64,000 nucleotides of DNA from Ruminococcus sp. (GTDB lineage Bacteria; Bacillota; Clostridia; Oscillospirales; Ruminococcaceae), in assembly GCA_023667165.1 (NCBI GenBank), contig JAMPAO010000005.1:19-64018 (forward strand), in the 5' to 3' direction. Numbering within the stretch: position 1 is the first letter of the stretch; each line of letters starts with the position of its first letter. Below the pieces are notes generated by a model. The model had not been told where the DNA came from. It was given only the letters and a program-made list of their open reading frames with translations, and did no database searches. Both the position numbers and the translations under genes were made by a program. This document shows, piece by piece, positions 1 to 64,000 of the stretch.

Positions 1-1490
1 GTCAGTTTTACGGAATTGAGATTAACGATTTTGCGGTTACGGTTGCAAAAACGGCATTATGGATAGCGGAAAGTCAAATGCTTCACGAAACAGAGGAAAT
101 AATGAACGTTAAGTTAGATTTTCTGCCGCTTAAAAGCTATGCGAATATTGCGGAGGGCAACGCTTTGCGGGTGAACTGGGAAGATGTTGTGTCCAAAAAT
201 CAGCTTAATTATATTATGGGAAATCCGCCATTTGTAGGTGCAACAATGATGACGGCTGAACAGAAAAAAGAGGCAGTTAATATTTTTGGTAAAATAAAAT
301 TATCGAACAGCATAGACTATGTTGGCGCGTGGTATTTTAAAACTTGTGAAATAATGTTAGGAACAGATATTAAGGCAGCTCTTGTATCCACAAATAGTAT
401 AACGCAAGGTGAACAAGTTGCGCCCTTATGGCAAACATTGTTTCAAAAATACAATTTGCATATTAATTTTGCTTATAAAACCTTTCGCTGGGACAGCGAG
501 GCAAGTTTAAAAGCACACGTCCATTGTGTTATTATAGGTTTCAGTATTATTGAGGATAAGAAAAACAAAGTTATTTATGAAAATGACAAATTAAAAACCG
601 CAAAAAATATAAATGCGTACTTAATGGACGCTCCAAACATTTTTATACCAAGCAGGAGTAAACCATTATGTAATGTTAGTCCAATGATTTTGGGCAATAA
701 ACCGGCAGACGGAGGAAATTTTATCATATCAGAGGAGGAAAAAAACCAGATACTAAAAAGAGAACCTCAATTAGAAAAATTTATACGTCCTTATATCGGA
801 GCAGTGGAATTTATAAATAGAAAGACAAGATTTTGTTTTTGGCTTACCGATGTTACCCCCGCTGAAATAAGTAAAAGCAAGGAATTACATAAAAGACTTG
901 AAAATGTAAGAGAAATGCGTTTGAATAGTACAGCTTTGCCTACAAGGGAGAAAGCTAACACACCTAACTTGTTTTTCTTTATTTCACAACCCGAAACAGA
1001 TTACATAATTGTCCCGAGTACATCATCTGAAAGAAGAAAATATATTCCAATGGGTTTTTTACACCCTAATGTTATAGCAAGCAATTCAGTATCAATTATA
1101 CCCAATGGAACGCTATATCAGTTTGGTATTCTTACATCTAACGTACATATGGCTTGGACGAGAACCGTCGCGGGAAGATTAAAAAGTGATTACAGATACA
1201 CGGGGAGTATTGTCTACAACAATTTTCCGTGGTGTACGCCAACGGACGAGCAAAAAGCCAAAATTGAGCAGACCGCGCAGGCGATACTTGACGCAAGGGA
1301 AAAATATCCAGAATGTTCCCTCGCGGATTTGTATGACGAGCTTACTATGCCGAAGGAGCTTAGAAAGGCTCACCAGAACAACGACAGGGCGGTTATGCAG
1401 GCTTACGGGTTTGATGTGAAAGCTATGACGGAGAGCGAGTGTGTGGGGGAGCTTATGAAGATGTATAGGAAAATGACGGGAGGGAAATAA
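1..1490 (+). CDS. MmeI-like (type IIL/IIG family) N6-adenine DNA methyltransferase, C-terminal ~495 aa; 5' end lies beyond the left window edge
   Basis: The frame of track ORF 78..1490 stays open back to nt 3 (QFYGIEINDFAVTVAKTALWIAESQ). Catalytic motif IV GNPPFVG is at nt 219-239. A long downstream TRD-like region includes YRYTGSIVYNNFPW, as I recall for MmeI-family enzymes. Confidence 0.7.
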   Translation, partial: QFYGIEINDFAVTVAKTALWIAESQMLHETEEIMNVKLDFLPLKSYANIAEGNALRVNWEDVVSKNQLNYIMGNPPFVGATMMTAEQKKEAVNIFGKIKLSNSIDYVGAWYFKTCEIMLGTDIKAALVSTNSITQGEQVAPLWQTLFQKYNLHINFAYKTFRWDSEASLKAHVHCVIIGFSIIEDKKNKVIYENDKLKTAKNINAYLMDAPNIFIPSRSKPLCNVSPMILGNKPADGGNFIISEEEKNQILKREPQLEKFIRPYIGAVEFINRKTRFCFWLTDVTPAEISKSKELHKRLENVREMRLNSTALPTREKANTPNLFFFISQPETDYIIVPSTSSERRKYIPMGFLHPNVIASNSVSIIPNGTLYQFGILTSNVHMAWTRTVAGRLKSDYRYTGSIVYNNFPWCTPTDEQKAKIEQTAQAILDAREKYPECSLADLYDELTMPKELRKAHQNNDRAVMQAYGFDVKAMTESECVGELMKMYRKMTGGK

Positions 1491-1843
1491 CGCCAAAAAG
1501 AAGCCTTGAAAACGGCTATATATCGCAGTTTGCGTGTATCTGCAGCAAACTGCCGAAAGCAGGTTTTAAAATTTAAGTCTATTTTGCGCTCTTCGGGCGT
1601 TTCTTTGCTTCCTCGGCTTTTTTTCACATCTGCTGCATATATTTTAGCGCCGTATTGTTTGGGATTTGTTTGAGTATTGTTTGAGAAATGTTAAATGTTA
1701 AGACGGTATTTGCGGGGTATCGCTTTAAATCGGAACGGTGCGTACGTTTGGATCCGTATTTGCGAAAGGGCTCAAGAAGCTTCAGATCGGCGGTCTTTGC
1801 GGCGGCATGGCAAAAAAGCGGTATAAAAAATTGAAATTACGCA

Positions 1844-1872
1844 TTGCATATTTGCAAACAATATGATATAAT
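1844..1872 (+). promoter_or_regulatory. sigma-A type promoter candidate upstream of the GNAT gene
   Basis: TTGCAT (1844-1849), 17-nt spacer, TGaTATAAT extended -10 (TATAAT 1867-1872). Leaves a ~145-nt leader before the start at 2018. Confidence 0.45.
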
Positions 1873-2017
1873 AAGTATGCGGCATTCTGCCGCGGCGGGG
1901 CGGTGAGAACCGTTTGCAAGCGGTTCGGCACGGGCTCGGGAAAACGTTTTTCCGCAGAGAACGTGCAGTGAGATCATATTCGGCGCCGCAGGACAATAAC
2001 GGTTTCAAGGAGCATTC

Positions 2018-2548
2018 GTGATGATATACTTAAACGACGGGCATATTATTATCAGAGATCTCGAGGAACGGGATATTGACGGAATAGTAAAAGCGGAGCT
2101 TGAGCAGGGCTGGAGCAGCGACCCCGCAAAGTTCATCATGCGGCTCGAACACAAAAAAGAGGGGAAAGCCATACCCCTTGCCGCAGAGTATGAGGGCAGT
2201 ATCGCCGGCTATGTCAGCGTATATCCCGCCTGTGAATGGGGCGCATTCGGCGGAAAGGGACTTCCCGAAATAGTGGATCTTGCCGTAACGGAGGGATACC
2301 GCCGCAAAGGGATCGGAGGCAGGCTTCTTGACGCTGCGGAAATGATATCGGCTCGGTACGCCGATACGGTCTATCTGGGCGTGGGACTTCACAGCGGCTA
2401 CGGCAGCGCCCAGAGGCTGTACGTGAAACGGGGATATATCCCCGACGGGTCGGGGGTATGGTATCTCGACCGCGTGTGCGGACAGTACGAAAACTGCCGC
2501 AACGACGACGATCTGGTGCTTTATATGTCGAAAAGACTGAGGAGTTGA
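2018..2548 (+). CDS. GNAT family N-acetyltransferase
   Basis: 176 aa. Acetyl-CoA binding motif RRKGIGGRLLDAAE (R/QxxGxG/A). GGAG RBS at 2008-2011. The start could be GTG 2018 or ATG 2021. Confidence 0.8.
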   Translation: MMIYLNDGHIIIRDLEERDIDGIVKAELEQGWSSDPAKFIMRLEHKKEGKAIPLAAEYEGSIAGYVSVYPACEWGAFGGKGLPEIVDLAVTEGYRRKGIGGRLLDAAEMISARYADTVYLGVGLHSGYGSAQRLYVKRGYIPDGSGVWYLDRVCGQYENCRNDDDLVLYMSKRLRS

Positions 2549-2554
2549 ATATAT

Positions 2555-2734
2555 ATGCTTCCAAACGACCCTGTAATGCTTATGAGCGTTATAAACACAA
2601 AGCTGCGGGACTTTTATCCCGACATCGAGGCTCTTTGCGGGGATATGGATATTTCCGCGGCGGAGCTGACGGAAAAGCTGGAGGCGGCAGGCTTCGTCTA
2701 CGACCGGGAACAAAACCGCTTCAAGGCGCGCTGA
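2555..2734 (+). CDS. DUF4250-like small protein (59 aa), not in the supplied ORF track
   Basis: ATG 2555 to TGA 2732-2734. Translation: MLPNDPVMLMSVINTKLRDFYPDIEALCGDMDISAAELTEKLEAAGFVYDREQNRFKAR. It matches my memory of the DUF4250 consensus (PxDPxMLLSxxNTxLRD...EL) and starts 7 nt after the GNAT stop. Confidence 0.65.
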   Translation: MLPNDPVMLMSVINTKLRDFYPDIEALCGDMDISAAELTEKLEAAGFVYDREQNRFKAR

Positions 2735-2780
2735 CCGCACAGTCCTTTATTCTTTTATATATGATAGGAATGATTTTCAG

Positions 2781-3494
2781 ATGAACCCCGAAAAAATGTA
2801 CGATATATTTACGGAGGCTCTTTGCGACGATACCGTAAAAGCCGAGCTTATCCGAAAAATAACCGAAAAGGCGGGGCGCGACCGTATAGAGGGTCAGACG
2901 GAACTGTTCCCGCAGAACGACGCGTCCGCTCTGACGGCGGAAAACGCGGAGCTGTCAAGGCAGATAGCTTTGCTGGAGCTGGAGCTGGGCAGGCTTTCCG
3001 GAGAAAACAAGGATCTGACCCAAAAGGTGCGGCAGGGCAGAGATTCCCTTAACTTTTACACCGTCAGCTACGGCGCGCAGATAGCGTTGTATGAAAAATA
3101 CAAGACCCTTTCTCAGCCTGTGATGAAGATCATGAAGCAGATATTCAAAAACGACAGCTTAAACGGCATATTCCTGTGCGGCGTTCAGATCGATAATCTG
3201 AAAAGCCTGCGGGATTACACCGAGCAGCTCATAAAAAACGGTCCGGAGGGCAGAGAAAAGGATATAGCCGTTCTGAACGAGCTGTATGTATATCTTCTTT
3301 CCTGCTATAACTCAACCTATTCCAAGCCCGTATACAGGCTCACGGACGCAAGGGCGGGGGACAGCTTCAGCGAAGAGCTGCATTACAATACGGGTACCGC
3401 CAGAAGCGGAAGCGTTTCCCGCGTGCTTATGCAGGGCTGCGCCGCGGCGGGCAGCGGAAGGATCATCAGAAAAGCGATAGTCGAGCTTTTTTGA
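2781..3494 (+). CDS. GrpE-like protein (N-terminal helical/coiled-coil region, GrpE-like C-terminal beta domain)
   Basis: 237 aa. Heptad-like helix AENAELSRQIALLELELGRLSGENKDLTQKV. The C-terminus AGDSFSEELHYNTGTARSGSVSRVLMQGCAAAGSGRIIRKAIVEL (nt ~3354-3491) resembles the GrpE signature FDPxxHxA...G.V..v.qkGY..gR.iRpA.V.V. It lies directly upstream of an Hsp70-fold ATPase. Confidence 0.55.
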   Translation: MNPEKMYDIFTEALCDDTVKAELIRKITEKAGRDRIEGQTELFPQNDASALTAENAELSRQIALLELELGRLSGENKDLTQKVRQGRDSLNFYTVSYGAQIALYEKYKTLSQPVMKIMKQIFKNDSLNGIFLCGVQIDNLKSLRDYTEQLIKNGPEGREKDIAVLNELYVYLLSCYNSTYSKPVYRLTDARAGDSFSEELHYNTGTARSGSVSRVLMQGCAAAGSGRIIRKAIVELF

Positions 3495-3565
3495 GAAGTC
3501 TGTCACTATACGAAATATTACTCTTGAATAACATAAACAATACAAAAAGAAAGGCGTGTTAGACG

Positions 3566-6430
3566 GTGGATACAAAAAGGATCAACCTGATACCAACGGA
3601 AAAGGAGTACATCACCAATTCGGTCATAAACAGGATACCTCAAACGGCGGCTTTACAGATAAAGCAGTTCGAACCGCTTATAAGAAAAATACTGGAGCTT
3701 ATGAAAAGCACATGGGTGAAAATGGGCAATAAGCAGGTGTGGTTCAACACCGCCGTAAGCGGGATATTTCCCGATCTCGACAGCTTCGAGCCGTCGAAGC
3801 AGAATGTTTTTTTCTCTTTTGTGGAGGGCAAGTTCAACCGCAGCTTCGAGGGCTTCGAGGGAACGCTTATGTCTTTGCCCGAGCTTAGGGCGTCGGAAGT
3901 CTGCAAGCTTGAAAAATTCCGGAAAAGCTTTTTCGCTTACAAGGAAGGCGGCACGGTAAAGGCCGTGGATATGACGGGCAACGTTACCTACAGCTTCAAT
4001 ACCGCCAATCACCATGAGGCGGTGTGCATACCCTCTCTGCGCTTTACAAGGAAAAACGGTCTGCCCTTGGGAGGAGAGGAGGCAATACTTATTTTTGCGG
4101 ACAATGAGCTTATCCCCGAAGCTCTGAGCGAGAGCGACAAAAACAGCTTTTCCGATCTCATCGCCCTGCGTAAGGCCGACGGCAATTATATAAGCCTTTC
4201 CTCCGAGGGACGGATCGTTTTTGACGCGGCTAAAATATCGGGGGACATTACGTCGGGAAAATGGGGCGGAAGCATAAACGGCTATGATTTTTCCATGGAC
4301 AGGCTTATGGAGGTCACGCGCATAAAGGCGGACATGGACTTTACCGACGCTTTGAAAATGAGCCTGCTGGGCTGCGAAAAGCGCAGGGCGGACATCGATC
4401 CCTACGACTCGAAGCTCCTGAGCGATCCCAACAGGGGGCACTGGGATCTGTGGAGCAGCGGAAACGCCGAGCCGCCTTACGCTATCGAGATAGCCGAGCC
4501 TCTCATTGCCAGAAACCCCGTTAAGGATATCAACCGCGACGGCGTTATAGCCATAGATTTCGGCACGAAAAGCACCGTGGTGGTTTTCCAGAAGTCAAGC
4601 GAGCATACGCTGCCCATGGCTATCGGCACGGGAAAGCTGTCCGACGCGGACAAGGCGGAGCATTACGAAAATCCCACGGTAATGGAATTTACCGATATGA
4701 ACAGTTTCCTCTCCAGGTACCGCGCAAGAGGCGGCAGACCGGAAACGCTGTGGGAAACTCTGCCTATCTCTCACACAGCCTATTCGGATATGAAAAACGC
4801 CGCCAGCAAGGATTATTATTCCTTTTTCTGCGACCTAAAGCAATGGGCGGGGGAGGGCAATTATCCTTTGCGCATATGCGACAGGAACGGCGGCGAATAC
4901 CTGCTGCCGCCCTATATGAGCGACGATCCCGCAGAGTTCGACCCTATAGAGATATACGCGTATTATATCGGACTGTACATCAACAATATGCGCAGCGGTA
5001 TATATCTCGACTATTATCTGTCGTTCCCCGTGACCTTTGAAAAGACCGTCAGGGAAAGGATAGCGTCCAGCTTTGAGCGGGGACTTCTCAAATCTCTTCC
5101 CTATTCCGTCCTTGCAAGCCAGGATATTCTGGCTGATTTCCGCGTGGACGGCTCGGTAAGCGAGCCGGAGGCATACGCGGTGTGCGCTATGGAGCAGTAC
5201 GGGGTATATCCCGAGGACAGCGCCGAATTTCATTACGGCATATTCGATTTCGGCGGCGGTACTACGGACTTTGATTTCGGCGTGTGCCAGGTATCCAAAA
5301 AAAGGAAGTTCGATTATACCATAACTAATTACGGCGCGGGGGGCGACAGATACTTAGGAGGAGAAAATCTCCTTGCAAAGATGGCGGTGACGGTTTTCAG
5401 AGGAAATTACGCAAAGATCGCGGAAAACAACATCACCTTTACTCTGCCTGCGGGGTGCAGCGAATTTGCGGGTGCGACGGCGGTAGTTGCCCGTTCAAGA
5501 GAGGCGGAGGCCAATATGCGCCATATGATGGAGCGTCTGCGCCCCCTGTGGGAGGATACGGAGGAAAACAGGGACGAGCTGGAGCGCGGCATAATATGCG
5601 TGGATCTGTTTGACAAAAACGGCGAGCTGATACCGAGGTTCGAGCTTGAGGTATCCGAGGACGAGCTGATCCGGATAATCAGGGACAGCATTTCTTCGGG
5701 CATTGACAATTTCTTTGCGTCCATGAGCCTTGCCTATTCCTCGGCGGGAGCGTCCGTTCCCGACAGGATAAACATAATGCTGGCGGGCAATTCGTGCAGA
5801 AGCAGGCTCGTTCCGGAGCTGTTCCGCGAAAAATTCGAGCAGGGCAAGGAAAAGCTGAAAAAAGCGTTAAACAGCGACAGCGACATTGAATTTGTCCTCT
5901 ATCCTCCTTTGGGAACGGAAGAGGCGTACGAGATCATGGAAAAGCGGGGAACGGATCCTCACAGGGGAAGCCTTGAGCACCCCACGGGAAAAACGGGAGT
6001 TGCGTTCGGACTTATCAAGTGCAGAAAGGGCGGCGTTATCGAGCGCAAGGCAATGAGCGCAAAGGAGGACGAGATACCTTTCAAGTATTTTATCGGCAGC
6101 AACAAGAGGGGCTGCTTTACGGTGCTTGACGGCGACGGCGCGCCCATGACGGTATCGGGAAAACCCGACTACAACATCTGGTACAACTTCACCGACGCCG
6201 ACGAGGATACTTTCGAGGTATATTATACTCCCCTGCCGGAGGCGGTATCGAATAAGATCCCCATAAGCGGCGTTATGAAGAAAAAATGCCGTCTTAACAT
6301 TGTTTATGAAAAAGCAAGCGTTTATATACGCGCCACGGGTCCCAAGACACTGCAATATGTGGCGGCAACGGAAAACGGCATAAATTTCGATACGTATCTG
6401 AGCAAGATCGTTACGGTGGATCTGGAATGA
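3566..6430 (+). CDS. atypical Hsp70/ASKHA-fold ATPase, 954 aa, with large N- and C-terminal extensions
   Basis: GVIAIDFGTKSTVV (nt 4541-4582, phosphate-1), GIFDFGGGTTDFDFG (nt 5237-5281, phosphate-2) and IMLAGNSCRSRLV (nt 5774-5812, adenosine motif) occur in Hsp70 order. A ~325-aa N-terminal region and a ~200-aa beta-rich C-terminus have no motif I recognise. GTG start. Confidence 0.65.
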   Translation: MDTKRINLIPTEKEYITNSVINRIPQTAALQIKQFEPLIRKILELMKSTWVKMGNKQVWFNTAVSGIFPDLDSFEPSKQNVFFSFVEGKFNRSFEGFEGTLMSLPELRASEVCKLEKFRKSFFAYKEGGTVKAVDMTGNVTYSFNTANHHEAVCIPSLRFTRKNGLPLGGEEAILIFADNELIPEALSESDKNSFSDLIALRKADGNYISLSSEGRIVFDAAKISGDITSGKWGGSINGYDFSMDRLMEVTRIKADMDFTDALKMSLLGCEKRRADIDPYDSKLLSDPNRGHWDLWSSGNAEPPYAIEIAEPLIARNPVKDINRDGVIAIDFGTKSTVVVFQKSSEHTLPMAIGTGKLSDADKAEHYENPTVMEFTDMNSFLSRYRARGGRPETLWETLPISHTAYSDMKNAASKDYYSFFCDLKQWAGEGNYPLRICDRNGGEYLLPPYMSDDPAEFDPIEIYAYYIGLYINNMRSGIYLDYYLSFPVTFEKTVRERIASSFERGLLKSLPYSVLASQDILADFRVDGSVSEPEAYAVCAMEQYGVYPEDSAEFHYGIFDFGGGTTDFDFGVCQVSKKRKFDYTITNYGAGGDRYLGGENLLAKMAVTVFRGNYAKIAENNITFTLPAGCSEFAGATAVVARSREAEANMRHMMERLRPLWEDTEENRDELERGIICVDLFDKNGELIPRFELEVSEDELIRIIRDSISSGIDNFFASMSLAYSSAGASVPDRINIMLAGNSCRSRLVPELFREKFEQGKEKLKKALNSDSDIEFVLYPPLGTEEAYEIMEKRGTDPHRGSLEHPTGKTGVAFGLIKCRKGGVIERKAMSAKEDEIPFKYFIGSNKRGCFTVLDGDGAPMTVSGKPDYNIWYNFTDADEDTFEVYYTPLPEAVSNKIPISGVMKKKCRLNIVYEKASVYIRATGPKTLQYVAATENGINFDTYLSKIVTVDLE

Positions 6431-6458
6431 GGGCGGGAAGCCGCATGGGAATATAACC

Positions 6459-6493
6459 GCAGAGGGTGTGCGCAGCACGCCCTCTGCTTGTTG
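6459..6493 (+). terminator. intrinsic terminator candidate after the Hsp70-like gene
   Basis: Stem GCAGAGGGTG (6459-6468) pairs with CGCCCTCTGC (6478-6487) with one G-U pair, followed by cTTGTTg. Confidence 0.55.
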
Positions 6494-6671
6494 AAAACGG
6501 AGCTTTGAAAGGAGCAAGAGGCAAGAAGCGGTTCGACAGGTTTGATGCTTCGCAGTATATAAAAATACTTTTAACTTAATGCTCCGGCTTTTGCAAATAA
6601 CATCTTAAATTTCCTAATTTAAAAAGTTTTATTTCAAAAAACTGATTTTTGCGGGATTTCCAAAATTTGTG

Positions 6672-6701
6672 TTGACAAGGCAGGGGGATTTGTGGTATAA
6701 T
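6672..6701 (+). promoter_or_regulatory. strong sigma-A promoter candidate at the head of the glycopolymer cluster
   Basis: TTGACA (6672-6677), 18-nt spacer, TGgTATAAT (TATAAT 6696-6701), in an AT-rich 360-nt intergenic region. Confidence 0.6.
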
Positions 6702-6794
6702 AAAATATAATATGTTTTATACCGGTATGAAAGGTCGGAAAAAGTCTTTCGCTGCGGCTTAAAATGCTGACAATACCAAAAAACGGGTGGAAAA

Positions 6795-7721
6795 ATGGTC
6801 GATATTCTGATGGCGGTTTACAATGGGGAAAGGTTTTTGAGGGAGCAGATAGAATCGGTCGTTTCTCAGAGCTATACGGAATGGCGGCTGTTTATTTGCG
6901 ACGACGGGTCGTCGGACGGGTCGGCGGATATTGCGGAGGAGTACGCGGAAAGATATCCCGGGAAGATATTTGCGGCTGTAAACGGTGTGCCTGCGAGGTC
7001 TGCATGCGGTAATTTTATGGGAATGCTGAGAAAAAGTTCGGCGGAATATGTGATGTTCTGCGATCAGGATGATGTGTGGCATGAGGATAAAATTGCGGTG
7101 ACTTTGGATAAAATGCGCGAGATTGAGGAAGGAAACCCGAAGAAACCCGTGCTGATACACACCGATCTGGAGATAGTCGACAGGGAGCTTAATGTTACGG
7201 CGGGGTCGTTTATGAGATATCAAGGACTTAAAGCCCGGTACAAAAGCCTTAACCGGCTGCTTTGCCAGAATAATATCACGGGGTGCACGGTGATGGTGAA
7301 CAGGGCGCTGGCGGATATTGTGAAAGACGCTCCTGCCGAATATATGCTCATGCATGACTGGTGGGCGGGCCTGGCGGCGGCGGCTTTCGGAGAAATAGGG
7401 TTCGTGGACCGCGCCACGGTCAAGTACCGGCAGCATGGAGGAAATCAGCTTGGGGCGGTGAATAACAGGAGTTTGGCGGGGATTTTCAGGCTGATAAGCG
7501 ACAAGAGGCGGTCTAAGCGGCGGCTTGAGGTCACTTATGAGCAGGGGAAAAGATTTTACGAATACTACGGAGAGCGGCTCGAAGCCGACGCGAGGCGCGT
7601 TCTTGAAATATATGCCGATATACCCTCTCACTGCAAGGCGATAAGGGCGGCAAGGCTTATAAGGTACGGCTTTTTGAAACAGAATTTTTTGGCGGCGGCG
7701 GGGGAGCTGGTGTTTTGCTGA
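6795..7721 (+). CDS. GT2 rhamnosyltransferase (RgpB/GacC/WbbL-like)
   Basis: 308 aa. VDILMAVYNGERFLREQIESVVSQSYTEWRLFICDDGSSDGS ... FCDQDDVWHEDKI closely resembles streptococcal RgpB-type rhamnosyltransferases as I remember them. It sits with rfbBCD. Confidence 0.75.
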   Translation: MVDILMAVYNGERFLREQIESVVSQSYTEWRLFICDDGSSDGSADIAEEYAERYPGKIFAAVNGVPARSACGNFMGMLRKSSAEYVMFCDQDDVWHEDKIAVTLDKMREIEEGNPKKPVLIHTDLEIVDRELNVTAGSFMRYQGLKARYKSLNRLLCQNNITGCTVMVNRALADIVKDAPAEYMLMHDWWAGLAAAAFGEIGFVDRATVKYRQHGGNQLGAVNNRSLAGIFRLISDKRRSKRRLEVTYEQGKRFYEYYGERLEADARRVLEIYADIPSHCKAIRAARLIRYGFLKQNFLAAAGELVFC

Positions 7722-7877
7722 TAAAGCTGAATATTGGGGCGGAAAACGCCCGTATATTGTTTCTTGACGCCAAAGAATATGAAATATAGGCAATATGTGC
7801 GCAAAGGCGTCAGCCGCTTTTTAGTGCAGTGCTGCCTATAGAGGATACGATCAGATAAGTAAGGAGAATGAAGATAA

Positions 7878-8760
7878 ATGAATGCTTTTAAGAAAGCGAC
7901 AATTGAAATATCAAGCGGTTGCAATGCAAAATGCACATGGTGTACAACGGGAAAGAAAAATCGCAGCGGGTGCAGTGACAAGACGGAATTTATGTCTGCT
8001 GAGTCCTTTGAAAAAGGTCTTTTTTATATGATGGAAAAGGGGATAATTGACAAAAATACAGAGATCGAGCTGTATAACTGGGGAGAACCCTTTTTGAATC
8101 CGGAGATAAATACAATCTGCGGTATAATAACAAAATATGGATTTCAATATCATTTATCTACCAATGCGTCTGTTTACAGAGAAATAAATGCGGAATATTT
8201 AACAAATCTATCCGGCTTCAGAGTATCATTGTCGGGATTTTCAAAAGAAAGCTATTCTATTACCCATTCATTGAATTTTACAAAGGTAATGGATAATATT
8301 GTAAAATTTTGTGATATGCTTAAAGCTGCCAATAAGCAGAATGTAATGGATATTACTTTTTTGGTATATAAATTTAATTGTCATGAAATCAATAAGGCAA
8401 AAGATCATTTCAATAATTTGGGAATAAAATTTACTCCCCGTTTGGCATACTACAATGATTTTGAACAGTTTCAGGCTTTTTTGAACAAATCTATGCCTGA
8501 TGAAATGAAAAAAATGTCGGAAGAACAGATCTTTGAGGACCTTTTAAGCCAAAGAGCGTCAGAGGCGCCGGCGCATTTTCGCTGCCCTCAGGATGATTTT
8601 ATTGTATTGTCCTATGACTGGAAAATAGTGCCCTGCTGCCGATTGACAGAAAATGAAACTTTAGGCAATTTATTTGATATGGATTTGGATCAGATCAAGG
8701 AGAAAAAAAATCAGATTGCCCAGTGTGCTGAATGCAAGCAGTCGAACCAGCATTATATTG
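7878..8760 (+). other. radical SAM + SPASM/twitch-like domain of the megaprotein
   Basis: CX3CX2C at nt 7920-7943, a GGEP-like motif (WGEPFLNP), and C-terminal cysteines FRCPQ...VPCCRL...QCAECKQ (nt ~8578-8740). Confidence 0.7.
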
Positions 8761-11700
8761 TACATTCACCGACTGTATTTACTTATTCCATAGATCCTAA
8801 GAATTCGAAGGACAAGCAGATTAAGGTAGTTGCCAAGCTGTATCCGGACTATAACGGAGAAGGATATTCGGAGGATACGGCTGTTGCTTTTGGAAATTAT
8901 GACGCTGACAGTGAAAGCTTTTACGGTGAACATACTTTTGAAAATGCTCCGGAAAGGATACGTTTTGATCCTGTAGGCGGATCGTTTTGTGTTGCGGAGA
9001 ATGTAAGGGTTTCGACAGAAAAAGGAAAGGCAGATATAACTTGTCACAATGGAATAAAGTATGGGGATTTTTATGTTTTTGATCATTTTGATTCCCAGCT
9101 TATATTTGAAAATAAAAATAAATCGCGTAAATTCCGTATTAAAGCGGATATTTATCCTTTTAACAGCTTGTCTGCAATTGCTTTTATGGATAAGGTAACG
9201 GCGGATAACAAGGATCTGCTTGAAAATAACAGGAAGCTGGAAAGCGAAAAGGCAGGACTTATGTCCGACAAGAAGAGGCTGGAGGGAGAAAAAGCAGGAC
9301 TTATGTCCGACAAGAAGAGGCTGGAGGGAGAAAAAGCAGGACTTATGTCCGACAAGAAGAGGCTGGAGAGCAAGGTTTTCGAGCTTAACTGCGTCATTGG
9401 GTCTAATACAAAGAAATATAATGATTTCAAATATGAAAGCGCAAAGAAAAATGAACAGTTGGAGAAAGAGATCGAAAATAAGAACAGGGAAATTGAAAAT
9501 AAGATCAAAGAGCTTGAAAGCGCAAATGCGGTTATTCGCAGCGACAGGGAAACTGCCCGCAGTATTCTTTCGGCAGGCAGCCGGACAGGCGGCAGGTATG
9601 CCGCTGCGTGTGCGCTGAAGCGCGGCTTTTTTGCTGCAAGAACAAATGCTGCCGCTATAAAAATCATAAGGAAAAACGGCGGCTTTGATGTGCTTTATTA
9701 TTGCAGAAAATACGGTGATATTGCCGAAAGCGGCATGGATCCGCTGCTCCATTATATATGGTATGGGGGATATGAGGGAAGAAATCCCTCCGAAAGCTTT
9801 GATTCCGCAAAATATCTTGCTGCTTATGAGGATGTGAAAAAAAGCGGGGTCAATCCCTTTGCGCATTATGTTGTTTTTGGGAAGGATGAGGGAAGGAAGG
9901 CAATAGGGGTAAATCTGCCGAAAAAAAATACTGCGGTAAGGCCGGAGAAAAATGTTAAACCCATAGAAAAAAGCAAGACGGTTAATTCTCCGAAGACACT
10001 GAAAAACAATGAATCTTCTGTAGCTATAAATGATCATCAATCGGAATTCAGCTACAGAGAGTTTGGCTATACTTTTTTTTCAAAAAGACTAAAGGCACTG
10101 AAAGAAAAAGTAATCACGATCATTGTTCCGGTGTACAATGCATATGAGGAAACGGCTGAGTGCATAGAATATGTGCTTAAAAATACTGATTTTCCTTACA
10201 GGCTTATGCTTATCAACGATTGCAGCACCGATGAAAGGATAAGTCCGTTACTTGATAAATATAAACAAAACGAGAATGTGACTGTCATTGAAAATGAAGA
10301 AAATTTCGGTTTTGTAAGAACGGTAAATTACGGGATAACTCACAGTGAAAATGATGTGGTATTCCTTAACAGTGATACCAAGGTCACCAAGGGCTGGCTG
10401 CGAAAACTTGCCGTGGCTGCGTATCATAAAGGCAATATTGCAACGGTAACGCCTTTTTCCAACGCTGCAGGAGCGTTCAGTGTACCTGTTATGGGTGAAA
10501 ATAAAGATATACCCGCAGAATTTGATCTTGAAACAATGTCCAGCGTTACAGAGCGCTGCTCAAAGCTTGACTATGTTGACGTGCCTACAGGTAATGGATT
10601 TTGTATGTATGTAACAAGGAAAGCTATTGATTCGGTAGGTATTCTTGATTATGAGGCGTTTTCGAGAGGATACGGCGAGGAAAATGATTTCTGCATGAGA
10701 GCTAAAAATGCCGGATTTATAAATATCATTGCCGATGATACGTATATCTATCACAAAAGAAGCGCTTCATTCAAAGATGAAAAACAGAAGCTTATTACAG
10801 AAAACAGAAAGATACTGGATGCAAGATATCCCGAATACAGCAGTGAGATAACTAAATTTTCTGTGTCCCCGGAGCTTATTGCAAACAGAAACCGGATAAA
10901 GGATATTGTTGATAATAAGCAGTCAGCTCCTTTTTTAAGAAAGAGGCTGCTGTATGTTTTGCATGAGGGTACCGGAGGAACCGTGAAAACCAATGAGGAT
11001 CTTATGCATTTTGCGGAGAAGAATAATTATGAAGTTTTCATGCTTACTTCAAATACAAGTCAAATGAAGCTTTATTCGGAGTCAGACGGCAGTTTAAATC
11101 TTCTTCATACATGGAAGTTGGAAACAAAATGGGATATATCAAATTTTTATGTTCCCGAATATGCGGACATTTATTTCGATGTTCTCTGTAATTTGCACAT
11201 AGAGCTTGTTCATATCAGACATCTTTTTAAGCATAGCTTTGATATTGTGGACATTGCCGATGTACTGCGCATACCGGTCATACTGTCTTTTCATGATTTT
11301 TATTTTATTTGCCCCAGTATAAATTTAGTGAACAGTGACAAAAAATATTGCAATGCTGAGTGCAGAGAGTGCGATGAAAAATGCGTTACTCCGTCGGTTT
11401 ACGTTAAGGTGCGGTATCCTTTGAATGAATGGACCAAAGAAATCTGGAGAGCAGAGCTTTCAAAATTATATACAAAGATCAAAGCGTTTGTTACTACTTC
11501 CGAATATACGAAGAAAACATATTTAAAGATCTATCCGGAGCTTTCGGACAGATTTTATGTTATTGAACACGGAAGAAACTTTGATTATGACAGACATTAC
11601 AGAGGTGGGATCCCGAGTGAGGATAAGATCGTCATTCTTCTGCCGGGAAATATAAATATGAATAAGGGCGGCGATTATATTAACAAGCTTATCGATATTG

Positions 11701-13223
11701 ATAAGGAAAAAAAGCTGGAGTTTCACTGTATGGGGGCATTGTCAACAGAGTTGCCCAAGGAGTTCAAGGATAAGATCATATATCACGGGAAGTATGTTAG
11801 GGAGGATTTCGTGCGGTTGGTGAATGAGATAGCTCCCGCTTATATCGGTATTTTTTCCATATGGCCTGAAACCTATTGTCATGTGCTTACAGAAGCGTGG
11901 AGCTGCGGAGTTCCTTGTATTGTATCTGACATAGGTACACTTAAGGAGCGTGCAGACGCTCAAGGGGGATGCATTAAAGCCGATCTTGACGATGTGGAAA
12001 AAACATACAAGGAAATCATAGATATTTCCTTTTCGGAGAAGTATTTTGAATTATGTGAACAGGTTCAAAAGGCTGATATTCATTCAATAGAACGAATGGG
12101 AACAGAGTATCTTGCATTGTATGATAAAATAATTAATAAATGTTTTTTAAATGATATCGAAAGGGGCACAATGATATGGGTAAATAACTATATCAGAACA
12201 GGAGAATATCACGGTTCATCGTATATTCGTGTAGTATCGCCTATTATGAATAATCCGGTAATTCGGCGAAATTTAACGGTTGCTGAAGCTCGCCATGCTT
12301 CGGATATTCCGTTTGAAAGCGAGGTAGTATCATATATAATTGTTCTTGTTCAGAGGGAAAAGATTGATAATGATTCTGTTTTACTTCTCCAAGAAAAGGT
12401 AAAAGAATATCCAAGTCTTAAAATCATTTTTGAAATAGATGATAATCTGATAAGTATTAATGAGAATCATCCCCATTATTCCATGTATGAAAATAATATT
12501 AATAAGATAAGGAGTATCTCAAAAATAGCTTCTAAGATTATTACTACCAGTGAAGTGATCTCAAAAGGGTTAAATACTTCCGTAGCGGTAATACCTAACT
12601 ATATAGACAACAGGCTATGGAACATAACGGATAAAAATACAGTTTTTTCAAAAAAGAAATTTGTGAAAATTCTTTATTTTGGCACATCGTCTCACTGTCG
12701 TGATTTGGCAATATTGAAAGAGCCTATCGAAATGCTTAACAATAGATTGAAAAATGAAGACATAAGAGCGGTTCTTGTTGTTGTCGGATGTTCAAATGAA
12801 CAAGAAGATTGGTTCGATGTTCTTAAAGTGCCGAATGATTCAAAGACATATCCCGAATTTGTAAAGTGGTTGAAAGAGGTGAATGATTTTGATATCGGTG
12901 TTGCCCCCTTGGATCTTTCAATAGATTTAAATTATGCTAAAAGTCCGCTTAAATATTTTGAATATGCCGCTCTTGGGTTGCCGTGCGTTTGTACGGCTAT
13001 AAAGCCGTATAATGAGGCGGTGATTAACGGTCAAACGGGATTTCTTATAAAAGACAATGCGGCTGACGAATGGGCGGATGCTATATATCAGCTTGTTATG
13101 AGTGCAGAGCTTAGAGAAAAAATAGTTTCAAATGCCAAATCGGATATTGAAAAAAATCATATGCTTTCCGATCATTACAGCGAAATAGCAGATATATTTT
13201 TAAACATGGAGGAAAAATCATGA
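7878..13223 (+). CDS. 1781-aa multidomain protein: radical SAM/SPASM domain + beta-rich region + helical tandem-repeat/coiled-coil linker + HYxxxGxxEGR repeats + GT2 + two GT-B (GT4/GT1-like) domains
   Basis: A single uninterrupted ORF. CX3CX2C (CNAKCTWC, nt 7920-7943), GEPFLNPE, and a Cys-rich SPASM-like tail (CPQDD..PCCRL..CAECK). GT2: [31 protein letters not shown] 1: [26 protein letters not shown] 2: [26 protein letters not shown]. Confidence 0.8.
9204..9570 (+). other. charged helical / coiled-coil-like linker of the megaprotein
   Basis: [14 protein letters not shown]...(3x14-aa repeat)...[42 protein letters not shown]. Leu/Ile recur at 7-residue spacing. Confidence 0.55.
9237..9370 (+). 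repeat. in-frame 42-bp tandem repeat, 3 full units plus a partial fourth
   Basis: Units at 9237-9278, 9279-9320 and 9321-9362, then a partial copy CTGGAGAG. Units 2 and 3 are identical; unit 1 differs only in its first ~15 nt. Encodes ([14 protein letters not shown])x3. Confidence 0.95.
10110..10800 (+). other. GT2 (GT-A fold) domain of the megaprotein
   Basis: [47 protein letters not shown] (DxD-like), [10 protein letters not shown]. Confidence 0.75.
10940..12140 (+). other. first GT-B (GT4-like) domain of the megaprotein
   Basis: [21 protein letters not shown], the E-x7-E-like region [27 protein letters not shown], and the Cys-rich insert [25 protein letters not shown]. Confidence 0.6.
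12171..13220 (+). other. second GT-B (GT1/GT4-like) domain of the megaprotein
   Basis: [64 protein letters not shown]. Confidence 0.55.
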
Positions 13224-14458
13224 AAATTGCCATTGCCGGTACCGGCTATGTAGGACTGTCATTGGCTGTGCTTCTGGCGCAGCATAATACTGTGACAGCG
13301 GTGGATATAATCCCCGAAAAGGTGGATATGATAAACAACGGAAAATCTCCTATACAGGATGAATATATTGAAAAATATCTGGCTGAAAAAAAACTGGATC
13401 TTACTGCCGCTCTCGACGCTGCAAAGGCTTACGGAAACGCGGAGATCGTGGTTATTGCCGCACCGACAAATTATGATCCCGCAAAAAATTTTTTTGATAC
13501 TTCTGCCGTTGAAAACGTTATCGGGACAGTTATTAAATGCAATCCCAACGCGTTGATGGTGATCAAATCTACTGTTCCGGTGGGATTTACCGAGAAAATA
13601 CGCAAAGTTACCGGATCGGAAAACATTTTATTCAGTCCCGAATTTTTGCGGGAAGGCAAGGCTCTTTATGATAATTTGTATCCTTCCCGAATAATTGTGG
13701 GAACCGATATGAAGAATGAAAATCTTATAAAAGCCGCCTGCACGTTTGCCGGACTTTTGCGTCAAGGTGCGCTGAAGGATAATATAGAAACATTATATAT
13801 GGGTTTCACCGAGGCGGAGGCGGTCAAGCTTTTTTCCAACACCTATCTTGCGCTGCGAGTGTCATATTTTAATGAGCTTGATACTTATGCGGAAACAAAA
13901 GGCCTCAGCACAAAGGATATTATCAACGGAGTGTGCCTTGATCCAAGGATCGGCAGTCATTATAATAATCCTTCTTTTGGATACGGCGGCTATTGCCTGC
14001 CCAAGGATACAAAGCAGCTTCTGGCAAATTACGAGAATATTCCTCAGAATATGATGTCAGCCATTGTGGAGTCCAACAGGACAAGAAAGGATTTCATTGC
14101 CGACAGAATCCTTGCGAAAGCGGGATATTACGCTTACAACGAAAAAAGCGAGTACGACAGCAGCCGTGAAAAGCAGGTCACTGTGGGTGTTTATCGGCTG
14201 ACGATGAAGTCAAACAGCGATAATTTCAGGCAAAGCTCCATTCAAGGCGTTATGAAGAGGATAAAGGGAAAAGGGGCTAAGGTGATAATATACGAGCCGT
14301 CGTTAAAGGATGGAGATACCTTTTTCGGCAGTCTTGTGGTAAACGATCCGGCGGCATTTAAGGCGCAAAGCGACGCTATTATTGCCAACAGATATGACAA
14401 GTGCCTTGACGATGTGAGGGAAAAGGTTTACACAAGGGATATTTTTGAAAGAGATTAG
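13220..14458 (+). CDS. ugd: UDP-glucose 6-dehydrogenase
   Basis: [20 protein letters not shown] Rossmann motif; catalytic [10 protein letters not shown]; 412 aa. ATGA overlap with the preceding stop. Confidence 0.9.
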
Positions 14459-14550
14459 GCGCAAAAGGATGAATTTCAGCGTATGTGTATTCACATACTT
14501 GCAAAGCCTATAAACATATAAAACAGTCAGATCATGGGAGCGTATCATAT

Positions 14551-15471
14551 ATGAATATATTGATAACCGGTGCAAAGGGTCAACTGGGTCGGGAGCTTGT
14601 CAGATGCTTTGAAAGAAGGTTCACCGAAATAGGCGTCCCCGAGGCGCTCAAAGCGGAAAACAAGATCACAGCCGCCGATGTGGATGAGTTGGATATTACG
14701 GATATTAGAGCTGTAAAGGATTTTTTTGCCGGCAAGGGCCTTGAGGCGGTCATAAACTGTGCGGCGTTCACCAATGTGGACGGCTGCGAAAGCAATTTTG
14801 ATGCCGCTTTCAGAGTTAATGCCATTGGAGCGAGAAACCTTGCCATAGCTTGTAACGAGCATAATGCAAAGCTCATTCATGTATCCACCGACTATGTTTT
14901 TGCGGGGGATGGGAATATTCCCAAAAGAGAATGCGATCTGCCCGCTCCAAAAAGCGCCTACGGCAGCACCAAGCTGTTGGGGGAACAGTATGTGAGGGAA
15001 TTTTGCAGTAAATATTTTATCGTCCGCACGGCATGGCTTTACGGATATGAGGGGAAGAATTTCGTTAAGACCATGATAAACGCGGGGCGCAGGCTCGGCA
15101 AGCTGACGGTAGTTGACGATCAGCGGGGAAACCCCACTAATGCCGCCGACTTAGCGCACCATCTTATAAAGCTTCTTAACACGGAGGAATATGGCGTTTA
15201 TCACGCCACGGGAGCGGGTGAATGCTCCTGGTGCGAGTTTGCAAGGGAGATAATCAAGCTGGCGGGTATAGAGGCAGATGTTGCGGCGTGCAGCTCGGAG
15301 GAATATGCGGCGGCGCACCCGGAGGCTGCCGAACGTCCCAAATACTCGGCTTTGGATAATTGTATGCTGCGGGCGGCGGTTGGGGACGAGTTCCGGACGT
15401 GGCAGGATGCTCTCAAAGTCTTTATGGATAATTACCGGAAAACAAATGAATTTGAGCGGCTTGGAAAATAA
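14551..15471 (+). CDS. rfbD: dTDP-4-dehydrorhamnose reductase
   Basis: MNILITGAKGQLGRELV, STDYVF, YGSTKLLGE. GGGAG RBS 10 nt upstream of ATG 14551. The track start at 14485 was rejected. Confidence 0.88.
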   Translation: MNILITGAKGQLGRELVRCFERRFTEIGVPEALKAENKITAADVDELDITDIRAVKDFFAGKGLEAVINCAAFTNVDGCESNFDAAFRVNAIGARNLAIACNEHNAKLIHVSTDYVFAGDGNIPKRECDLPAPKSAYGSTKLLGEQYVREFCSKYFIVRTAWLYGYEGKNFVKTMINAGRRLGKLTVVDDQRGNPTNAADLAHHLIKLLNTEEYGVYHATGAGECSWCEFAREIIKLAGIEADVAACSSEEYAAAHPEAAERPKYSALDNCMLRAAVGDEFRTWQDALKVFMDNYRKTNEFERLGK

Positions 15472-15537
15472 GTTGATCGGAAGCGCTGAATACGCTCTGC
15501 GATTTAACTGTCGAATTATGGCTTACGGAGGTAAAAT

Positions 15538-16557
15538 ATGACTGTTATAGTAACCGGCGGAGCAGGCTTTATAGGCTCCAATTTCATTTTTCATATGATG
15601 AAAAAATATCCGGAGTACCGGATAATTTGTCTTGACTGCCTTACCTATGCGGGCAATCTTTCCACACTGAAAAGCGTTATGGACAAACCCAATTTCCGTT
15701 TTGTCAAAGCGTCCGTTACCGACCGTCAGGCGGCGGACAGACTTTTTGACGAGGAAAAGCCGGACATTGTCGTCAATTTTGCCGCTGAAAGCCATGTTGA
15801 CCGCTCTATCGAAAATCCTTCGGTTTTTTTGGAAACCAACATAATGGGTACGCAGGTAATGATGGACGCCTGCCGCAAGCACGGCGTAAAGCGCTATCAT
15901 CAAGTTTCCACGGACGAGGTGTACGGAGATCTTCCTCTTGACAGACCCGATCTGTTTTTTACGGAGGAAACGCCCATTCACACATCAAGTCCTTACAGCG
16001 CCTCAAAAGCGAGCGCCGATCTGCTTGTGATGGCGTATCACAGGACTTTCGGACTGCCTGCGACGATCTCCAGATGTTCCAATAACTACGGTCCTTACCA
16101 TTTCCCCGAAAAGCTGATACCTCTTATGATCGCCAACGCTCTTGCCGACAAGCCTCTGCCCGTTTACGGCAAAGGGGAGAATGTCAGAGACTGGCTGTAT
16201 GTGAAGGATCACTGCAAGGCTATCGACCTTATTATCCACAACGGCAAGGAGGGAGAGATCTACAATATCGGCGGTCACAACGAAATGGCCAACATCGACA
16301 TTGTTAAGATCATTCTTAAGGAGCTGGGAAAGCCGGAGAGCCTTATAACCTATGTTGCCGACCGAAAGGGACACGATATGCGTTATGCTATCGATCCTGC
16401 CAAGATACACCGTGAATTGGGCTGGCTGCCGGAAACCAAATTCGCAGACGGTATTAAAACTACCATTAAATGGTATCTCGACAATCGGGAATGGTGGGAA
16501 GAGATCATTTCCGGCGAATACAGGAATTATTACGAAAGAATGTACGGTAACAGGTGA
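15538..16557 (+). CDS. rfbB: dTDP-glucose 4,6-dehydratase
   Basis: VIVTGGAGFIGSNF, HQVSTDEVYG, YSASKASADLLV; 339 aa. Confidence 0.92.
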   Translation: MTVIVTGGAGFIGSNFIFHMMKKYPEYRIICLDCLTYAGNLSTLKSVMDKPNFRFVKASVTDRQAADRLFDEEKPDIVVNFAAESHVDRSIENPSVFLETNIMGTQVMMDACRKHGVKRYHQVSTDEVYGDLPLDRPDLFFTEETPIHTSSPYSASKASADLLVMAYHRTFGLPATISRCSNNYGPYHFPEKLIPLMIANALADKPLPVYGKGENVRDWLYVKDHCKAIDLIIHNGKEGEIYNIGGHNEMANIDIVKIILKELGKPESLITYVADRKGHDMRYAIDPAKIHRELGWLPETKFADGIKTTIKWYLDNREWWEEIISGEYRNYYERMYGNR

Positions 16558-16644
16558 AATAAGCGGAAACGGCATTTCGGAAAGTCAAATATGATTTAAA
16601 TGGCTTTGGAATATTTCGTCTTTATCATCGGAGGTTGATTTTTT

Positions 16645-17214
16645 ATGGGCAAATTTAATTTTACGGAAACGGGAATAAAGGATCTGTATGTGATAGAACC
16701 TACGGTTTACGGCGACAGCCGCGGATATTTCATGGAAACGTATAATGCGGAGTTTGAGCCGTACGTAAAGCACTTGGACGGCTCGCCTGCAAGCTTTGTG
16801 CAGGATAATCAGTCAAAATCAAAAAAAGGCGTGCTTAGGGGACTGCATTTTCAGAAGAACAACCCTCAGGGAAAGCTGGTTCGGTGCCTTGAGGGAGAGG
16901 TTTTTGATGTGGCGGTGGATCTGCGGGGGGACAGTGAGACCTACGGTAAATGGTACGGAGCGGTGCTGAGCGCGGAGAACAAGAAGATGTTCTATGTACC
17001 CGAGGGGTTCGCGCATGGATTTTCCGTGCTGACCGATACCGCGACTTTTTCCTACAAATGCACGCGGTACTATGATCCAAGCGACGAGGGGGGTATCATG
17101 TGGAACGATCCCGATATCGGTGTGGAATGGAAGCTGTCTCCGGAGGGAGAGGTCTGCCTGAGCGAGAAGGATATGAAAAACCCCGCATTTAAGGAGCTGG
17201 GATTTAAATTCTGA
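16645..17214 (+). CDS. rfbC: dTDP-4-dehydrorhamnose 3,5-epimerase
   Basis: DSRGYFMETY, GVLRGLHFQ, VPEGFAHGF; 189 aa. Confidence 0.92.
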   Translation: MGKFNFTETGIKDLYVIEPTVYGDSRGYFMETYNAEFEPYVKHLDGSPASFVQDNQSKSKKGVLRGLHFQKNNPQGKLVRCLEGEVFDVAVDLRGDSETYGKWYGAVLSAENKKMFYVPEGFAHGFSVLTDTATFSYKCTRYYDPSDEGGIMWNDPDIGVEWKLSPEGEVCLSEKDMKNPAFKELGFKF

Positions 17215-17260
17215 CCCTTGCGGCAGGATGTTTATTATATGATTTGGAGTAAAAAAGTCT

Positions 17261-18037
17261 ATGAGTAAATATTTTCGGGTTTTTCTGAAATATAAAAATC
17301 TTATATTGTATCTTGCGAAAACTCAGATCTCATTAAAATACAGAAAATCCTATCTGGGACTGCTGTGGAGTCTTCTGAACCCGCTGCTTACCATGGTGAT
17401 CCTTACTATGGTTTTTTCGGGAATGTTCAAGAACAATATAGAAAATTTTCCCATATATCTGATGTGCGGCAGGCTGATATTCGAGTACAATTCGGAGGCG
17501 ACAAAAACCGCCATGAATGCGGTGATCTCCAATTCGTCGCTGATAAAGAAAATATATGTGCCTAAATATGTTTTCCCGCTGTCCTCTTCAATTGCGGCGC
17601 TGGTGAATATGTTCTTTTCGCTGATAGCGCTGCTTATCGTAATGATCGCCACAAAACTTACCTTAAAGTGGACTATGCTGTTTATATGGCTTCCAATGCT
17701 GTATGTGTTCATATTTTCCACGGGACTGGGACTTATACTGGCATCGGCTAACGTGTTTTTCAGAGATACAAAGCATCTTTACGGAGTATTTATTACACTT
17801 TGGATGTATCTTACTCCGCTGTTTTATCCCATTGAATCGGTATCCGAAAGGACGCGGAGCGTCATTGAGATAAATCCGCTGTATCATTTTATCAAAATGT
17901 TCAGAGGAATGATGCTCGACGGCGTGCTGCCGACCTTTCGGGAAAATGTTATATGCCTTTCGCTAGGTCTTGTGATGGTGACAATAGGTCTTATAAGCTT
18001 TAAGAAATGCCAAGATAAGTTTATACTGCATATCTGA
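17261..18037 (+). CDS. ABC-2 type polysaccharide/teichoic-acid export permease (Wzm/TagG/RgpC-like)
   Basis: 258 aa, about 6 TM. SYLGLLWSLLNPLL signature. Directly followed by the cognate ATPase. Confidence 0.85.
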   Translation: MSKYFRVFLKYKNLILYLAKTQISLKYRKSYLGLLWSLLNPLLTMVILTMVFSGMFKNNIENFPIYLMCGRLIFEYNSEATKTAMNAVISNSSLIKKIYVPKYVFPLSSSIAALVNMFFSLIALLIVMIATKLTLKWTMLFIWLPMLYVFIFSTGLGLILASANVFFRDTKHLYGVFITLWMYLTPLFYPIESVSERTRSVIEINPLYHFIKMFRGMMLDGVLPTFRENVICLSLGLVMVTIGLISFKKCQDKFILHI

Positions 18038-18046
18038 GGAGATAAT

Positions 18047-18802
18047 ATGAATACAGATAACATTTCCCCTGAGAGGGAAACGGTCATAACCGTGGACAAT
18101 ATTTCCATGAAATTCAATATGAGCAAGGAAAAGATCGATTCTCTAAAGGAATATTTCATAAAGGTCATGAAAAAAGAGCTGATGTACAAGGAGTTCACGG
18201 CTCTCAACAGCATTTCCTTTGAGGTGAAGAAAGGCGAAGTGCTGGGTTTGGTGGGACTTAACGGCTCGGGAAAAAGCACGCTGCTGAAAATAATTGCCGG
18301 AGTCATGAAACCCACGGAGGGTAAGGTCACGGTAAAGGGTTCTGTTGCGCCTCTTATAGAGGTGGGAGCGGGGTTCAACGGAAATCTTTCCGGTCGGGAG
18401 AATATTTTCCTCAACGGCTATCTTTTGGGTTTTTCCAAGGAATATATAAACGAACACATAGAGGAAATAATTGATTTTGCGGAGCTGGGAGAATTTATTG
18501 ACGTTCCAGTGAAAAATTATTCTTCGGGCATGAAATCACGGTTGGGTTTTGCTATTGCGACTGCTGTGAAGCCGCAGATACTGATAGTCGACGAGGTTCT
18601 GGCGGTGGGCGACTTCAAATTTCAGCAGAAGTGCCACGACCGCATAGAACAAATGATGTCGGACAATACAACTGTGCTGTTTGTTTCCCATTCTATCGAT
18701 CAGGTCAAATCCCTTTGTACAAGGTGTATATGGCTGGAAAAAGGTAGAATGGTTGAGGACGGGGAATGCATGGAGATTTGCAGAAAGTATATGAACAAAT
18801 GA
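18047..18802 (+). CDS. ABC transporter ATP-binding protein (Wzt/TagH/RgpD-like), short form without a C-terminal extension
   Basis: Walker A GLNGSGKST, signature YSSGMKSRL, Walker B ILIVDEVLAVGD. Only 251 aa. Confidence 0.88.
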   Translation: MNTDNISPERETVITVDNISMKFNMSKEKIDSLKEYFIKVMKKELMYKEFTALNSISFEVKKGEVLGLVGLNGSGKSTLLKIIAGVMKPTEGKVTVKGSVAPLIEVGAGFNGNLSGRENIFLNGYLLGFSKEYINEHIEEIIDFAELGEFIDVPVKNYSSGMKSRLGFAIATAVKPQILIVDEVLAVGDFKFQQKCHDRIEQMMSDNTTVLFVSHSIDQVKSLCTRCIWLEKGRMVEDGECMEICRKYMNK

Positions 18803-18813
18803 AAGGATAAACA

Positions 18814-20886
18814 ATGAAAGAGAGAATTGCTGTTTTTGCGTACAGCGGCAGTTCCGAAGAAGCTGACGAATATGCCTTGTTTCTCTTGAAAGCTGCGAGA
18901 GAGAGCTTTTCATATATCATAACCTCTGTAAGCAAGGATTGCCCTGACAGCGCTTCGGCAGAAATAGGAGAAATATCGGATAAGGTGCTGGTTTCCGAAA
19001 ATAAAGCGCCGTTTTCCGCGTATTCCGAGGGAATAAGATATATAAAAGAAAACGGTCTTGATAAAAAATATGCTGAAGCTGTTCTGTTGGATGATTTTTT
19101 TTCCAAGCCGATTTGCAGCTTTGAAGAGCTGTTCGGAAAAATAGACGGATTTTCGGATAGTCCGGATTTTTGGAGCATATCCGGAGCGGCGGAAGCTTCG
19201 CCGAACGGCGTGGAGCATTTGCAGCCGCATTTTATCGCGGTATCGAAAAAAATGCTGGCATCATCCGAATTTGCCGATTTTTTGGATAATGCGAAGGGTG
19301 ATTTTTTCGGTCATTTTTCCGGCATCGGCTTTAAGCCGGCGGTCATTGAAGCGGATAACTTAGCGGATATCAGAAAAAATAACAGATCTGCGGCGCAGGC
19401 TGCCGCCGTAATCGGGAAATCAAGGCTTTTTAACCGCGGGCAGTATATAAGCAAGTATCCCGAGGCGTTAAGATACGGTCTTCCTCCCGAATATCACTAT
19501 CTCAACATAGGTTGGCGCAAGGGATTCGATCCTTCGGATGAATTTTCTTCAACAGAATATTTGCGGCTCAACAGCGACGTAAAGCAAAGCGGTATATGTC
19601 CTTTGCTGCATTTTGAGCGTTACGGCAAAAGAGAACGCAGACCCTATAAAACCGAAAACGGAAGCATGGTACGGGCAAATCGTCCGCTGTTTGACCTGAA
19701 ATTTATCGGCGGCAAAGCCAAAAACCTTCTGCGGCAGGTAAAATATTATTTTACTTTGAAAGTAGATCCCAACAAGATCCTTTTCCATGCTTTTCAGAAC
19801 GACTACACCTGCAATCCCAAATATATCTGCGAGGAGCTTCTCAGACAGGATCTGCCCTTCGAGATAGTGTGGATAGCCGATAAAAGCGGAAAGAAGGACG
19901 CCAATTTTCCAAGTCGTGTAAGACTTGTAAAATCGGGAACTCCGCAGGCTATGGCTGAGATCATGACGTCAAAAATAATCATTGACAACGGAGTGCTGCC
20001 GTTCAGAAATAAATTGTTTAAGAAAAAGGAACAAATATCCATAAACACATGGCACGGTTCGCTGGGTTTTAAGCGGCTTGACGGAAATCAACTGAAAAAA
20101 ACACGGATGACTTCAATGTTATATAACCAAATCAACGATTATATCATTTCCGACAGCGACTTCGAGGATAATGTTTTCAGAACCTCCAATTGGCAGAAAA
20201 CCGAATTTATCAAATGCGGACATCCGAGAAACGATATACTGATATCCTGCGGCAGGGAGAAAGCCGAGCTTATCAAAGCAAAGGTTTACAGTGCCTGCGG
20301 TATTCCCGAAAATCAAAGGGCGGTACTGTACGCGCCTACTTTCAGGGAAAAAATCGTCGATACCGAGCCGTCGGGACAAAAATCGGAAGAACTTGACCTC
20401 GATATTTTATGCGGCGCTCTGGAGGAGAAATTCGGCGGAGAATGGTGCGTTCTTATGCGCGCCCACTTCGTCAACGCCAAATCGGAAAGCTCCGTTTTTG
20501 CCGAGCGTCACCGGATCTGCAACGCCACGGATTATCCCGACATACAGGAGCTTATGATCGCGGCGGACGCGGGAGTTACCGACTATTCAAGCTGGATACT
20601 CGATTATATGTATACCCGCAAGCCTGCCTTTCTCTACACTCCCGATTACGAGGACTACGATATGCAGAGAGGCTTCTATTACCCTCTTTCCGAGTCCCCT
20701 TTCCCCGCGGCAAAGAACAATAAGGAGCTTTCGCGGGTGATAAAGGAATTTGACGGCGGCGAATACAGCAGGAAGATCGATGAATTCCTTAAAAGCAAGG
20801 GCAGCCGCGAGGACGGCTGCGGAAGCAAGGCGGCAGCAGAGGCGATAAAGAAGCTTATGAATTACAAGGAGGACAAGAGCCAATGA
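18814..20886 (+). CDS. CDP-alditol/glycerol phosphotransferase (TagF/TagB family) with an N-terminal accessory domain
   Basis: 690 aa. C-terminal TagF-family motifs NTWHGSLGFKR, LYAPTFRE, TDYSSWILDY. The N-terminal ~200 aa contain HLQPHFIAVSKK (tentatively RgpF-like). HYxxxG/HFERYGKRERR repeats at nt 19428-19641. Confidence 0.75.
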   Translation: MKERIAVFAYSGSSEEADEYALFLLKAARESFSYIITSVSKDCPDSASAEIGEISDKVLVSENKAPFSAYSEGIRYIKENGLDKKYAEAVLLDDFFSKPICSFEELFGKIDGFSDSPDFWSISGAAEASPNGVEHLQPHFIAVSKKMLASSEFADFLDNAKGDFFGHFSGIGFKPAVIEADNLADIRKNNRSAAQAAAVIGKSRLFNRGQYISKYPEALRYGLPPEYHYLNIGWRKGFDPSDEFSSTEYLRLNSDVKQSGICPLLHFERYGKRERRPYKTENGSMVRANRPLFDLKFIGGKAKNLLRQVKYYFTLKVDPNKILFHAFQNDYTCNPKYICEELLRQDLPFEIVWIADKSGKKDANFPSRVRLVKSGTPQAMAEIMTSKIIIDNGVLPFRNKLFKKKEQISINTWHGSLGFKRLDGNQLKKTRMTSMLYNQINDYIISDSDFEDNVFRTSNWQKTEFIKCGHPRNDILISCGREKAELIKAKVYSACGIPENQRAVLYAPTFREKIVDTEPSGQKSEELDLDILCGALEEKFGGEWCVLMRAHFVNAKSESSVFAERHRICNATDYPDIQELMIAADAGVTDYSSWILDYMYTRKPAFLYTPDYEDYDMQRGFYYPLSESPFPAAKNNKELSRVIKEFDGGEYSRKIDEFLKSKGSREDGCGSKAAAEAIKKLMNYKEDKSQ

Positions 20887-21602
20887 ACGCGGCAGTTATT
20901 TTCGCGGGAGGAGTAGGACAGCGTATGCGGTTGGCTGCCGTTCCGAAGCAGTTTCTGGAGCTTCACGGAAAGCCGATAATCATATATACCTTGGAGCAGT
21001 TCGACAATCACCCCGATATAGACGGGATAGTTATCGCTTGTCTTGAATCCCATATAGCATACCTTGAAAAGCTGATCAAGAAATTCGGTATAGAAAAGGT
21101 AAAAGCGGTAGTTCCCGGAGGCGCTACGGGGCAGGAGTCCATATTCAACGGCATTGAAAAGGCTTCCCGGCTGTTTCCGGAGGATACGGTGCTGCTCATT
21201 CACGACGCTGTGCGTCCTCTTATCACTGCGGAGCTTATAACGGAAAATATCGGATCGGTGAAAAGCTGCGGCAGCGGAGTTACCGTTTCTCCCGCCATTG
21301 AAACCATCACGGTAAAGGGAGAATTCGAGGGCGAGGTGGGCGAGATAATCACCCGCGACCGCTGTCAGCTTGCCAAAGCGCCGCAGAGCTTTATTCTGAA
21401 AGATATCCTGGACGCCCATCTCAAGGCGAGAGCGGAGGGCAAAAACGATTTTATAGACTCCGCCTGTCTTATGAGGCATTACGGATATAAGCTGCACACA
21501 GTGGAGGGCAGCACTGACAATATAAAAATAACCACGCCCACGGATTTTTACACATTCAGGGCAATTGTTGAGGCGCGGGAAAATTCTCAGATATTCGGTT
21601 AA
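20883..21602 (+). CDS. IspD/TarI-family cytidylyltransferase (likely ribitol-5-phosphate cytidylyltransferase)
   Basis: AAVIFAGGVGQRMRLAAVPKQFLELHGKPII; 239 aa. ATGA overlap with the TagF-like gene. Confidence 0.75.
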   Translation: MNAAVIFAGGVGQRMRLAAVPKQFLELHGKPIIIYTLEQFDNHPDIDGIVIACLESHIAYLEKLIKKFGIEKVKAVVPGGATGQESIFNGIEKASRLFPEDTVLLIHDAVRPLITAELITENIGSVKSCGSGVTVSPAIETITVKGEFEGEVGEIITRDRCQLAKAPQSFILKDILDAHLKARAEGKNDFIDSACLMRHYGYKLHTVEGSTDNIKITTPTDFYTFRAIVEARENSQIFG

Positions 21603-21615
21603 GGAGCGTATATAA

Positions 21616-22662
21616 ATGAATTCTGTTCTCAGAGAGGATATTTTGTCGGTCATAGGCGATACCGGAATACCTTGGGATATGCTTGAGGGGAAAACGGTTT
21701 TTATTACGGGAGCTGCGGGACTTATAGGAAGCGTACTGGCAAAATCTCTGTTAAGCCTTGAAAACCGCAGTGTGAAGGTTGTCGCCATGGCAAGAAGCAG
21801 GGAAAAGGCGGAAAGAGTATTTGCCGATTTTTCGGGGAACGACAGGCTTGAGATCTGCGAGGGAGATATCAACAGCGGGATATCCTATCCGGGCGGCGTT
21901 CATTATATTATTCACGGGGCAAGCGTAACGTCAAGCAAAATGATGGCGGAACGCCCTGTTGACGTTATAATGACCGCTGTGGGAGGCACGGCAAACGTTT
22001 TGGAATTTGCGCGCAAAAAAAACGCCGAAAGGACGATATTCTTATCCTCAATGGAGATATACGGCATTCCCGGGACCGATGAAAAAATATACGAGGACAG
22101 CTACAAATACCTTGATCATATGAACGTAAGAAGCAGCTATCCCGAAAGCAAAAGACTTGCGGAAACACTGTGCGTTTCCTATGCAAAGCAGTACGGTCTT
22201 GCGGTAGGTATCGTTCGTCTTACCCAGACCTTCGGCGCGGGAGCGGAGTTCGGCGACGGCAGAGCCTTTGCGGATTTTGCCCGCAATGCGGTAACGGGTA
22301 AGAATATCATTCTCCGCACCAAGGGAGAAACAAAAAGAAATTACCTCTATACAGCCGACGCCGCGAGAGCCGTGCTTTATGTTATGCTCAAGGGCGCCTG
22401 CGGAGAGGCGTACAACGCGGCAAACGAAAATACCTACTGCACCGTTTATCGGATGGCGCAGACTGCCGCCGAGCTGGGGAAAGGCTGCTGTGTGGAGATA
22501 CAGGAAAGCGAGATATCCGAATTCGGCTACGCTCCGCCGCTTAAAATGAACCTTTCAGCGGAGAAGCTGCGGAGTCTGGGCTGGGAAGCAAAGTATGACC
22601 TTAAAGAAATGTTTGAAAGAATGATGAGATATTGGAAAGAGGAGGGAGCGTATGAAGCCTAA
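21616..22662 (+). CDS. extended SDR (NAD-dependent epimerase/dehydratase/reductase family)
   Basis: VFITGAAGLIGSVLA (GxxGxxG), YPESKRLAE (YxxxK); 348 aa. Confidence 0.75.
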   Translation: MNSVLREDILSVIGDTGIPWDMLEGKTVFITGAAGLIGSVLAKSLLSLENRSVKVVAMARSREKAERVFADFSGNDRLEICEGDINSGISYPGGVHYIIHGASVTSSKMMAERPVDVIMTAVGGTANVLEFARKKNAERTIFLSSMEIYGIPGTDEKIYEDSYKYLDHMNVRSSYPESKRLAETLCVSYAKQYGLAVGIVRLTQTFGAGAEFGDGRAFADFARNAVTGKNIILRTKGETKRNYLYTADAARAVLYVMLKGACGEAYNAANENTYCTVYRMAQTAAELGKGCCVEIQESEISEFGYAPPLKMNLSAEKLRSLGWEAKYDLKEMFERMMRYWKEEGAYEA

Positions 22663-24421
22663 GGTTTCCGTATTAATGGCTGTATTTAACGGCGGCGAGG
22701 GGCTGCGGGACTCGATAGGCTCTCTCTGCCATCAGACCCTGAGGGAGATAGAAATAGTATGCGTCGACGACTGTTCCACGGACAATTCCGCGCAGATAAT
22801 ACGTGAGCTGGCGGAAAACGATCCCAGAATAAAGCTCGTTTCCTCGGAGGAAAATATGGGAACGGTATATTCCAGAAAAGCGGGCGTGAAAAACGCTTCG
22901 GGAGAGTATCTGATGTTCATGGATCAGGACGATGAATACGAGCTTTTCGCAGCCGAGGAGCTTTACGCCATGGCAAAGGAAAAGAACGCGGATATAGTTC
23001 ATTTCCGTTCCCGCGTAATAGCCGTTCCTCCCACTACGGAAAATCAGCGGAAATGGCAGGAGGATTTCATGGCGCCCTATGACGGCTTTCTTTACGGCAA
23101 TGACGTTTTCGACGGCTGTTTCGGGAAAAATCCCCATGAGGAAAAGACCTGGTACAAGTACACATGGAATTTGTGGAATAAGATCTACAGGACGGACGTC
23201 TGCAAAAAAGCCATGGAGAAATGCACCGACGAATACATTATAAACGGCGACGATATGTATGTTTATATGCTCATATCCGACTGCGCCGAGTCCTATTACG
23301 GGGACGCAAAGGGAAAATTTTACCATATATACAGCTTAGGATCGGGACTTATGGGCAATCACAAGCTCACGCTGCGGCGGTTTTACACCATTGTCAGGCG
23401 GGTAACGGGACTGGAAAGCGAAAAAAAGCTTTTTTCCGAAATGGGCGAACGCTACCGCGAGGCTTACGAGATAGACCTGCGAAGAGGACTTCAGGGCATA
23501 GTGGAACGGTGGTATCTCCGTCTGGAGCCGATGAGCTACGGAAACGGATATGACATGATGCTGTCATATGCGGATCCTGCGGATATTATTGCGGCGTTTG
23601 AAAAGCATCTTCGGGTGGGGAATGTAAAGCTGTTTAATGCGGCAAAAAATTCCGTCAGTATGCAGATCACCCATAAATATACCAAGCAGGCGGCTGTTTA
23701 CGCGGATAAAAATACCGATTTGAACGCGCTGGAAAACGCGGTAAAGGTATGGCGGTCAAAAGGGTATAAAATTATTTATATAACCGAGCATGACGGGGAG
23801 GCGGAGCTGCCCTTTAAGGAGATCACGCCGCTGCACAGGCTTGCTCCCGAAAAAAAGGACGCTTTGTATTATGAATATCCGTACAGGGAGCGGCTGAGAA
23901 GTCTGAAAAATATACTGGAGATGAACAATATCGACTGTCTGGTGTATTTTACGAATATACGGCACAATTATATTTACGATCTGCTGCTGACGAAGTCCCT
24001 GGGGAGAAAGTTCACCGTATATGCAGCCGATTATCCGAAATTCAAAAAGGAACGCGCTCCGGCAAAATTCCGCGAATATACGGATACCCTTGAATGCAGC
24101 GACGGAGTTATGCTGCCGGCAGGCTGTGAAAACGTTTCTGCCAATGCATTCAAATACAGCCGTGAATTAGACTTTGGCGATATTTTCGTTTTGGAGCCTC
24201 CGTCAAACGCCATAGCGGCGGAGCTGGAAAGCATCATTGAGGACGACGAGTTCAAGGCAATGTGCGAAAAACTGGCTTTTAGGAGAATGTACAAAAAAAG
24301 CGGAGCTAAAGACAGGCTCAAGCTCATCGCAAAAAAAATACTCCGTGTTTTCGGAGTTCACAAGGATTATTACTGCTCCGACCACAACAGCTATTTAATG
24401 CTGAAGAAATTGGAGGGATAA
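22652..24421 (+). CDS. GT2 glycosyltransferase with a ~330-aa C-terminal extension
   Basis: VSVLMAVFNGGEGLRDSIGSLCHQTLREIEIVCVDDCSTDNS, FMDQDDE; 589 aa. Confidence 0.75.
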   Translation: MKPKVSVLMAVFNGGEGLRDSIGSLCHQTLREIEIVCVDDCSTDNSAQIIRELAENDPRIKLVSSEENMGTVYSRKAGVKNASGEYLMFMDQDDEYELFAAEELYAMAKEKNADIVHFRSRVIAVPPTTENQRKWQEDFMAPYDGFLYGNDVFDGCFGKNPHEEKTWYKYTWNLWNKIYRTDVCKKAMEKCTDEYIINGDDMYVYMLISDCAESYYGDAKGKFYHIYSLGSGLMGNHKLTLRRFYTIVRRVTGLESEKKLFSEMGERYREAYEIDLRRGLQGIVERWYLRLEPMSYGNGYDMMLSYADPADIIAAFEKHLRVGNVKLFNAAKNSVSMQITHKYTKQAAVYADKNTDLNALENAVKVWRSKGYKIIYITEHDGEAELPFKEITPLHRLAPEKKDALYYEYPYRERLRSLKNILEMNNIDCLVYFTNIRHNYIYDLLLTKSLGRKFTVYAADYPKFKKERAPAKFREYTDTLECSDGVMLPAGCENVSANAFKYSRELDFGDIFVLEPPSNAIAAELESIIEDDEFKAMCEKLAFRRMYKKSGAKDRLKLIAKKILRVFGVHKDYYCSDHNSYLMLKKLEG

Positions 24422-24501
24422 AAGGCAATCTGCAAAGTCGGTTGTGAGGGAGAGGGGAATACATGCAGTGCGGAAGCATTATTTAAAAATGTGAAATCTA
24501 T

Positions 24502-24530
24502 TTGACATTTTGTGATGTTAATGATATAAT
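24502..24530 (+). promoter_or_regulatory. consensus sigma-A promoter candidate inside the cluster
   Basis: TTGACA (24502-24507), 17-nt spacer, TATAAT (24525-24530), 35 nt upstream of the 24565 start. Confidence 0.6.
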
Positions 24531-24564
24531 AATGATTAGGCTCACAGTAAAAAAAGGAGAAAAA

Positions 24565-26583
24565 ATGCTTAATAAAATAAAAAAAATATTAACAAACCCT
24601 GTTTACATTGTCATAGTTATATTTATGCTTGTTATAGTGTTCAAGTCGGTTACTATAGTTAAAGCTGTTAATGCTGTATACAGTGAGGATGTCAATTTGG
24701 ACAATATAACTGTTAGAGGGTATACCTATGAGAATTATACTTTAACTCCTATAAATGATGCTCCGCAGATAAATATTCCATGTTCAAAAGAAACAGTAAA
24801 TTTAATTACAATTAATTTTGCAGAACCTGTTTATACGGGTGGTGACGCAAAAATATATTACTCGGTGGATGAAGACCAAGGATTAAGTGAAGCTAAATCT
24901 ATTTATGTTCCGGTGCCTGTAGATGCTACGCAAATTTTTGTTGAATTGCCGTACGAAGCTGTCTATACACGAGTAAGATTTGATATGTCCAGTGTTTTTG
25001 TATTGGGTTCTATAGAATGGCATAGGGGGGGATTGAATAATATAATACAAATAAATTATGGGTTAATAATAGTGAGCATAATTTTAGCTATAATAATTTT
25101 GATGGTATATTTCACATTTAGAAAGCAAATTGACGGTGTTATATTAAGGATTATTTCGAAATATCGTAATGAATCCGTCTTTGTCCTTGAATCTTCTTAT
25201 AAGGTTACGCTTTCCAAATTATATTTGATTTTGTCGATATCTTTTGGAATTATGATTATTTTTTTATGCCCCCCAAATTCAATGCCTGATGAGCAGGTAC
25301 ATTTTAATGTTGCTGTAAGCATATCAAGAGGAAACTTTTTTGGTAAACATGATGAAAACGGTCGTTTGGGATATTTAAATTTTTACGATGAGGTAGAATT
25401 GCTGCCAGTGTATAGAAAGAGTGTTTATCCGGAAACTTTCACTTATAGCGACGCTCAATATTATTATAATAAAAAACAACCGTTAAATCCCACTTTTAAT
25501 CCTATCGGATTATCTAATCCTGTTGGGTATTTGGTTTCCGGATTGGGTATGTCAATTGCTCAAACATTATTAAGGAAAGTTCCGTCTGCATATACGTTAA
25601 TGATTATAGGAAGATGTAGTAATCTTTTGTTCGCAGCCGTAGTAATGTCCTATTCCATTAGAAAATCAAGGGTTCTAAACAATACTATGTTTTTATTGGG
25701 GTTAATGCCAATGACATTATATCAATGTTCATCTATTTCTTATGACGCTATAACTTTTTCAGCGGTATATTTATTATTTGCAGTTAGTAATAATATATTT
25801 TTTTCTAAGGAAAATTATATTATTACTGTCAAAGATATCTGCTTAGTATGCATAGCAAGTTTTATGCTTTTTGGTTCTAAAGGAGGAGTATTCGCAACTT
25901 TTACATTAGTTCTTTTGGCTATAGAAATAAAAAAATTTGGAAATAAAAAGAGATATTTTTTTTGTATAGGTCTTATTGTTTTTACAGCAATAATAGCTTA
26001 TATTGTTCCAAGGTTAATAATACATTCTCTTACTATAGAATCGGGTTATATCGATGACATAAGAATAAGCCAACAACAGGAATATTTAATGTCAAATTTA
26101 AATCAAATTCCCATAATTATTTTTGAAACATTTAAAAAATATGGATCAAAATATTGGGAGGAATATATTGGATGTTTAGGTTACTTTGATGTTCATATAC
26201 CGTATCCGTATCTTGTGGCATATACAATTGCTTTAATAATATCATGCCTTATTGAAGTGTGTATGGTAAAAAATATGAAATTAAATTTTAGAATGTTGTC
26301 ATTAATTGCAAGTATTATTTCTTTTATGGGGATAGTATTCAGTATGTATTTATCTTATGCTGCTATAAAAGACAGAGTGGGGGGTGTTTTGGCAATTGGA
26401 ATACAGGGACGTTATTTTATTCCGCTTACACTTTTTGTTATTATTTTTTTTGCGAATCCATTGCTTTGCAAATTCAAATATACACCCAATATCATGCAGT
26501 TCGATGAATGTCTTGTTAAAATAGGCGGAATAACATCTTGTTTAATAACTGTTTTTTCGTTGTTTGTTGTATATTGGCTCTGA
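24565..26583 (+). CDS. large polytopic membrane protein, DUF2142-like (putative GT-C type glycosyltransferase)
   Basis: About 672 aa from ATG 24565 (AGGAGA RBS). More than 10 hydrophobic segments. PPNSMPDEQVHFNVA motif after the first loop, as I recall for DUF2142. Very AT-rich gene. Confidence 0.6.
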   Translation: MLNKIKKILTNPVYIVIVIFMLVIVFKSVTIVKAVNAVYSEDVNLDNITVRGYTYENYTLTPINDAPQINIPCSKETVNLITINFAEPVYTGGDAKIYYSVDEDQGLSEAKSIYVPVPVDATQIFVELPYEAVYTRVRFDMSSVFVLGSIEWHRGGLNNIIQINYGLIIVSIILAIIILMVYFTFRKQIDGVILRIISKYRNESVFVLESSYKVTLSKLYLILSISFGIMIIFLCPPNSMPDEQVHFNVAVSISRGNFFGKHDENGRLGYLNFYDEVELLPVYRKSVYPETFTYSDAQYYYNKKQPLNPTFNPIGLSNPVGYLVSGLGMSIAQTLLRKVPSAYTLMIIGRCSNLLFAAVVMSYSIRKSRVLNNTMFLLGLMPMTLYQCSSISYDAITFSAVYLLFAVSNNIFFSKENYIITVKDICLVCIASFMLFGSKGGVFATFTLVLLAIEIKKFGNKKRYFFCIGLIVFTAIIAYIVPRLIIHSLTIESGYIDDIRISQQQEYLMSNLNQIPIIIFETFKKYGSKYWEEYIGCLGYFDVHIPYPYLVAYTIALIISCLIEVCMVKNMKLNFRMLSLIASIISFMGIVFSMYLSYAAIKDRVGGVLAIGIQGRYFIPLTLFVIIFFANPLLCKFKYTPNIMQFDECLVKIGGITSCLITVFSLFVVYWL

Positions 26584-26708
26584 AAACGGTTTCGCTAATT
26601 TTACTAAAACATCTTTATCTCACCCTTGCTGCTTGCCCCGTGCTTTCCGAAATCAAAGCCGGACAAATGAAAACGTACGGGTAAAAATAATAATTGGAGG
26701 AATTAATA

Positions 26709-27488
26709 ATGATTATAAGCGTTGTTTCAACGGTATTCAATGACAAGAAATCACTTAAAACGATTATGGAAACGGTTTTAAGCCAAACGTACACTGATAT
26801 TGAGCATTGCATAGTTGACGGCGGATCGGAAGACGGCAGCGTTGAGCTGCTGCAGGAATATGAAGCAAAATACCGTGAAGCGGGAAAAGTGCTGAAATGG
26901 TTTTCCGAAAAGGATAGCGGATTATATGACGGAATAAATAAAGCCTGCAATATGGCAACAGGCGATTACATGATTTGGTGTACAGATCCGTATTACAGTA
27001 AAAACTCGATAGCTGAAATAGCTGAGGAAATAAAAAAACAAAACTATGATTATGTATACGGTGGAATAATATTTCAGAAAGACGGCGTGATCACACGCCA
27101 ATGGAGCGGCAAGCCCGGCAACTGGAAATTGGGTTGGATGGCTGCAAATTCCACCTTGTGTTATAAAAGAGAATTGTTTCATAAGCACGGTCCATATGAT
27201 ATATCTTATAAGTCGGCTGCCGATTATAAGTTTCAGGTCAAATTATTTCAAGATACATCGCTTAAATCATCGGCAATAATAAAGCCCTTGGTAATATTTT
27301 GTGCCGGAGGGGCAAGCAATGGAGGAGTGATGGCAAATTTGATCTCTATAAAAGAAGATTTCCGCGTAATGCGGGAATGCAATGTTAAATTTGGCTGGTT
27401 TGCCGTTATATGCAAAATAATAATAGCGTTCTTTGCATACGCATTCGCTTCACGTAAAAAATTTGATTTGGAGGAACACATGAAATGA
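26709..27488 (+). CDS. GT2 glycosyltransferase
   Basis: [51 protein letters not shown] upstream of ATG 26709. Confidence 0.8.
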
Positions 27489-28516
27489 AAAAAGCACTGA
27501 TAACCGGCGTAAACGGTCAGGACGGGTCTTATCTTTCCGAATTTCTTTTGGAAAAGGGTTACGACGTCCACGGCATTGTCCGCAGAAGCTCGGTGGACAA
27601 AAAGGACAGGATCGAGCATTTAATGGGCGAGAAAAATTTTCATCTCCATTTCGGTGACATGACCGATTCTATAAGTCTTGTAAAGACGGTTGCCGAGGTG
27701 CAGCCCGATGAGATATACAATTTGGCGGCGCAAAGTCATGTTAAGGTTTCCTTTGAAGTACCGGAATACACGGCGGACGCAGACGCTGTGGGCACTCTGA
27801 GAATGCTTGAAGCCATAAGAATGGCGGGACTGGAGAAAAGCTGCAAGTTTTATCAGGCGTCAACATCCGAGCTTTACGGCAAGGTACAGGAAATTCCCCA
27901 AAGGGAAACCACGCCCTTTTATCCATATTCGCCCTATGCCGCTGCAAAGCAGTATGCGTTTTGGATAGTGCGGAATTATCGGGAGGCTTACGGCATTTTT
28001 GCCTGCAACGGTATACTTTTTAATCACGAGTCCGAGCGCAGGGGAGAAACCTTTGTTACCCGTAAGATAACGCTGGCGGCTGCCAATATTGCGGCGGGCA
28101 GACAGGACAGGCTGTATCTGGGAAATCTGGACGCTTTGCGGGACTGGGGTTATGCAAAGGATTACGTTGAATGTATGTGGCTTATTTTGCAGCACACTGA
28201 ACCGGACGATTTTGTTATTGCCACCGGAGAGCAGTATTCCGTAAGGGATTTCTGCACCCTGTCCTTTAAGTTTGCGGGAATTGAGCTGGAGTGGCAGGGA
28301 AAAGGGATCGACGAAAAAGGAATAGACAAAAAAACCGGAAAGATCCTGGTAGAGGTTTCGCCGGAGTTTTTCCGTCCCACGGATGTTGTTACCCTTTTGG
28401 GCGATCCGACCAAAGCCAAAGAAATTCTCGGTTGGAATCCCAGGAAGACTTCCTTTGAGGAGCTGGTGAGGAGAATGACGGAGAATGATGTGAAAGCGAT
28501 TAAAGGAGAGGTTTGA
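27485..28516 (+). CDS. gmd: GDP-mannose 4,6-dehydratase
   Basis: [65 protein letters not shown]; 343 aa. Confidence 0.92.
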
Positions 28517-29445
28517 GTATGATACTGGTTACAGGTGCAACGGGATTTCTGGGGAAAAGGGTATGTAAAAAACTGGATGAATTGCAGCTTGATTATAAAA
28601 AAACGTCGCTTAGTTTGGGTACGGATCTGAGAGATGAGCAGCAGACCCTTAAATTGTTTGAAGAGACAAGACCCGACTATGTTTTGCATTGCGCTTCGTA
28701 TGTGGGAGGTATTCAGTTTGGCATGAAGCACACAGCGGAAATGTACAGGAACGGGCTGCTGATGCAGGTAAATATGTTCGAGGCGTGCAGAAAATACAAT
28801 GTAAAACGGCTGGTCAATCCAATTTCGAACTGCGCTTATCCAGGAGAGGCAACATTGTTTAAGGAAGACGAGTTTTGGAACGGACCTCTTCATGATTCCG
28901 TGCTGATATACGGAATGGTGAGGAAAATGTCGTATGTAGGCGCTGTAGCGTATCAAAGGCAGTATAATACGGATACGGTAAATCTGATCCTTTCCAATAT
29001 GTACGGTCCGGAGGATCATTTTGAAGCCGAGCGCTCGCATGCGCTGGGGGCTTTGATAATGAAGTTTGTTGACGCCAAGGAAAACGGCAAGCCCAACGTA
29101 TGCGTCTGGGGTACGGGAACGCCTGTCCGCGAATGGCTGCACGTTGACGACGGCGCATATGCAATGATCAGGGCAATGGATATTGAACCCTATGCCGATC
29201 CTATCAATATCGGAATAGCAAAGGGAATATCCATCAAGGATATGGCTCTTCTTATCAAAAAGATCGTGGGCTATGAGGGCGAGCTTGTATTTGACACGTC
29301 CAAGCTTGACGGAGCGCCCTATAAAACCGTAGACGGAAGCCTCGGTGAAAGACTTCTGCAGTGGAAGCCCTCAATTGATTTTGAAACGGGCGTCAGAGAA
29401 ACCGTGGAATGGTATATAAATTACAGAAAGGCGGCAGAAAAATGA
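28513..29445 (+). CDS. fcl: GDP-L-fucose synthase-like SDR (GDP-4-keto-6-deoxymannose epimerase/reductase)
   Basis: [49 protein letters not shown]; 310 aa. ATGA overlap with gmd. Confidence 0.7.
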
Positions 29446-29840
29446 ATGAGATAAAAAAGGGCGATACCGTTCTTGCACGGCATATTAAGCCGGAGGATAT
29501 AAAAGAGGGGCTGAGCTTTTTTTCGGCTGACGAGGAATTCATACAGGTAGGGGCGTGGAATTACGGCAAGGGAAAGGATCTGTTGGCTCATATCCATAAT
29601 GAGATACCGAGAACAGCGACAAGAACCTGTGAAACCTTATATGTAATAAGCGGAGCTATCGAGGCAAAAATATACGGCCTTGACCGTGAGCCTGTTGACA
29701 CGTTTACGGTCAAGGCAGGCGAGATACTGATATTGCTGGAATGCGGACACGGGTATAAGGTACTTGAGGACAATACCAAGGTTCTGGAAGTGAAAAACGG
29801 TCCGTATCTTGGCGCTGAAACCGATCGGTACAGAATATAA
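29442..29840 (+). CDS. small cupin-fold protein (possible sugar-nucleotide isomerase/epimerase accessory protein)
   Basis: 132 aa. Cupin motif LAHIHNEIPRTATRTCETLYVISG. ATGA overlap with the fcl stop. Confidence 0.55.
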   Translation: MNEIKKGDTVLARHIKPEDIKEGLSFFSADEEFIQVGAWNYGKGKDLLAHIHNEIPRTATRTCETLYVISGAIEAKIYGLDREPVDTFTVKAGEILILLECGHGYKVLEDNTKVLEVKNGPYLGAETDRYRI

Positions 29841-29854
29841 AGGAGGAAATAACA

Positions 29855-30943
29855 GTGGATTTTATTGCACAGATGGAGCCGTCCTTTGATTTCCATGAAA
29901 GGCAGGCTATGGACGAGTATATGGCAAACGGCGGCTGGCTGATGGAGTTTAAGAAAACCCGTGAGTTTGAAAAAATGATAGCTGATTATACGGGGGCAAA
30001 ATATTGTTCGATCATGCCCAACGGTACTATCAGCCTTTCGGCTGCATTGATAGCCTCCGGCGTCGGAGCGGCAGACGAGGTGATAGTTCCCGATTACACC
30101 ATGGTCGCAACGCCCAATTCGGCGGAATTGATAGGCGCTAAAGCCGTATTTGTCGACATAGAAAGAGATACTCTTTGTATGGACGCAGAGGCTATGAAAA
30201 AAGCGATCACGGCAAAAACCAAGGCTGTTATCGTTGTATCCATAAACGGACGGTATCCAAATAAAATGGATGAAATAGTATCGGTATGCAAGGAAAACGG
30301 GCTTACGCTTATTGAGGACGCCGCGCAATCCCTGGGAAGCTGCCGGAAAGGCAGGCATCTCGGAACAATAGGCGACATAGGCAGCTTTTCATTCTCCGTC
30401 CCGAAAATCATTACTACAGGTCAGGGCGGAGCGCTGGTGACGAATGACGAGGAGCTGTATAACAAAATACTTAAGGTTCGTGACTTCGGCAGAGAAAAAA
30501 GCGGCAGCGATCATTATCTTTCCAAGGGCTGGAATTTCAAATTCACCGATATGCAGGCGGTGATCGGAATTGAACAAATGAAAAAGCTGTCCGAAAGAGT
30601 TCTCCGCAAAAAGGAAATGGGACAATTGTACGATTCGCTTCTGAAAGACATTCCCGGCGTGGAGCTCATTAAAACCAACTATGATGATACAGCTCCTTGG
30701 TTTTTTGATATACTTTGTGAAAAAAGAGAAGGGCTGATGGGATTTTTAAAGGAACATGGAGTAGGTTCACGTCCCTTTTACCCTCCGCTGCACGCAGAGC
30801 CTGCCTACGGATATAATGAATTGTCGTTCCCCGTAACGGAGGAAATATCTTCAAAGGGACTTTGGCTGCCGTCTTCGGTAACGCTGAGCAGCGAGCAGAT
30901 AGAGTATGTATGCAGGTGTATCGGGGAATTTTATTTGAAATAA
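29855..30943 (+). CDS. DegT/DnrJ/EryC1-family PLP aminotransferase (GDP-perosamine-synthase-like by context)
   Basis: 362 aa. EPSFDFHERQAMDEY...NGTISLSAAL..DEVIVPDYTMVAT. GTG start. Confidence 0.75.
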   Translation: MDFIAQMEPSFDFHERQAMDEYMANGGWLMEFKKTREFEKMIADYTGAKYCSIMPNGTISLSAALIASGVGAADEVIVPDYTMVATPNSAELIGAKAVFVDIERDTLCMDAEAMKKAITAKTKAVIVVSINGRYPNKMDEIVSVCKENGLTLIEDAAQSLGSCRKGRHLGTIGDIGSFSFSVPKIITTGQGGALVTNDEELYNKILKVRDFGREKSGSDHYLSKGWNFKFTDMQAVIGIEQMKKLSERVLRKKEMGQLYDSLLKDIPGVELIKTNYDDTAPWFFDILCEKREGLMGFLKEHGVGSRPFYPPLHAEPAYGYNELSFPVTEEISSKGLWLPSSVTLSSEQIEYVCRCIGEFYLK

Positions 30944-30970
30944 TATCATCAGAACCAAAGAGGTAAAAAA

Positions 30971-32326
30971 ATGAAATTGATCTTACTCTCCGGCGGCTCC
31001 GGCAAGCGGCTGTGGCCGCTGTCCAACGATGTCCGTTCAAAGCAGTTTTTAAAAGTCGTACAAAACGAAAAAGGGAAAATTGAGTCCATGGTACAGCGCG
31101 TCTACCGTCAGATGAACGAGGCAAAGCTCAACGCGGCTATCACTATCGCCACAAGCGCTGCACAGGCTGAGTCTATCAAAAGTCAGTTGGGTGACAGGGT
31201 TTCCGTTGTCATTGAACCCGAACGGCGCAACACTTTTCCCGCTATCGTCCTTTCGGCGGCGTTTCTCTATTATGAAAAAAATGTTCCTTCCGATGAAACT
31301 ATAGTGGTTTTGCCGGTGGATCCTTACGTGGACAGCGGATATTTTGCGAAAATTCACGAGCTGGACAGGGCTGTGCAGAACAATGCGGGGGATATTGTTC
31401 TCATGGGCGTTGAGCCTACTTATCCCTCGGAAAAGTACGGCTATATTATTCCCGAAGACCGCGGCGGGGACGTTATGCGGGTAGCGGAGTTCAAGGAAAA
31501 GCCGGACGTAAACACTGCTGAGGGATTTATTTCCCGGGGCGCTCTTTGGAACTGCGGCGTGTTTGCATTCAAGCTGTCTTATCTGATCGAAAATCTTCGG
31601 GAGATCATTTCCTTTGATTCCTTTGGGGATGTGGAGCGGCAGTACGGGAAACTGGAAAAAACCAGCTTCGATTATGCGGTGGTGGAAAAGGCGAAGCGGG
31701 TAGCGGCGGTTCCCTACAGCGGCGAATGGAAAGATCTGGGTACATGGAACACGCTGACGGAGGTCATGAGCCAAAAGCCTATTGGCGATGTGAAATTGTC
31801 GGAGGACTGCGAAAATACTCATGTTATCAATGAGCTGGACGTACCTGTTATAGTAATGGGAGCCAAAAATATGGTCGTGGCAGCGGGACACGACGGCATA
31901 TTGGTTGCGGATAAGGAACAAAGTTCCTATATCAAGCAGTATGTGGAGGACATGGACAGGCGCCCAATGTATGAGGAACGTGGCTACGGGGAGTACAAGG
32001 TGCTGGATCTGGTGATAGGCAGAGATGGTACAAAGTCGCTTACAAAGCGAAAGACCGTAAAGGCAGGCAGTTGTATTGAGTATCAGCGTCACCGAAACCG
32101 CTCGGAAATATGGGCGGTCATCGGCGGCAAATGCATAATTACCGTAAACGACCGCGCCCATGAGGCTTTGGCAGGGGACACCTTTTCCATCGGCGAGGGC
32201 GTTATGCACGGACTCAAAGCCATAACCGACACGGAGATCATTGAGATACAGGTTGGCAAGGAGCTTATTGCCGACGGCACGGAGGTCGGAGAGGACAAGC
32301 ATGCCGAATGGCTTATGGAAAAATGA
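30971..32326 (+). CDS. manC: mannose-1-phosphate guanylyltransferase (nucleotidyltransferase + C-terminal cupin)
   Basis: MKLILLSGGSGKRLWPLSN, EKPD, C-terminal cupin EYQRHRNRSEIWAVIGG; 451 aa. Confidence 0.8.
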   Translation: MKLILLSGGSGKRLWPLSNDVRSKQFLKVVQNEKGKIESMVQRVYRQMNEAKLNAAITIATSAAQAESIKSQLGDRVSVVIEPERRNTFPAIVLSAAFLYYEKNVPSDETIVVLPVDPYVDSGYFAKIHELDRAVQNNAGDIVLMGVEPTYPSEKYGYIIPEDRGGDVMRVAEFKEKPDVNTAEGFISRGALWNCGVFAFKLSYLIENLREIISFDSFGDVERQYGKLEKTSFDYAVVEKAKRVAAVPYSGEWKDLGTWNTLTEVMSQKPIGDVKLSEDCENTHVINELDVPVIVMGAKNMVVAAGHDGILVADKEQSSYIKQYVEDMDRRPMYEERGYGEYKVLDLVIGRDGTKSLTKRKTVKAGSCIEYQRHRNRSEIWAVIGGKCIITVNDRAHEALAGDTFSIGEGVMHGLKAITDTEIIEIQVGKELIADGTEVGEDKHAEWLMEK

Positions 32327-32408
32327 ACAATTAAGTCGGCTAATGCTGCCAAATTTTTTTCAATAGAACACATACTGTTTAATCATACAAGAAAAATGAA
32401 TCGTTTGC

Positions 32409-32437
32409 TTGACATTATGCGGATTTTATGGTATGAT
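32409..32437 (+). promoter_or_regulatory. sigma-A promoter candidate ahead of the DUF115/Wzx block
   Basis: TTGACA (32409-32414), 17-nt spacer, TGgTATGAT (32432-32437), inside a 270-nt AT-rich gap. Confidence 0.55.
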
Positions 32438-32597
32438 TTATAAAGTATAACAGTTATAGCGTTTGTTTATGATACAATATAATTAAAGAAAGTATTGACT
32501 AAATCGGCTTTTTAAGTTCGGTTGTTTTACGAAAGACTGAAACAGGCAGAAGAAAAATTAATTAATGTTTTTCTTTTGATAAACGGAGGATAATAAA

Positions 32598-33464
32598 ATG
32601 GCTTCTGATACAAAGCTTTCTTTCAAGCTATGGAATATGTGCAGAGATATCTGCGTCAAGCTGGGGTTATGGCAATTCGGGCACAATGTATATACTCTCT
32701 GGGTGCAGTTTACTATGATTAAATTTAACCGTGATATGAACAGACGAAGAAACGGATGGAATGATCCTCGTTATGTGAAATTGAGGCAGTTTGAGAATAT
32801 TCACAAGGGAAAGCGGTGCTTTATTGTTTGCACAGGTCCAAGTCTTACCGTGGAAGATGTTAATAAATTAAAAGAAAACAATGAGATTTGCTTGAGTATG
32901 AATTCTATTGTAAATCTGCTTGATAAAACAGACTGGCGTCCCTCATATTATGTGGTATTGGATCCATGGGTATTTGAGCTTTTTTTAAATAATCCTATTA
33001 TGAATGACCTTAAAGTCAAATTTTTTGGCGATAAAATGTCTAATGTTGCAAATTTATGTGAGAATGACATGATGCTGCCTACCAATTTATTGGAGTTTTT
33101 AAAAATAGGATATCCAAGATCATTTTCCGACAATATATACAATGTAGTGTACGGAGGCGCGTCGGTAACTTATGCATGTATGCAGATTGCTGCATACATG
33201 GGGTTTAGTGAAGTATATCTGCTTGGATGTGATTGTAATTACAGCGGTTCCAAAAAACATTTTGATGATAAAGGATACGAGTATGCAAATGAGAAGATGG
33301 ATGCAGAAGGAAGCGTTGAAGATAATATGATTAAGACTTATCAATCAGCCCAAGCCTACTGCGAAACACACGAGGATTTCCAAATTTATAACGCCACCCG
33401 GGGCGGTATGCTGGAGGTCTTTCCACGCGTCGACTTTGACTCCCTTTTTGATAATAAATCATGA
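32598..33464 (+). CDS. DUF115/MptE-like protein (Maf- and CstII-like); putative ulosonic-acid (sialyl-type) transferase
   Basis: 288 aa. FIVCTGPSL (compare GNGPSL of CstII) and GGASVTYACMQIAAYMGFSEVYLLGCDCNY (compare SGVYMCAVAIALGYKEIYLSGIDFY). Confidence 0.6.
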   Translation: MASDTKLSFKLWNMCRDICVKLGLWQFGHNVYTLWVQFTMIKFNRDMNRRRNGWNDPRYVKLRQFENIHKGKRCFIVCTGPSLTVEDVNKLKENNEICLSMNSIVNLLDKTDWRPSYYVVLDPWVFELFLNNPIMNDLKVKFFGDKMSNVANLCENDMMLPTNLLEFLKIGYPRSFSDNIYNVVYGGASVTYACMQIAAYMGFSEVYLLGCDCNYSGSKKHFDDKGYEYANEKMDAEGSVEDNMIKTYQSAQAYCETHEDFQIYNATRGGMLEVFPRVDFDSLFDNKS

Positions 33465-34906
33465 AGAAGGGGTTGCTTGAAAAATACCGAGGATTGCCCT
33501 TATCCGTAAAGGCAGGATTTTGGTTTACGGTGTGCAGCGCTGTTCAAAACGGAGCAAGTTTTCTTTCTATGCCATTTCTGGTGAGATTGCTTACGACCGA
33601 AGAATACGGTATATACAGTGTTTTCCGCTCTTGGATAAATATTATTTCAATTTTTGCCACGCTTAAGATGTGTACGGAAGTATTCAATAACGCCATGTAT
33701 AAGTATCCTGACCGAAGAGATGAATATACCTCGGCGGCTCAAAGCATAAGCATTACCGGAGTTACAATATGCTTTATCGTGTATTTGGCGTTGAAAGACG
33801 TATGGAACGTCGTTTTCGGACTTCCCGGAAAATATTCTCTTCTGATCTTTATCCAGTTGTTTTTTACGGAAAGCTATGCCGTATGGACGGCTAAGCAGCG
33901 GTATGAATACAGGTACATGAATATGGTGATCTCTACGGTCGCTTTTTCGCTGTTGTATTTTGCAATGCCCATTCTGGCGGGGTATATGTCCGATGAAAAT
34001 ACCCGTCTGTCTGCTGTTATTTATGCAGGCGTTGCAGTTCAGGTCTGCTTCGGGTTCGGTTTTACGGTATTTAACTTTTTTAAAGGGAAATGCTTTTTTA
34101 ACCGTGAGTATTGGAAATTTGCCATAGGCTTTAACCTGCCCTTGATACCTCACTTTCTTTCATCGGTAATTTTGGGAGAATCGGACAGAGTTATGATAAA
34201 AAATATAGTAGGGCCTTCCGAAGCCGGAATATACAGCTTTGTTTATACAATAGCTATTGCTATAAACATTGTTACCGAAGCAATCAGAAATGCGATAGTT
34301 CCTATTGTTTACGACGCCTTGGGAAAGAAAGATTTTAAGGCAGTCAAATCGGCGGTAAATATTCTTCTGATTGCCGTGGGCGGGTTTATATTGATGTTTT
34401 CCGCAGTCGCCCCCGAGTTTATAAAGCTGTTTGCGACAAATGAGTATTACGGCGCAATAAAACTCGTGCCGGTAATATCTTTAAGTTCCTTTTTCGGTTT
34501 TTTGTACACGGTATTTTCAAATGTTGAGTTTTTCTTTGAAAAAAACAAGCTGGTGGCAATTGCTTCCGTTGCGGGGGCGGCAGCCAATATTTTCCTGAAT
34601 GCACTCTTGATACCGATATTCGGCTACTATGCGGCGGGGTATACTACCTTTTTGTGCTATGGGTTATACGCCCTTATCCACTATGCTTTTATGAGGAGAG
34701 TATGCAGAGAGAAGCTGGACGGTATGGAGGTTTATGATGAAAAAACCGTTTTGGTTATTTCGGTGCTGGTCATATTGGCGGCATTCTTTATGCTAATGAT
34801 ATACGATTATTGGCTCATTCGCTACGGGGTGCTGTTGGCGTGTCTGTCAGTGATAGCTGTAAAGCGAAAGAAAATAGCGTATCTTTTGGCAAGTTTAAAA
34901 AAATAA
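33461..34906 (+). CDS. wzx: Wzx-type oligosaccharide flippase (MOP superfamily)
   Basis: 481 aa, about 12-14 hydrophobic segments, typical polysaccharide-biosynthesis-protein layout. ATGA overlap with the upstream gene. Confidence 0.75.
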   Translation: MKKGLLEKYRGLPLSVKAGFWFTVCSAVQNGASFLSMPFLVRLLTTEEYGIYSVFRSWINIISIFATLKMCTEVFNNAMYKYPDRRDEYTSAAQSISITGVTICFIVYLALKDVWNVVFGLPGKYSLLIFIQLFFTESYAVWTAKQRYEYRYMNMVISTVAFSLLYFAMPILAGYMSDENTRLSAVIYAGVAVQVCFGFGFTVFNFFKGKCFFNREYWKFAIGFNLPLIPHFLSSVILGESDRVMIKNIVGPSEAGIYSFVYTIAIAINIVTEAIRNAIVPIVYDALGKKDFKAVKSAVNILLIAVGGFILMFSAVAPEFIKLFATNEYYGAIKLVPVISLSSFFGFLYTVFSNVEFFFEKNKLVAIASVAGAAANIFLNALLIPIFGYYAAGYTTFLCYGLYALIHYAFMRRVCREKLDGMEVYDEKTVLVISVLVILAAFFMLMIYDYWLIRYGVLLACLSVIAVKRKKIAYLLASLKK

Positions 34907-34932
34907 ATGTTTTTGATTTAGGAGATGATTTT

Positions 34933-35634
34933 ATGAAAACAGTTGCGGTCATACCGATCAAAATGAACAATCAGCGTACGCCGGGCAAAAACACCAGACC
35001 ATTAAGCGACGGTACGCCCTTGATCCATTTGATCCAAAAAACGCTGCTTGAATGCACTCAGATAGATGAGGTGTATGTTTATTGCAGCACGGAAGAGATA
35101 AAAAATTATCTTCTTCCGGGTGTGAAATATTTAAAAAGAAGTTCGCAGCTTGACACAGCGGAAACATCCATGAATACCATTTTGAAATGTTTTTCGGAGG
35201 ATGTCGATTCCGATATTTATGTTTTATCTCATGCAACGGCTCCGTTCTTATCGGCAGCAAGCATTGAAAAAGCGGTCAACGCGGTAAAAAGCGGCAAATA
35301 CGATTCTGCCTTTTCCGTGGAGAAGATGTATGATTTTTTTTGGAAAGGCAATGCGCCCTTAAATTATTCACTTGATAATATTCCCAGAACTCAGGACATG
35401 GAACCTTTTATCAAGGAAACCTCGGGTGTGTATGTGTTTACCGGAAATATTATCCGTGAACATAACCGTCGAATAGGAGATTCTCCCTGTATGGTTGAGG
35501 TATCTGAGATAGAGGCTATAGACATAGACACCCCCGATGATTTTATGATCGCAGACGCCGTTTACAGCTATATGCATATCTTACAAAAGGCAAATTGCAC
35601 AACGGGGGGGGGCATTACAAACAATATTTGTTGA
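34933..35634 (+). CDS. acylneuraminate (CMP-ulosonate) cytidylyltransferase family protein
   Basis: MKTVAVIPIKMNNQRTPGKN, RTQD, IDIDTPDDFMIAD; 233 aa. GGAG RBS upstream of ATG 34933. The track start at 34810 was rejected. Confidence 0.75.
   Translation: MKTVAVIPIKMNNQRTPGKNTRPLSDGTPLIHLIQKTLLECTQIDEVYVYCSTEEIKNYLLPGVKYLKRSSQLDTAETSMNTILKCFSEDVDSDIYVLSHATAPFLSAASIEKAVNAVKSGKYDSAFSVEKMYDFFWKGNAPLNYSLDNIPRTQDMEPFIKETSGVYVFTGNIIREHNRRIGDSPCMVEVSEIEAIDIDTPDDFMIADAVYSYMHILQKANCTTGGGITNNIC
35604..35612 (+). repeat. poly-G tract (G9) in the last 10 codons of the cytidylyltransferase gene
   Basis: Direct count gives G at 35604-35612, encoding TGGG. Confidence 0.95.
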
Positions 35635-35686
35635 TAATGCCCAAATTTGTTCGCGGTTCTGCCTCCATTAAAGGAGGTGAAGCGGC

Positions 35687-36418
35687 ATGAAAATTATAGG
35701 CGTTATCCCTGCCCGATACAAGTCATCCCGTTTTCCGGGGAAGCCATTGTCTGATATATGCGGTAAGCCTATGATCTGGTGGGTCTATCAGCAATGCAGG
35801 AAGGTTGAGGAATTCGATGAAATTTATGTGGCGACCGACGATGAGCGGATAAAGTCCGTTTGTGACAAAGAGGGTCTTGGCGTTATCATGACGTCGGAGA
35901 AACACCTTACCGGTACGGACAGAGTTGCCGAGGTATCTCAAAAAACCGACGGCGATCTGTATGTTGTTGTCATGGGCGATGAACCGCTTATTTCTCCCGA
36001 TAATATAAGGGCAATGATAAGCGGGATGTTCGGCGGATATGACGCGGGCATGCTTTGTACAAAATTTAAAAACGGAGTTGATTTGATAAACAACTCCACG
36101 ATTAAGCTGGCAGTCAACGACAGGAATGAGCTTATCTATATGTCAAGGCTTCCGATCCCTTTTCCCAAGGCTGTTTTAGGCTACAGTCACTACAAAAATG
36201 TGGGGGTTTATGCGTTTACCAATAAGGCTCTTGATTTTTTCAGAAGCACTCCCAGGGGTCGGTTGGAAGCAATAGAGGATATGGAAATGCTTCGTCTGCT
36301 TGAAAATCATAAGCTGGTCAAGGTAGTCGAGGTGGAAACCGAATCTATGTCGGTGGACACGCAGAAAGATCTGGAACGGATCAGGGAAAAAGCCGCCGAA
36401 ACAGGATTTCCGTTATAA
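35687..36418 (+). CDS. KdsB-like 3-deoxy-ulosonate cytidylyltransferase
   Basis: MKIIGVIPARYKSSRFPGKPL, TDRVAE, MGDEPL; 243 aa. AAGGAGG RBS. Confidence 0.75.
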   Translation: MKIIGVIPARYKSSRFPGKPLSDICGKPMIWWVYQQCRKVEEFDEIYVATDDERIKSVCDKEGLGVIMTSEKHLTGTDRVAEVSQKTDGDLYVVVMGDEPLISPDNIRAMISGMFGGYDAGMLCTKFKNGVDLINNSTIKLAVNDRNELIYMSRLPIPFPKAVLGYSHYKNVGVYAFTNKALDFFRSTPRGRLEAIEDMEMLRLLENHKLVKVVEVETESMSVDTQKDLERIREKAAETGFPL

Positions 36419-36464
36419 GAATAATTATATGCTCCGTAATGATATTTTTATAACGGTATGACAG

Positions 36465-36499
36465 GTATCGGGAAACGGCGGCTCAAGATTTCCCGATAC
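36465..36499 (+). terminator. perfect 11-bp stem hairpin between kdsB-like and SDR genes, with no U-tract
   Basis: GTATCGGGAAA (36465-36475), 13-nt loop, TTTCCCGATAC (36489-36499). Without a T-run it may be an attenuator or stability element rather than a terminator. Confidence 0.35.
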
Positions 36500-36533
36500 T
36501 GACGATATACAAAAAATATCAGGAGGAAAAAGT

Positions 36534-37460
36534 ATGAATTATTTAGTAACGGGTGCAGCGGGATTTATCGGAGCTGCATTGGCTCAAAGACTGGTAAACG
36601 AGGGTCACAGTGTGGTGACTATCGACAATTTGTCGACGGGCATAATGGAAAATATTCCCAGGGGAGTTGAGTTTATAAAGGGAGATACCTTTTCTCCGGA
36701 GGTGATCGCCAAGCTGGAAAACCGCAAATTTGACGCGATCTATCACATTGCCGGACAAAGCGGAGGAGTTACCTGCTGGAGCGATCCCATTTATGACTTA
36801 AATTCAAATGTGGCTTCCAGCTTGCTGCTGCTTGACTATGCAAAAGAAAACGGAATCAAAAAATTCATATATGCAAGCTCCATGTCCGTGTACGGAGATG
36901 AAAACCCTTGCCCGGTAAGGGAAGACGCCGATATAAAGCCCAAGAGCTTTTATGCTGTGGGTAAAAATGCCAGCGAGCATTATATGAGGATATATTCGGA
37001 GCAATACGGTATAAAGTGCACGGCTTTGAGATTAAACAACACATACGGTCCCGGTCAGAATATGGAAAACCTTATGCAGGGAATGGTCAGCATTTTCCTT
37101 GCGCACGCCTTGAAGAACAAGCATATCACTGTTTTGGGCGATAAGAACAGATTCCGTGACTTTGTGTATATAGACGACACGGTGAATGCTTTTATACTTG
37201 CCGAAAACGGTCAGGAAAAAGACTTGTATAACGTGTATACGGTAGCTACTAACCGTAAAACCACCTGCGAACAGCTTATTGATTTGATGAAAAGGTATCT
37301 GCCCTTTGAAATAACCGTTGAATACAAGGGCAGTACACGGGGCGATCAATTCGGTATTTACTGCTCGTATGACAAAATACACGACGCGCTCGGTTTTACT
37401 CCTCAAGTGGCTTTAGAGGATGGGCTGAAGACAATGATCGAATGGGCGATGTCAAAATAG
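36534..37460 (+). CDS. NAD-dependent sugar-nucleotide epimerase/dehydratase (GalE/WbpP-like SDR)
   Basis: YLVTGAAGFIGAALAQRLV, SSMSVYG, YAVGKNASEHY; 308 aa. Confidence 0.8.
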   Translation: MNYLVTGAAGFIGAALAQRLVNEGHSVVTIDNLSTGIMENIPRGVEFIKGDTFSPEVIAKLENRKFDAIYHIAGQSGGVTCWSDPIYDLNSNVASSLLLLDYAKENGIKKFIYASSMSVYGDENPCPVREDADIKPKSFYAVGKNASEHYMRIYSEQYGIKCTALRLNNTYGPGQNMENLMQGMVSIFLAHALKNKHITVLGDKNRFRDFVYIDDTVNAFILAENGQEKDLYNVYTVATNRKTTCEQLIDLMKRYLPFEITVEYKGSTRGDQFGIYCSYDKIHDALGFTPQVALEDGLKTMIEWAMSK

Positions 37461-37523
37461 TATTCATTTTTCAGATATTTACGGCGGCATATGCAGATCA
37501 ATAATTTTGAAAGGAGCTGCAAA

Positions 37524-39107
37524 GTGAGTATACAAATTCTTGACTGTACTCTTCGTGACGGGGGATATGTGAACGATTGGGAATTCGGCGAGAATAATAT
37601 CAGGCGGATCATAAAAAATCTGTCGGAAGCGTCTATTGAAGCGATAGAATGCGGATTTTTAAGCCAAACAAAGAAATCCCGAAAAAATCAAAGCATATTT
37701 TCCGAGGTTTCAGAGGCGGAAGATTATTGCTTGGGAATAGATTCGGACAGTCTTGCTCTTATGGTAAACTGCGGTGAATATAAACCCGATGATCTCCCGC
37801 AGTATCAAGGAGGAAAAATCGGGATAATCCGGATAGCATTCCATAAGCATCAGCGGAATGAGGCGCAGGAGCTTTGCCTTGCGCTGAAAAATAACGGCTT
37901 TAGGGTTTTCTTTCAGCCTATGTATACATTGGGTTACAAGGACAGCGAGCTGCTGGAGCTGATAGAATGGGCAAACGCGAACTCTCCGGAGGCTTTTTAT
38001 ATAGTTGACAGCTTCGGGACAATGCGGAACAGGGATGTTTTAAGGTTTTTCTATCTCGTAAACAATAATCTGAATCCGGATATAAAAATCGGATTTCATT
38101 CCCATAACAATCTGCAGTTATCTTTCTCCAATGCACAGGAGCTTATTAAGGTCCATTTAAAACGTGATATAATCATCGATACCTCTGTCCTGGGCATGGG
38201 ACGGGGAGCAGGAAATCTTTGCACGGAGCTGATGACCCAGTACATCAACGAAAATATTGAAAAAAAATATGATCTGATACCGATTCTCGAAACCATGGAC
38301 GAGAATATCATGCCCATTTATTCCAATCACCCATGGGGTTACTCCGCGCCCTACTACATTGCAGCGGTCAATGACTGTCACCCCAATTACGCTTCCTACC
38401 TTATCGACCGCCAGACCCTTTGCATTAAAGATATAAACGTGATCATCAAGCAGATACCGGATGAGAAAAAGCACCTTTTTGACAGGGCGCTTATAAGCGG
38501 TTTGTATCTGAAGTTTCAGTCCCACAGCATTGACGACAGCGGGGCGATAGAGGATATAGCAAGGCTTTGCGGCGGCAAAAGGGTGCTTATTTTGGCTCCC
38601 GGAAAAAGTCTGCTCACTCACAGAAGCGCCATTGACAGGTTCATCTCCGAAAATGCGCCGGTGGTGTTCGCTATAAATCATATACCGAAGTTTTATGACT
38701 GCGACAGGATATTTATCAGCAATCTCAAGCGTTTCAAAAGCTTTGACGACGCTGTTTCACAGGTTAAGGACAAGCTCATATGCACATCGAATATTGCCGC
38801 TGAAAGCAGCATTTGCCGTGTAAATTATTCCAATTACCTCAATGATAACGAGGTGATCTACGATAATTCGGGGCTTATGCTGATAAATGTCTTGAAAAAA
38901 GCAGGGATAAACAGTCTGTTTCTTGCCGGATATGACGGATTTAAATATGCCGGAGCGAAGAACTATTTTGACGAGAACCTTGCCGATAATATCAACACGC
39001 AGCGGCAAAGCGCGATTAACGCCGCAATTGTTGAATATTTTACCGAAATGCGAAAGGTTATGAAGATAGATTTTATAACGCCGACGATATATGACAGCCA
39101 AGGATAA
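37524..39107 (+). CDS. fusion protein: N-terminal DRE-TIM (HMGL-like, pyruvate-utilising) aldolase domain + C-terminal DUF115/CstII-like transferase domain
   Basis: N-terminus IQILDCTLRDGGY, HSHNN, GRGAGN (DRE-TIM metallolyase motifs). C-terminus KRVLILAPGKSL and NSGLMLINVLKKAGINSLFLAGYDGF. AAGGAG RBS 7 nt upstream of GTG 37524; ATG 37491 is an alternative start. Confidence 0.65.
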   Translation: MSIQILDCTLRDGGYVNDWEFGENNIRRIIKNLSEASIEAIECGFLSQTKKSRKNQSIFSEVSEAEDYCLGIDSDSLALMVNCGEYKPDDLPQYQGGKIGIIRIAFHKHQRNEAQELCLALKNNGFRVFFQPMYTLGYKDSELLELIEWANANSPEAFYIVDSFGTMRNRDVLRFFYLVNNNLNPDIKIGFHSHNNLQLSFSNAQELIKVHLKRDIIIDTSVLGMGRGAGNLCTELMTQYINENIEKKYDLIPILETMDENIMPIYSNHPWGYSAPYYIAAVNDCHPNYASYLIDRQTLCIKDINVIIKQIPDEKKHLFDRALISGLYLKFQSHSIDDSGAIEDIARLCGGKRVLILAPGKSLLTHRSAIDRFISENAPVVFAINHIPKFYDCDRIFISNLKRFKSFDDAVSQVKDKLICTSNIAAESSICRVNYSNYLNDNEVIYDNSGLMLINVLKKAGINSLFLAGYDGFKYAGAKNYFDENLADNINTQRQSAINAAIVEYFTEMRKVMKIDFITPTIYDSQG

Positions 39108-39190
39108 AGGGCAAGCATAGTATTGCCGATTTTGTGCGGGAAAGTCTTTATCGGCTGCCGCTTGAAATTTTTTAATTTAAGAAAGGTCGT

Positions 39191-40045
39191 ATGAATATGG
39201 AAAAGGTAATATGTTTCGGAGCAGGCGGTACAGCCGAGCATCTCTACGGCAAAATAACGGAAAAATACGATGTCATTGCTTTTGCGGATAATCAAGCTTC
39301 AAAGCATGGGCAAACTCTTATGGGAAAGGAGATAATCCCGCCGGACAGCATAAACGACTACCCCTATGACTATATTGTACTCACTACAATGTGCGGGGAT
39401 TCAATATTCGGTCAGCTTGCCGAAATACGGGGGGGGGGTATAGACAGGACGAAAATAATCTCGGATTTTGTTTCATACCCTGTTGAAAGCAGGATAGAAT
39501 GGCTGCGTTCTTTGTCGGACCTTCAGGAAAATATTGATAAAAACATCAATGTGGCTGAAGCGGGAGTATTCCAAGGTGATTTTGCAAAGCATATTAACAG
39601 CCTTTATCCCGAGAGGACGCTGCATTTATTCGATACCTTCGAGGGATTTTCTAAAAACGACGTAAATCGGGAAAACGGGTTATCCGACGCTTATTCCGGT
39701 AAATTTGCAAGTACAAGCGAGGATCTTGTTATGAAAAAAATGAGCCATCCGGAAAAAGTACATATCCATAAAGGTTTTTTTCCGCAGACTGCCGAGGGGA
39801 TAACCTCGCAGTTTTGCTTTGTCAATCTTGATATGGATCTGTATCAGCCGACGCTGGAGGGTCTGCGTTTATTCGCTCCCAAAATGGTCAGAAACGGAGT
39901 TATCTTAATTCACGACTATCTTTGGGGACCCTATGAAAAGAGCGTAAAAAAAGCCGTTCATGAGTTTATGGACGAAACGGAATTCAAAAATCTTCGTTTA
40001 ATGCCTATCGGAGACGGGGTAAGCATTGCTGTGGTAGGCTTTTGA
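39191..40045 (+). CDS. TylF/macrocin-O-methyltransferase-family SAM-dependent methyltransferase
   Basis: VAEAGVFQGDF, LFDTFEGF, NLDMDLYQPT, IHDY; 284 aa. Confidence 0.75.
   Translation: MNMEKVICFGAGGTAEHLYGKITEKYDVIAFADNQASKHGQTLMGKEIIPPDSINDYPYDYIVLTTMCGDSIFGQLAEIRGGGIDRTKIISDFVSYPVESRIEWLRSLSDLQENIDKNINVAEAGVFQGDFAKHINSLYPERTLHLFDTFEGFSKNDVNRENGLSDAYSGKFASTSEDLVMKKMSHPEKVHIHKGFFPQTAEGITSQFCFVNLDMDLYQPTLEGLRLFAPKMVRNGVILIHDYLWGPYEKSVKKAVHEFMDETEFKNLRLMPIGDGVSIAVVGF
39429..39438 (+). repeat. poly-G tract (G10) inside the methyltransferase CDS (codons ~80-83)
   Basis: Direct count gives G at 39429-39438, encoding RGGG. Confidence 0.95.
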
Positions 40046-40166
40046 TGAGCAAATACAAATAGCCAAACAGCCGATTTTTCATACAAATGAACGCGGCTGT
40101 TTCATGGCGGTATAGACTGCTGTGCTGCTGTTTTCTGTGTATCGCCATGACAAGAGGGGGAAAAGC

Positions 40167-40808
40167 ATGAATAAATATAAGCTTGTGATCTTCGATTTTG
40201 ACGGCACCGTCGCCGATACATCCGAGGGTATATTCAACAGCATACGTTACGCGCAGAAAATGATGCAGCTTCCGGAGATAAGTGCGGAGCAAATGCGTTC
40301 TCATGTGGGACCGCCCATGGAGGAATCCTATAACAGGAATTTCGGACTTCGGGGTGAGAAGCTGAAAAGAGCGGTGGCATACCACAAGGAATATGCGGTA
40401 AAGCAAGGCTTCAGAGAGCTGCGGATTTATGACGGGATCTTAGATCTGCTGGACAAGCTGCGCAGCGAAGGGTATCTTACCGCTGTAGCGACATTAAAAG
40501 CTCAAGGGACTATGGACAAAATAGCTGAGTGCTTCGGACTTAAGGAACGGTTCGACTGTATTGCGGGGGTAACGGAGCCTGTTACCAAGGGGGAGCTTAT
40601 ATTAAAATGCATGAAAGAGCTGGGGTGTACGGCTAAGGAAACCGTTCTGGTGGGTGACAGCGAGTATGACGCCTTGGGGGCAAGGGACGCAGAGGTTCGG
40701 TTCGTGGCGGTAACGTACGGATTTGGATTTAAAGAGGGAGAGGCTATCGAAGCAGTCGGTGTGTGCGGGAGGGCGGAGGAAATTTGGGAACGGATTCAAG
40801 AGGATTGA
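40167..40808 (+). CDS. HAD-superfamily phosphatase (phosphoglycolate-phosphatase-like)
   Basis: YKLVIFDFDGTVADT (DxDGT), VGDSEYD; 213 aa from ATG 40167 (GAGGGGGA RBS). Confidence 0.8.
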   Translation: MNKYKLVIFDFDGTVADTSEGIFNSIRYAQKMMQLPEISAEQMRSHVGPPMEESYNRNFGLRGEKLKRAVAYHKEYAVKQGFRELRIYDGILDLLDKLRSEGYLTAVATLKAQGTMDKIAECFGLKERFDCIAGVTEPVTKGELILKCMKELGCTAKETVLVGDSEYDALGARDAEVRFVAVTYGFGFKEGEAIEAVGVCGRAEEIWERIQED

Positions 40809-40945
40809 ATGCAAATCAAATTATATTAATCAGCTTCTGGGCATATTCGGATAACCGTATTGACAAGACGCATTTTATCATCTTATCGTAATACATGAGA
40901 ACGGCGACAAAAGCAAACCGCCGAGCTGCAGAAAGAGGTCGAATT

Positions 40946-41665
40946 ATGGATAAAAGGGTTCTGATAATAATCCCCGCATACAACGAGTCGGATAATATCG
41001 AAAGCGTAGTGGATAATATTATAAATAATTATCCCCAATACGATTATGTGATAATCAACGACTGTTCCACAGACAATACCGAGGAAATAATCCGCAGTCG
41101 GGGTTACAATTATATTTCTCTGCCTGCGAATTTGGGCATCGGCGGAGGAGTGCAGTGCGGGTATTTATACGCTGTACAGAACGGCTATGATATTGCCGTT
41201 CAGATAGACGGCGACGGTCAGCACGATCCCGCATATATCGAAAAGCTTATAGAACCCATTATCGACGGCAAGGCTGATATGACAATAGGCTCTCGGTTTA
41301 TAGAAAAAGAGGGATTTCAGACTTCTGCAATGCGCAGGCTCGGGATAAATATTATCCGTATTGTTATAAAAATATGCTGCGGAGTTGCCGTTACGGATAC
41401 CACCAGCGGCTTCAGAGCCACAAACAGCGAGGCAACCAGATATTTCTCATTAAATTATGCTCAGGACTATCCCGAGCCGGAGGCTATAGTTGCGGCTGCG
41501 CTGAACGGCTTTAGTATAGCGGACGTTCCCGTGGTCATGAAAGAGAGGGCGGGAGGCGTTTCCTCAATTAACGCCAAACGTTCGGTCTATTATATGATAA
41601 AGGTATCCCTTGCTCTGATAATATGCAGGATAGGGATCAAAAGAACAAGGAGGAAAAAGCCGTGA
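40946..41665 (+). CDS. GT2 glycosyltransferase (polyprenyl-phosphate sugar synthase-like, GtrB/DPM1 type)
   Basis: VLIIIPAYNESDNIESVV, INDCSTDNT, QIDGDGQHDP, and a C-terminal hydrophobic helix; 239 aa from ATG 40946. Confidence 0.75.
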   Translation: MDKRVLIIIPAYNESDNIESVVDNIINNYPQYDYVIINDCSTDNTEEIIRSRGYNYISLPANLGIGGGVQCGYLYAVQNGYDIAVQIDGDGQHDPAYIEKLIEPIIDGKADMTIGSRFIEKEGFQTSAMRRLGINIIRIVIKICCGVAVTDTTSGFRATNSEATRYFSLNYAQDYPEPEAIVAAALNGFSIADVPVVMKERAGGVSSINAKRSVYYMIKVSLALIICRIGIKRTRRKKP

Positions 41666-42024
41666 ATCCCGTTTTGCAGATTTTTCTTATATTATGCGTA
41701 ATTGCCTTTTTGGCGATAATCATACATTATCTTGCCAAAAGCAAGCTCAACCTTAAATATTCCCTTACCTGGCTGGCGGCGGGATTCGGTATGCTGATAC
41801 TTGCATTTTTTCCGAAGCTGGTGGAGATGATAGGGAATCTTGTGGGAATAGCAGCTCCGGTGAATACGGTTTTTCTGTTTGCGGGAATGTTTATGCTGCT
41901 TATAATTTTTACTCTTACCATGATAGTTTCCCATATGAACAAGCGGATCTACAGGCTTACCCAATTGCAGGCGCTGCTGGAGAAAAGGGTGAGGGAGCTG
42001 GAAACGGAAAAGGATAAACAATAA
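41662..42024 (+). CDS. small membrane protein, DUF2304-like
   Basis: 120 aa from GTG 41662 (AAGGAGG RBS; GTGA overlap with the GT2 stop). About 3-4 TM segments plus a charged C-terminal helix. I recall the GT2+DUF2304 pairing as common. Confidence 0.55.
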   Translation: MNPVLQIFLILCVIAFLAIIIHYLAKSKLNLKYSLTWLAAGFGMLILAFFPKLVEMIGNLVGIAAPVNTVFLFAGMFMLLIIFTLTMIVSHMNKRIYRLTQLQALLEKRVRELETEKDKQ

Positions 42025-42043
42025 AATTTGAGGTGAAAATTTT

Positions 42044-43195
42044 ATGGGAACGAATAGTGCGGCAGCTTCTTCGGGCAGAAATTATCAGATAGATGCGTTG
42101 AAATTGGTGTGTGCTGTTTTGGTTGTAATAAGTCATTGCTATTCGTTAGTAGATCCGCAGAATACTGATCTTATAGAAAAGATGCTCAATTTTGGGTGGG
42201 TCAGCGTTCATGTGTTTTTTGTTATATCCGGTTTTCTTATGCTCAAAAGCATTGATAAAAAATATCGAAATAATGTCTGCACCAGTCCCGGTCACAGCGC
42301 ATTTTCGTATGTTTCGGCAAAATACAAGGCAATTTCGCTGCCGTTTATTGTATCGGTAGTAATAGCAATGTCAACTTATTTAATACTTGCCATATATATA
42401 TATATATATGGTTCACATTTGACATCCAATGTTATAGAAGAGATCGGTTACGATCCCTTGGATTACATAATAAGAGCTATTCCCGAGCTGTTAGCCCTTG
42501 GCGATACAAGACTCAATTTTCCGTTTAATCCGCCCGGCTGGTACATCTCGGCTATGCTGATTGCCATGCTTCCAATGTGTTATATGCTTATTCGGAACAG
42601 GGATTTTTATATATATGTTTTCTCTCCTATCGCAGCGATACTGCTGTTTGCCTTTCTATTCCATATTCGCCAAGATATGACATATGAGATAAGAATAGAG
42701 TGGGGAGAAGGAGCGAAATTTTTTATTAATCTTTTCCGAGCTGTCTGCGGTATATGCTTCGGAGCGGTTGCATGGCTGATATACGATCGGCTTTGTAAGC
42801 TCCCGGATAAAAAACGATACAGATTGATTGTCACTGCTTTGGAAATAATTTTTAATGTATTGTTTTTCTATACGTGGCTTTTCCGTTACAGCACTCCCGC
42901 AACATTATTCTGTGCGATGCTGCTGATCCCTGCATTGATAGCGGCAGCATTCAGCGGTAAAAGCTTAGTGTCGGGATTATTCAAACATAATATCTTCAGG
43001 CACTGCGGCTCGCTGTCATTAACAATATATCTTAATCACTGGATCCCCGTAATGATCTCGTTTGTTATCGTAAAGCAAAATCCGGTTTTGGGGATAGCTT
43101 TAGTATTTATTCTTACTGCTGTATTCTCCCTTATCAATATGCTGTCGGTAAGGGTAATAAAATTTCTGTGGAGAAAGCTCGTGACCGTTGACTGA
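42044..43195 (+). CDS. acyltransferase family 3 membrane protein (putative glycan O-acetyltransferase)
   Basis: NYQIDALKLVCAVLVVISH, VHVFFVISGF; 383 aa, about 10 TM. Confidence 0.8.
   Translation: MGTNSAAASSGRNYQIDALKLVCAVLVVISHCYSLVDPQNTDLIEKMLNFGWVSVHVFFVISGFLMLKSIDKKYRNNVCTSPGHSAFSYVSAKYKAISLPFIVSVVIAMSTYLILAIYIYIYGSHLTSNVIEEIGYDPLDYIIRAIPELLALGDTRLNFPFNPPGWYISAMLIAMLPMCYMLIRNRDFYIYVFSPIAAILLFAFLFHIRQDMTYEIRIEWGEGAKFFINLFRAVCGICFGAVAWLIYDRLCKLPDKKRYRLIVTALEIIFNVLFFYTWLFRYSTPATLFCAMLLIPALIAAAFSGKSLVSGLFKHNIFRHCGSLSLTIYLNHWIPVMISFVIVKQNPVLGIALVFILTAVFSLINMLSVRVIKFLWRKLVTVD
42392..42409 (+). repeat. (AT)9 dinucleotide repeat inside the acyltransferase CDS
   Basis: atatatatatatatatat at 42392-42409, encoding IYIYIY. 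Confidence 0.95.
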
Positions 43196-43231
43196 TACTG
43201 AATCTGATGTCAAAAAATTCCGCACCGCCCC

Positions 43232-43260
43232 TTGACCTTTCGGGAATAAAATGTTATTAT
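43232..43260 (+). promoter_or_regulatory. sigma-A promoter candidate upstream of the asnB-like gene
   Basis: TTGACC (43232-43237), 17-nt spacer, TGtTATTAT (43255-43260); ~115-nt leader. Confidence 0.5.
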
Positions 43261-43375
43261 ATATGTATGCCGTTCCGATATGCATACCGGAGGGCGGAGT
43301 ACAGTATAATTATTATGATACTGCTGTTCTGCGGGCATACCGCCGGGCAAAAAGGGTTTACGGAGATGATTTTTT

Positions 43376-45217
43376 ATGTGCGGCTTTGTTGGCTTTACAA
43401 ATAAAACGGATAATTCGAACAAGGTTCTGGGTCGGATGATGGATAAGATCGTTCACAGAGGCCCAGATTCACAGGGACGGTATATTGACGGGCAGATAGC
43501 CATGGGTTTTCGCAGACTGAGCATTATCGACATCACCGACAGCGGCGATCAGCCTATATTCAACGAGGATAGATCCATGGTTCTGATGTTCAACGGCGAG
43601 ATATACAATTACCGTGATATCAGAAAGGAGCTTATTGACAAAGGTCACAGCTTTACCACCAACACCGATTCCGAGGTGCTGCTCCACGGCTATGAGGAAT
43701 TCGGGGAAAAGCTCCTTGACAGGCTGCGCGGAATGTTCGCTTTTGTTATATGGAACAAAAAAAACGGCGAGCTGTTCGGCGCTCGGGATTTTTTCGGCAT
43801 TAAGCCGTTTTATTATGCGGATATGGACGGTACGTTCCTATTCGGTTCGGAAATAAAGGCGTTTACCGTTCACCCCGCTTTCAAAAAGGAGCTTAATACG
43901 GCGGCGCTGGAAAATTATCTGACATTTCAGTATTCCCCGACCGACGAAACGTTTTTCAAGAATGTTTTTAAGCTCCCTCCCGCCCATTACTTCAAGCTGA
44001 GGGATGGGAAAATGGAGATAACAAGATACTGGGACGTTCATTTCAGCGAGGATAATTCCCCCGATATGGAGGAGTGGATAAACCGCATTGACAGTACCTT
44101 CAGGGACTCCGTGCAGGCTCACAAGATCGCGGACGTGGAGGTGGGCAGCTTCCTTTCAAGCGGAGTTGATTCAAGCTATGCCGCTGCGGCAGCCAACGTG
44201 GATAAAACCTTTACCGTGGGCTTCGGCGAGGACGAAAGATACAACGAGATAGGCTGGGCAAAGGAATTTTCCCAGTATATCGGAAAGGAAAACATCAGTA
44301 AGGTAATTACCCCCGAGGAATACTGGGACAGTATTTCAAAAATACAGTATCACATGGACGAACCTCTTGCGGATCCGTCGTGCATTGCGCTGTACTTTGT
44401 ATGCAAAAAGGCTTCGGAATACGTGAAGGTCGTGCTTTCCGGAGAGGGCGCGGACGAGATATTCGGAGGATACAACGTTTACAAGGAACCTCTCGGCTCT
44501 CATGCCTACAAATCGCTGCCCAAATTTATCCGCAGGGGGATAGGCGCGGCTGCCGAACGTCTTCCGCAGAAAAGAGGAGTTAATTTCCTTGTGAGAAACG
44601 GCAAGGATCTGGAAGAGCGTTTTATAGGAAACGCTTATATCTTTTCTCCCAAGGACAGGAAAAAGCTGCTGAGGATATCCACATCCGCACCCGATCCCAC
44701 GGAGATAACAGCTCCCTTTTACGACAAGGTAAGGGATAAGGACAGCATTACAAAAATGCAGTATCTCGATCTTCATCTTTGGATGACGGGGGACATACTG
44801 CTGAAAGCGGACAAAATGTCAATGGCGAATTCTCTCGAGCTGCGGGTGCCTTTTCTGGACAGGGAGGTAATGGATCTTGCGCGGCAGATACCGTGGAAAT
44901 ACCGCGTAAGCACGGAAAATACCAAGCTTGCCATGAGAGGAGCGGCTTTAAGATCCGCTCCGAAGAAAACCGCAGACAAGAAAAAGCTGGGATTTCCCGT
45001 GCCTATCAGGGTATGGCTGAAAGAGGACAAATACTACGGCATTGTTAAGGATATGTTTACCTCAAAGGCGTCGGAAAAATTTTTCAATGTTCCGCTGCTT
45101 GTAAAGCTCCTTGACGATCACAGGGTGGGTAAATATGACAACAGCAGGAAAATATGGACGGTATTTATCTTTCTGAAATGGTACGAGGTTTATTTTTCCG
45201 ATCTGAACGAGGCATGA
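43376..45217 (+). CDS. asnB: asparagine synthase (glutamine-hydrolysing) family amidotransferase
   Basis: N-terminal MCGFVGF (Ntn Cys2), SGVDSS PP-loop; 613 aa. Confidence 0.88.
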   Translation: MCGFVGFTNKTDNSNKVLGRMMDKIVHRGPDSQGRYIDGQIAMGFRRLSIIDITDSGDQPIFNEDRSMVLMFNGEIYNYRDIRKELIDKGHSFTTNTDSEVLLHGYEEFGEKLLDRLRGMFAFVIWNKKNGELFGARDFFGIKPFYYADMDGTFLFGSEIKAFTVHPAFKKELNTAALENYLTFQYSPTDETFFKNVFKLPPAHYFKLRDGKMEITRYWDVHFSEDNSPDMEEWINRIDSTFRDSVQAHKIADVEVGSFLSSGVDSSYAAAAANVDKTFTVGFGEDERYNEIGWAKEFSQYIGKENISKVITPEEYWDSISKIQYHMDEPLADPSCIALYFVCKKASEYVKVVLSGEGADEIFGGYNVYKEPLGSHAYKSLPKFIRRGIGAAAERLPQKRGVNFLVRNGKDLEERFIGNAYIFSPKDRKKLLRISTSAPDPTEITAPFYDKVRDKDSITKMQYLDLHLWMTGDILLKADKMSMANSLELRVPFLDREVMDLARQIPWKYRVSTENTKLAMRGAALRSAPKKTADKKKLGFPVPIRVWLKEDKYYGIVKDMFTSKASEKFFNVPLLVKLLDDHRVGKYDNSRKIWTVFIFLKWYEVYFSDLNEA

Positions 45218-45250
45218 AATTGATCTCACGGCTTGATAATATACTGCGGA

Positions 45251-45288
45251 AAGAGCCGTGCGGAGCAAACAAGCTCCGCACGGCTCTT
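45251..45288. terminator. bidirectional intrinsic terminator between convergent asnB and queF
   Basis: Perfect 16-bp stem AAGAGCCGTGCGGAGC (45251-45266), loop AAACAA, GCTCCGCACGGCTCTT (45273-45288). The ends are A/T-rich on both sides. Confidence 0.8.
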
Positions 45289-45291
45289 CGT

Positions 45292-45789
45292 TTATCTGTT
45301 ATCCACCTTTTCGGGGTACATATCATGCTCGCACAAGCGGCGGTACGCCATTTCCTCGAATTTGGTACCCTTTCTGCCGTAGTTGCAGTAGGGATCTATG
45401 GATATCCCGCCTCTGGGGGTGAATTTTCCCCATACCTCGATATATTTTGGGTCTGTCAGCTTTATAAGGTCTTTCATGATGATATTAACGCAGTCCTCGT
45501 GAAAATCTCCGTGATTTCTGAAGCTGAAAAGATACAGCTTCAGCGATTTGGATTCCACCATTTTTATATCGGGGATATATGAAATATATATCGACGCGAA
45601 ATCGGGCTGCCCCGTAATGGGACACAGGCTTGTAAATTCGGGGCAGTTGAATTTCACAAAATAATCGTTTTCCCGATGCTTGTTGACAAAGGTTTCCAGG
45701 ACATGGGGAGCGTAATCGGCGGGATACTGCGTTTTCCCGTTTCCCAGCAGGCTTATGCCCTGCTTTTCCTCTGCGCTTCTGCCTTTCAT
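45292..45789 (-). CDS. queF: NADPH-dependent 7-cyano-7-deazaguanine (preQ0) reductase
   Basis: [43 protein letters not shown]. Start taken at ATG 45789 (GGAGA RBS, 165 aa); track start 45825 rejected. Confidence 0.9.
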
Positions 45790-45821
45790 GCAGCGATCTC
45801 CTTTCCTTGTTTGGGTTACGC

Positions 45822-46355
45822 TCATATATGCTCGTAACCCAAGCGGACAGCTTTAAGATTGTTTTCGATAAGCTGAGCCTTTTTCGGCGGAACGATCTTT
45901 TCCACAGCCGCTTTTATATCGTCAAGGGAAATTATACCCGTTTCCTTTATCAGCTTGCCCAAAAGGATAATATTAGCTCCGCCCTTCAGTCCGCTGTCCT
46001 CCGCAAGCCTTGTGGCGGGGAGCCTAAAGGTCTTTATATCGGTGCGGTTCGTATCCGAATCGACGAGTGTGCTGTCCACAAAAGCAAAACCCCCGGGTTT
46101 TACCGTATCTATGTATTTGACAAAGGACGGCTCGTTCATGACTATCAGTATATCCGGCTCGTCCACTATGGGAGAGCCTATGGCGCTGTCGGAAAGGCAT
46201 ACCGAGCAGTTGCACGTGCCTCCGCGCATTTCCGGACCGTAGCAGGGCATCCATGATACTTCTCTGCCCGCAAGCATTCCGCAGTATGCAAGCACCTTTC
46301 CCGCAAACAGTATTCCCTGTCCGCCGAAGCCTGCCAGCTCTATTTCGCTTGTCAT
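45822..46355 (-). CDS. 2-oxoacid:ferredoxin oxidoreductase, gamma subunit
   Basis: 177 aa. [20 protein letters not shown]. Last gene of the delta-alpha-beta-gamma set. Confidence 0.85.
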
Positions 46356-46356
46356 C

Positions 46357-47109
46357 TTACTCGACCTCCTTTTGCGCTGTAACGTCCTTGTATACTCCCA
46401 GCGGATAATAGGGGATCATCTCGGTCTTGACCCGTTCCATAGCCTGCACGGGACTCATTCCCCAGTTGGTGGGGCAGGTGGAAAGCACCTCGATAAGAGA
46501 GAAACCAAGCTTTGCCTTTTGTATCTCAAAACCCTTGCGGATCGCTTTTTTTACGCCGGCGATATGAGCGGGGGAATCAGCCGCCGTTCTTTCGGCGTAT
46601 GCCGTGCCGGTGAGGGTTGATACCAGCTCGCATACTTTTACGGGGTATCCCGCGATGGCGGGATCTCTTCCGAAAGGCGTTGTCTGAGTTACCTGTCCGG
46701 GCAGCGTGGTGGGCGCCATCTGACCGCCTGTCATACCGTAAATTGTATTGTTGATGAATATTACTGTGATATTTTCGCCTCTTGTGGCGGCGTGAACGGT
46801 TTCGCAGGTGCCTATGGCGGCAAGATCGCCGTCGCCCTGATAGGTGAATACGAACTTGTCCGGCATGGAGCGTTTCACTCCCGTTGCCACTGCGGGCGCT
46901 CTTCCGTGAGCGGCTTCTATCATATCGCAGGCGAAATAATCATATGACGTAACGGCGCAGCCTACGGGACAGATCCCGACAGTATCGCCCTCTATGCCCA
47001 TTTCGTCCATTACCTCCGCTGCGAGCCTGTGTATTATGCCGTGTGTGCAGCCGGGACAGAAATGCATACTTACGTCCTCAAGGGCGTGAGGTCTTGTATA
47101 TACAGCCAT
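46357..47109 (-). CDS. 2-oxoacid:ferredoxin oxidoreductase, beta (TPP-binding) subunit
   Basis: FCPGCTHG, GDGDLAAIG; 250 aa. Confidence 0.88.
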   Translation of the reverse strand: MAVYTRPHALEDVSMHFCPGCTHGIIHRLAAEVMDEMGIEGDTVGICPVGCAVTSYDYFACDMIEAAHGRAPAVATGVKRSMPDKFVFTYQGDGDLAAIGTCETVHAATRGENITVIFINNTIYGMTGGQMAPTTLPGQVTQTTPFGRDPAIAGYPVKVCELVSTLTGTAYAERTAADSPAHIAGVKKAIRKGFEIQKAKLGFSLIEVLSTCPTNWGMSPVQAMERVKTEMIPYYPLGVYKDVTAQKEVE

Positions 47110-48176
47110 TATACCGATTCCTCCTTTGCGGTGATCCTTATTTGCTCAAGAATTTCCGCAGGCTTGGGGATCATGCCCCCGGTGCGTCCGTAGAAGCGCA
47201 CGGGTCTGCGGCAGCTTATTGCCAGCTTTACGTCGTTTACCATCTGACCCATTGAAAGTTCCACGTCAAGAAAAGCCTTGGCGGTGTTTGCGGCGTCGGC
47301 GTATGTCTTTTCGGGGAACGGCCAAAGGGTGACGGGTCTTATCATGCCCGCCTTTATGCCCTCGGCTCTGGCGGCGTTCACCGCAGAGCGGATAACTCTC
47401 GCCGACGCTCCGTAGCCTGTTACGATGATATCCGCGTCGGAAGTAAGATACTCCTCCGCCTCGGGCAGCTCCGCCTTTACCGTATCATACCGCTTGAAAC
47501 GCTCTATGTTTGACTGCTCCAGCTCCTCCGGCTTCAGATACAGAGAATTTACTATATTGTGCTTTCTTTTGTTTTGGTGACCCGTACACGCCCATGGCTT
47601 TTCGGGAGCGTTTCCGATATTTTCGGGAAGTCTGACAGGCTCCATCATCTGACCCATAAGACCGTCGGAAAGTATCATGGCGGGCATACGGTATTTGTCC
47701 GCGTTTTCAAAGGCTCTCACCGTCAGATCCGCCATCTCCTGGACGGAGGAGGGCGCGTATACCAGTATTGAAAAATCTCCGTGGCCTCCCGCCTTTGTGG
47801 CAAGGTAATAATCCGATTGGGCAGGCTGTATGCCGCCCAGTCCCGGACCTCCCCTCTGCACGTTCACTATAACGCAGGGCAGGTCGCAGCCTGCCGCGTA
47901 GGAAATGCCCTCGGATTTAAGGGATATTCCCGGGGAGGATGAAGAGGTCATGGCTCTCACTCCGCTTGCCGCCGCACCGTAAACCATGTTTATTGCGGCT
48001 ATCTCGCTTTCAGCCTGTAAAAACACGCCTCCGCAGGCGTTCATGCGCTTTGCCATATATGCGGCGATCTCGGTCTGCGGCGTGATGGGGTAGCCGAAAT
48101 AGCATTTGCAGCCGGCTCTTACGGCAGCCTCCGCAAGAGCCTCGTTGCCTTTCATAAGCATTCTTTCGTCGGACAA
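47109..48176 (-). CDS. 2-oxoacid:ferredoxin oxidoreductase, alpha subunit (KorA/VorB-like)
   Basis: MKGNEALAEAAVRAGCKCYFGYPITPQTE; 355 aa. Confidence 0.88.
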   Translation of the reverse strand: MSDERMLMKGNEALAEAAVRAGCKCYFGYPITPQTEIAAYMAKRMNACGGVFLQAESEIAAINMVYGAAASGVRAMTSSSSPGISLKSEGISYAAGCDLPCVIVNVQRGGPGLGGIQPAQSDYYLATKAGGHGDFSILVYAPSSVQEMADLTVRAFENADKYRMPAMILSDGLMGQMMEPVRLPENIGNAPEKPWACTGHQNKRKHNIVNSLYLKPEELEQSNIERFKRYDTVKAELPEAEEYLTSDADIIVTGYGASARVIRSAVNAARAEGIKAGMIRPVTLWPFPEKTYADAANTAKAFLDVELSMGQMVNDVKLAISCRRPVRFYGRTGGMIPKPAEILEQIRITAKEESV

Positions 48177-48208
48177 TTTATTTCATTCCTTTCCTGTGTC
48201 GATTTGCT

Positions 48209-48415
48209 TTACTTTTCAACTTCTATCGCGCAGTCGGGGCATACCGTAAAGCACAGCGCGCAGCCTATGCATTTGCTTTCGTCGCTGCATTCCGCGGGAC
48301 AGTAACCCTTTGCCGTTCTGATATCCTTTCGGATAACGATGATCTTTTTCGGACAGACAGAAACGCACAGAGAGCAGCCCTTGCAGCGCTCCCTGTTCAC
48401 AGTCATTTTAGCCAT
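48209..48415 (-). CDS. 4Fe-4S ferredoxin-type delta subunit of the oxidoreductase
   Basis: Two CxxCxxCxxxCP motifs (CKGCSLCVSVCP, CIGCALCFTVCP). 68 aa from ATG 48415 (GGGAG RBS); longer track start rejected. Confidence 0.85.
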   Translation of the reverse strand: MAKMTVNRERCKGCSLCVSVCPKKIIVIRKDIRTAKGYCPAECSDESKCIGCALCFTVCPDCAIEVEK

Positions 48416-48458
48416 ATGTACACTCCCTTGCCGCAGGGATCGGAATAAGGCTGTATCC

Positions 48459-49127
48459 TTACATTTCCGTATCCCATACATTTTTAATATATATTTCAAC
48501 GGGGAAAAACTTATCCCCGGAAATTTCCCTGCATTTTCTTATTTTTGGGAACGTATGGCAGAATACGGGCAGTCCTGTCAGCTCCGAGATCCTTTCCGCA
48601 TACGCCGTTCCCTCCGCGATGATCCTTTCGTCCGTTTCAAAGCCCAGATTGGTGTTGTTTACTATGCCCGTTGCTCTTAAACCGCAGGCGTTCTCTATCT
48701 CTCTCATAGCCGCTTCCGCCTCGCGGGGGGTGCGGGTCAGAAAACGCCGGCAGTTGACTACGTAAAGTATTTCCGTTTCATCGGTACGCTCACGAAGAAA
48801 TTCCCTGTATTTTCCCAAGGGATAAGCGCCCGCCTCATCTCCGCCCAGGTCGATCACCAAATTCGCGCCGCTGCCGTAAAGGGCGGGTATATCGTAATCC
48901 AGCACGGGCACGTCAAGATTGCTCCCGGCATACATGGGCGAGATCAGGCGCACGCCTTTTTCGCGGAATACCGTTTCCAGATCTGCTGTGCGGTAATAGG
49001 GATTGACCGTGTCCATATCCGCAACAGCAGCTTCAAAACCCTCTTCCGCGCATTTTACGGCGTAATTTGCGGCAAAGGTGGATTTGCCGCTGCCATAATG
49101 GCCGCATATTACCGTGATCCTTTTCAA
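48459..49127 (-). CDS. P-loop NTPase of unknown function
   Basis: MKRITVICGHYGSGKSTFAANYA (Walker A GxxGSGKST); 222 aa. Immediately upstream of the oxidoreductase operon. Confidence 0.6.
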   Translation of the reverse strand: MKRITVICGHYGSGKSTFAANYAVKCAEEGFEAAVADMDTVNPYYRTADLETVFREKGVRLISPMYAGSNLDVPVLDYDIPALYGSGANLVIDLGGDEAGAYPLGKYREFLRERTDETEILYVVNCRRFLTRTPREAEAAMREIENACGLRATGIVNNTNLGFETDERIIAEGTAYAERISELTGLPVFCHTFPKIRKCREISGDKFFPVEIYIKNVWDTEM

Positions 49128-49131
49128 ATAA

Positions 49132-50793
49132 TCACCCTGCCTCTACCGAGATGATATAGTAGTATACGGGCTGACCTCCGTTTATAAAATTGACGTCAAG
49201 ACCGGACAGCTTGGAGCGGATTATCTTTTCAAGCTCTTCCGCCCTGTCCTTTGTGATATCGCCGCCGTACATGACGGTGACAAATTCCGCGCTGCCCTTC
49301 AGGTTTTTGACGAGCTTGCGTACGAGCTTGTATGCCGCCCTTGTAACGTCCCTGTCGATAAAGGACAGCCGTCCGTTTTCAAGGGCAAGGATATCGCCCG
49401 ATCTTATTTCGTGTCCGCTGAAGCTGCTGTCCCGCGCGGCAAAGGTCACAAGACCCGACTGCACTTTTTCCGCCGCAATGGTCATGTTCATGCGGTTGGC
49501 GTCAAGATCCAGATCGGGGTCGAAGTTCATCATGGCTGACATTCCCTGAGGGACGGACGTAGTTCTCAGCACGCACATTGTCTTTTCCGACAGCTTCATC
49601 GCCTGCTCCGCCGCCATGATGATGTTCTTGTTATTGGGCAGGATAAAGACCGTTTCGGCGGGAACGGAATATACGGCTCTCAGAATATCGTCCGCAGAGG
49701 GATTCATGGTCTGACCGCCCTTTACTATGCGGTCCGCGCCCAGATCCCTGAACATACTCTCAACGCCGTTTCCGTTTGCCACGGCGACAAAGCCGAAGCG
49801 CTTTTCGGGAGGAACGGGAACGGGTTTTTCGTTTGCGGCTTTTTTCTCCGCAGTCCGCTTTTCTCTTTGCAGACGCATATTGTCTATCTTTATATTGCAC
49901 AGAGAGCCGAAAGTAAGTCCCTTTTCAATGGCAAGTCCCGGATTGTCGGTGTGTACGTGGACCTTTATTATGTCGTCGTCGTCGACTACCACAACACAGT
50001 CGCCCACAGTACTCAGATATGTCCTTAATTCCGCAGGGGGAGCGGCGTTTTCCTTTACGTTCACGATAAATTCCGTGCAGTAGCCGTAGGTTATCTCCGC
50101 GCTGTCGTCGTCTTTGACGGCAAAGGAATACTTATCCTCGGAGGCTGCGCGGAGACTCGGAGCGGCGGTTCTCGGCTCGCCCCTGAACGCTCTGAGCATT
50201 TCCTTGAAAATTATGACAAGACCCTTTCCGCCCGCGTCGACCACCCCCGCTTTTTTGAGGATGGGGAGCTGCTCCGGGGTTTTTTCCAGCGCCGCTTCCG
50301 CCGCCTTGCATACGTCCGACCACAGCGCTATGGGGTCGTTTGTGAGGAATGATACCTTTCTTGCCTTTTCCGCGCTTGCCCTCGCAACGGTCAGTATAGT
50401 ACCCTCGACCGGCTTCATTACCGACTTGTAAGCCGCCTCCACGCCTGCTTCCAGCGCGTTGGCAAGATCGTCGCAGCCTGCCAGGCTTTTTCCCGCAAGA
50501 CCCTTTGAAAAACCCTTGAACAGCAGGGAGGTTATTACTCCCGAATTGCCCCTTGCGCCCCTCAGCATTGCCGACGCGGCGCAGGAAGCCACACTGTCTA
50601 TATCCTCGCTGTCGCTTAAACCCTGAAGCTCGTTCATGGCGTTTGACAGGGTAAGGGACATATTTGTACCGGTATCGCCGTCGGGTACGGGATAAACGTT
50701 AAGCTCGTCCACCTGTTTTTTCATATCCGACAGGGTAAGCGAAGCCGAAATAATCGAAGCTTTAAGCATTTTGCCGCTGATCAACGAAATCAT
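49132..50793 (-). CDS. yloV: DAK2 domain fusion protein YloV
   Basis: LNVYPVPDGDTGTNM; 553 aa with a DegV-like C-terminal half. Confidence 0.85.
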   Translation of the reverse strand: MISLISGKMLKASIISASLTLSDMKKQVDELNVYPVPDGDTGTNMSLTLSNAMNELQGLSDSEDIDSVASCAASAMLRGARGNSGVITSLLFKGFSKGLAGKSLAGCDDLANALEAGVEAAYKSVMKPVEGTILTVARASAEKARKVSFLTNDPIALWSDVCKAAEAALEKTPEQLPILKKAGVVDAGGKGLVIIFKEMLRAFRGEPRTAAPSLRAASEDKYSFAVKDDDSAEITYGYCTEFIVNVKENAAPPAELRTYLSTVGDCVVVVDDDDIIKVHVHTDNPGLAIEKGLTFGSLCNIKIDNMRLQREKRTAEKKAANEKPVPVPPEKRFGFVAVANGNGVESMFRDLGADRIVKGGQTMNPSADDILRAVYSVPAETVFILPNNKNIIMAAEQAMKLSEKTMCVLRTTSVPQGMSAMMNFDPDLDLDANRMNMTIAAEKVQSGLVTFAARDSSFSGHEIRSGDILALENGRLSFIDRDVTRAAYKLVRKLVKNLKGSAEFVTVMYGGDITKDRAEELEKIIRSKLSGLDVNFINGGQPVYYYIISVEAG

Positions 50794-51012
50794 CCTCTCA
50801 AGCAGGATGTGAATTTTATAAATAAATGCACATTATCCGCAAAAAAATCATATAAAAAACATTATATCACATTATTATTATAATTTCCACAGTAATTAAT
50901 GAATAATTATAAACAATTACGGCAATTTATGGATATAAACGCAGCTTTTCCCGAAGCCTGTTACAAAATAAAATCAAAAAAACACAAATTAATTACAAAA
51001 CAGAGCAAACGG

Positions 51013-51041
51013 TTGAAATCGGCAAAAAAATATGGTACAAT
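51013..51041 (+). promoter_or_regulatory. sigma-A promoter candidate for the FN3 protein gene
   Basis: TTGAAA (51013-51018), 17-nt spacer, TGgTACAAT (TACAAT 51036-51041). Confidence 0.55.
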
Positions 51042-51104
51042 AATCATGGGCAAGAAAATTATGCTTTGAAAATATTCAACCGTTTCCCGAAAGGAGTAAT
51101 ATTT

Positions 51105-52286
51105 ATGAAATATTTCAAAAAAATAGCGGCGTCCATGCTCGCGGTCATCGCGGTAACGGCGTCCTCGGTTCCGGCGCTTGAAGGCTTCGGAGCGCCTGCG
51201 GTATGCGCGGTGAATACCGATTATGCGAATTTTGCCACGTATTCCTACGCAAAAAATGTCAGTCCCGTTCCCTACAGGAACTGCGTAAAAATAAGCTGGA
51301 CCGCGGAGGATATGGCGGATTATTACCTGATACAGATATGCAGGACCGACGGTACAAAGGTCAGCACGGTGCGCGCCGCAAAGGGAGAAACGTCCGTTGT
51401 ATATGCCTATTCCGCGCTGCCCTTGGGCAGGGATATCAACGGAAAGACCGTTGACACCGTATATGCCGTAAGCGTCGTCGCCGTGACCGGCAATGTTATC
51501 GAGGAAAATATAGTTCCGTTCATCGACAGCTCGGCGCAGTTTACGCTCAAGCAGGATATGAGCGGATACGAAAGCTACGGCGCGCCGAAGAACATAAAGG
51601 CAAAGTGCGGTCAGAACAGCGTTACCCTTAGCTGGGAAAACTCCGCGTCGGACGGCGCGTATACAAACACTTTCAGAGTAAAGCTCACCGACAGCGCGGG
51701 CAAGACCGTGGCTTACATTGATACAAAGGCCACGTCCGTCACCGTAAACGGTCTGCTTTACGGCAACACATACACCGCCGCCATTACAAACGTTACATAC
51801 GACGCTGCGGTTTATGCAAGCATTACCGTCAAACCCTCGGAAACGGGATCCTCCGTGTCGGTTTCGGGCAGCGAAACGGCGCAGCCGATAGCGTCCGCCT
51901 CCTCCTCTTCCGTTCCCGTAATGGAGATGCCCGCCGACTTGAATAATACCGCCGTTCTCTCTTCTCCGAAAAATCTCAAGGCTGTAAGCGGAGTTAAAAA
52001 GATCACTCTTTCATGGGATAAGGTGTCCGGCGCGGACGGATACAGAGTTTACATCTACGACGAAGCGAAGCAGGCTTACGTCAGATACAAGACAGTCCGT
52101 TCAAACAGATGCACCGTAACCGGTCTTGTGGGCGAAAAGGACTATAAGTTCCGCGTTGCGGGCGTGGTCTACAACAAATCCACGGGCAAGTATTCTCCGG
52201 GTTATGCGTGCAAGGCGATAACCGCGCGTTCCGTGGGAAGCGGAGAGCTTCACTACGTTCCCGCTCAGAACAAGTATTCCGAATAA
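51105..52286 (+). CDS. secreted protein with fibronectin type III-like repeats
   Basis: Signal peptide MKYFKKIAASMLAVIAVTASSVPA. FN3-like segments (VTLSWEN..; ITLSWDKVSGADGYRVYIYD..YKFRVAGV). AAAGGAG RBS upstream of ATG 51105. Confidence 0.7.
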   Translation: MKYFKKIAASMLAVIAVTASSVPALEGFGAPAVCAVNTDYANFATYSYAKNVSPVPYRNCVKISWTAEDMADYYLIQICRTDGTKVSTVRAAKGETSVVYAYSALPLGRDINGKTVDTVYAVSVVAVTGNVIEENIVPFIDSSAQFTLKQDMSGYESYGAPKNIKAKCGQNSVTLSWENSASDGAYTNTFRVKLTDSAGKTVAYIDTKATSVTVNGLLYGNTYTAAITNVTYDAAVYASITVKPSETGSSVSVSGSETAQPIASASSSSVPVMEMPADLNNTAVLSSPKNLKAVSGVKKITLSWDKVSGADGYRVYIYDEAKQAYVRYKTVRSNRCTVTGLVGEKDYKFRVAGVVYNKSTGKYSPGYACKAITARSVGSGELHYVPAQNKYSE

Positions 52287-52305
52287 CGCAGCGAAAGCGT
52301 TTTTT

Positions 52306-52343
52306 CAATGCCGCCGGAGTTTTTTCCGGCGGCATTGATTTTG
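52306..52343 (+). terminator. intrinsic terminator after the FN3 gene
   Basis: CAATGCCGCCGGA (52306-52318), T-rich loop, TCCGGCGGCATTG (52325-52337), then ATTTTGT. Confidence 0.75.
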
Positions 52344-52512
52344 TCTGCGGACGGTTGGCGGCGCCGGAAAATTGCTCCGCTGATTTTACATATATTTAAT
52401 ATAATCGACATAATAATATAACAAGTATACGCCATACTCTGATGTATAATAATAACATATATATAAAATCTTCACTTTTCGATGAAATAATACAAAAGAG
52501 AGGGTACATATA

Positions 52513-54489
52513 ATGGCAAAGAGAAAAACAATACGCCAAAGGATAATACGCAGCGCGCTGCTTATCGCGCTCATTCCGCTGGTGATCCTTGCAGCGTCCA
52601 ATATGGGTTCCACTGTGGTCATCATCAAAAGCATAGTGAGAACCAACGTGCAGAAAATGATGGAGCTTGCATCCGGCAGCGTGACGTGGGAGCTGGACGA
52701 TTACATAAACATTGCCGCCGATATGGGAACTACGGTTCTCATGGGCAGCGACTCCACTACCGACGAAAGGCGCGCAGAGATACTTGCCGACAAGGCAGCC
52801 ATGCACGATCTGGAGAGAGGCAACTACATCCATCTCGACGGCTCGGGTATTGACGGCAACAACTACAGCGACAGAGAGTATTTCCAGCAGAGCCTTAAGG
52901 GAAATACATGGGTGTCCGAGCCTGTGGTTTCCAAGGTCACCGGAAAGCTGACGATCATCATTTCCGCCCCCGTCTGGAAGGACGGCAAGCAGGGTACGGA
53001 GGTCGTAGGCGTTTGTTACTTTGTACCTCACGAGGAATTCCTCAATGATATGATGCGAGAGCTTAAAGTAAGCGACAACAGCGACGCGTATATAATCGAC
53101 AAGAACGGCAATACCATTGCAGCTACCGATATATCGAGAATAAAGAATGCCGAGAACATTGAGGACAACGCCTTGTCCGATCCCAACATCAAGGCACAGG
53201 CGGAGATACACTCGAAAATGAGAGCGGGCGAGTCGGGGTTTGAGGAGGCTGTTATCAACAACGAACAGCACTACATGGCTTATGCTTCTCTTGCCAATAC
53301 CAACGGCTGGTCTTTGGCTGTACACGCACCCGAAAACGACTTTTTCAGCCTTATGAGAATATCCCTTATAATTACAGTGGGTGTAATGATTATAGGCGCA
53401 ATAGGCACGGTAATTTCAGCCACAAAGCTGGGCAACAGGATAGGCGAGCCGGTTCAGAAAATCACAAAGAGATTGGTGCAGCTCGCTTCCGGAGATCTTT
53501 CCACTCCCGCTCCCGTTATAGAGGATCAGACGGAGGTCGGGATCCTTGCGGAGGAAACCAATATCCTTATAAACAATCTGAATAACATTATCAACGACAT
53601 GAAGCGGGTCATGGGTCAGCTTGCGGACGGCAATCTTGCCATAAAAGCCGACGAGGGCATAGAGCTTTATGTGGGAGATTTCAGACAGCTCGTTATGGAT
53701 ACGTCGAAAATGGCTGTGGATCTGAGAGGATCCATCAGACAGATCAACGACAGTGCAGGTCAGGTGGATTCAAGCGCGGGTCAGCTTTCAAACGGCGCGC
53801 AGGCTATCGCCCAGGGCGCAACGCAGCAGGCTTCCACTATAGACGATCTTGCGGAAATGCTCCATGATATTTCCGGTCACGTAAACGCCAACCAGGACAA
53901 CTGCAACAAGGCAAAGGAGCTTTCCGATGCCGCAAAGGAAAACGTAAAGACCGCTTCGAACAAATCCGCACAGCTTCATGACGCTATTTCGGATATCCGC
54001 AAGGCGTCCGAGAGCATTTACAAGATCATGCAGACTATCGACGATATAGCGTTCCAGACGAATATACTCGCCCTTAATGCCGCAGTCGAGGCGGCAAGAG
54101 CGGGAACAGCCGGCAAGGGATTTGCGGTAGTCGCAGACGAGGTAAGAAGCCTTGCTTCAAAGTCCTCCGACGCCGTAAAAGAGTCCTCAAAGCTCATCAC
54201 GCAGTCCAACAATTCCGTTAAGAGAGGCGTTGCCATAGCGGACGAAATGGCGGAGGCAATGCTTGCGGTGGATAAGTGTACGGGTGAGGTTTCAAGCATT
54301 GTAGATCTCGTTGCCGAGGCAGGCATAGAGCAGGCAAGCAACATTGAAAAGATCACCGTGGGTATCGATCAGATCGCTGCGGTAATCCAGAACAACACAG
54401 CTACGGCGGAAGAAACTGCCGCAGCTTCCGAGGAGCTTAACAGCCAGGCAAGTCTGCTTAATGAAATGGTCGGATTCTACAGCATATAA
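52513..54489 (+). CDS. methyl-accepting chemotaxis protein (Cache-type sensor, HAMP, MA domain)
   Basis: 658 aa with two TM segments. Highly conserved signalling hairpin IDDIAFQTNILALNAAVEAARAGTAGKGFAVVADEVRSLA. Confidence 0.92.
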   Translation: MAKRKTIRQRIIRSALLIALIPLVILAASNMGSTVVIIKSIVRTNVQKMMELASGSVTWELDDYINIAADMGTTVLMGSDSTTDERRAEILADKAAMHDLERGNYIHLDGSGIDGNNYSDREYFQQSLKGNTWVSEPVVSKVTGKLTIIISAPVWKDGKQGTEVVGVCYFVPHEEFLNDMMRELKVSDNSDAYIIDKNGNTIAATDISRIKNAENIEDNALSDPNIKAQAEIHSKMRAGESGFEEAVINNEQHYMAYASLANTNGWSLAVHAPENDFFSLMRISLIITVGVMIIGAIGTVISATKLGNRIGEPVQKITKRLVQLASGDLSTPAPVIEDQTEVGILAEETNILINNLNNIINDMKRVMGQLADGNLAIKADEGIELYVGDFRQLVMDTSKMAVDLRGSIRQINDSAGQVDSSAGQLSNGAQAIAQGATQQASTIDDLAEMLHDISGHVNANQDNCNKAKELSDAAKENVKTASNKSAQLHDAISDIRKASESIYKIMQTIDDIAFQTNILALNAAVEAARAGTAGKGFAVVADEVRSLASKSSDAVKESSKLITQSNNSVKRGVAIADEMAEAMLAVDKCTGEVSSIVDLVAEAGIEQASNIEKITVGIDQIAAVIQNNTATAEETAAASEELNSQASLLNEMVGFYSI

Positions 54490-54506
54490 CAGGACATAAA
54501 AATTAT

Positions 54507-54542
54507 CGCTGCGGGCAAGGTTCCTTGCCTGCAGCGTTTTTT
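54507..54542 (+). terminator. intrinsic terminator after the MCP gene
   Basis: CGCTGCGGGCAAGG (54507-54520) pairs with CCTTGCCTGCAGCG (54523-54536) with one mismatch, followed by TTTTTT. Confidence 0.75.
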
Positions 54543-54573
54543 ATACAGTTCTTCTAAATCGTGCGGAAACGCG

Positions 54574-54616
54574 GGTACGTATCATTTTGAGCCTGTATCA
54601 CGGCATGATACGTACC
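54574..54616. terminator. 12-bp perfect hairpin downstream of the minus-strand SLH gene
   Basis: GGTACGTATCAT (54574-54585), 19-nt loop, ATGATACGTACC (54605-54616). The U-tract is weak on the minus strand. Confidence 0.4.
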
Positions 54617-54634
54617 TTTCATTTCCTTTGAGGA

Positions 54635-56953
54635 TTATTCTTTGCTTTCTGTAAACAGCTTTTCAATAAGCTCGTACAATGTTTCGCACTCTCCGCCGCT
54701 GTTGAAGTAATCGTAAGCAAGCTTCAAGCAGGCTGCCTTTGTAACGCCCCTGTTGGGGGAGAATGTTTTCGTATCGGGAAGATATCCTTTCGCCTTTGCT
54801 ATGGCAATGTAACCGCAGTATTTATTGTCCTCGGCAACGTCGCTGTAGGGCGCTTTGTATACTCCATCCAGCTCCGCCGCGCTTGCGCAGTCTGTGTAGA
54901 GATATACGTACCATTTGGCTATTTCCTTGCGGGTCAGCTTCTTCTCCAGTACGGGATTTGGGATCCGTACGCGTTCGCCGGTTTCCTTATTTTCCTCGTA
55001 AATGTAAGCGGAGTACGGGATAACGGGACTTCCCATTATAGCCTCGCACAGCTCGCCGAATTCCCCTATGCTGATCGCTTCGTCCGGGTGCAGCTCCTTT
55101 TCGTCCGATATGCGCACGGTGTATTCAAAGAGCTTTGTTATTTCCTTTTCGTACCTGTGACCCTTGATATCGCCGTAAAGCTGCTGCGACTCGGTCTGCT
55201 CCTGCGGCTTTTTCTTTGAATAATAAGGCTCGGCGCTGCTGTTTATTCTCTCTCCCGTAATGGCGTTGAGAATGTAACCGGTATCGAATTTGTAGGTAAG
55301 ATATACATGGGACTTTAGCTGAAGATCGGTAAATCCCGTATAATAGAGATTCGGCTTCATGTTTTCAAAGAGCTTATCGTAGGCTTCCTTTTCGGGAATA
55401 AGGTTGGCTGCGGGGAATTCCATATTCCTGTAGCTGTATGAGAATGCCGTGACTTCACCGTTTGAATCCACCGTGACATTTATTCTGTCAAAGGGGGCGG
55501 GCAGACCGTTTGCATATCTTGTAAATTCCACGCGCGCCGTGCGGCTGTCCTTGTTGATATCGGAAACATATGTTATTTTGTACTCCTTTGCCTTGTCCCC
55601 CATAAAATGCGCCGCCGCCGCTTCGGCTCTTGAACGGGCAAGCGCCTCCGTGGGAGGCTTTTGGGGATCGTTGGGACTTTCCTCGCCGTAACTGCGGTAC
55701 TTTGTGTAGCTGACTATCCTTCCGGTGTAGGCGTCCTGCTCTACATAGAGCTTTATATGGTCCTCCGTTTCCTTTTGGGAGCTGTATTCAAAGGTCGTCA
55801 CCCGTGAGGTCTGCCGCTGCATATCGTCGTCGGTGTAGCTGCTTATCTCGCCGGAGGCTTGTATCAGATTATCGTCGAATACAAGGAACTCATCGTCCTT
55901 GATGATCTTCAGCAGCTCATTATAGGAAAGATAGCCGTTTTCCTTTTCTATCGCATCCCATTCCGCGTCGCTGAGTTCATAGCCCTCTCCGTCTATCCCC
56001 TCATAGCTGTAAACATCTTCGCTATCATGGTCGTAATAGCCGTTCCAGTCGTAAACGTCGGTGTGGGAATACTTTTCTATGTCGTCGTAAATGGACGTGT
56101 ATTCGCCGGTAAGGGCGTCTATCTCGTTTTCGCCGCCCACGGAGGAGTAATATACGGGGATAGTGAAATCCTCACGTATGTATTCGTCCTTTTCCTTGTC
56201 GTAACGATCCTTGCTGAAAAGTCTGTACTCGGCTTCAAGCGGCTTTCTTGAGGCGTATATGTCCATGACCTGCTTTTCGGTGAGCCTTTTTGAGGCGTCG
56301 GGGAACTCCGCGTCGTTCCACCAGCTAAGCTCAAATTGCAGCAGTCTGCCCGTATCGGTATCGACAGTGACAGTACCGCCGTTTTCGCCAAGATATATCC
56401 CGTCGTTTCCGCGGCTGACCTCGTATGACGCTCTGTGGTAATACAGACTGTAGGGATAGCCGTTCGGGACGATCTCCGCGTCCCCCTTGAGGTTGGGATT
56501 GAGTTCGGCGAAATACTTTTTCGCCGCCTTTTCCCGCTCCTCCGCAGTCAGTTTTTCAAACCTCGGCTTATCGCTTTCTTCGTCGGTATAATCGTTATAC
56601 TCATAGTAGGTTATCAGCTTGTTTCCGTCGTTGTACCTTACGATAATTTCCTCCGCGTCGTAGGACTGTTCCTTGCCGTCGGAATCCTTATAAACGTCCG
56701 TTCTTGACCATGTAAAGGTAAAGAAATTCACTCCGTAATTATTGCTTACACGGTAATCGAACCCGTCAAAGTTTTTGGGGATATCCACCCTCTTTTTGAC
56801 CTCCGTCACCGCCCTTTTCAAGGCTGCCGCTTCGGCGTTTTCCGTTTTCACGTCCGCCGCCAGGACGGGAGCTCCCAATGTCTGCGGCAATGCGGACATC
56901 ACCAGACCGAAGAAGAGTAATCCCGATATAACGCGTTTTGATTTTCTTTTCAT
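54635..56953 (-). CDS. secreted cell-wall protein with C-terminal SLH-like repeats
   Basis: Signal peptide MKRKSKRVISGLLFFGLVMSALPQTLGAPVLAADV from ATG 56953. C-terminal SLH-like units (YGDIKGHRYEKEITKLFEY..., YSDVAEDNKYCGYIAIAKAKGYLPDTKTFSPNRGVTKAACLKLAY). Confidence 0.65.
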   Translation of the reverse strand: MKRKSKRVISGLLFFGLVMSALPQTLGAPVLAADVKTENAEAAALKRAVTEVKKRVDIPKNFDGFDYRVSNNYGVNFFTFTWSRTDVYKDSDGKEQSYDAEEIIVRYNDGNKLITYYEYNDYTDEESDKPRFEKLTAEEREKAAKKYFAELNPNLKGDAEIVPNGYPYSLYYHRASYEVSRGNDGIYLGENGGTVTVDTDTGRLLQFELSWWNDAEFPDASKRLTEKQVMDIYASRKPLEAEYRLFSKDRYDKEKDEYIREDFTIPVYYSSVGGENEIDALTGEYTSIYDDIEKYSHTDVYDWNGYYDHDSEDVYSYEGIDGEGYELSDAEWDAIEKENGYLSYNELLKIIKDDEFLVFDDNLIQASGEISSYTDDDMQRQTSRVTTFEYSSQKETEDHIKLYVEQDAYTGRIVSYTKYRSYGEESPNDPQKPPTEALARSRAEAAAAHFMGDKAKEYKITYVSDINKDSRTARVEFTRYANGLPAPFDRINVTVDSNGEVTAFSYSYRNMEFPAANLIPEKEAYDKLFENMKPNLYYTGFTDLQLKSHVYLTYKFDTGYILNAITGERINSSAEPYYSKKKPQEQTESQQLYGDIKGHRYEKEITKLFEYTVRISDEKELHPDEAISIGEFGELCEAIMGSPVIPYSAYIYEENKETGERVRIPNPVLEKKLTRKEIAKWYVYLYTDCASAAELDGVYKAPYSDVAEDNKYCGYIAIAKAKGYLPDTKTFSPNRGVTKAACLKLAYDYFNSGGECETLYELIEKLFTESKE

Positions 56954-57153
56954 AAATAAGCTGTCCTTTCCGTTTTTTTCAAGGCGGGATATATCCCTCC
57001 ATATATAATTTAAACAGCATAAAAAGGGAAAAATTTTCATTTGGCGGCAGAATTTACAGAAAATTCATATATTCGGCAGGCAAATATGCGGCATACCGAT
57101 CTCTGCCGGAAAGCACCGCGTAAATACCGCCGTGGCAATTTTGTTCAAACCCC

Positions 57154-57182
57154 TTGAAAATAAGAGGTATATGTGGTATAAT
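57154..57182 (+). promoter_or_regulatory. sigma-A promoter candidate for the 57221-60549 operon
   Basis: TTGAAA (57154-57159), 17-nt spacer, TGgTATAAT (TATAAT 57177-57182). Confidence 0.6.
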
Positions 57183-57220
57183 AATCAAATAGATAAAATG
57201 GAAAGGAAAGACCCTGTCAA

Positions 57221-57532
57221 ATGGAACATTCGCTTATTTTTCCCCTGCCCTTCTCATTTCATGTGGGCTTCGTTGTTTTCAGCGTCGTAATGCTGATACT
57301 TTGCTACAAAAAAAGAAAATATATGTACGAGCTTTATATGCTCATAGGCGTGGCGTCGACCATGCTCATTTATATCGCCGATACGAAGCCGGTGTTTTAT
57401 ATACTGGGACTGGAGGAGATAATACTTCTTGCCCTTACTGTCGCTGATATGATAAAGGTATCGAAAGCAAACAAGGCTGCGGAAAACGGGGATAAGCCGC
57501 CGGAAACCGATGATACGGAGGATATTGCGTGA
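57221..57532 (+). CDS. small hypothetical membrane protein
   Basis: 103 aa, three hydrophobic segments, acidic tail. Its stop overlaps the next start. Confidence 0.5.
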   Translation: MEHSLIFPLPFSFHVGFVVFSVVMLILCYKKRKYMYELYMLIGVASTMLIYIADTKPVFYILGLEEIILLALTVADMIKVSKANKAAENGDKPPETDDTEDIA

Positions 57533-58476
57533 AAATAGTTTTGCTTGAGGAAAAAACCGTTTCCATGGGGGACGTTTCCATGGACTGCTTTAAGGCGCTC
57601 GGAGATGTGACCGCGTATCCGCTGACCCCAAAGGATAAGGTTACGGAGTATATAGGCGGCGCGGAGGCTGTTATTGCCAATAAAACCGTTTTTACAAGGC
57701 GGATAATGGAAAGCTGTCCGAACCTGAAATACATCGGTCTGTGCGCTACGGGTTATAACAATGTGGATATAAAAGCCGCCGCGGAACTGGGGATAACCGT
57801 GTGCAATGTGCCCGCGTATTCCTCAAACGCCGTGGCGCAGCAGGTATTCTCCTATGTGCTGCACTTTGCAAGCCGCACCGCCGAATACAATGAGGACGTT
57901 CACGGCGGCGGCTGGATACGCTCGGATACGTTTTCCTATTTTACCATTCCCACATTCGAGCTTGCGGGACTTACCATGGGCATAATCGGCTACGGCAGCA
58001 TAGGCAAAAGGGTGGCGGATATCGCCCTCGCTTTCGGCATGAAAGTTCTGATCTCCACAAGAACGCCAAAGGAGGACGGCAGGGTAACGTTTACCGATAC
58101 CGATGGAGTTTTTGCAAATTCCGACTTCATAACGCTCCACTGCCCTCTTACGGAGCAAACGGAGAATTTGGTCAATGCGGACAGACTTAGACTGTGCAAA
58201 AAAAGCGCGTACATCATAAACACATCCAGGGGACCTGCGGTAAACGAAAAGGATCTGTGCCGCGCTCTTAACGATAACGTCATAGCGGGGGCGGCTGTGG
58301 ATGTTATCTCCAAAGAGCCTATGGAGGAGGACAATCCCCTTATGAAGGCAAAAAACTGCATAATCACCCCTCACGTGGCATGGGCGCCCAGACAGACAAG
58401 GGAAAGACTCGTAAAAGAGGCGGCGGAAAATCTCAAAGCGTTTATATCGGGAGCTTCCCGCAACAAGGTAAACTGA
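57529..58476 (+). CDS. D-isomer-specific 2-hydroxyacid dehydrogenase (glycerate dehydrogenase-like)
   Basis: GIIGYGSIGKRVADIA NAD motif, INTSRG, TPHVAW; 315 aa. Confidence 0.85.
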   Translation: MKIVLLEEKTVSMGDVSMDCFKALGDVTAYPLTPKDKVTEYIGGAEAVIANKTVFTRRIMESCPNLKYIGLCATGYNNVDIKAAAELGITVCNVPAYSSNAVAQQVFSYVLHFASRTAEYNEDVHGGGWIRSDTFSYFTIPTFELAGLTMGIIGYGSIGKRVADIALAFGMKVLISTRTPKEDGRVTFTDTDGVFANSDFITLHCPLTEQTENLVNADRLRLCKKSAYIINTSRGPAVNEKDLCRALNDNVIAGAAVDVISKEPMEEDNPLMKAKNCIITPHVAWAPRQTRERLVKEAAENLKAFISGASRNKVN

Positions 58477-58488
58477 AAGGAAAAAAAT

Positions 58489-59280
58489 ATGTTTGATATA
58501 AGTACAAAAAAAAGAATAGTGATCAAGGTGGGAACATCGACCCTTACCCATAAAACAGGCAGGCTGAATATCCGCAGAATGGAAAGGTTTGTAAAGACTC
58601 TTGCGGATATACAAAACAGCGGGCGCGAGCTGATACTTGTTTCCTCGGGAGCCATCGGTCTTGGAATGTCAAAGCTGGGACTTGCAAGCCGTCCCACAGA
58701 CACTCCCATGAAGCAGGCGTGCGCAGCGGTGGGACAGTGCGAGCTTATGTATATTTACGACAAGCTCTTCGGGGAATATAATCTGAACGTGGCGCAGATA
58801 CTGCTGACAAAATACGTTCTGGAATCGGTGCGGAAAAACAATGTTGAAAATACTTTCCTCAAGCTCATAGACCATAACGTTATCCCCATTGTCAACGAAA
58901 ACGACACTGTGGCTATAGACGAACTGGAGCTTGAATTCGGCGAAAACGATACCCTTGCGGCTCATGTGGGCATATTCTGCCATGCGGATCTTTTGATAAT
59001 ACTTTCCGACATCGACGGACTTTTTGACGGAGATCCGCGAAAAAATCCCGACGCAAGGCTGATACCCGCCGTTTACGAGATAGACGGCAGAATAAGAGGA
59101 CTGGCGGGGGACGCAGGCTCGGCTCTGGGCAGCGGCGGCATGATAACCAAGATAAACGCGGCGGAGATCGCCATGAGCCACGGCTTTGATATGGCTATAC
59201 TCAACGGCAGACGTCCCGATACGCTTTACGAGCTATTTGACGGAAAGCAGACGGGAACGGTATTTATCGCAAAAAAATAA
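58489..59280 (+). CDS. proB: glutamate 5-kinase (no PUA domain)
   Basis: RIVIKVGTSTLT, LVSSGAIGLG, PIVNENDTV; 263 aa. Confidence 0.92.
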   Translation: MFDISTKKRIVIKVGTSTLTHKTGRLNIRRMERFVKTLADIQNSGRELILVSSGAIGLGMSKLGLASRPTDTPMKQACAAVGQCELMYIYDKLFGEYNLNVAQILLTKYVLESVRKNNVENTFLKLIDHNVIPIVNENDTVAIDELELEFGENDTLAAHVGIFCHADLLIILSDIDGLFDGDPRKNPDARLIPAVYEIDGRIRGLAGDAGSALGSGGMITKINAAEIAMSHGFDMAILNGRRPDTLYELFDGKQTGTVFIAKK

Positions 59281-59298
59281 GATGGGAGATGTATTGCT

Positions 59299-60549
59299 AT
59301 GACTTATATCGAAACATTGGGAGCAAACGCGGCAAAGGCAAAAAAGGCGATCGCCAACGCCGATACAAGCCGTAAAAACAACGCACTTGCGGAGATAGCG
59401 AAGGGACTGAGAAGCAATAAGGACAAAATAACAGCCGCCAACGCTCTTGATATGAAAGCGGCACGGGACAACGGAATGTCACAGTCCCTTCAGGACAGGC
59501 TGATGCTAAACGACAGCAGGATAAACGCCATTGCCGACGCTGCCGAGGCGCTTATCGGACTGGAGGATCCCGTAGGAAAGATCGAAAGCGGCTCCGTTCG
59601 TCCCAACGGAATGAGGATCACCAAGGTGAGAGTTCCCATGGGAGTTATCGGCATGATATACGAGGCTCGGCCCAATGTTACCGCAGACGCCGCCTGCCTT
59701 TGCGTGAAAACGGGCAATGCTGTCATTCTCAGAGGCGGCAAGGAGGCTTACCATTCAAGCAAATGCATATGCGGCATAATGAGAGAGGCTGTTGAGAGAG
59801 CAGGTTTCCCCGCAGATATAATCCAGTTTGTGGACGACACCACAAGGGAAGTTACCACGGCGCTTATGAAATGCGGCAAATATCTCGATCTGCTTATCCC
59901 CAGAGGAGGAGCGGGACTTATAAAGGCGGTCAAGGAAAATTCCACAGTTCCCGTTATAGAAACAGGCACCGGCAACTGCCATGTTTACGCCGACGAGAGC
60001 GCGGATATTGAAAAGGCGGTAAATATCATCGACAACGGCAAGACCCAGCGCCCCTCGGTATGCAATGCCGTTGAAACGCTGCTTGTACACAGGAATATCG
60101 CCGAAAAGCTGCTGCCTGCGGTAAAGGCAAGGCTTGACGCGCATAACGTGGAGATACGCGGCTGCGATATTACCCGAAGAATACTCGGAGAGTGCGTTGT
60201 TCCCGCATCGGAGGATGACTATTACAGGGAGTTCGGCGACTATATCATTGCCGTAAGGGTCGTGGAGAACGTAGACGAGGCTATAGAGCATATCGGGAAG
60301 TATTCCACGGGACATTCCGAGTGCATAGTTACAAACGACCTTGAAAACGCGGAAAAATTCAAGGCTATGGTAGATTCAGCCTGTGTTTACGTAAACGTAT
60401 CCACAAGATTTACCGACGGAGAGATGTTCGGCTTCGGCGCGGAAATAGGCATATCCACCCAGAAGCTCCATGCGAGAGGACCTATGGGTCTTTACGAGCT
60501 TACATCCAACAAATACCTTATAGACGGAAACGGTCAGATAAGGGAATAG
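59299..60549 (+). CDS. proA: glutamate-5-semialdehyde dehydrogenase
   Basis: VIGMIYEARPNVT, NAVILRGGKEA, catalytic CNAVETLLVH; 416 aa. Confidence 0.92.
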   Translation: MTYIETLGANAAKAKKAIANADTSRKNNALAEIAKGLRSNKDKITAANALDMKAARDNGMSQSLQDRLMLNDSRINAIADAAEALIGLEDPVGKIESGSVRPNGMRITKVRVPMGVIGMIYEARPNVTADAACLCVKTGNAVILRGGKEAYHSSKCICGIMREAVERAGFPADIIQFVDDTTREVTTALMKCGKYLDLLIPRGGAGLIKAVKENSTVPVIETGTGNCHVYADESADIEKAVNIIDNGKTQRPSVCNAVETLLVHRNIAEKLLPAVKARLDAHNVEIRGCDITRRILGECVVPASEDDYYREFGDYIIAVRVVENVDEAIEHIGKYSTGHSECIVTNDLENAEKFKAMVDSACVYVNVSTRFTDGEMFGFGAEIGISTQKLHARGPMGLYELTSNKYLIDGNGQIRE

Positions 60550-60559
60550 GTGAAAAAGA

Positions 60560-61378
60560 ATGAAGAAAAGAACGGAAGGCGCAAAAATATCAAGATCCAA
60601 AAAAAGAGCCAACGACCTGAAAAACAGCGAGGTCATAAATATGCTCGACTCCGTTTACATGGAAGAAACAGCGGAGGAAACGGCGGATACGGGGATCGGG
60701 GACAAGGCGCGTACAAGGAATACATTTCACTTCTTTATAGGATTGTTCGTACTCGTTATGTCCGTCATAGGCGTCATATCCACAGTAAGCGCTGTTTCCG
60801 GTCTGGTAAGGCGGATAATCGACAATACCGACGAAAAGACCGAATTCGCCAGGTTTATATATCCCGTTGTGATATGCGATCCCCCCGCTTTCGACCAGAC
60901 CGCCATGCTCAAGAACGAAACTCTGATCTCCGCAGGGATATGGGATATAATCCTGTACGAGGACAAGGGCAAGTATGCGGCCGATTTCGATTATATCATA
61001 GTTCCGGAGGTGGACGTGGAGCAGCACGCGGCAAAGCTGTTCGGCACGGGACTGAGCTTTAACCATACCACAATATCCACTGCCGATTTTGCTTTTTATT
61101 ACGACGATGAGATAAACTCGTACCGCATTCCCGAAAATCCGAAATATTTTTCCTACTCTCCCTATGTGGAGGAGATAAAACAGGTGGGAGAGAGCTTTAC
61201 TCTTACGGTAGGGTACGTGTCCCCGACTCCCGCATGGCTGTCGCTTACGGGGGAGGACGCGCCTCTGCCGGAAAAATACGTGGATTACGTGGTGCAGAAG
61301 CGCGGTGAAAGCTACACTCTCGTATCTATAAGAAGCTCGGATAAAAAAGCCGTTTCGGAACACGAAAGCGGCTTGTAA
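60560..61378 (+). CDS. hypothetical membrane-anchored protein
   Basis: 272 aa. Basic N-terminus, one TM (FHFFIGLFVLVMSVIGVISTVSAV), AGGTGA RBS. No motif recognised. Confidence 0.5.
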   Translation: MKKRTEGAKISRSKKRANDLKNSEVINMLDSVYMEETAEETADTGIGDKARTRNTFHFFIGLFVLVMSVIGVISTVSAVSGLVRRIIDNTDEKTEFARFIYPVVICDPPAFDQTAMLKNETLISAGIWDIILYEDKGKYAADFDYIIVPEVDVEQHAAKLFGTGLSFNHTTISTADFAFYYDDEINSYRIPENPKYFSYSPYVEEIKQVGESFTLTVGYVSPTPAWLSLTGEDAPLPEKYVDYVVQKRGESYTLVSIRSSDKKAVSEHESGL

Positions 61379-61434
61379 CTGCGGCGACCGGTTAAGATAA
61401 GGCGGCGAAACCTTTGGAAAAGCTTTTGAAAACA

Positions 61435-62337
61435 ATGATCGAACACTTCGATCCCCCCGATATACGCAAATTTTATAAGCTGCACAGAGAGATCACCCAT
61501 CTGCTGGTGCACAGCTCGGTAAAGGCGGGCGACGGTCACTCGGATATGGAAATAACTGCGGCGGACGGCGGAAGAATACCCGTTAGGATATATTCGCCCG
61601 GACTTATCAGCAGCAGGAAAAGGATACTTATCTTCTTTCACGGCGGCGGCTGGGTGATAGACGATATAGACAGATATCACAAGGTATGCACTCAGCTTGC
61701 AGCTATAACCGGCAGCTACGTCGTGTCGGCTGATTACCGCCTTGCTCCGGAGAACAAATTTCCCGCCGGTCTGGACGACTGCTGCGAAACAATAAGGCAG
61801 GTTTTCCGTTATTCAAAAATCAGAGGGATATCTCCGAGGGATATCGTTCTTATAGGCGACAGCGCCGGAGCCAATCTGGCTGCCGCTGCGGCAAACAGAC
61901 TGCGGGACGAAAAGATCCTTCGGGTAAGCAGACAGATACTTATTTATCCCGTGACCGACTGCGAATTCGGAGAGGATTCCCCTTACAGCTCCATGCATGA
62001 AAACGCCAAGGGCTGCATACTTACGGCGGAGCGTATGAGAGGGTATCTGGAGCTTTATCTGAACGACATATCCGAAAAAAACGACCCTTACGCCGCACCC
62101 ATGAAAACAAAGAGCTTTTCCCAAATGCCGAATACGCTTATCATCACCGCCGAAAACGATCCTTTAAGGGACGAGGGCGAGGAGTACGGCAGACGTATTT
62201 TCAATGCGGGCGGAAACGCCATGGCGTTCAGAATAAAGGGGGCGTATCACGGATTTTTCGCCTCCGATCTGTACAGGCATCCTCACGCCCGCAAAGCGGT
62301 AAGCATGATAATGTATTTCCTGCGGCTGACGGATTGA
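61435..62337 (+). CDS. alpha/beta hydrolase (HSL-type esterase/lipase)
   Basis: HGGGW oxyanion motif and GDSAGAN nucleophile elbow. The start is ATG 61435 or TTG 61414. Confidence 0.8.
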   Translation: MIEHFDPPDIRKFYKLHREITHLLVHSSVKAGDGHSDMEITAADGGRIPVRIYSPGLISSRKRILIFFHGGGWVIDDIDRYHKVCTQLAAITGSYVVSADYRLAPENKFPAGLDDCCETIRQVFRYSKIRGISPRDIVLIGDSAGANLAAAAANRLRDEKILRVSRQILIYPVTDCEFGEDSPYSSMHENAKGCILTAERMRGYLELYLNDISEKNDPYAAPMKTKSFSQMPNTLIITAENDPLRDEGEEYGRRIFNAGGNAMAFRIKGAYHGFFASDLYRHPHARKAVSMIMYFLRLTD

Positions 62338-62422
62338 CGGCGGTACCCGGGAACGTGCCGCAGGCTTGATACCTGTTGCTTCTTACATCTTACCTTTATT
62401 ACATGAAAGAAGGTGTACAGTA

Positions 62423-63742
62423 TTGTCCAAAACCGATGCGAGAAAAAGACGTTCATGGAGCAGGCTTGACAACGCGGCAAAGATATTCCCGTCAACGGTG
62501 GAGAAGTCCGATACGAGGGTATTCAGATTTTCCTGCGAGCTGTGCGGGGATATCGACCCCGAAGTATTGAGCAAAGCCGCTCTGCACGCCGCGGAGAGCT
62601 ATCCCGGCTACAGCGTGATAATGAAAAAGGGATTTTTCTGGTATTATCTGGAGCAATGCGATTTAAAGCCGGAGGTAACGGAGGAAAGGCTGCCCGTATG
62701 CGGAGCAATTTATGAGGAGGATCGCCGAAGCCTGCTTTACAGGATATCCTACCTGCGCAACAGGATAAATTTAGAGGTGTTCCACGTGCTCAGCGACGGC
62801 ACGGGAGGAGTTATGTTCCTCAAAACCATAGTGTACCGTTATCTGATATATAAATATCCCGATAAATTCGGAGAATTTCCGCCCCTGCCCGACGACGGAG
62901 GATCCTTTTCCCAGAAAAGCTCCGACGGCTTCAGAAAATATTACGACAGGCACGCGGGGAAAACCTCTCCGAAAAAAACCAACGCCTTTCTGCTCAAGGG
63001 CGAGCGGATAGAGGACAACGGACTTCTTATCATCGAGGGTTTTGCCTCGGTAAAAAGCGTTCTGGAAGCCGCTCATAAATTTGACGCCACTCTGACCGTT
63101 TTCCTCACAGCTCTTTACATAAACGCCCTAAGCCTTGAAATGCCGCTGCGGAGCAGAAAAAAGCCTGTTGTTATAAATATCCCGGTCAATCTCAGACAAT
63201 ATTTTCCATCGCAGACGGCGAAAAACTTTTTCGGAATGATATCGGTAAGCTATGATTTTTCAAAGGAGAGCGGAGAGCTTTCGGATATCGTACAAAAGGT
63301 GGACGCCGATTTCAAAAGGCAGCTTACAAGGGAAAATCTGTCAATAAGAATGAACAGTCTTGCGGGACTGGAGCACAATCCATTTGTAATGCTCGCTCCT
63401 CTGCCGCTGAAAAATCAGGTCCTGAAAACAGTCCGTCATATAGGCGTCAGGAACGAAACGTCGGTAATATCCAATATCGGCAGGATAAAAATGCCTCCCG
63501 AATTTGACGAATATATAAAAAGATTTTCCGTATTTGTCAGCACCCAGAATATCCAGCTCAACATCTGTTCATTTAACGACGAGCTTCAGATGGGGTTTAC
63601 CTCAAGCTATGTTTCGGCTGACGTTCAGCGCAATTTTTTCAGATCCCTTACGGAGCTTGGCATAAATGTCACCGTAAGGAGCAGCGATTCGTACCGCGAT
63701 AAGGAGGAACAGCCATGCAGCACTGCGGAAAATGCGGAGTAG
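62423..63742 (+). CDS. condensation-domain/alcohol-acetyltransferase-like protein (HxxxDG)
   Basis: HVLSDG at nt 62783-62800. About 440 aa. Start uncertain (TTG 62423 with a GAAGGTG RBS, versus track start 62366). Confidence 0.55.
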   Translation: MSKTDARKRRSWSRLDNAAKIFPSTVEKSDTRVFRFSCELCGDIDPEVLSKAALHAAESYPGYSVIMKKGFFWYYLEQCDLKPEVTEERLPVCGAIYEEDRRSLLYRISYLRNRINLEVFHVLSDGTGGVMFLKTIVYRYLIYKYPDKFGEFPPLPDDGGSFSQKSSDGFRKYYDRHAGKTSPKKTNAFLLKGERIEDNGLLIIEGFASVKSVLEAAHKFDATLTVFLTALYINALSLEMPLRSRKKPVVINIPVNLRQYFPSQTAKNFFGMISVSYDFSKESGELSDIVQKVDADFKRQLTRENLSIRMNSLAGLEHNPFVMLAPLPLKNQVLKTVRHIGVRNETSVISNIGRIKMPPEFDEYIKRFSVFVSTQNIQLNICSFNDELQMGFTSSYVSADVQRNFFRSLTELGINVTVRSSDSYRDKEEQPCSTAENAE

Positions 63743-64000
63743 ACGTGGAGGGCGACAAGAAAATGTGCCCGCTTTGCCAGGGAGAGCTTACGGGCAGACC
63801 CGAGCCGGAGATGTTCCCGCCCCTGCCCGAGCCTCGATTCAAAAGCGGATTTCTGCGAAAGCTCATCAGTTTCATAGCCATATCCGCGCTGGTAATATGT
63901 CTGCTTACCGATTATATGCTGTCGGGCAGGCTCACCTGGTCGTTGATATCCGCGGCGGGGATAATATGCGCATGGCTTACCACATCGGTAGGGATAGCCT
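63715..64000 (+). CDS. zinc-ribbon + transmembrane protein (DUF6320-like), 3' end beyond the window; not in the ORF track
   Basis: AAGGAGG RBS at 63701-63707 and ATG 63715. MQHCGKCGVDVEGDKKMCPLCQGEL (CxxC..CxxC), then hydrophobic FIAISALVICLL. Open to the window end. Confidence 0.6.
   Translation, partial: MQHCGKCGVDVEGDKKMCPLCQGELTGRPEPEMFPPLPEPRFKSGFLRKLISFIAISALVICLLTDYMLSGRLTWSLISAAGIICAWLTTSVGIA

Follow-up and report, generated by a model that had tools for sequence, protein, structure and literature searches.

We identified a very common, unstudied two-part enzyme that, judged from its sequence, joins a pyruvate aldolase to a nucleotide-binding domain. An enzyme of the type that activates sugars with CMP is encoded near it almost constantly, so the fusion protein probably makes a surface sugar resembling sialic acid or Kdo by a route other than the usual synthases. 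We see about an even chance that it is the committed-step enzyme of a compact and widespread cassette for a CMP-activated 3-deoxy-2-ulosonic acid, made without NeuB or KdsA. The relevant features of the window (the whole 64,000-nucleotide stretch of DNA that was analysed) are as follows.

32598..33464, + strand: stand-alone DUF115/MptE-like protein (PF01973, E = 1e-18), candidate CMP-ulosonate transferase
33461..34906, + strand: Wzx-type flippase of the same sub-cluster (Pfam Polysacc_synt, E = 5e-17)
34810..35634, + strand: second CTP_transf_3 cytidylyltransferase, PseF/NeuA-like (Pfam/NCBIfam)
35687..36418, + strand: KdsB-like CMP-ulosonate cytidylyltransferase (CTP_transf_3; Pfam, E = 3e-43), cassette partner
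36534..37460, + strand: NAD-dependent sugar epimerase/dehydratase (SDR; Pfam Epimerase, E = 8e-58), directly upstream of the fusion
37524..39107, + strand: aldolase/C-domain fusion gene, 527 amino acids from GTG 37524 (ribosome-binding site and gene call of a homologue)
37524..38480, + strand: N-domain, residues 12–330, DRE-TIM (HMGL-like) barrel with a helical DmpG-communication-like subdomain (Pfam, PDB, Foldseek)
38481..39104, + strand: C-domain, residues 331–538, seven-stranded alpha/beta domain of nucleotide-binding type, no Pfam family
39191..40045, + strand: TylF-like O-methyltransferase (Pfam TylF, E = 6e-10), between the fusion and the HAD gene
40122..40808, + strand: HAD_2 phosphatase (Pfam HAD_2, E = 5e-35), cassette partner

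The longest open reading frame listed for the fusion starts at an ATG (37491–39107, 538 amino acids), and residues are numbered on this version throughout. The sequence GAAAGGAG at 37509–37516 is a ribosome-binding site 7 nt before GTG 37524, and a homologue with 98% identity was likewise called at 527 amino acids; thus, 37524–39107 is most likely the true gene. The original prediction of a fusion within a single reading frame holds: the frame is uninterrupted, without a split, and a sequence search returned more than 7,900 homologues, so the fusion is neither a chance event nor a sequencing artefact. Every motif quoted in that prediction is present, with ILDCTLRDGG at residues 16–25, HSHNN at 203–207, GRGAGN at 237–242, LILAPGKSL at 366–374 and NSGLML...LAGYDGF at 459–484. 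Among the best 120 of the more than 7,900 homologues, almost all are 520–540 amino acids long and cover approximately 97% of the query; two are shortened to 460–462 amino acids and two carry an additional cytidylyltransferase domain. Relatives are encoded by at least 573 species representatives. The fusion is not rare: it is one copy among thousands in a family that is already catalogued, and an N-domain structure was deposited in 2008 (PDB 3DXI). Our literature search, mostly of journals open without subscription, found no paper on the family, and papers on Kdo transfer by Maf and on SugarBase do not mention it.

The N-domain is solidly assigned, by its sequence, to the DmpG-like DRE-TIM metallolyases, with metal and enolate residues intact. 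The match to Pfam HMGL-like (PF00682; E = 1.4e-19, 71 bits against a cutoff of 29) is above the gathering threshold, and this is the sole Pfam family matched by the fusion. Sequence searches of the PDB matched residues 13–326 to 3dxi (E = 1.9e-34) and the N-domain to DmpG-type aldolases (1e-13 to 1e-15). With the full-length model, Foldseek only re-found aldolases (E = 7e-16 to 1e-12), and DmpG, BphI-type and AmnG enzymes were matched over about 340 columns. Pfam, PDB and Foldseek thus agree on the aldolase-type DRE-TIM half that had been proposed, and none assigned it to a non-aldolase TIM family. Across 84 homologues, the invariant residues are R22, D23, Y26, N28, H203, H205, N207, R238, Y284 and H297. 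R22, D23, H203 and H205 (99–100% conserved in this set) align with the metal and enolate residues of DmpG-type enzymes. The catalytic histidine of DmpG and BphI sits in an RDGSH motif (His21 in DmpG, His20 in BphI); the aligned position of the fusion is Tyr26, in RDGGY, and is tyrosine in all 84 homologues. Scores for 4-hydroxy-2-oxovalerate aldolase (TIGR03217/NF006049) fall below both cutoffs (87.7 bits against 286 and 91.8 against 229), and no DmpF-type acylating acetaldehyde dehydrogenase occurs among the annotated window neighbours or the annotated frequent neighbour families. A Pfam scan found no membership of NeuB (PF03102) or DAHP_synth_1 in the fusion, and the proposed synthase role is a likeness drawn from context.

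That context was counted in 84 fusion loci, with flanks of up to 10 kb on each side. A CTP_transf_3 gene is immediately upstream of the fusion (position −1) in 67 loci and within seven genes in 75; nine lack one nearby, and some of these nine have a TagD-like cytidylyltransferase. To our knowledge, all characterised members of the CTP_transf_3 cytidylyltransferase family activate 2-keto-3-deoxy sugar acids. Ten partner cytidylyltransferases were sampled from other phyla: five pass KdsB subfamily cutoffs and five are PseF-like. A HAD phosphatase gene is present in 30 loci, at position +1 in 25 of them, and absent from the flanks in 54; in six loci a KDG-kinase-like PfkB takes its place. Residues 288, 349, 449 and 484, which span both domains, co-vary with the HAD or PfkB partner. 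We considered whether the C-domain had degenerated in the PfkB-associated subgroup, with the kinase as its substitute, and rejected this because the C-domain invariants are intact there. Glycosyltransferases of sialyltransferase type (GT38 polysialyltransferase-like, GT52 or DUF115) lie within seven genes in 55 of the 84 loci, and three-gene operons with no other recognised transferase of this type nearby also occur (L065, L007 and L086). Cassette members are also found joined as single proteins: CTP_transf_3 with the fusion in P0036 and P0110, and a HAD domain at the C terminus of the fusion protein in P0157. No NeuB/KdsA family member was found among the annotated frequent neighbour families or in the neighbourhoods with precomputed Pfam domains. 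The combination of KdsB/PseF-type cytidylyltransferases, HAD phosphatase and sialyltransferase-family glycosyltransferases lends strong support to the earlier suggestion of an acidic sugar.

In the window, the cytidylyltransferase at 35687 exceeds the KdsB subfamily cutoffs in NCBIfam (NF009905, 267.5 against 255; NF003952, 246 against 193). The SDR protein at 36534 resembles GalE and dTDP-glucose dehydratase, with scores below the cutoffs. As listed, the reading frame at 34810 overlaps the flippase gene; its true start is likely to be near 34932, and its counterpart on a 98%-identical contig was called at 233 amino acids. The DUF115 protein at 32598 weakly matches PseD and WaaZ, and its gene shares contigs with the fusion in other organisms and is near the fusion in 17 of the 84 loci. 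Enzymes of the GDP-mannose pathway are encoded upstream in the window.

Taken in gene order, the cassette would run from the cytidylyltransferase through the fusion to, in many loci, the HAD phosphatase, and would supply a Kdo-like or sialic-acid-like sugar for surface glycans. The N-domain is predicted to bind a divalent metal through D23, H203 and H205, and a pyruvate enolate formed with the help of R22 may add to the aldehyde group of an aldose, free or phosphorylated. The aldol product, a 4-hydroxy-2-oxo acid, would by definition count as a 3-deoxy-2-ulosonate. With a phosphorylated acceptor, removal of the phosphate could fall to the HAD enzyme; the adjacent KdsB- or PseF-type enzyme would then make the CMP-sugar, to be installed by transferases of the DUF115, GT38 or GT52 type. 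The known role of DmpG-type aldolases is catabolic cleavage, and at equilibrium an aldol reaction disfavours synthesis unless it is pulled forward; we nonetheless infer that the reaction runs towards synthesis here. The replacement of the catalytic histidine of DmpG, with the invariant Tyr26 in its place, counts against this reading, as do the nine loci without CTP_transf_3 and the PfkB of six loci, which the scheme leaves unexplained. In a fuller form, which we hold tentatively and at somewhat short of even, this would be a widespread pyruvate-dependent route to CMP-activated ulosonic acids that needs neither NeuB nor KdsA and is found in gut Firmicutes, Bacteroidota, spirochaetes and others. 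Its synthase would be a DmpG-like class II aldolase, and the DUF115/GT42-related domain fused to it, hitherto unclassified, would handle a nucleotide-linked sugar. The sugar acid produced may be one not yet described, which polysialyltransferase-like enzymes polymerise into wall polymers.

What the C-domain contributes is approached through its fold and conservation. An AF2 model of the domain scored a pLDDT of 84.8 and a pTM of 0.84, and the residues that are invariant family-wide are G371, N396, N411, R414, S433, N434, D458, G480, D482, G483 and T530. A low-confidence ‘lid’ (residues 486–500) follows the LAGYDGF motif in this model; this segment after the GxD motif lies where CstII has its lid (1RO7). 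A profile search with the C-domain gave 1,294 clusters. Among the 150 listed, full-length fusions make up approximately half, and those shorter ones that were inspected look like truncated gene calls. Recurrent entries of about 300 amino acids begin at the internal methionine of GMGRGAGN and are therefore truncated gene calls, so we rejected them as stand-alone C-domains of a split form. The profile matches also include entries of about 215–220 amino acids.

The original prediction called this half DUF115/CstII-like, which is defensible at the level of the superfamily only, as it draws on a weak but reproducible resemblance to DUF115/MptE-like proteins and on the likeness to SteA, whose pocket is TPK/CstII-like. 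BLASTP aligned the C-domain with the DUF115 protein of the window at E = 0.002, through the motifs named in that prediction; at 22% identity, ‘paralogue’ overstates the relationship of the pair. The GT42 donor-site motif SG..G..LxGxD..Y.FD can be aligned to the C-domain at equal spacing, and the residue after strand 2 is asparagine, as in CstII and DUF115, whereas TPK has a DGGA-type motif. The Foldseek matches with the best probability are to SteA (9hmz and 9hmy; probability 0.97–0.99, E of about 0.01, TM 0.43–0.48), and 22 of 23 family members weakly match the NCBIfam SteA model, with a best E of 1.8e-6 and scores that stay far below its cutoff. The SteA pocket, which binds GDP/UDP, is similar both to the ATP site of TPK and to the CMP site of CstII (PMC12977500). 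The best weak matches, then, are to SteA and DUF115, and not to an unrelated Rossmann family.

Membership of PF01973 or GT42 is not supported. Neither the C-half alone nor that of any of 23 members was assigned to a family by Pfam or NCBIfam scans, with no Pfam match to PF01973 for the C-half alone and none at E ≤ 10 in the 23 members; a Lyx_isomer match that recurred in the family scans was judged to be spurious. The hhalign comparisons gave low probabilities on a scale of 0–100, at 0.9 for the DUF115 alignment (E = 0.065) and 1.7 for CstII (E = 0.029). A PDB sequence search with the C-domain profile reached only E = 0.08, and Foldseek of the C-domain model against the PDB gave nothing at E < 1e-3, with CstII and Maf outside the top 50. 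No histidine is invariant in the C-domain of the 84 homologues to serve as a counterpart of the catalytic His188 of CstII; H397 is phenylalanine in 58 of them, and S460 is likewise not conserved family-wide. We also considered a sugar-phosphate isomerase of the SIS type, as an analogue of KdsD (NanR SIS, probability 0.8), and dropped it because the TM score was only 0.33–0.38 and stronger, mutually consistent signals point to SteA and DUF115.

We suggest that the C-domain is DUF115/GT42-like but divergent, that it binds a nucleoside monophosphate and that it may act as a transferase, a sensor or a kinase. As the preferred role, it would bind the CMP-linked product and pass the sugar to an acceptor, which would make the cassette self-sufficient in loci where the cassette stands alone. 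Such a role is not required, given the separate sialyltransferase-type glycosyltransferases in most loci, and the missing His188 counterpart and the Foldseek ranks of CstII and Maf count against it.

An unlikely alternative casts the C-domain as an ATP-dependent (pyro)phosphokinase of the MptE/TPK type that would phosphorylate a free aldose before the aldolase (with pyruvate), the HAD phosphatase and the cytidylyltransferase act. Four activities would then map one-to-one onto four conserved domains, with the fused ones catalysing consecutive steps, by the same logic as ManNAc kinase, NANS, NANP and CMAS in animals. A true pyrophosphokinase exists within PF01973, as its Pfam name records; the best structural neighbour, SteA, is closer to the TPK ATP site than to the CstII CMP site; the invariant D458 and D482, together with R414, could bind Mg-ATP; and in roughly one locus in three a HAD phosphatase lies next to the fusion or is joined to it. 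The CstII/DUF115-like asparagine after strand 2 argues against a kinase, however, as do the 54 of 84 loci that have no HAD gene in flanks of up to 10 kb on each side. In addition, a separate PfkB kinase in six loci would be redundant, and central metabolism supplies aldose phosphates without a dedicated kinase.

An allosteric domain that binds the end product of the pathway is typical of the C terminus of DRE-TIM enzymes, and by analogy the C-domain could be a GT42/DUF115-like domain without catalytic activity, through which the end product, the CMP-ulosonate, exerts feedback inhibition on the aldolase by binding to it. The regulatory domains of isopropylmalate and citramalate synthases and the inhibition of GNE by CMP-Neu5Ac provide parallels. 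The near-obligate fusion to a committed-step enzyme would suit regulation, and the lack of a conserved counterpart of the CstII catalytic histidine and the dedicated transferases of 55 of the 84 loci are consistent with it. Yet about a dozen invariant polar residues, two of them aspartates, are more than is usual for a binding site, and we consider this role quite unlikely.

The C-domain might also act before the aldolase, as a nucleotide-sugar hydrolase with a transferase fold that uses water as the acceptor and hands the aldose released from an NDP-sugar to the barrel, although we regard this as very improbable. NeuC, PseG and LegG are GT-fold hydrolases that act just before NeuB-type synthases in bacterial nonulosonic-acid pathways, and this precedent favours the idea, along with the GDP-mannose-pathway enzymes of the window and the communication-like subdomain between barrel and C-domain, which resembles the part of DmpG that forms the aldehyde tunnel in DmpFG. 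It leaves the HAD phosphatase unexplained, and minimal cassettes lack genes for modifying NDP-sugars. About as improbable is that the N-domain is no sugar synthase at all and instead cleaves a 4-hydroxy-2-oxo acid or makes a non-sugar acidic glycan substituent by Claisen condensation of acetyl-CoA with a 2-oxo acid. Of its characterised relatives, catabolic aldolases are the nearest and Claisen synthases the next, but no match comes close to an equivalog cutoff (88–92 bits against 229–286), no DmpF-like dehydrogenase is among the annotated neighbours, and the family has RDGGY where Claisen enzymes carry RDGEQ. The setting, too, is without exception one of glycan biosynthesis, with cytidylyltransferases of the CMP-ulosonate type and sialyltransferase-type glycosyltransferases.

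Sialic-acid-like and Kdo-like sugars shape how hosts and phages recognize bacterial surfaces. Genome surveys predict these sugars from NeuB or KdsA and would therefore miss a large set of producers if the cassette makes one; it occurs in at least 573 species, which include many gut commensals. Numerous sialyltransferase-family genes lie in loci where no NeuB/KdsA-type synthase is annotated, and a NeuB/KdsA-independent ulosonate synthase would assign them a function. The unclassified C-domain would for the first time be placed in a functional setting, and an aldolase family otherwise known from catabolism alone would gain a role in synthesis. Such a synthase, as an enzyme that uses pyruvate, could also be a useful biocatalyst.

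The closest known systems include the class II pyruvate aldolases DmpG, BphI and HsaF, whose partner is DmpF. They share with the fusion the DRE-TIM barrel and helical communication subdomain (Foldseek E of about 1e-12, TMt 0.67), the same Arg-Asp and His-x-His metal/enolate residues and the pairing with a nucleotide-binding alpha/beta partner. In the fusion, by contrast, the partner is covalently attached and has a fold unlike that of DmpF, and the setting is glycan biosynthesis rather than catabolism of aromatic compounds or steroids. BVU_2661 of Bacteroides (Phocaeicola) vulgatus belongs to the same family, RDGGY included. Its structure was deposited as ‘N-terminal domain of a putative aldolase’ (3DXI), a title that implies a further C-terminal part, as in the fusion; the N-domain alone was solved, leaving the C-domain without a solved structure, and our literature search found no paper or function for 3DXI or BVU_2661.

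For the C-domain, the DUF115/MptE-like family PF01973 comprises the Maf flagellin nonulosonate transferases and the pyrophosphokinase MptE; the invariant C-terminal NATRGG motif of the DUF115 alignment is missing from the C-domain. The C-terminal domain of SteA (9HMZ, 9HMY) recurs as a weak sequence match over strand 1, the following loop, the helix and strand 2. No catalysis is known for SteA, which regulates cell division in actinobacteria, and the likeness is confined to the nucleotide-binding core.

In its proposed role, the fusion is comparable to NeuB, KdsA, LegI and PseI, which condense a three-carbon unit with an aldose to a 3-deoxy-2-ulosonate that is then activated with CMP, and which keep the same genomic company of cytidylyltransferase, HAD phosphatase and sialyltransferase-type glycosyltransferases. 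The fusion belongs to an unrelated family, its donor is probably a metal-bound pyruvate enolate rather than PEP, and the functional analogy comes from context. At the level of the whole pathway, the Kdo route (KdsD, KdsA, KdsC and KdsB) and the animal route (GNE kinase, NANS, NANP and CMAS) each comprise four activities, namely preparation, condensation, dephosphorylation by a HAD phosphatase and CMP transfer. The four domains of the cassette follow the same logic, with a condensing enzyme and a fourth domain drawn from other families.

The fusion is encoded on the + strand by an uninterrupted open reading frame (ORF) of 538 amino acids, from an ATG at 37491 to 39107 (ORF listing of the window). 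The GTG at 37524, where the original prediction had placed the start, lies 7 bases 3′ of GAAAGGAG (37509–37516), and the gene call for a 98%-identical homologue begins at the equivalent codon and gives 527 amino acids. The likely gene is therefore 37524–39107, although residue numbers throughout refer to the 538-aa ORF. All of the sequence motifs quoted in that prediction are found in this single intact frame, in which neither a frameshift nor a chimeric join is evident and which has abundant full-length relatives. More than 7,900 relatives came up in a protein search. Of the best 120, nearly all are 520–540 aa long, with approximately 97% query coverage and 50–98% identity, the exceptions being two truncated proteins and two with an additional cytidylyltransferase domain. 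Because relatives number in the thousands and occur in at least 573 species (one genome scanned per species) across many phyla, the fusion is real, old and common; it is not peculiar to the window, nor is it the rarity that had been implied. The best 80 loci come from Clostridia, Bacilli, Bacteroidota, Treponema, Alpha- and Epsilonproteobacteria, Gastranaerophilales and Acholeplasmataceae, as well as one Thermoplasmata archaeon.

The assignment of the N-terminal half to the DRE-TIM metallolyases held: amino acids 13–267 match the HMGL-like family (Pfam, E = 1.4e-19) and amino acids 13–326 match 3DXI, the best solved-structure match to the fusion (E = 1.9e-34). The title of 3DXI, ‘N-terminal domain of a putative aldolase (BVU_2661) from Bacteroides vulgatus’, implies that the two-part architecture was seen already in 2008. 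The next structural matches are the DmpG-type aldolases 4LRS, 8IH7, 1NVM and 4JN6, which the AlphaFold model of the fusion (pLDDT 82.8) fits across approximately 340 columns, spanning the barrel and the helical subdomain; in DmpFG, the helical subdomain of the aldolase touches the partner enzyme. Among curated families, the 4-hydroxy-2-oxovalerate aldolases are closest, at 88–92 bits far short of their cutoffs (229–286), and the Claisen-type synthases score as more remote. R22 and D23 (RD motif) and H203 and H205 (HxH) align at the enolate-stabilizing arginine and the metal ligands and are 99–100% conserved among 84 homologues. The position of the DmpG/BphI catalytic histidine is an invariant tyrosine in the fusion family (RDGGY). 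The N-terminal domain represents an active-looking yet distinct subfamily of class II pyruvate aldolases, and is no DmpG orthologue.

The C-terminal domain (amino acids 331–538) matches no Pfam family, nor does any match appear at E ≤ 10 among the 23 members scanned. Its profile found only 1,294 clusters among 1.8 billion representative proteins. Approximately half of the 150 clusters listed are full-length fusions and the remainder are shorter entries; recurrent entries of around 300 aa start at the internal methionine of GMGRGAGN, indicating truncated calls rather than stand-alone proteins. Judging by these 150 clusters, the domain seems to occur essentially within the fusion alone. Modelled by itself, it is a confident seven-stranded α/β domain (pLDDT 84.8, pTM 0.84) with one disordered stretch (amino acids 488–496) directly after the LAGYDGF motif. 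G371, N396, N411, R414, S433, N434, D458, G480, D482, G483 and T530 are invariant in the 84 homologues, whereas H397 and S460 are kept among close relatives but not across the family.

The description of this half as ‘DUF115/CstII-like’ survives in part. BLASTP aligns it with the PF01973 protein of the window (32598–33464; 22% identity, E = 0.002), and the alignment coincides exactly with the GxGPS-type loop and LxGxD block. Using hhalign, similarity to a 34-member DUF115 alignment is weak (E = 0.065, probability 0.9 on a 0–100 scale), and that to CstII (sequence verified against 2WQQ and 1RO7) has E = 0.029 and probability 1.7, with SG..G..LxGxD..Y.FD at identical spacing. As a yardstick, DUF115 against CstII, a structural relationship that is accepted, scores no better than E = 5e-4 with probability 30 across that block. 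The domain profile matches CstII alone at E = 0.0034 (hmmsearch). These sequence comparisons are weak but mutually consistent. However, profile and fold searches did not place the domain in either family: Foldseek of the model against the PDB gave no match below E 1e-3, and conservation among the 84 homologues leaves no histidine equivalent to CstII His188. The top-probability Foldseek matches are SteA proteins of Corynebacterium and Mycobacterium (0.97–0.99, TM 0.43–0.48), and 22 of 23 members weakly match the NCBIfam SteA model across strand 1, loop, helix and strand 2. The SteA domain, whose pocket resembles the ATP site of TPK and the CMP site of CstII, is reported to bind GDP/UDP (PMC12977500). 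In our reading, the C-terminal domain is related to the DUF115/GT42/TPK nucleotide-binding fold but has diverged, and belongs to neither PF01973 nor GT42.

The most informative evidence on the fusion is its gene context. In the window, it lies in a single large surface-glycan region on the + strand (approximately 7.9–45 kb).

Genes of the surface-glycan region
14485–17214, +, rhamnose genes, same wall-polymer region
17261–22662, +, teichoic-acid-type set as a whole, including an ABC-2 permease and ATPase
18814–20886, +, RgpF + TagF-like glycerophosphotransferase (teichoic-acid-type set)
20883–21602, +, IspD/TarI-like cytidylyltransferase (teichoic-acid-type set)
21616–22662, +, SDR (teichoic-acid-type set)
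32598, +, DUF115 protein, near the fusion
33461, +, Wzx flippase, near the fusion
34810–35634, +, CTP_transf_3 cytidylyltransferase, distantly PseF-like, next to the KdsB-type gene
35687–36418, +, CTP_transf_3 cytidylyltransferase, KdsB-type (passes the NCBI KdsB subfamily cutoff, 267.5 versus 255)
36534, +, SDR epimerase/dehydratase, near the fusion
39191–40045, +, TylF-like O-methyltransferase with C2185-like N-terminal part, between the fusion and HAD
40122, +, HAD_2 phosphatase, near the fusion
40895, +, GT2, near the fusion
42044, +, acyltransferase, near the fusion

The teichoic-acid-type set and the rhamnose genes place the fusion within a much larger wall-polymer region. The position of the TylF-like gene suggests a methylated product; in a 98%-identical contig (L088:11675–12522) this gene is called in two pieces (81 and 217 aa) and may be frameshifted. 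GC content is 34% at 24001–26000, where a DUF2142 membrane-protein gene lies (24502–26583), and 40–53% in adjoining regions; such wide variation through the glycan region suggests a mosaic origin. An ORF of 1,781 aa (7878–13223) has an unusual architecture of radical-SAM, GT2 and GT4/GT1 domains. Another (78–1490) encodes an MmeI-type restriction-modification enzyme with methyltransferase, target-recognition and C-terminal domains; it seems to be N-terminally truncated, as the Pfam methyltransferase match starts only at position 97 of the 259-position profile.

We called and clustered ORFs in 84 fusion-bearing loci. In 67 of them the gene immediately upstream, on the same strand, encodes a CTP_transf_3 enzyme, and in 75 such a gene lies within seven genes. 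The nearest such partner is KdsB-like (approximately 245 aa) in 38 loci and distantly PseF-like (approximately 220 aa) in 37; either of the two kinds, which are adjacent in the window, can partner the fusion in related loci, in about equal numbers. An HAD_2 phosphatase is present in 30 loci, directly downstream in 25. The cassette steps are linked together by domain fusions, of CTP_transf_3, aldolase and C-terminal domain (proteins P0036 and P0110) and of aldolase, C-terminal domain and HAD (P0157). In some genomes (L065, L007 and L086) the three cassette genes stand apart as an operon of their own amid unrelated genes; in L086 (6450–12233) the cytidylyltransferase, fusion and HAD genes directly follow MBOAT (DltB/AlgI-type) and DHHW/AlgX-type genes, surrounded by housekeeping genes with no glycosyltransferase nearby. 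GT38 polysialyltransferase-like, GT52 and DUF115-like transferases occur within seven genes of the fusion in 55 loci, often with TagGH-type ABC transporters and an LCP ligase, suggesting wall polymers. Neither the frequent neighbour families annotated nor the loci with precomputed Pfam annotation include a NeuB- or KdsA-type synthase. Two families without Pfam matches (approximately 670 and 460 aa) flank the cassette in loci such as L049, L062, L079, L017 and L035; the former carries a HAD-like DxDxT motif at its N terminus and is repeatedly found paired with GT38 polysialyltransferase-like genes, in compact operons that include the cassette. Among the nine loci without CTP_transf_3 nearby, three (L041, L047 and L074) have a 145-aa TagD-like cytidylyltransferase (PF01467) one or two genes upstream, which may supply CDP-glycerol for an unrelated purpose or CDP-activate a phosphorylated product.

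The sugars that characterized CTP_transf_3 enzymes activate are 3-deoxy-2-ulosonic acids (Kdo, Neu5Ac, Kdn, Pse and Leg). A class II pyruvate aldolase yields a 4-hydroxy-2-oxo acid, which in chemical terms is a 3-deoxy-2-ulosonate. Glycosyltransferase families of the kinds found near the fusion use CMP-ulosonates. The simplest fit to the conserved gene set and domain fusions is a four-step scheme; gene linkage and residue conservation are observed, and we infer in which direction the reaction runs and which sugar is made. The N-terminal domain would join a metal-bound pyruvate enolate to an aldose or aldose phosphate, HAD would strip the phosphate, if one is present, the cytidylyltransferase would form the CMP-sugar and sialyltransferase-type enzymes would install it. 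For the C-terminal domain we tentatively prefer binding and transfer of the CMP-linked product, a possible rather than a probable role, because its motifs correspond to DUF115/CstII donor sites and some stand-alone cassettes have no other recognized sialyltransferase-type glycosyltransferase nearby. It may alternatively act as a kinase, a feedback sensor or a nucleotide-sugar hydrolase.

The scheme leaves one substitution unexplained. In six loci (L020, L021, L037, L056, L059 and L083) a PfkB kinase stands in for HAD, directly after the fusion or its cytidylyltransferase. This kinase is nearest to the KDG/KDGal kinases, with an NCBIfam E value of 6e-98 for the kinase half of a KDPG-aldolase/kinase fusion. 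The swap may point to a KDG-like sugar with six carbons or to another substrate subclass. Fusions in these loci have N/H288 and Y484 rather than Y288 and F484, and residues 288, 349, 449 and 484, distributed over both domains, co-vary with the HAD or PfkB neighbour, which suggests that the two domains are adapted to a common substrate. With Y288, D349 and F484, the fusion of the window belongs to the HAD-associated group.

The family is catalogued as ‘aldolase catalytic domain-containing protein’, its structure is half-solved and the literature searched yielded no paper about its function. The conserved cassette offers a concrete, testable prediction of wide reach. The fusion is related to DmpG but differs in cutoff score, catalytic histidine and DmpF partner; its C-terminal domain resembles DUF115 and CstII in motifs but not by profile, fold search or catalytic histidine. 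To NeuB and KdsA the fusion is unrelated, with likeness only in its putative function, and we propose that the cassette is a ulosonic-acid cassette with a different synthase.
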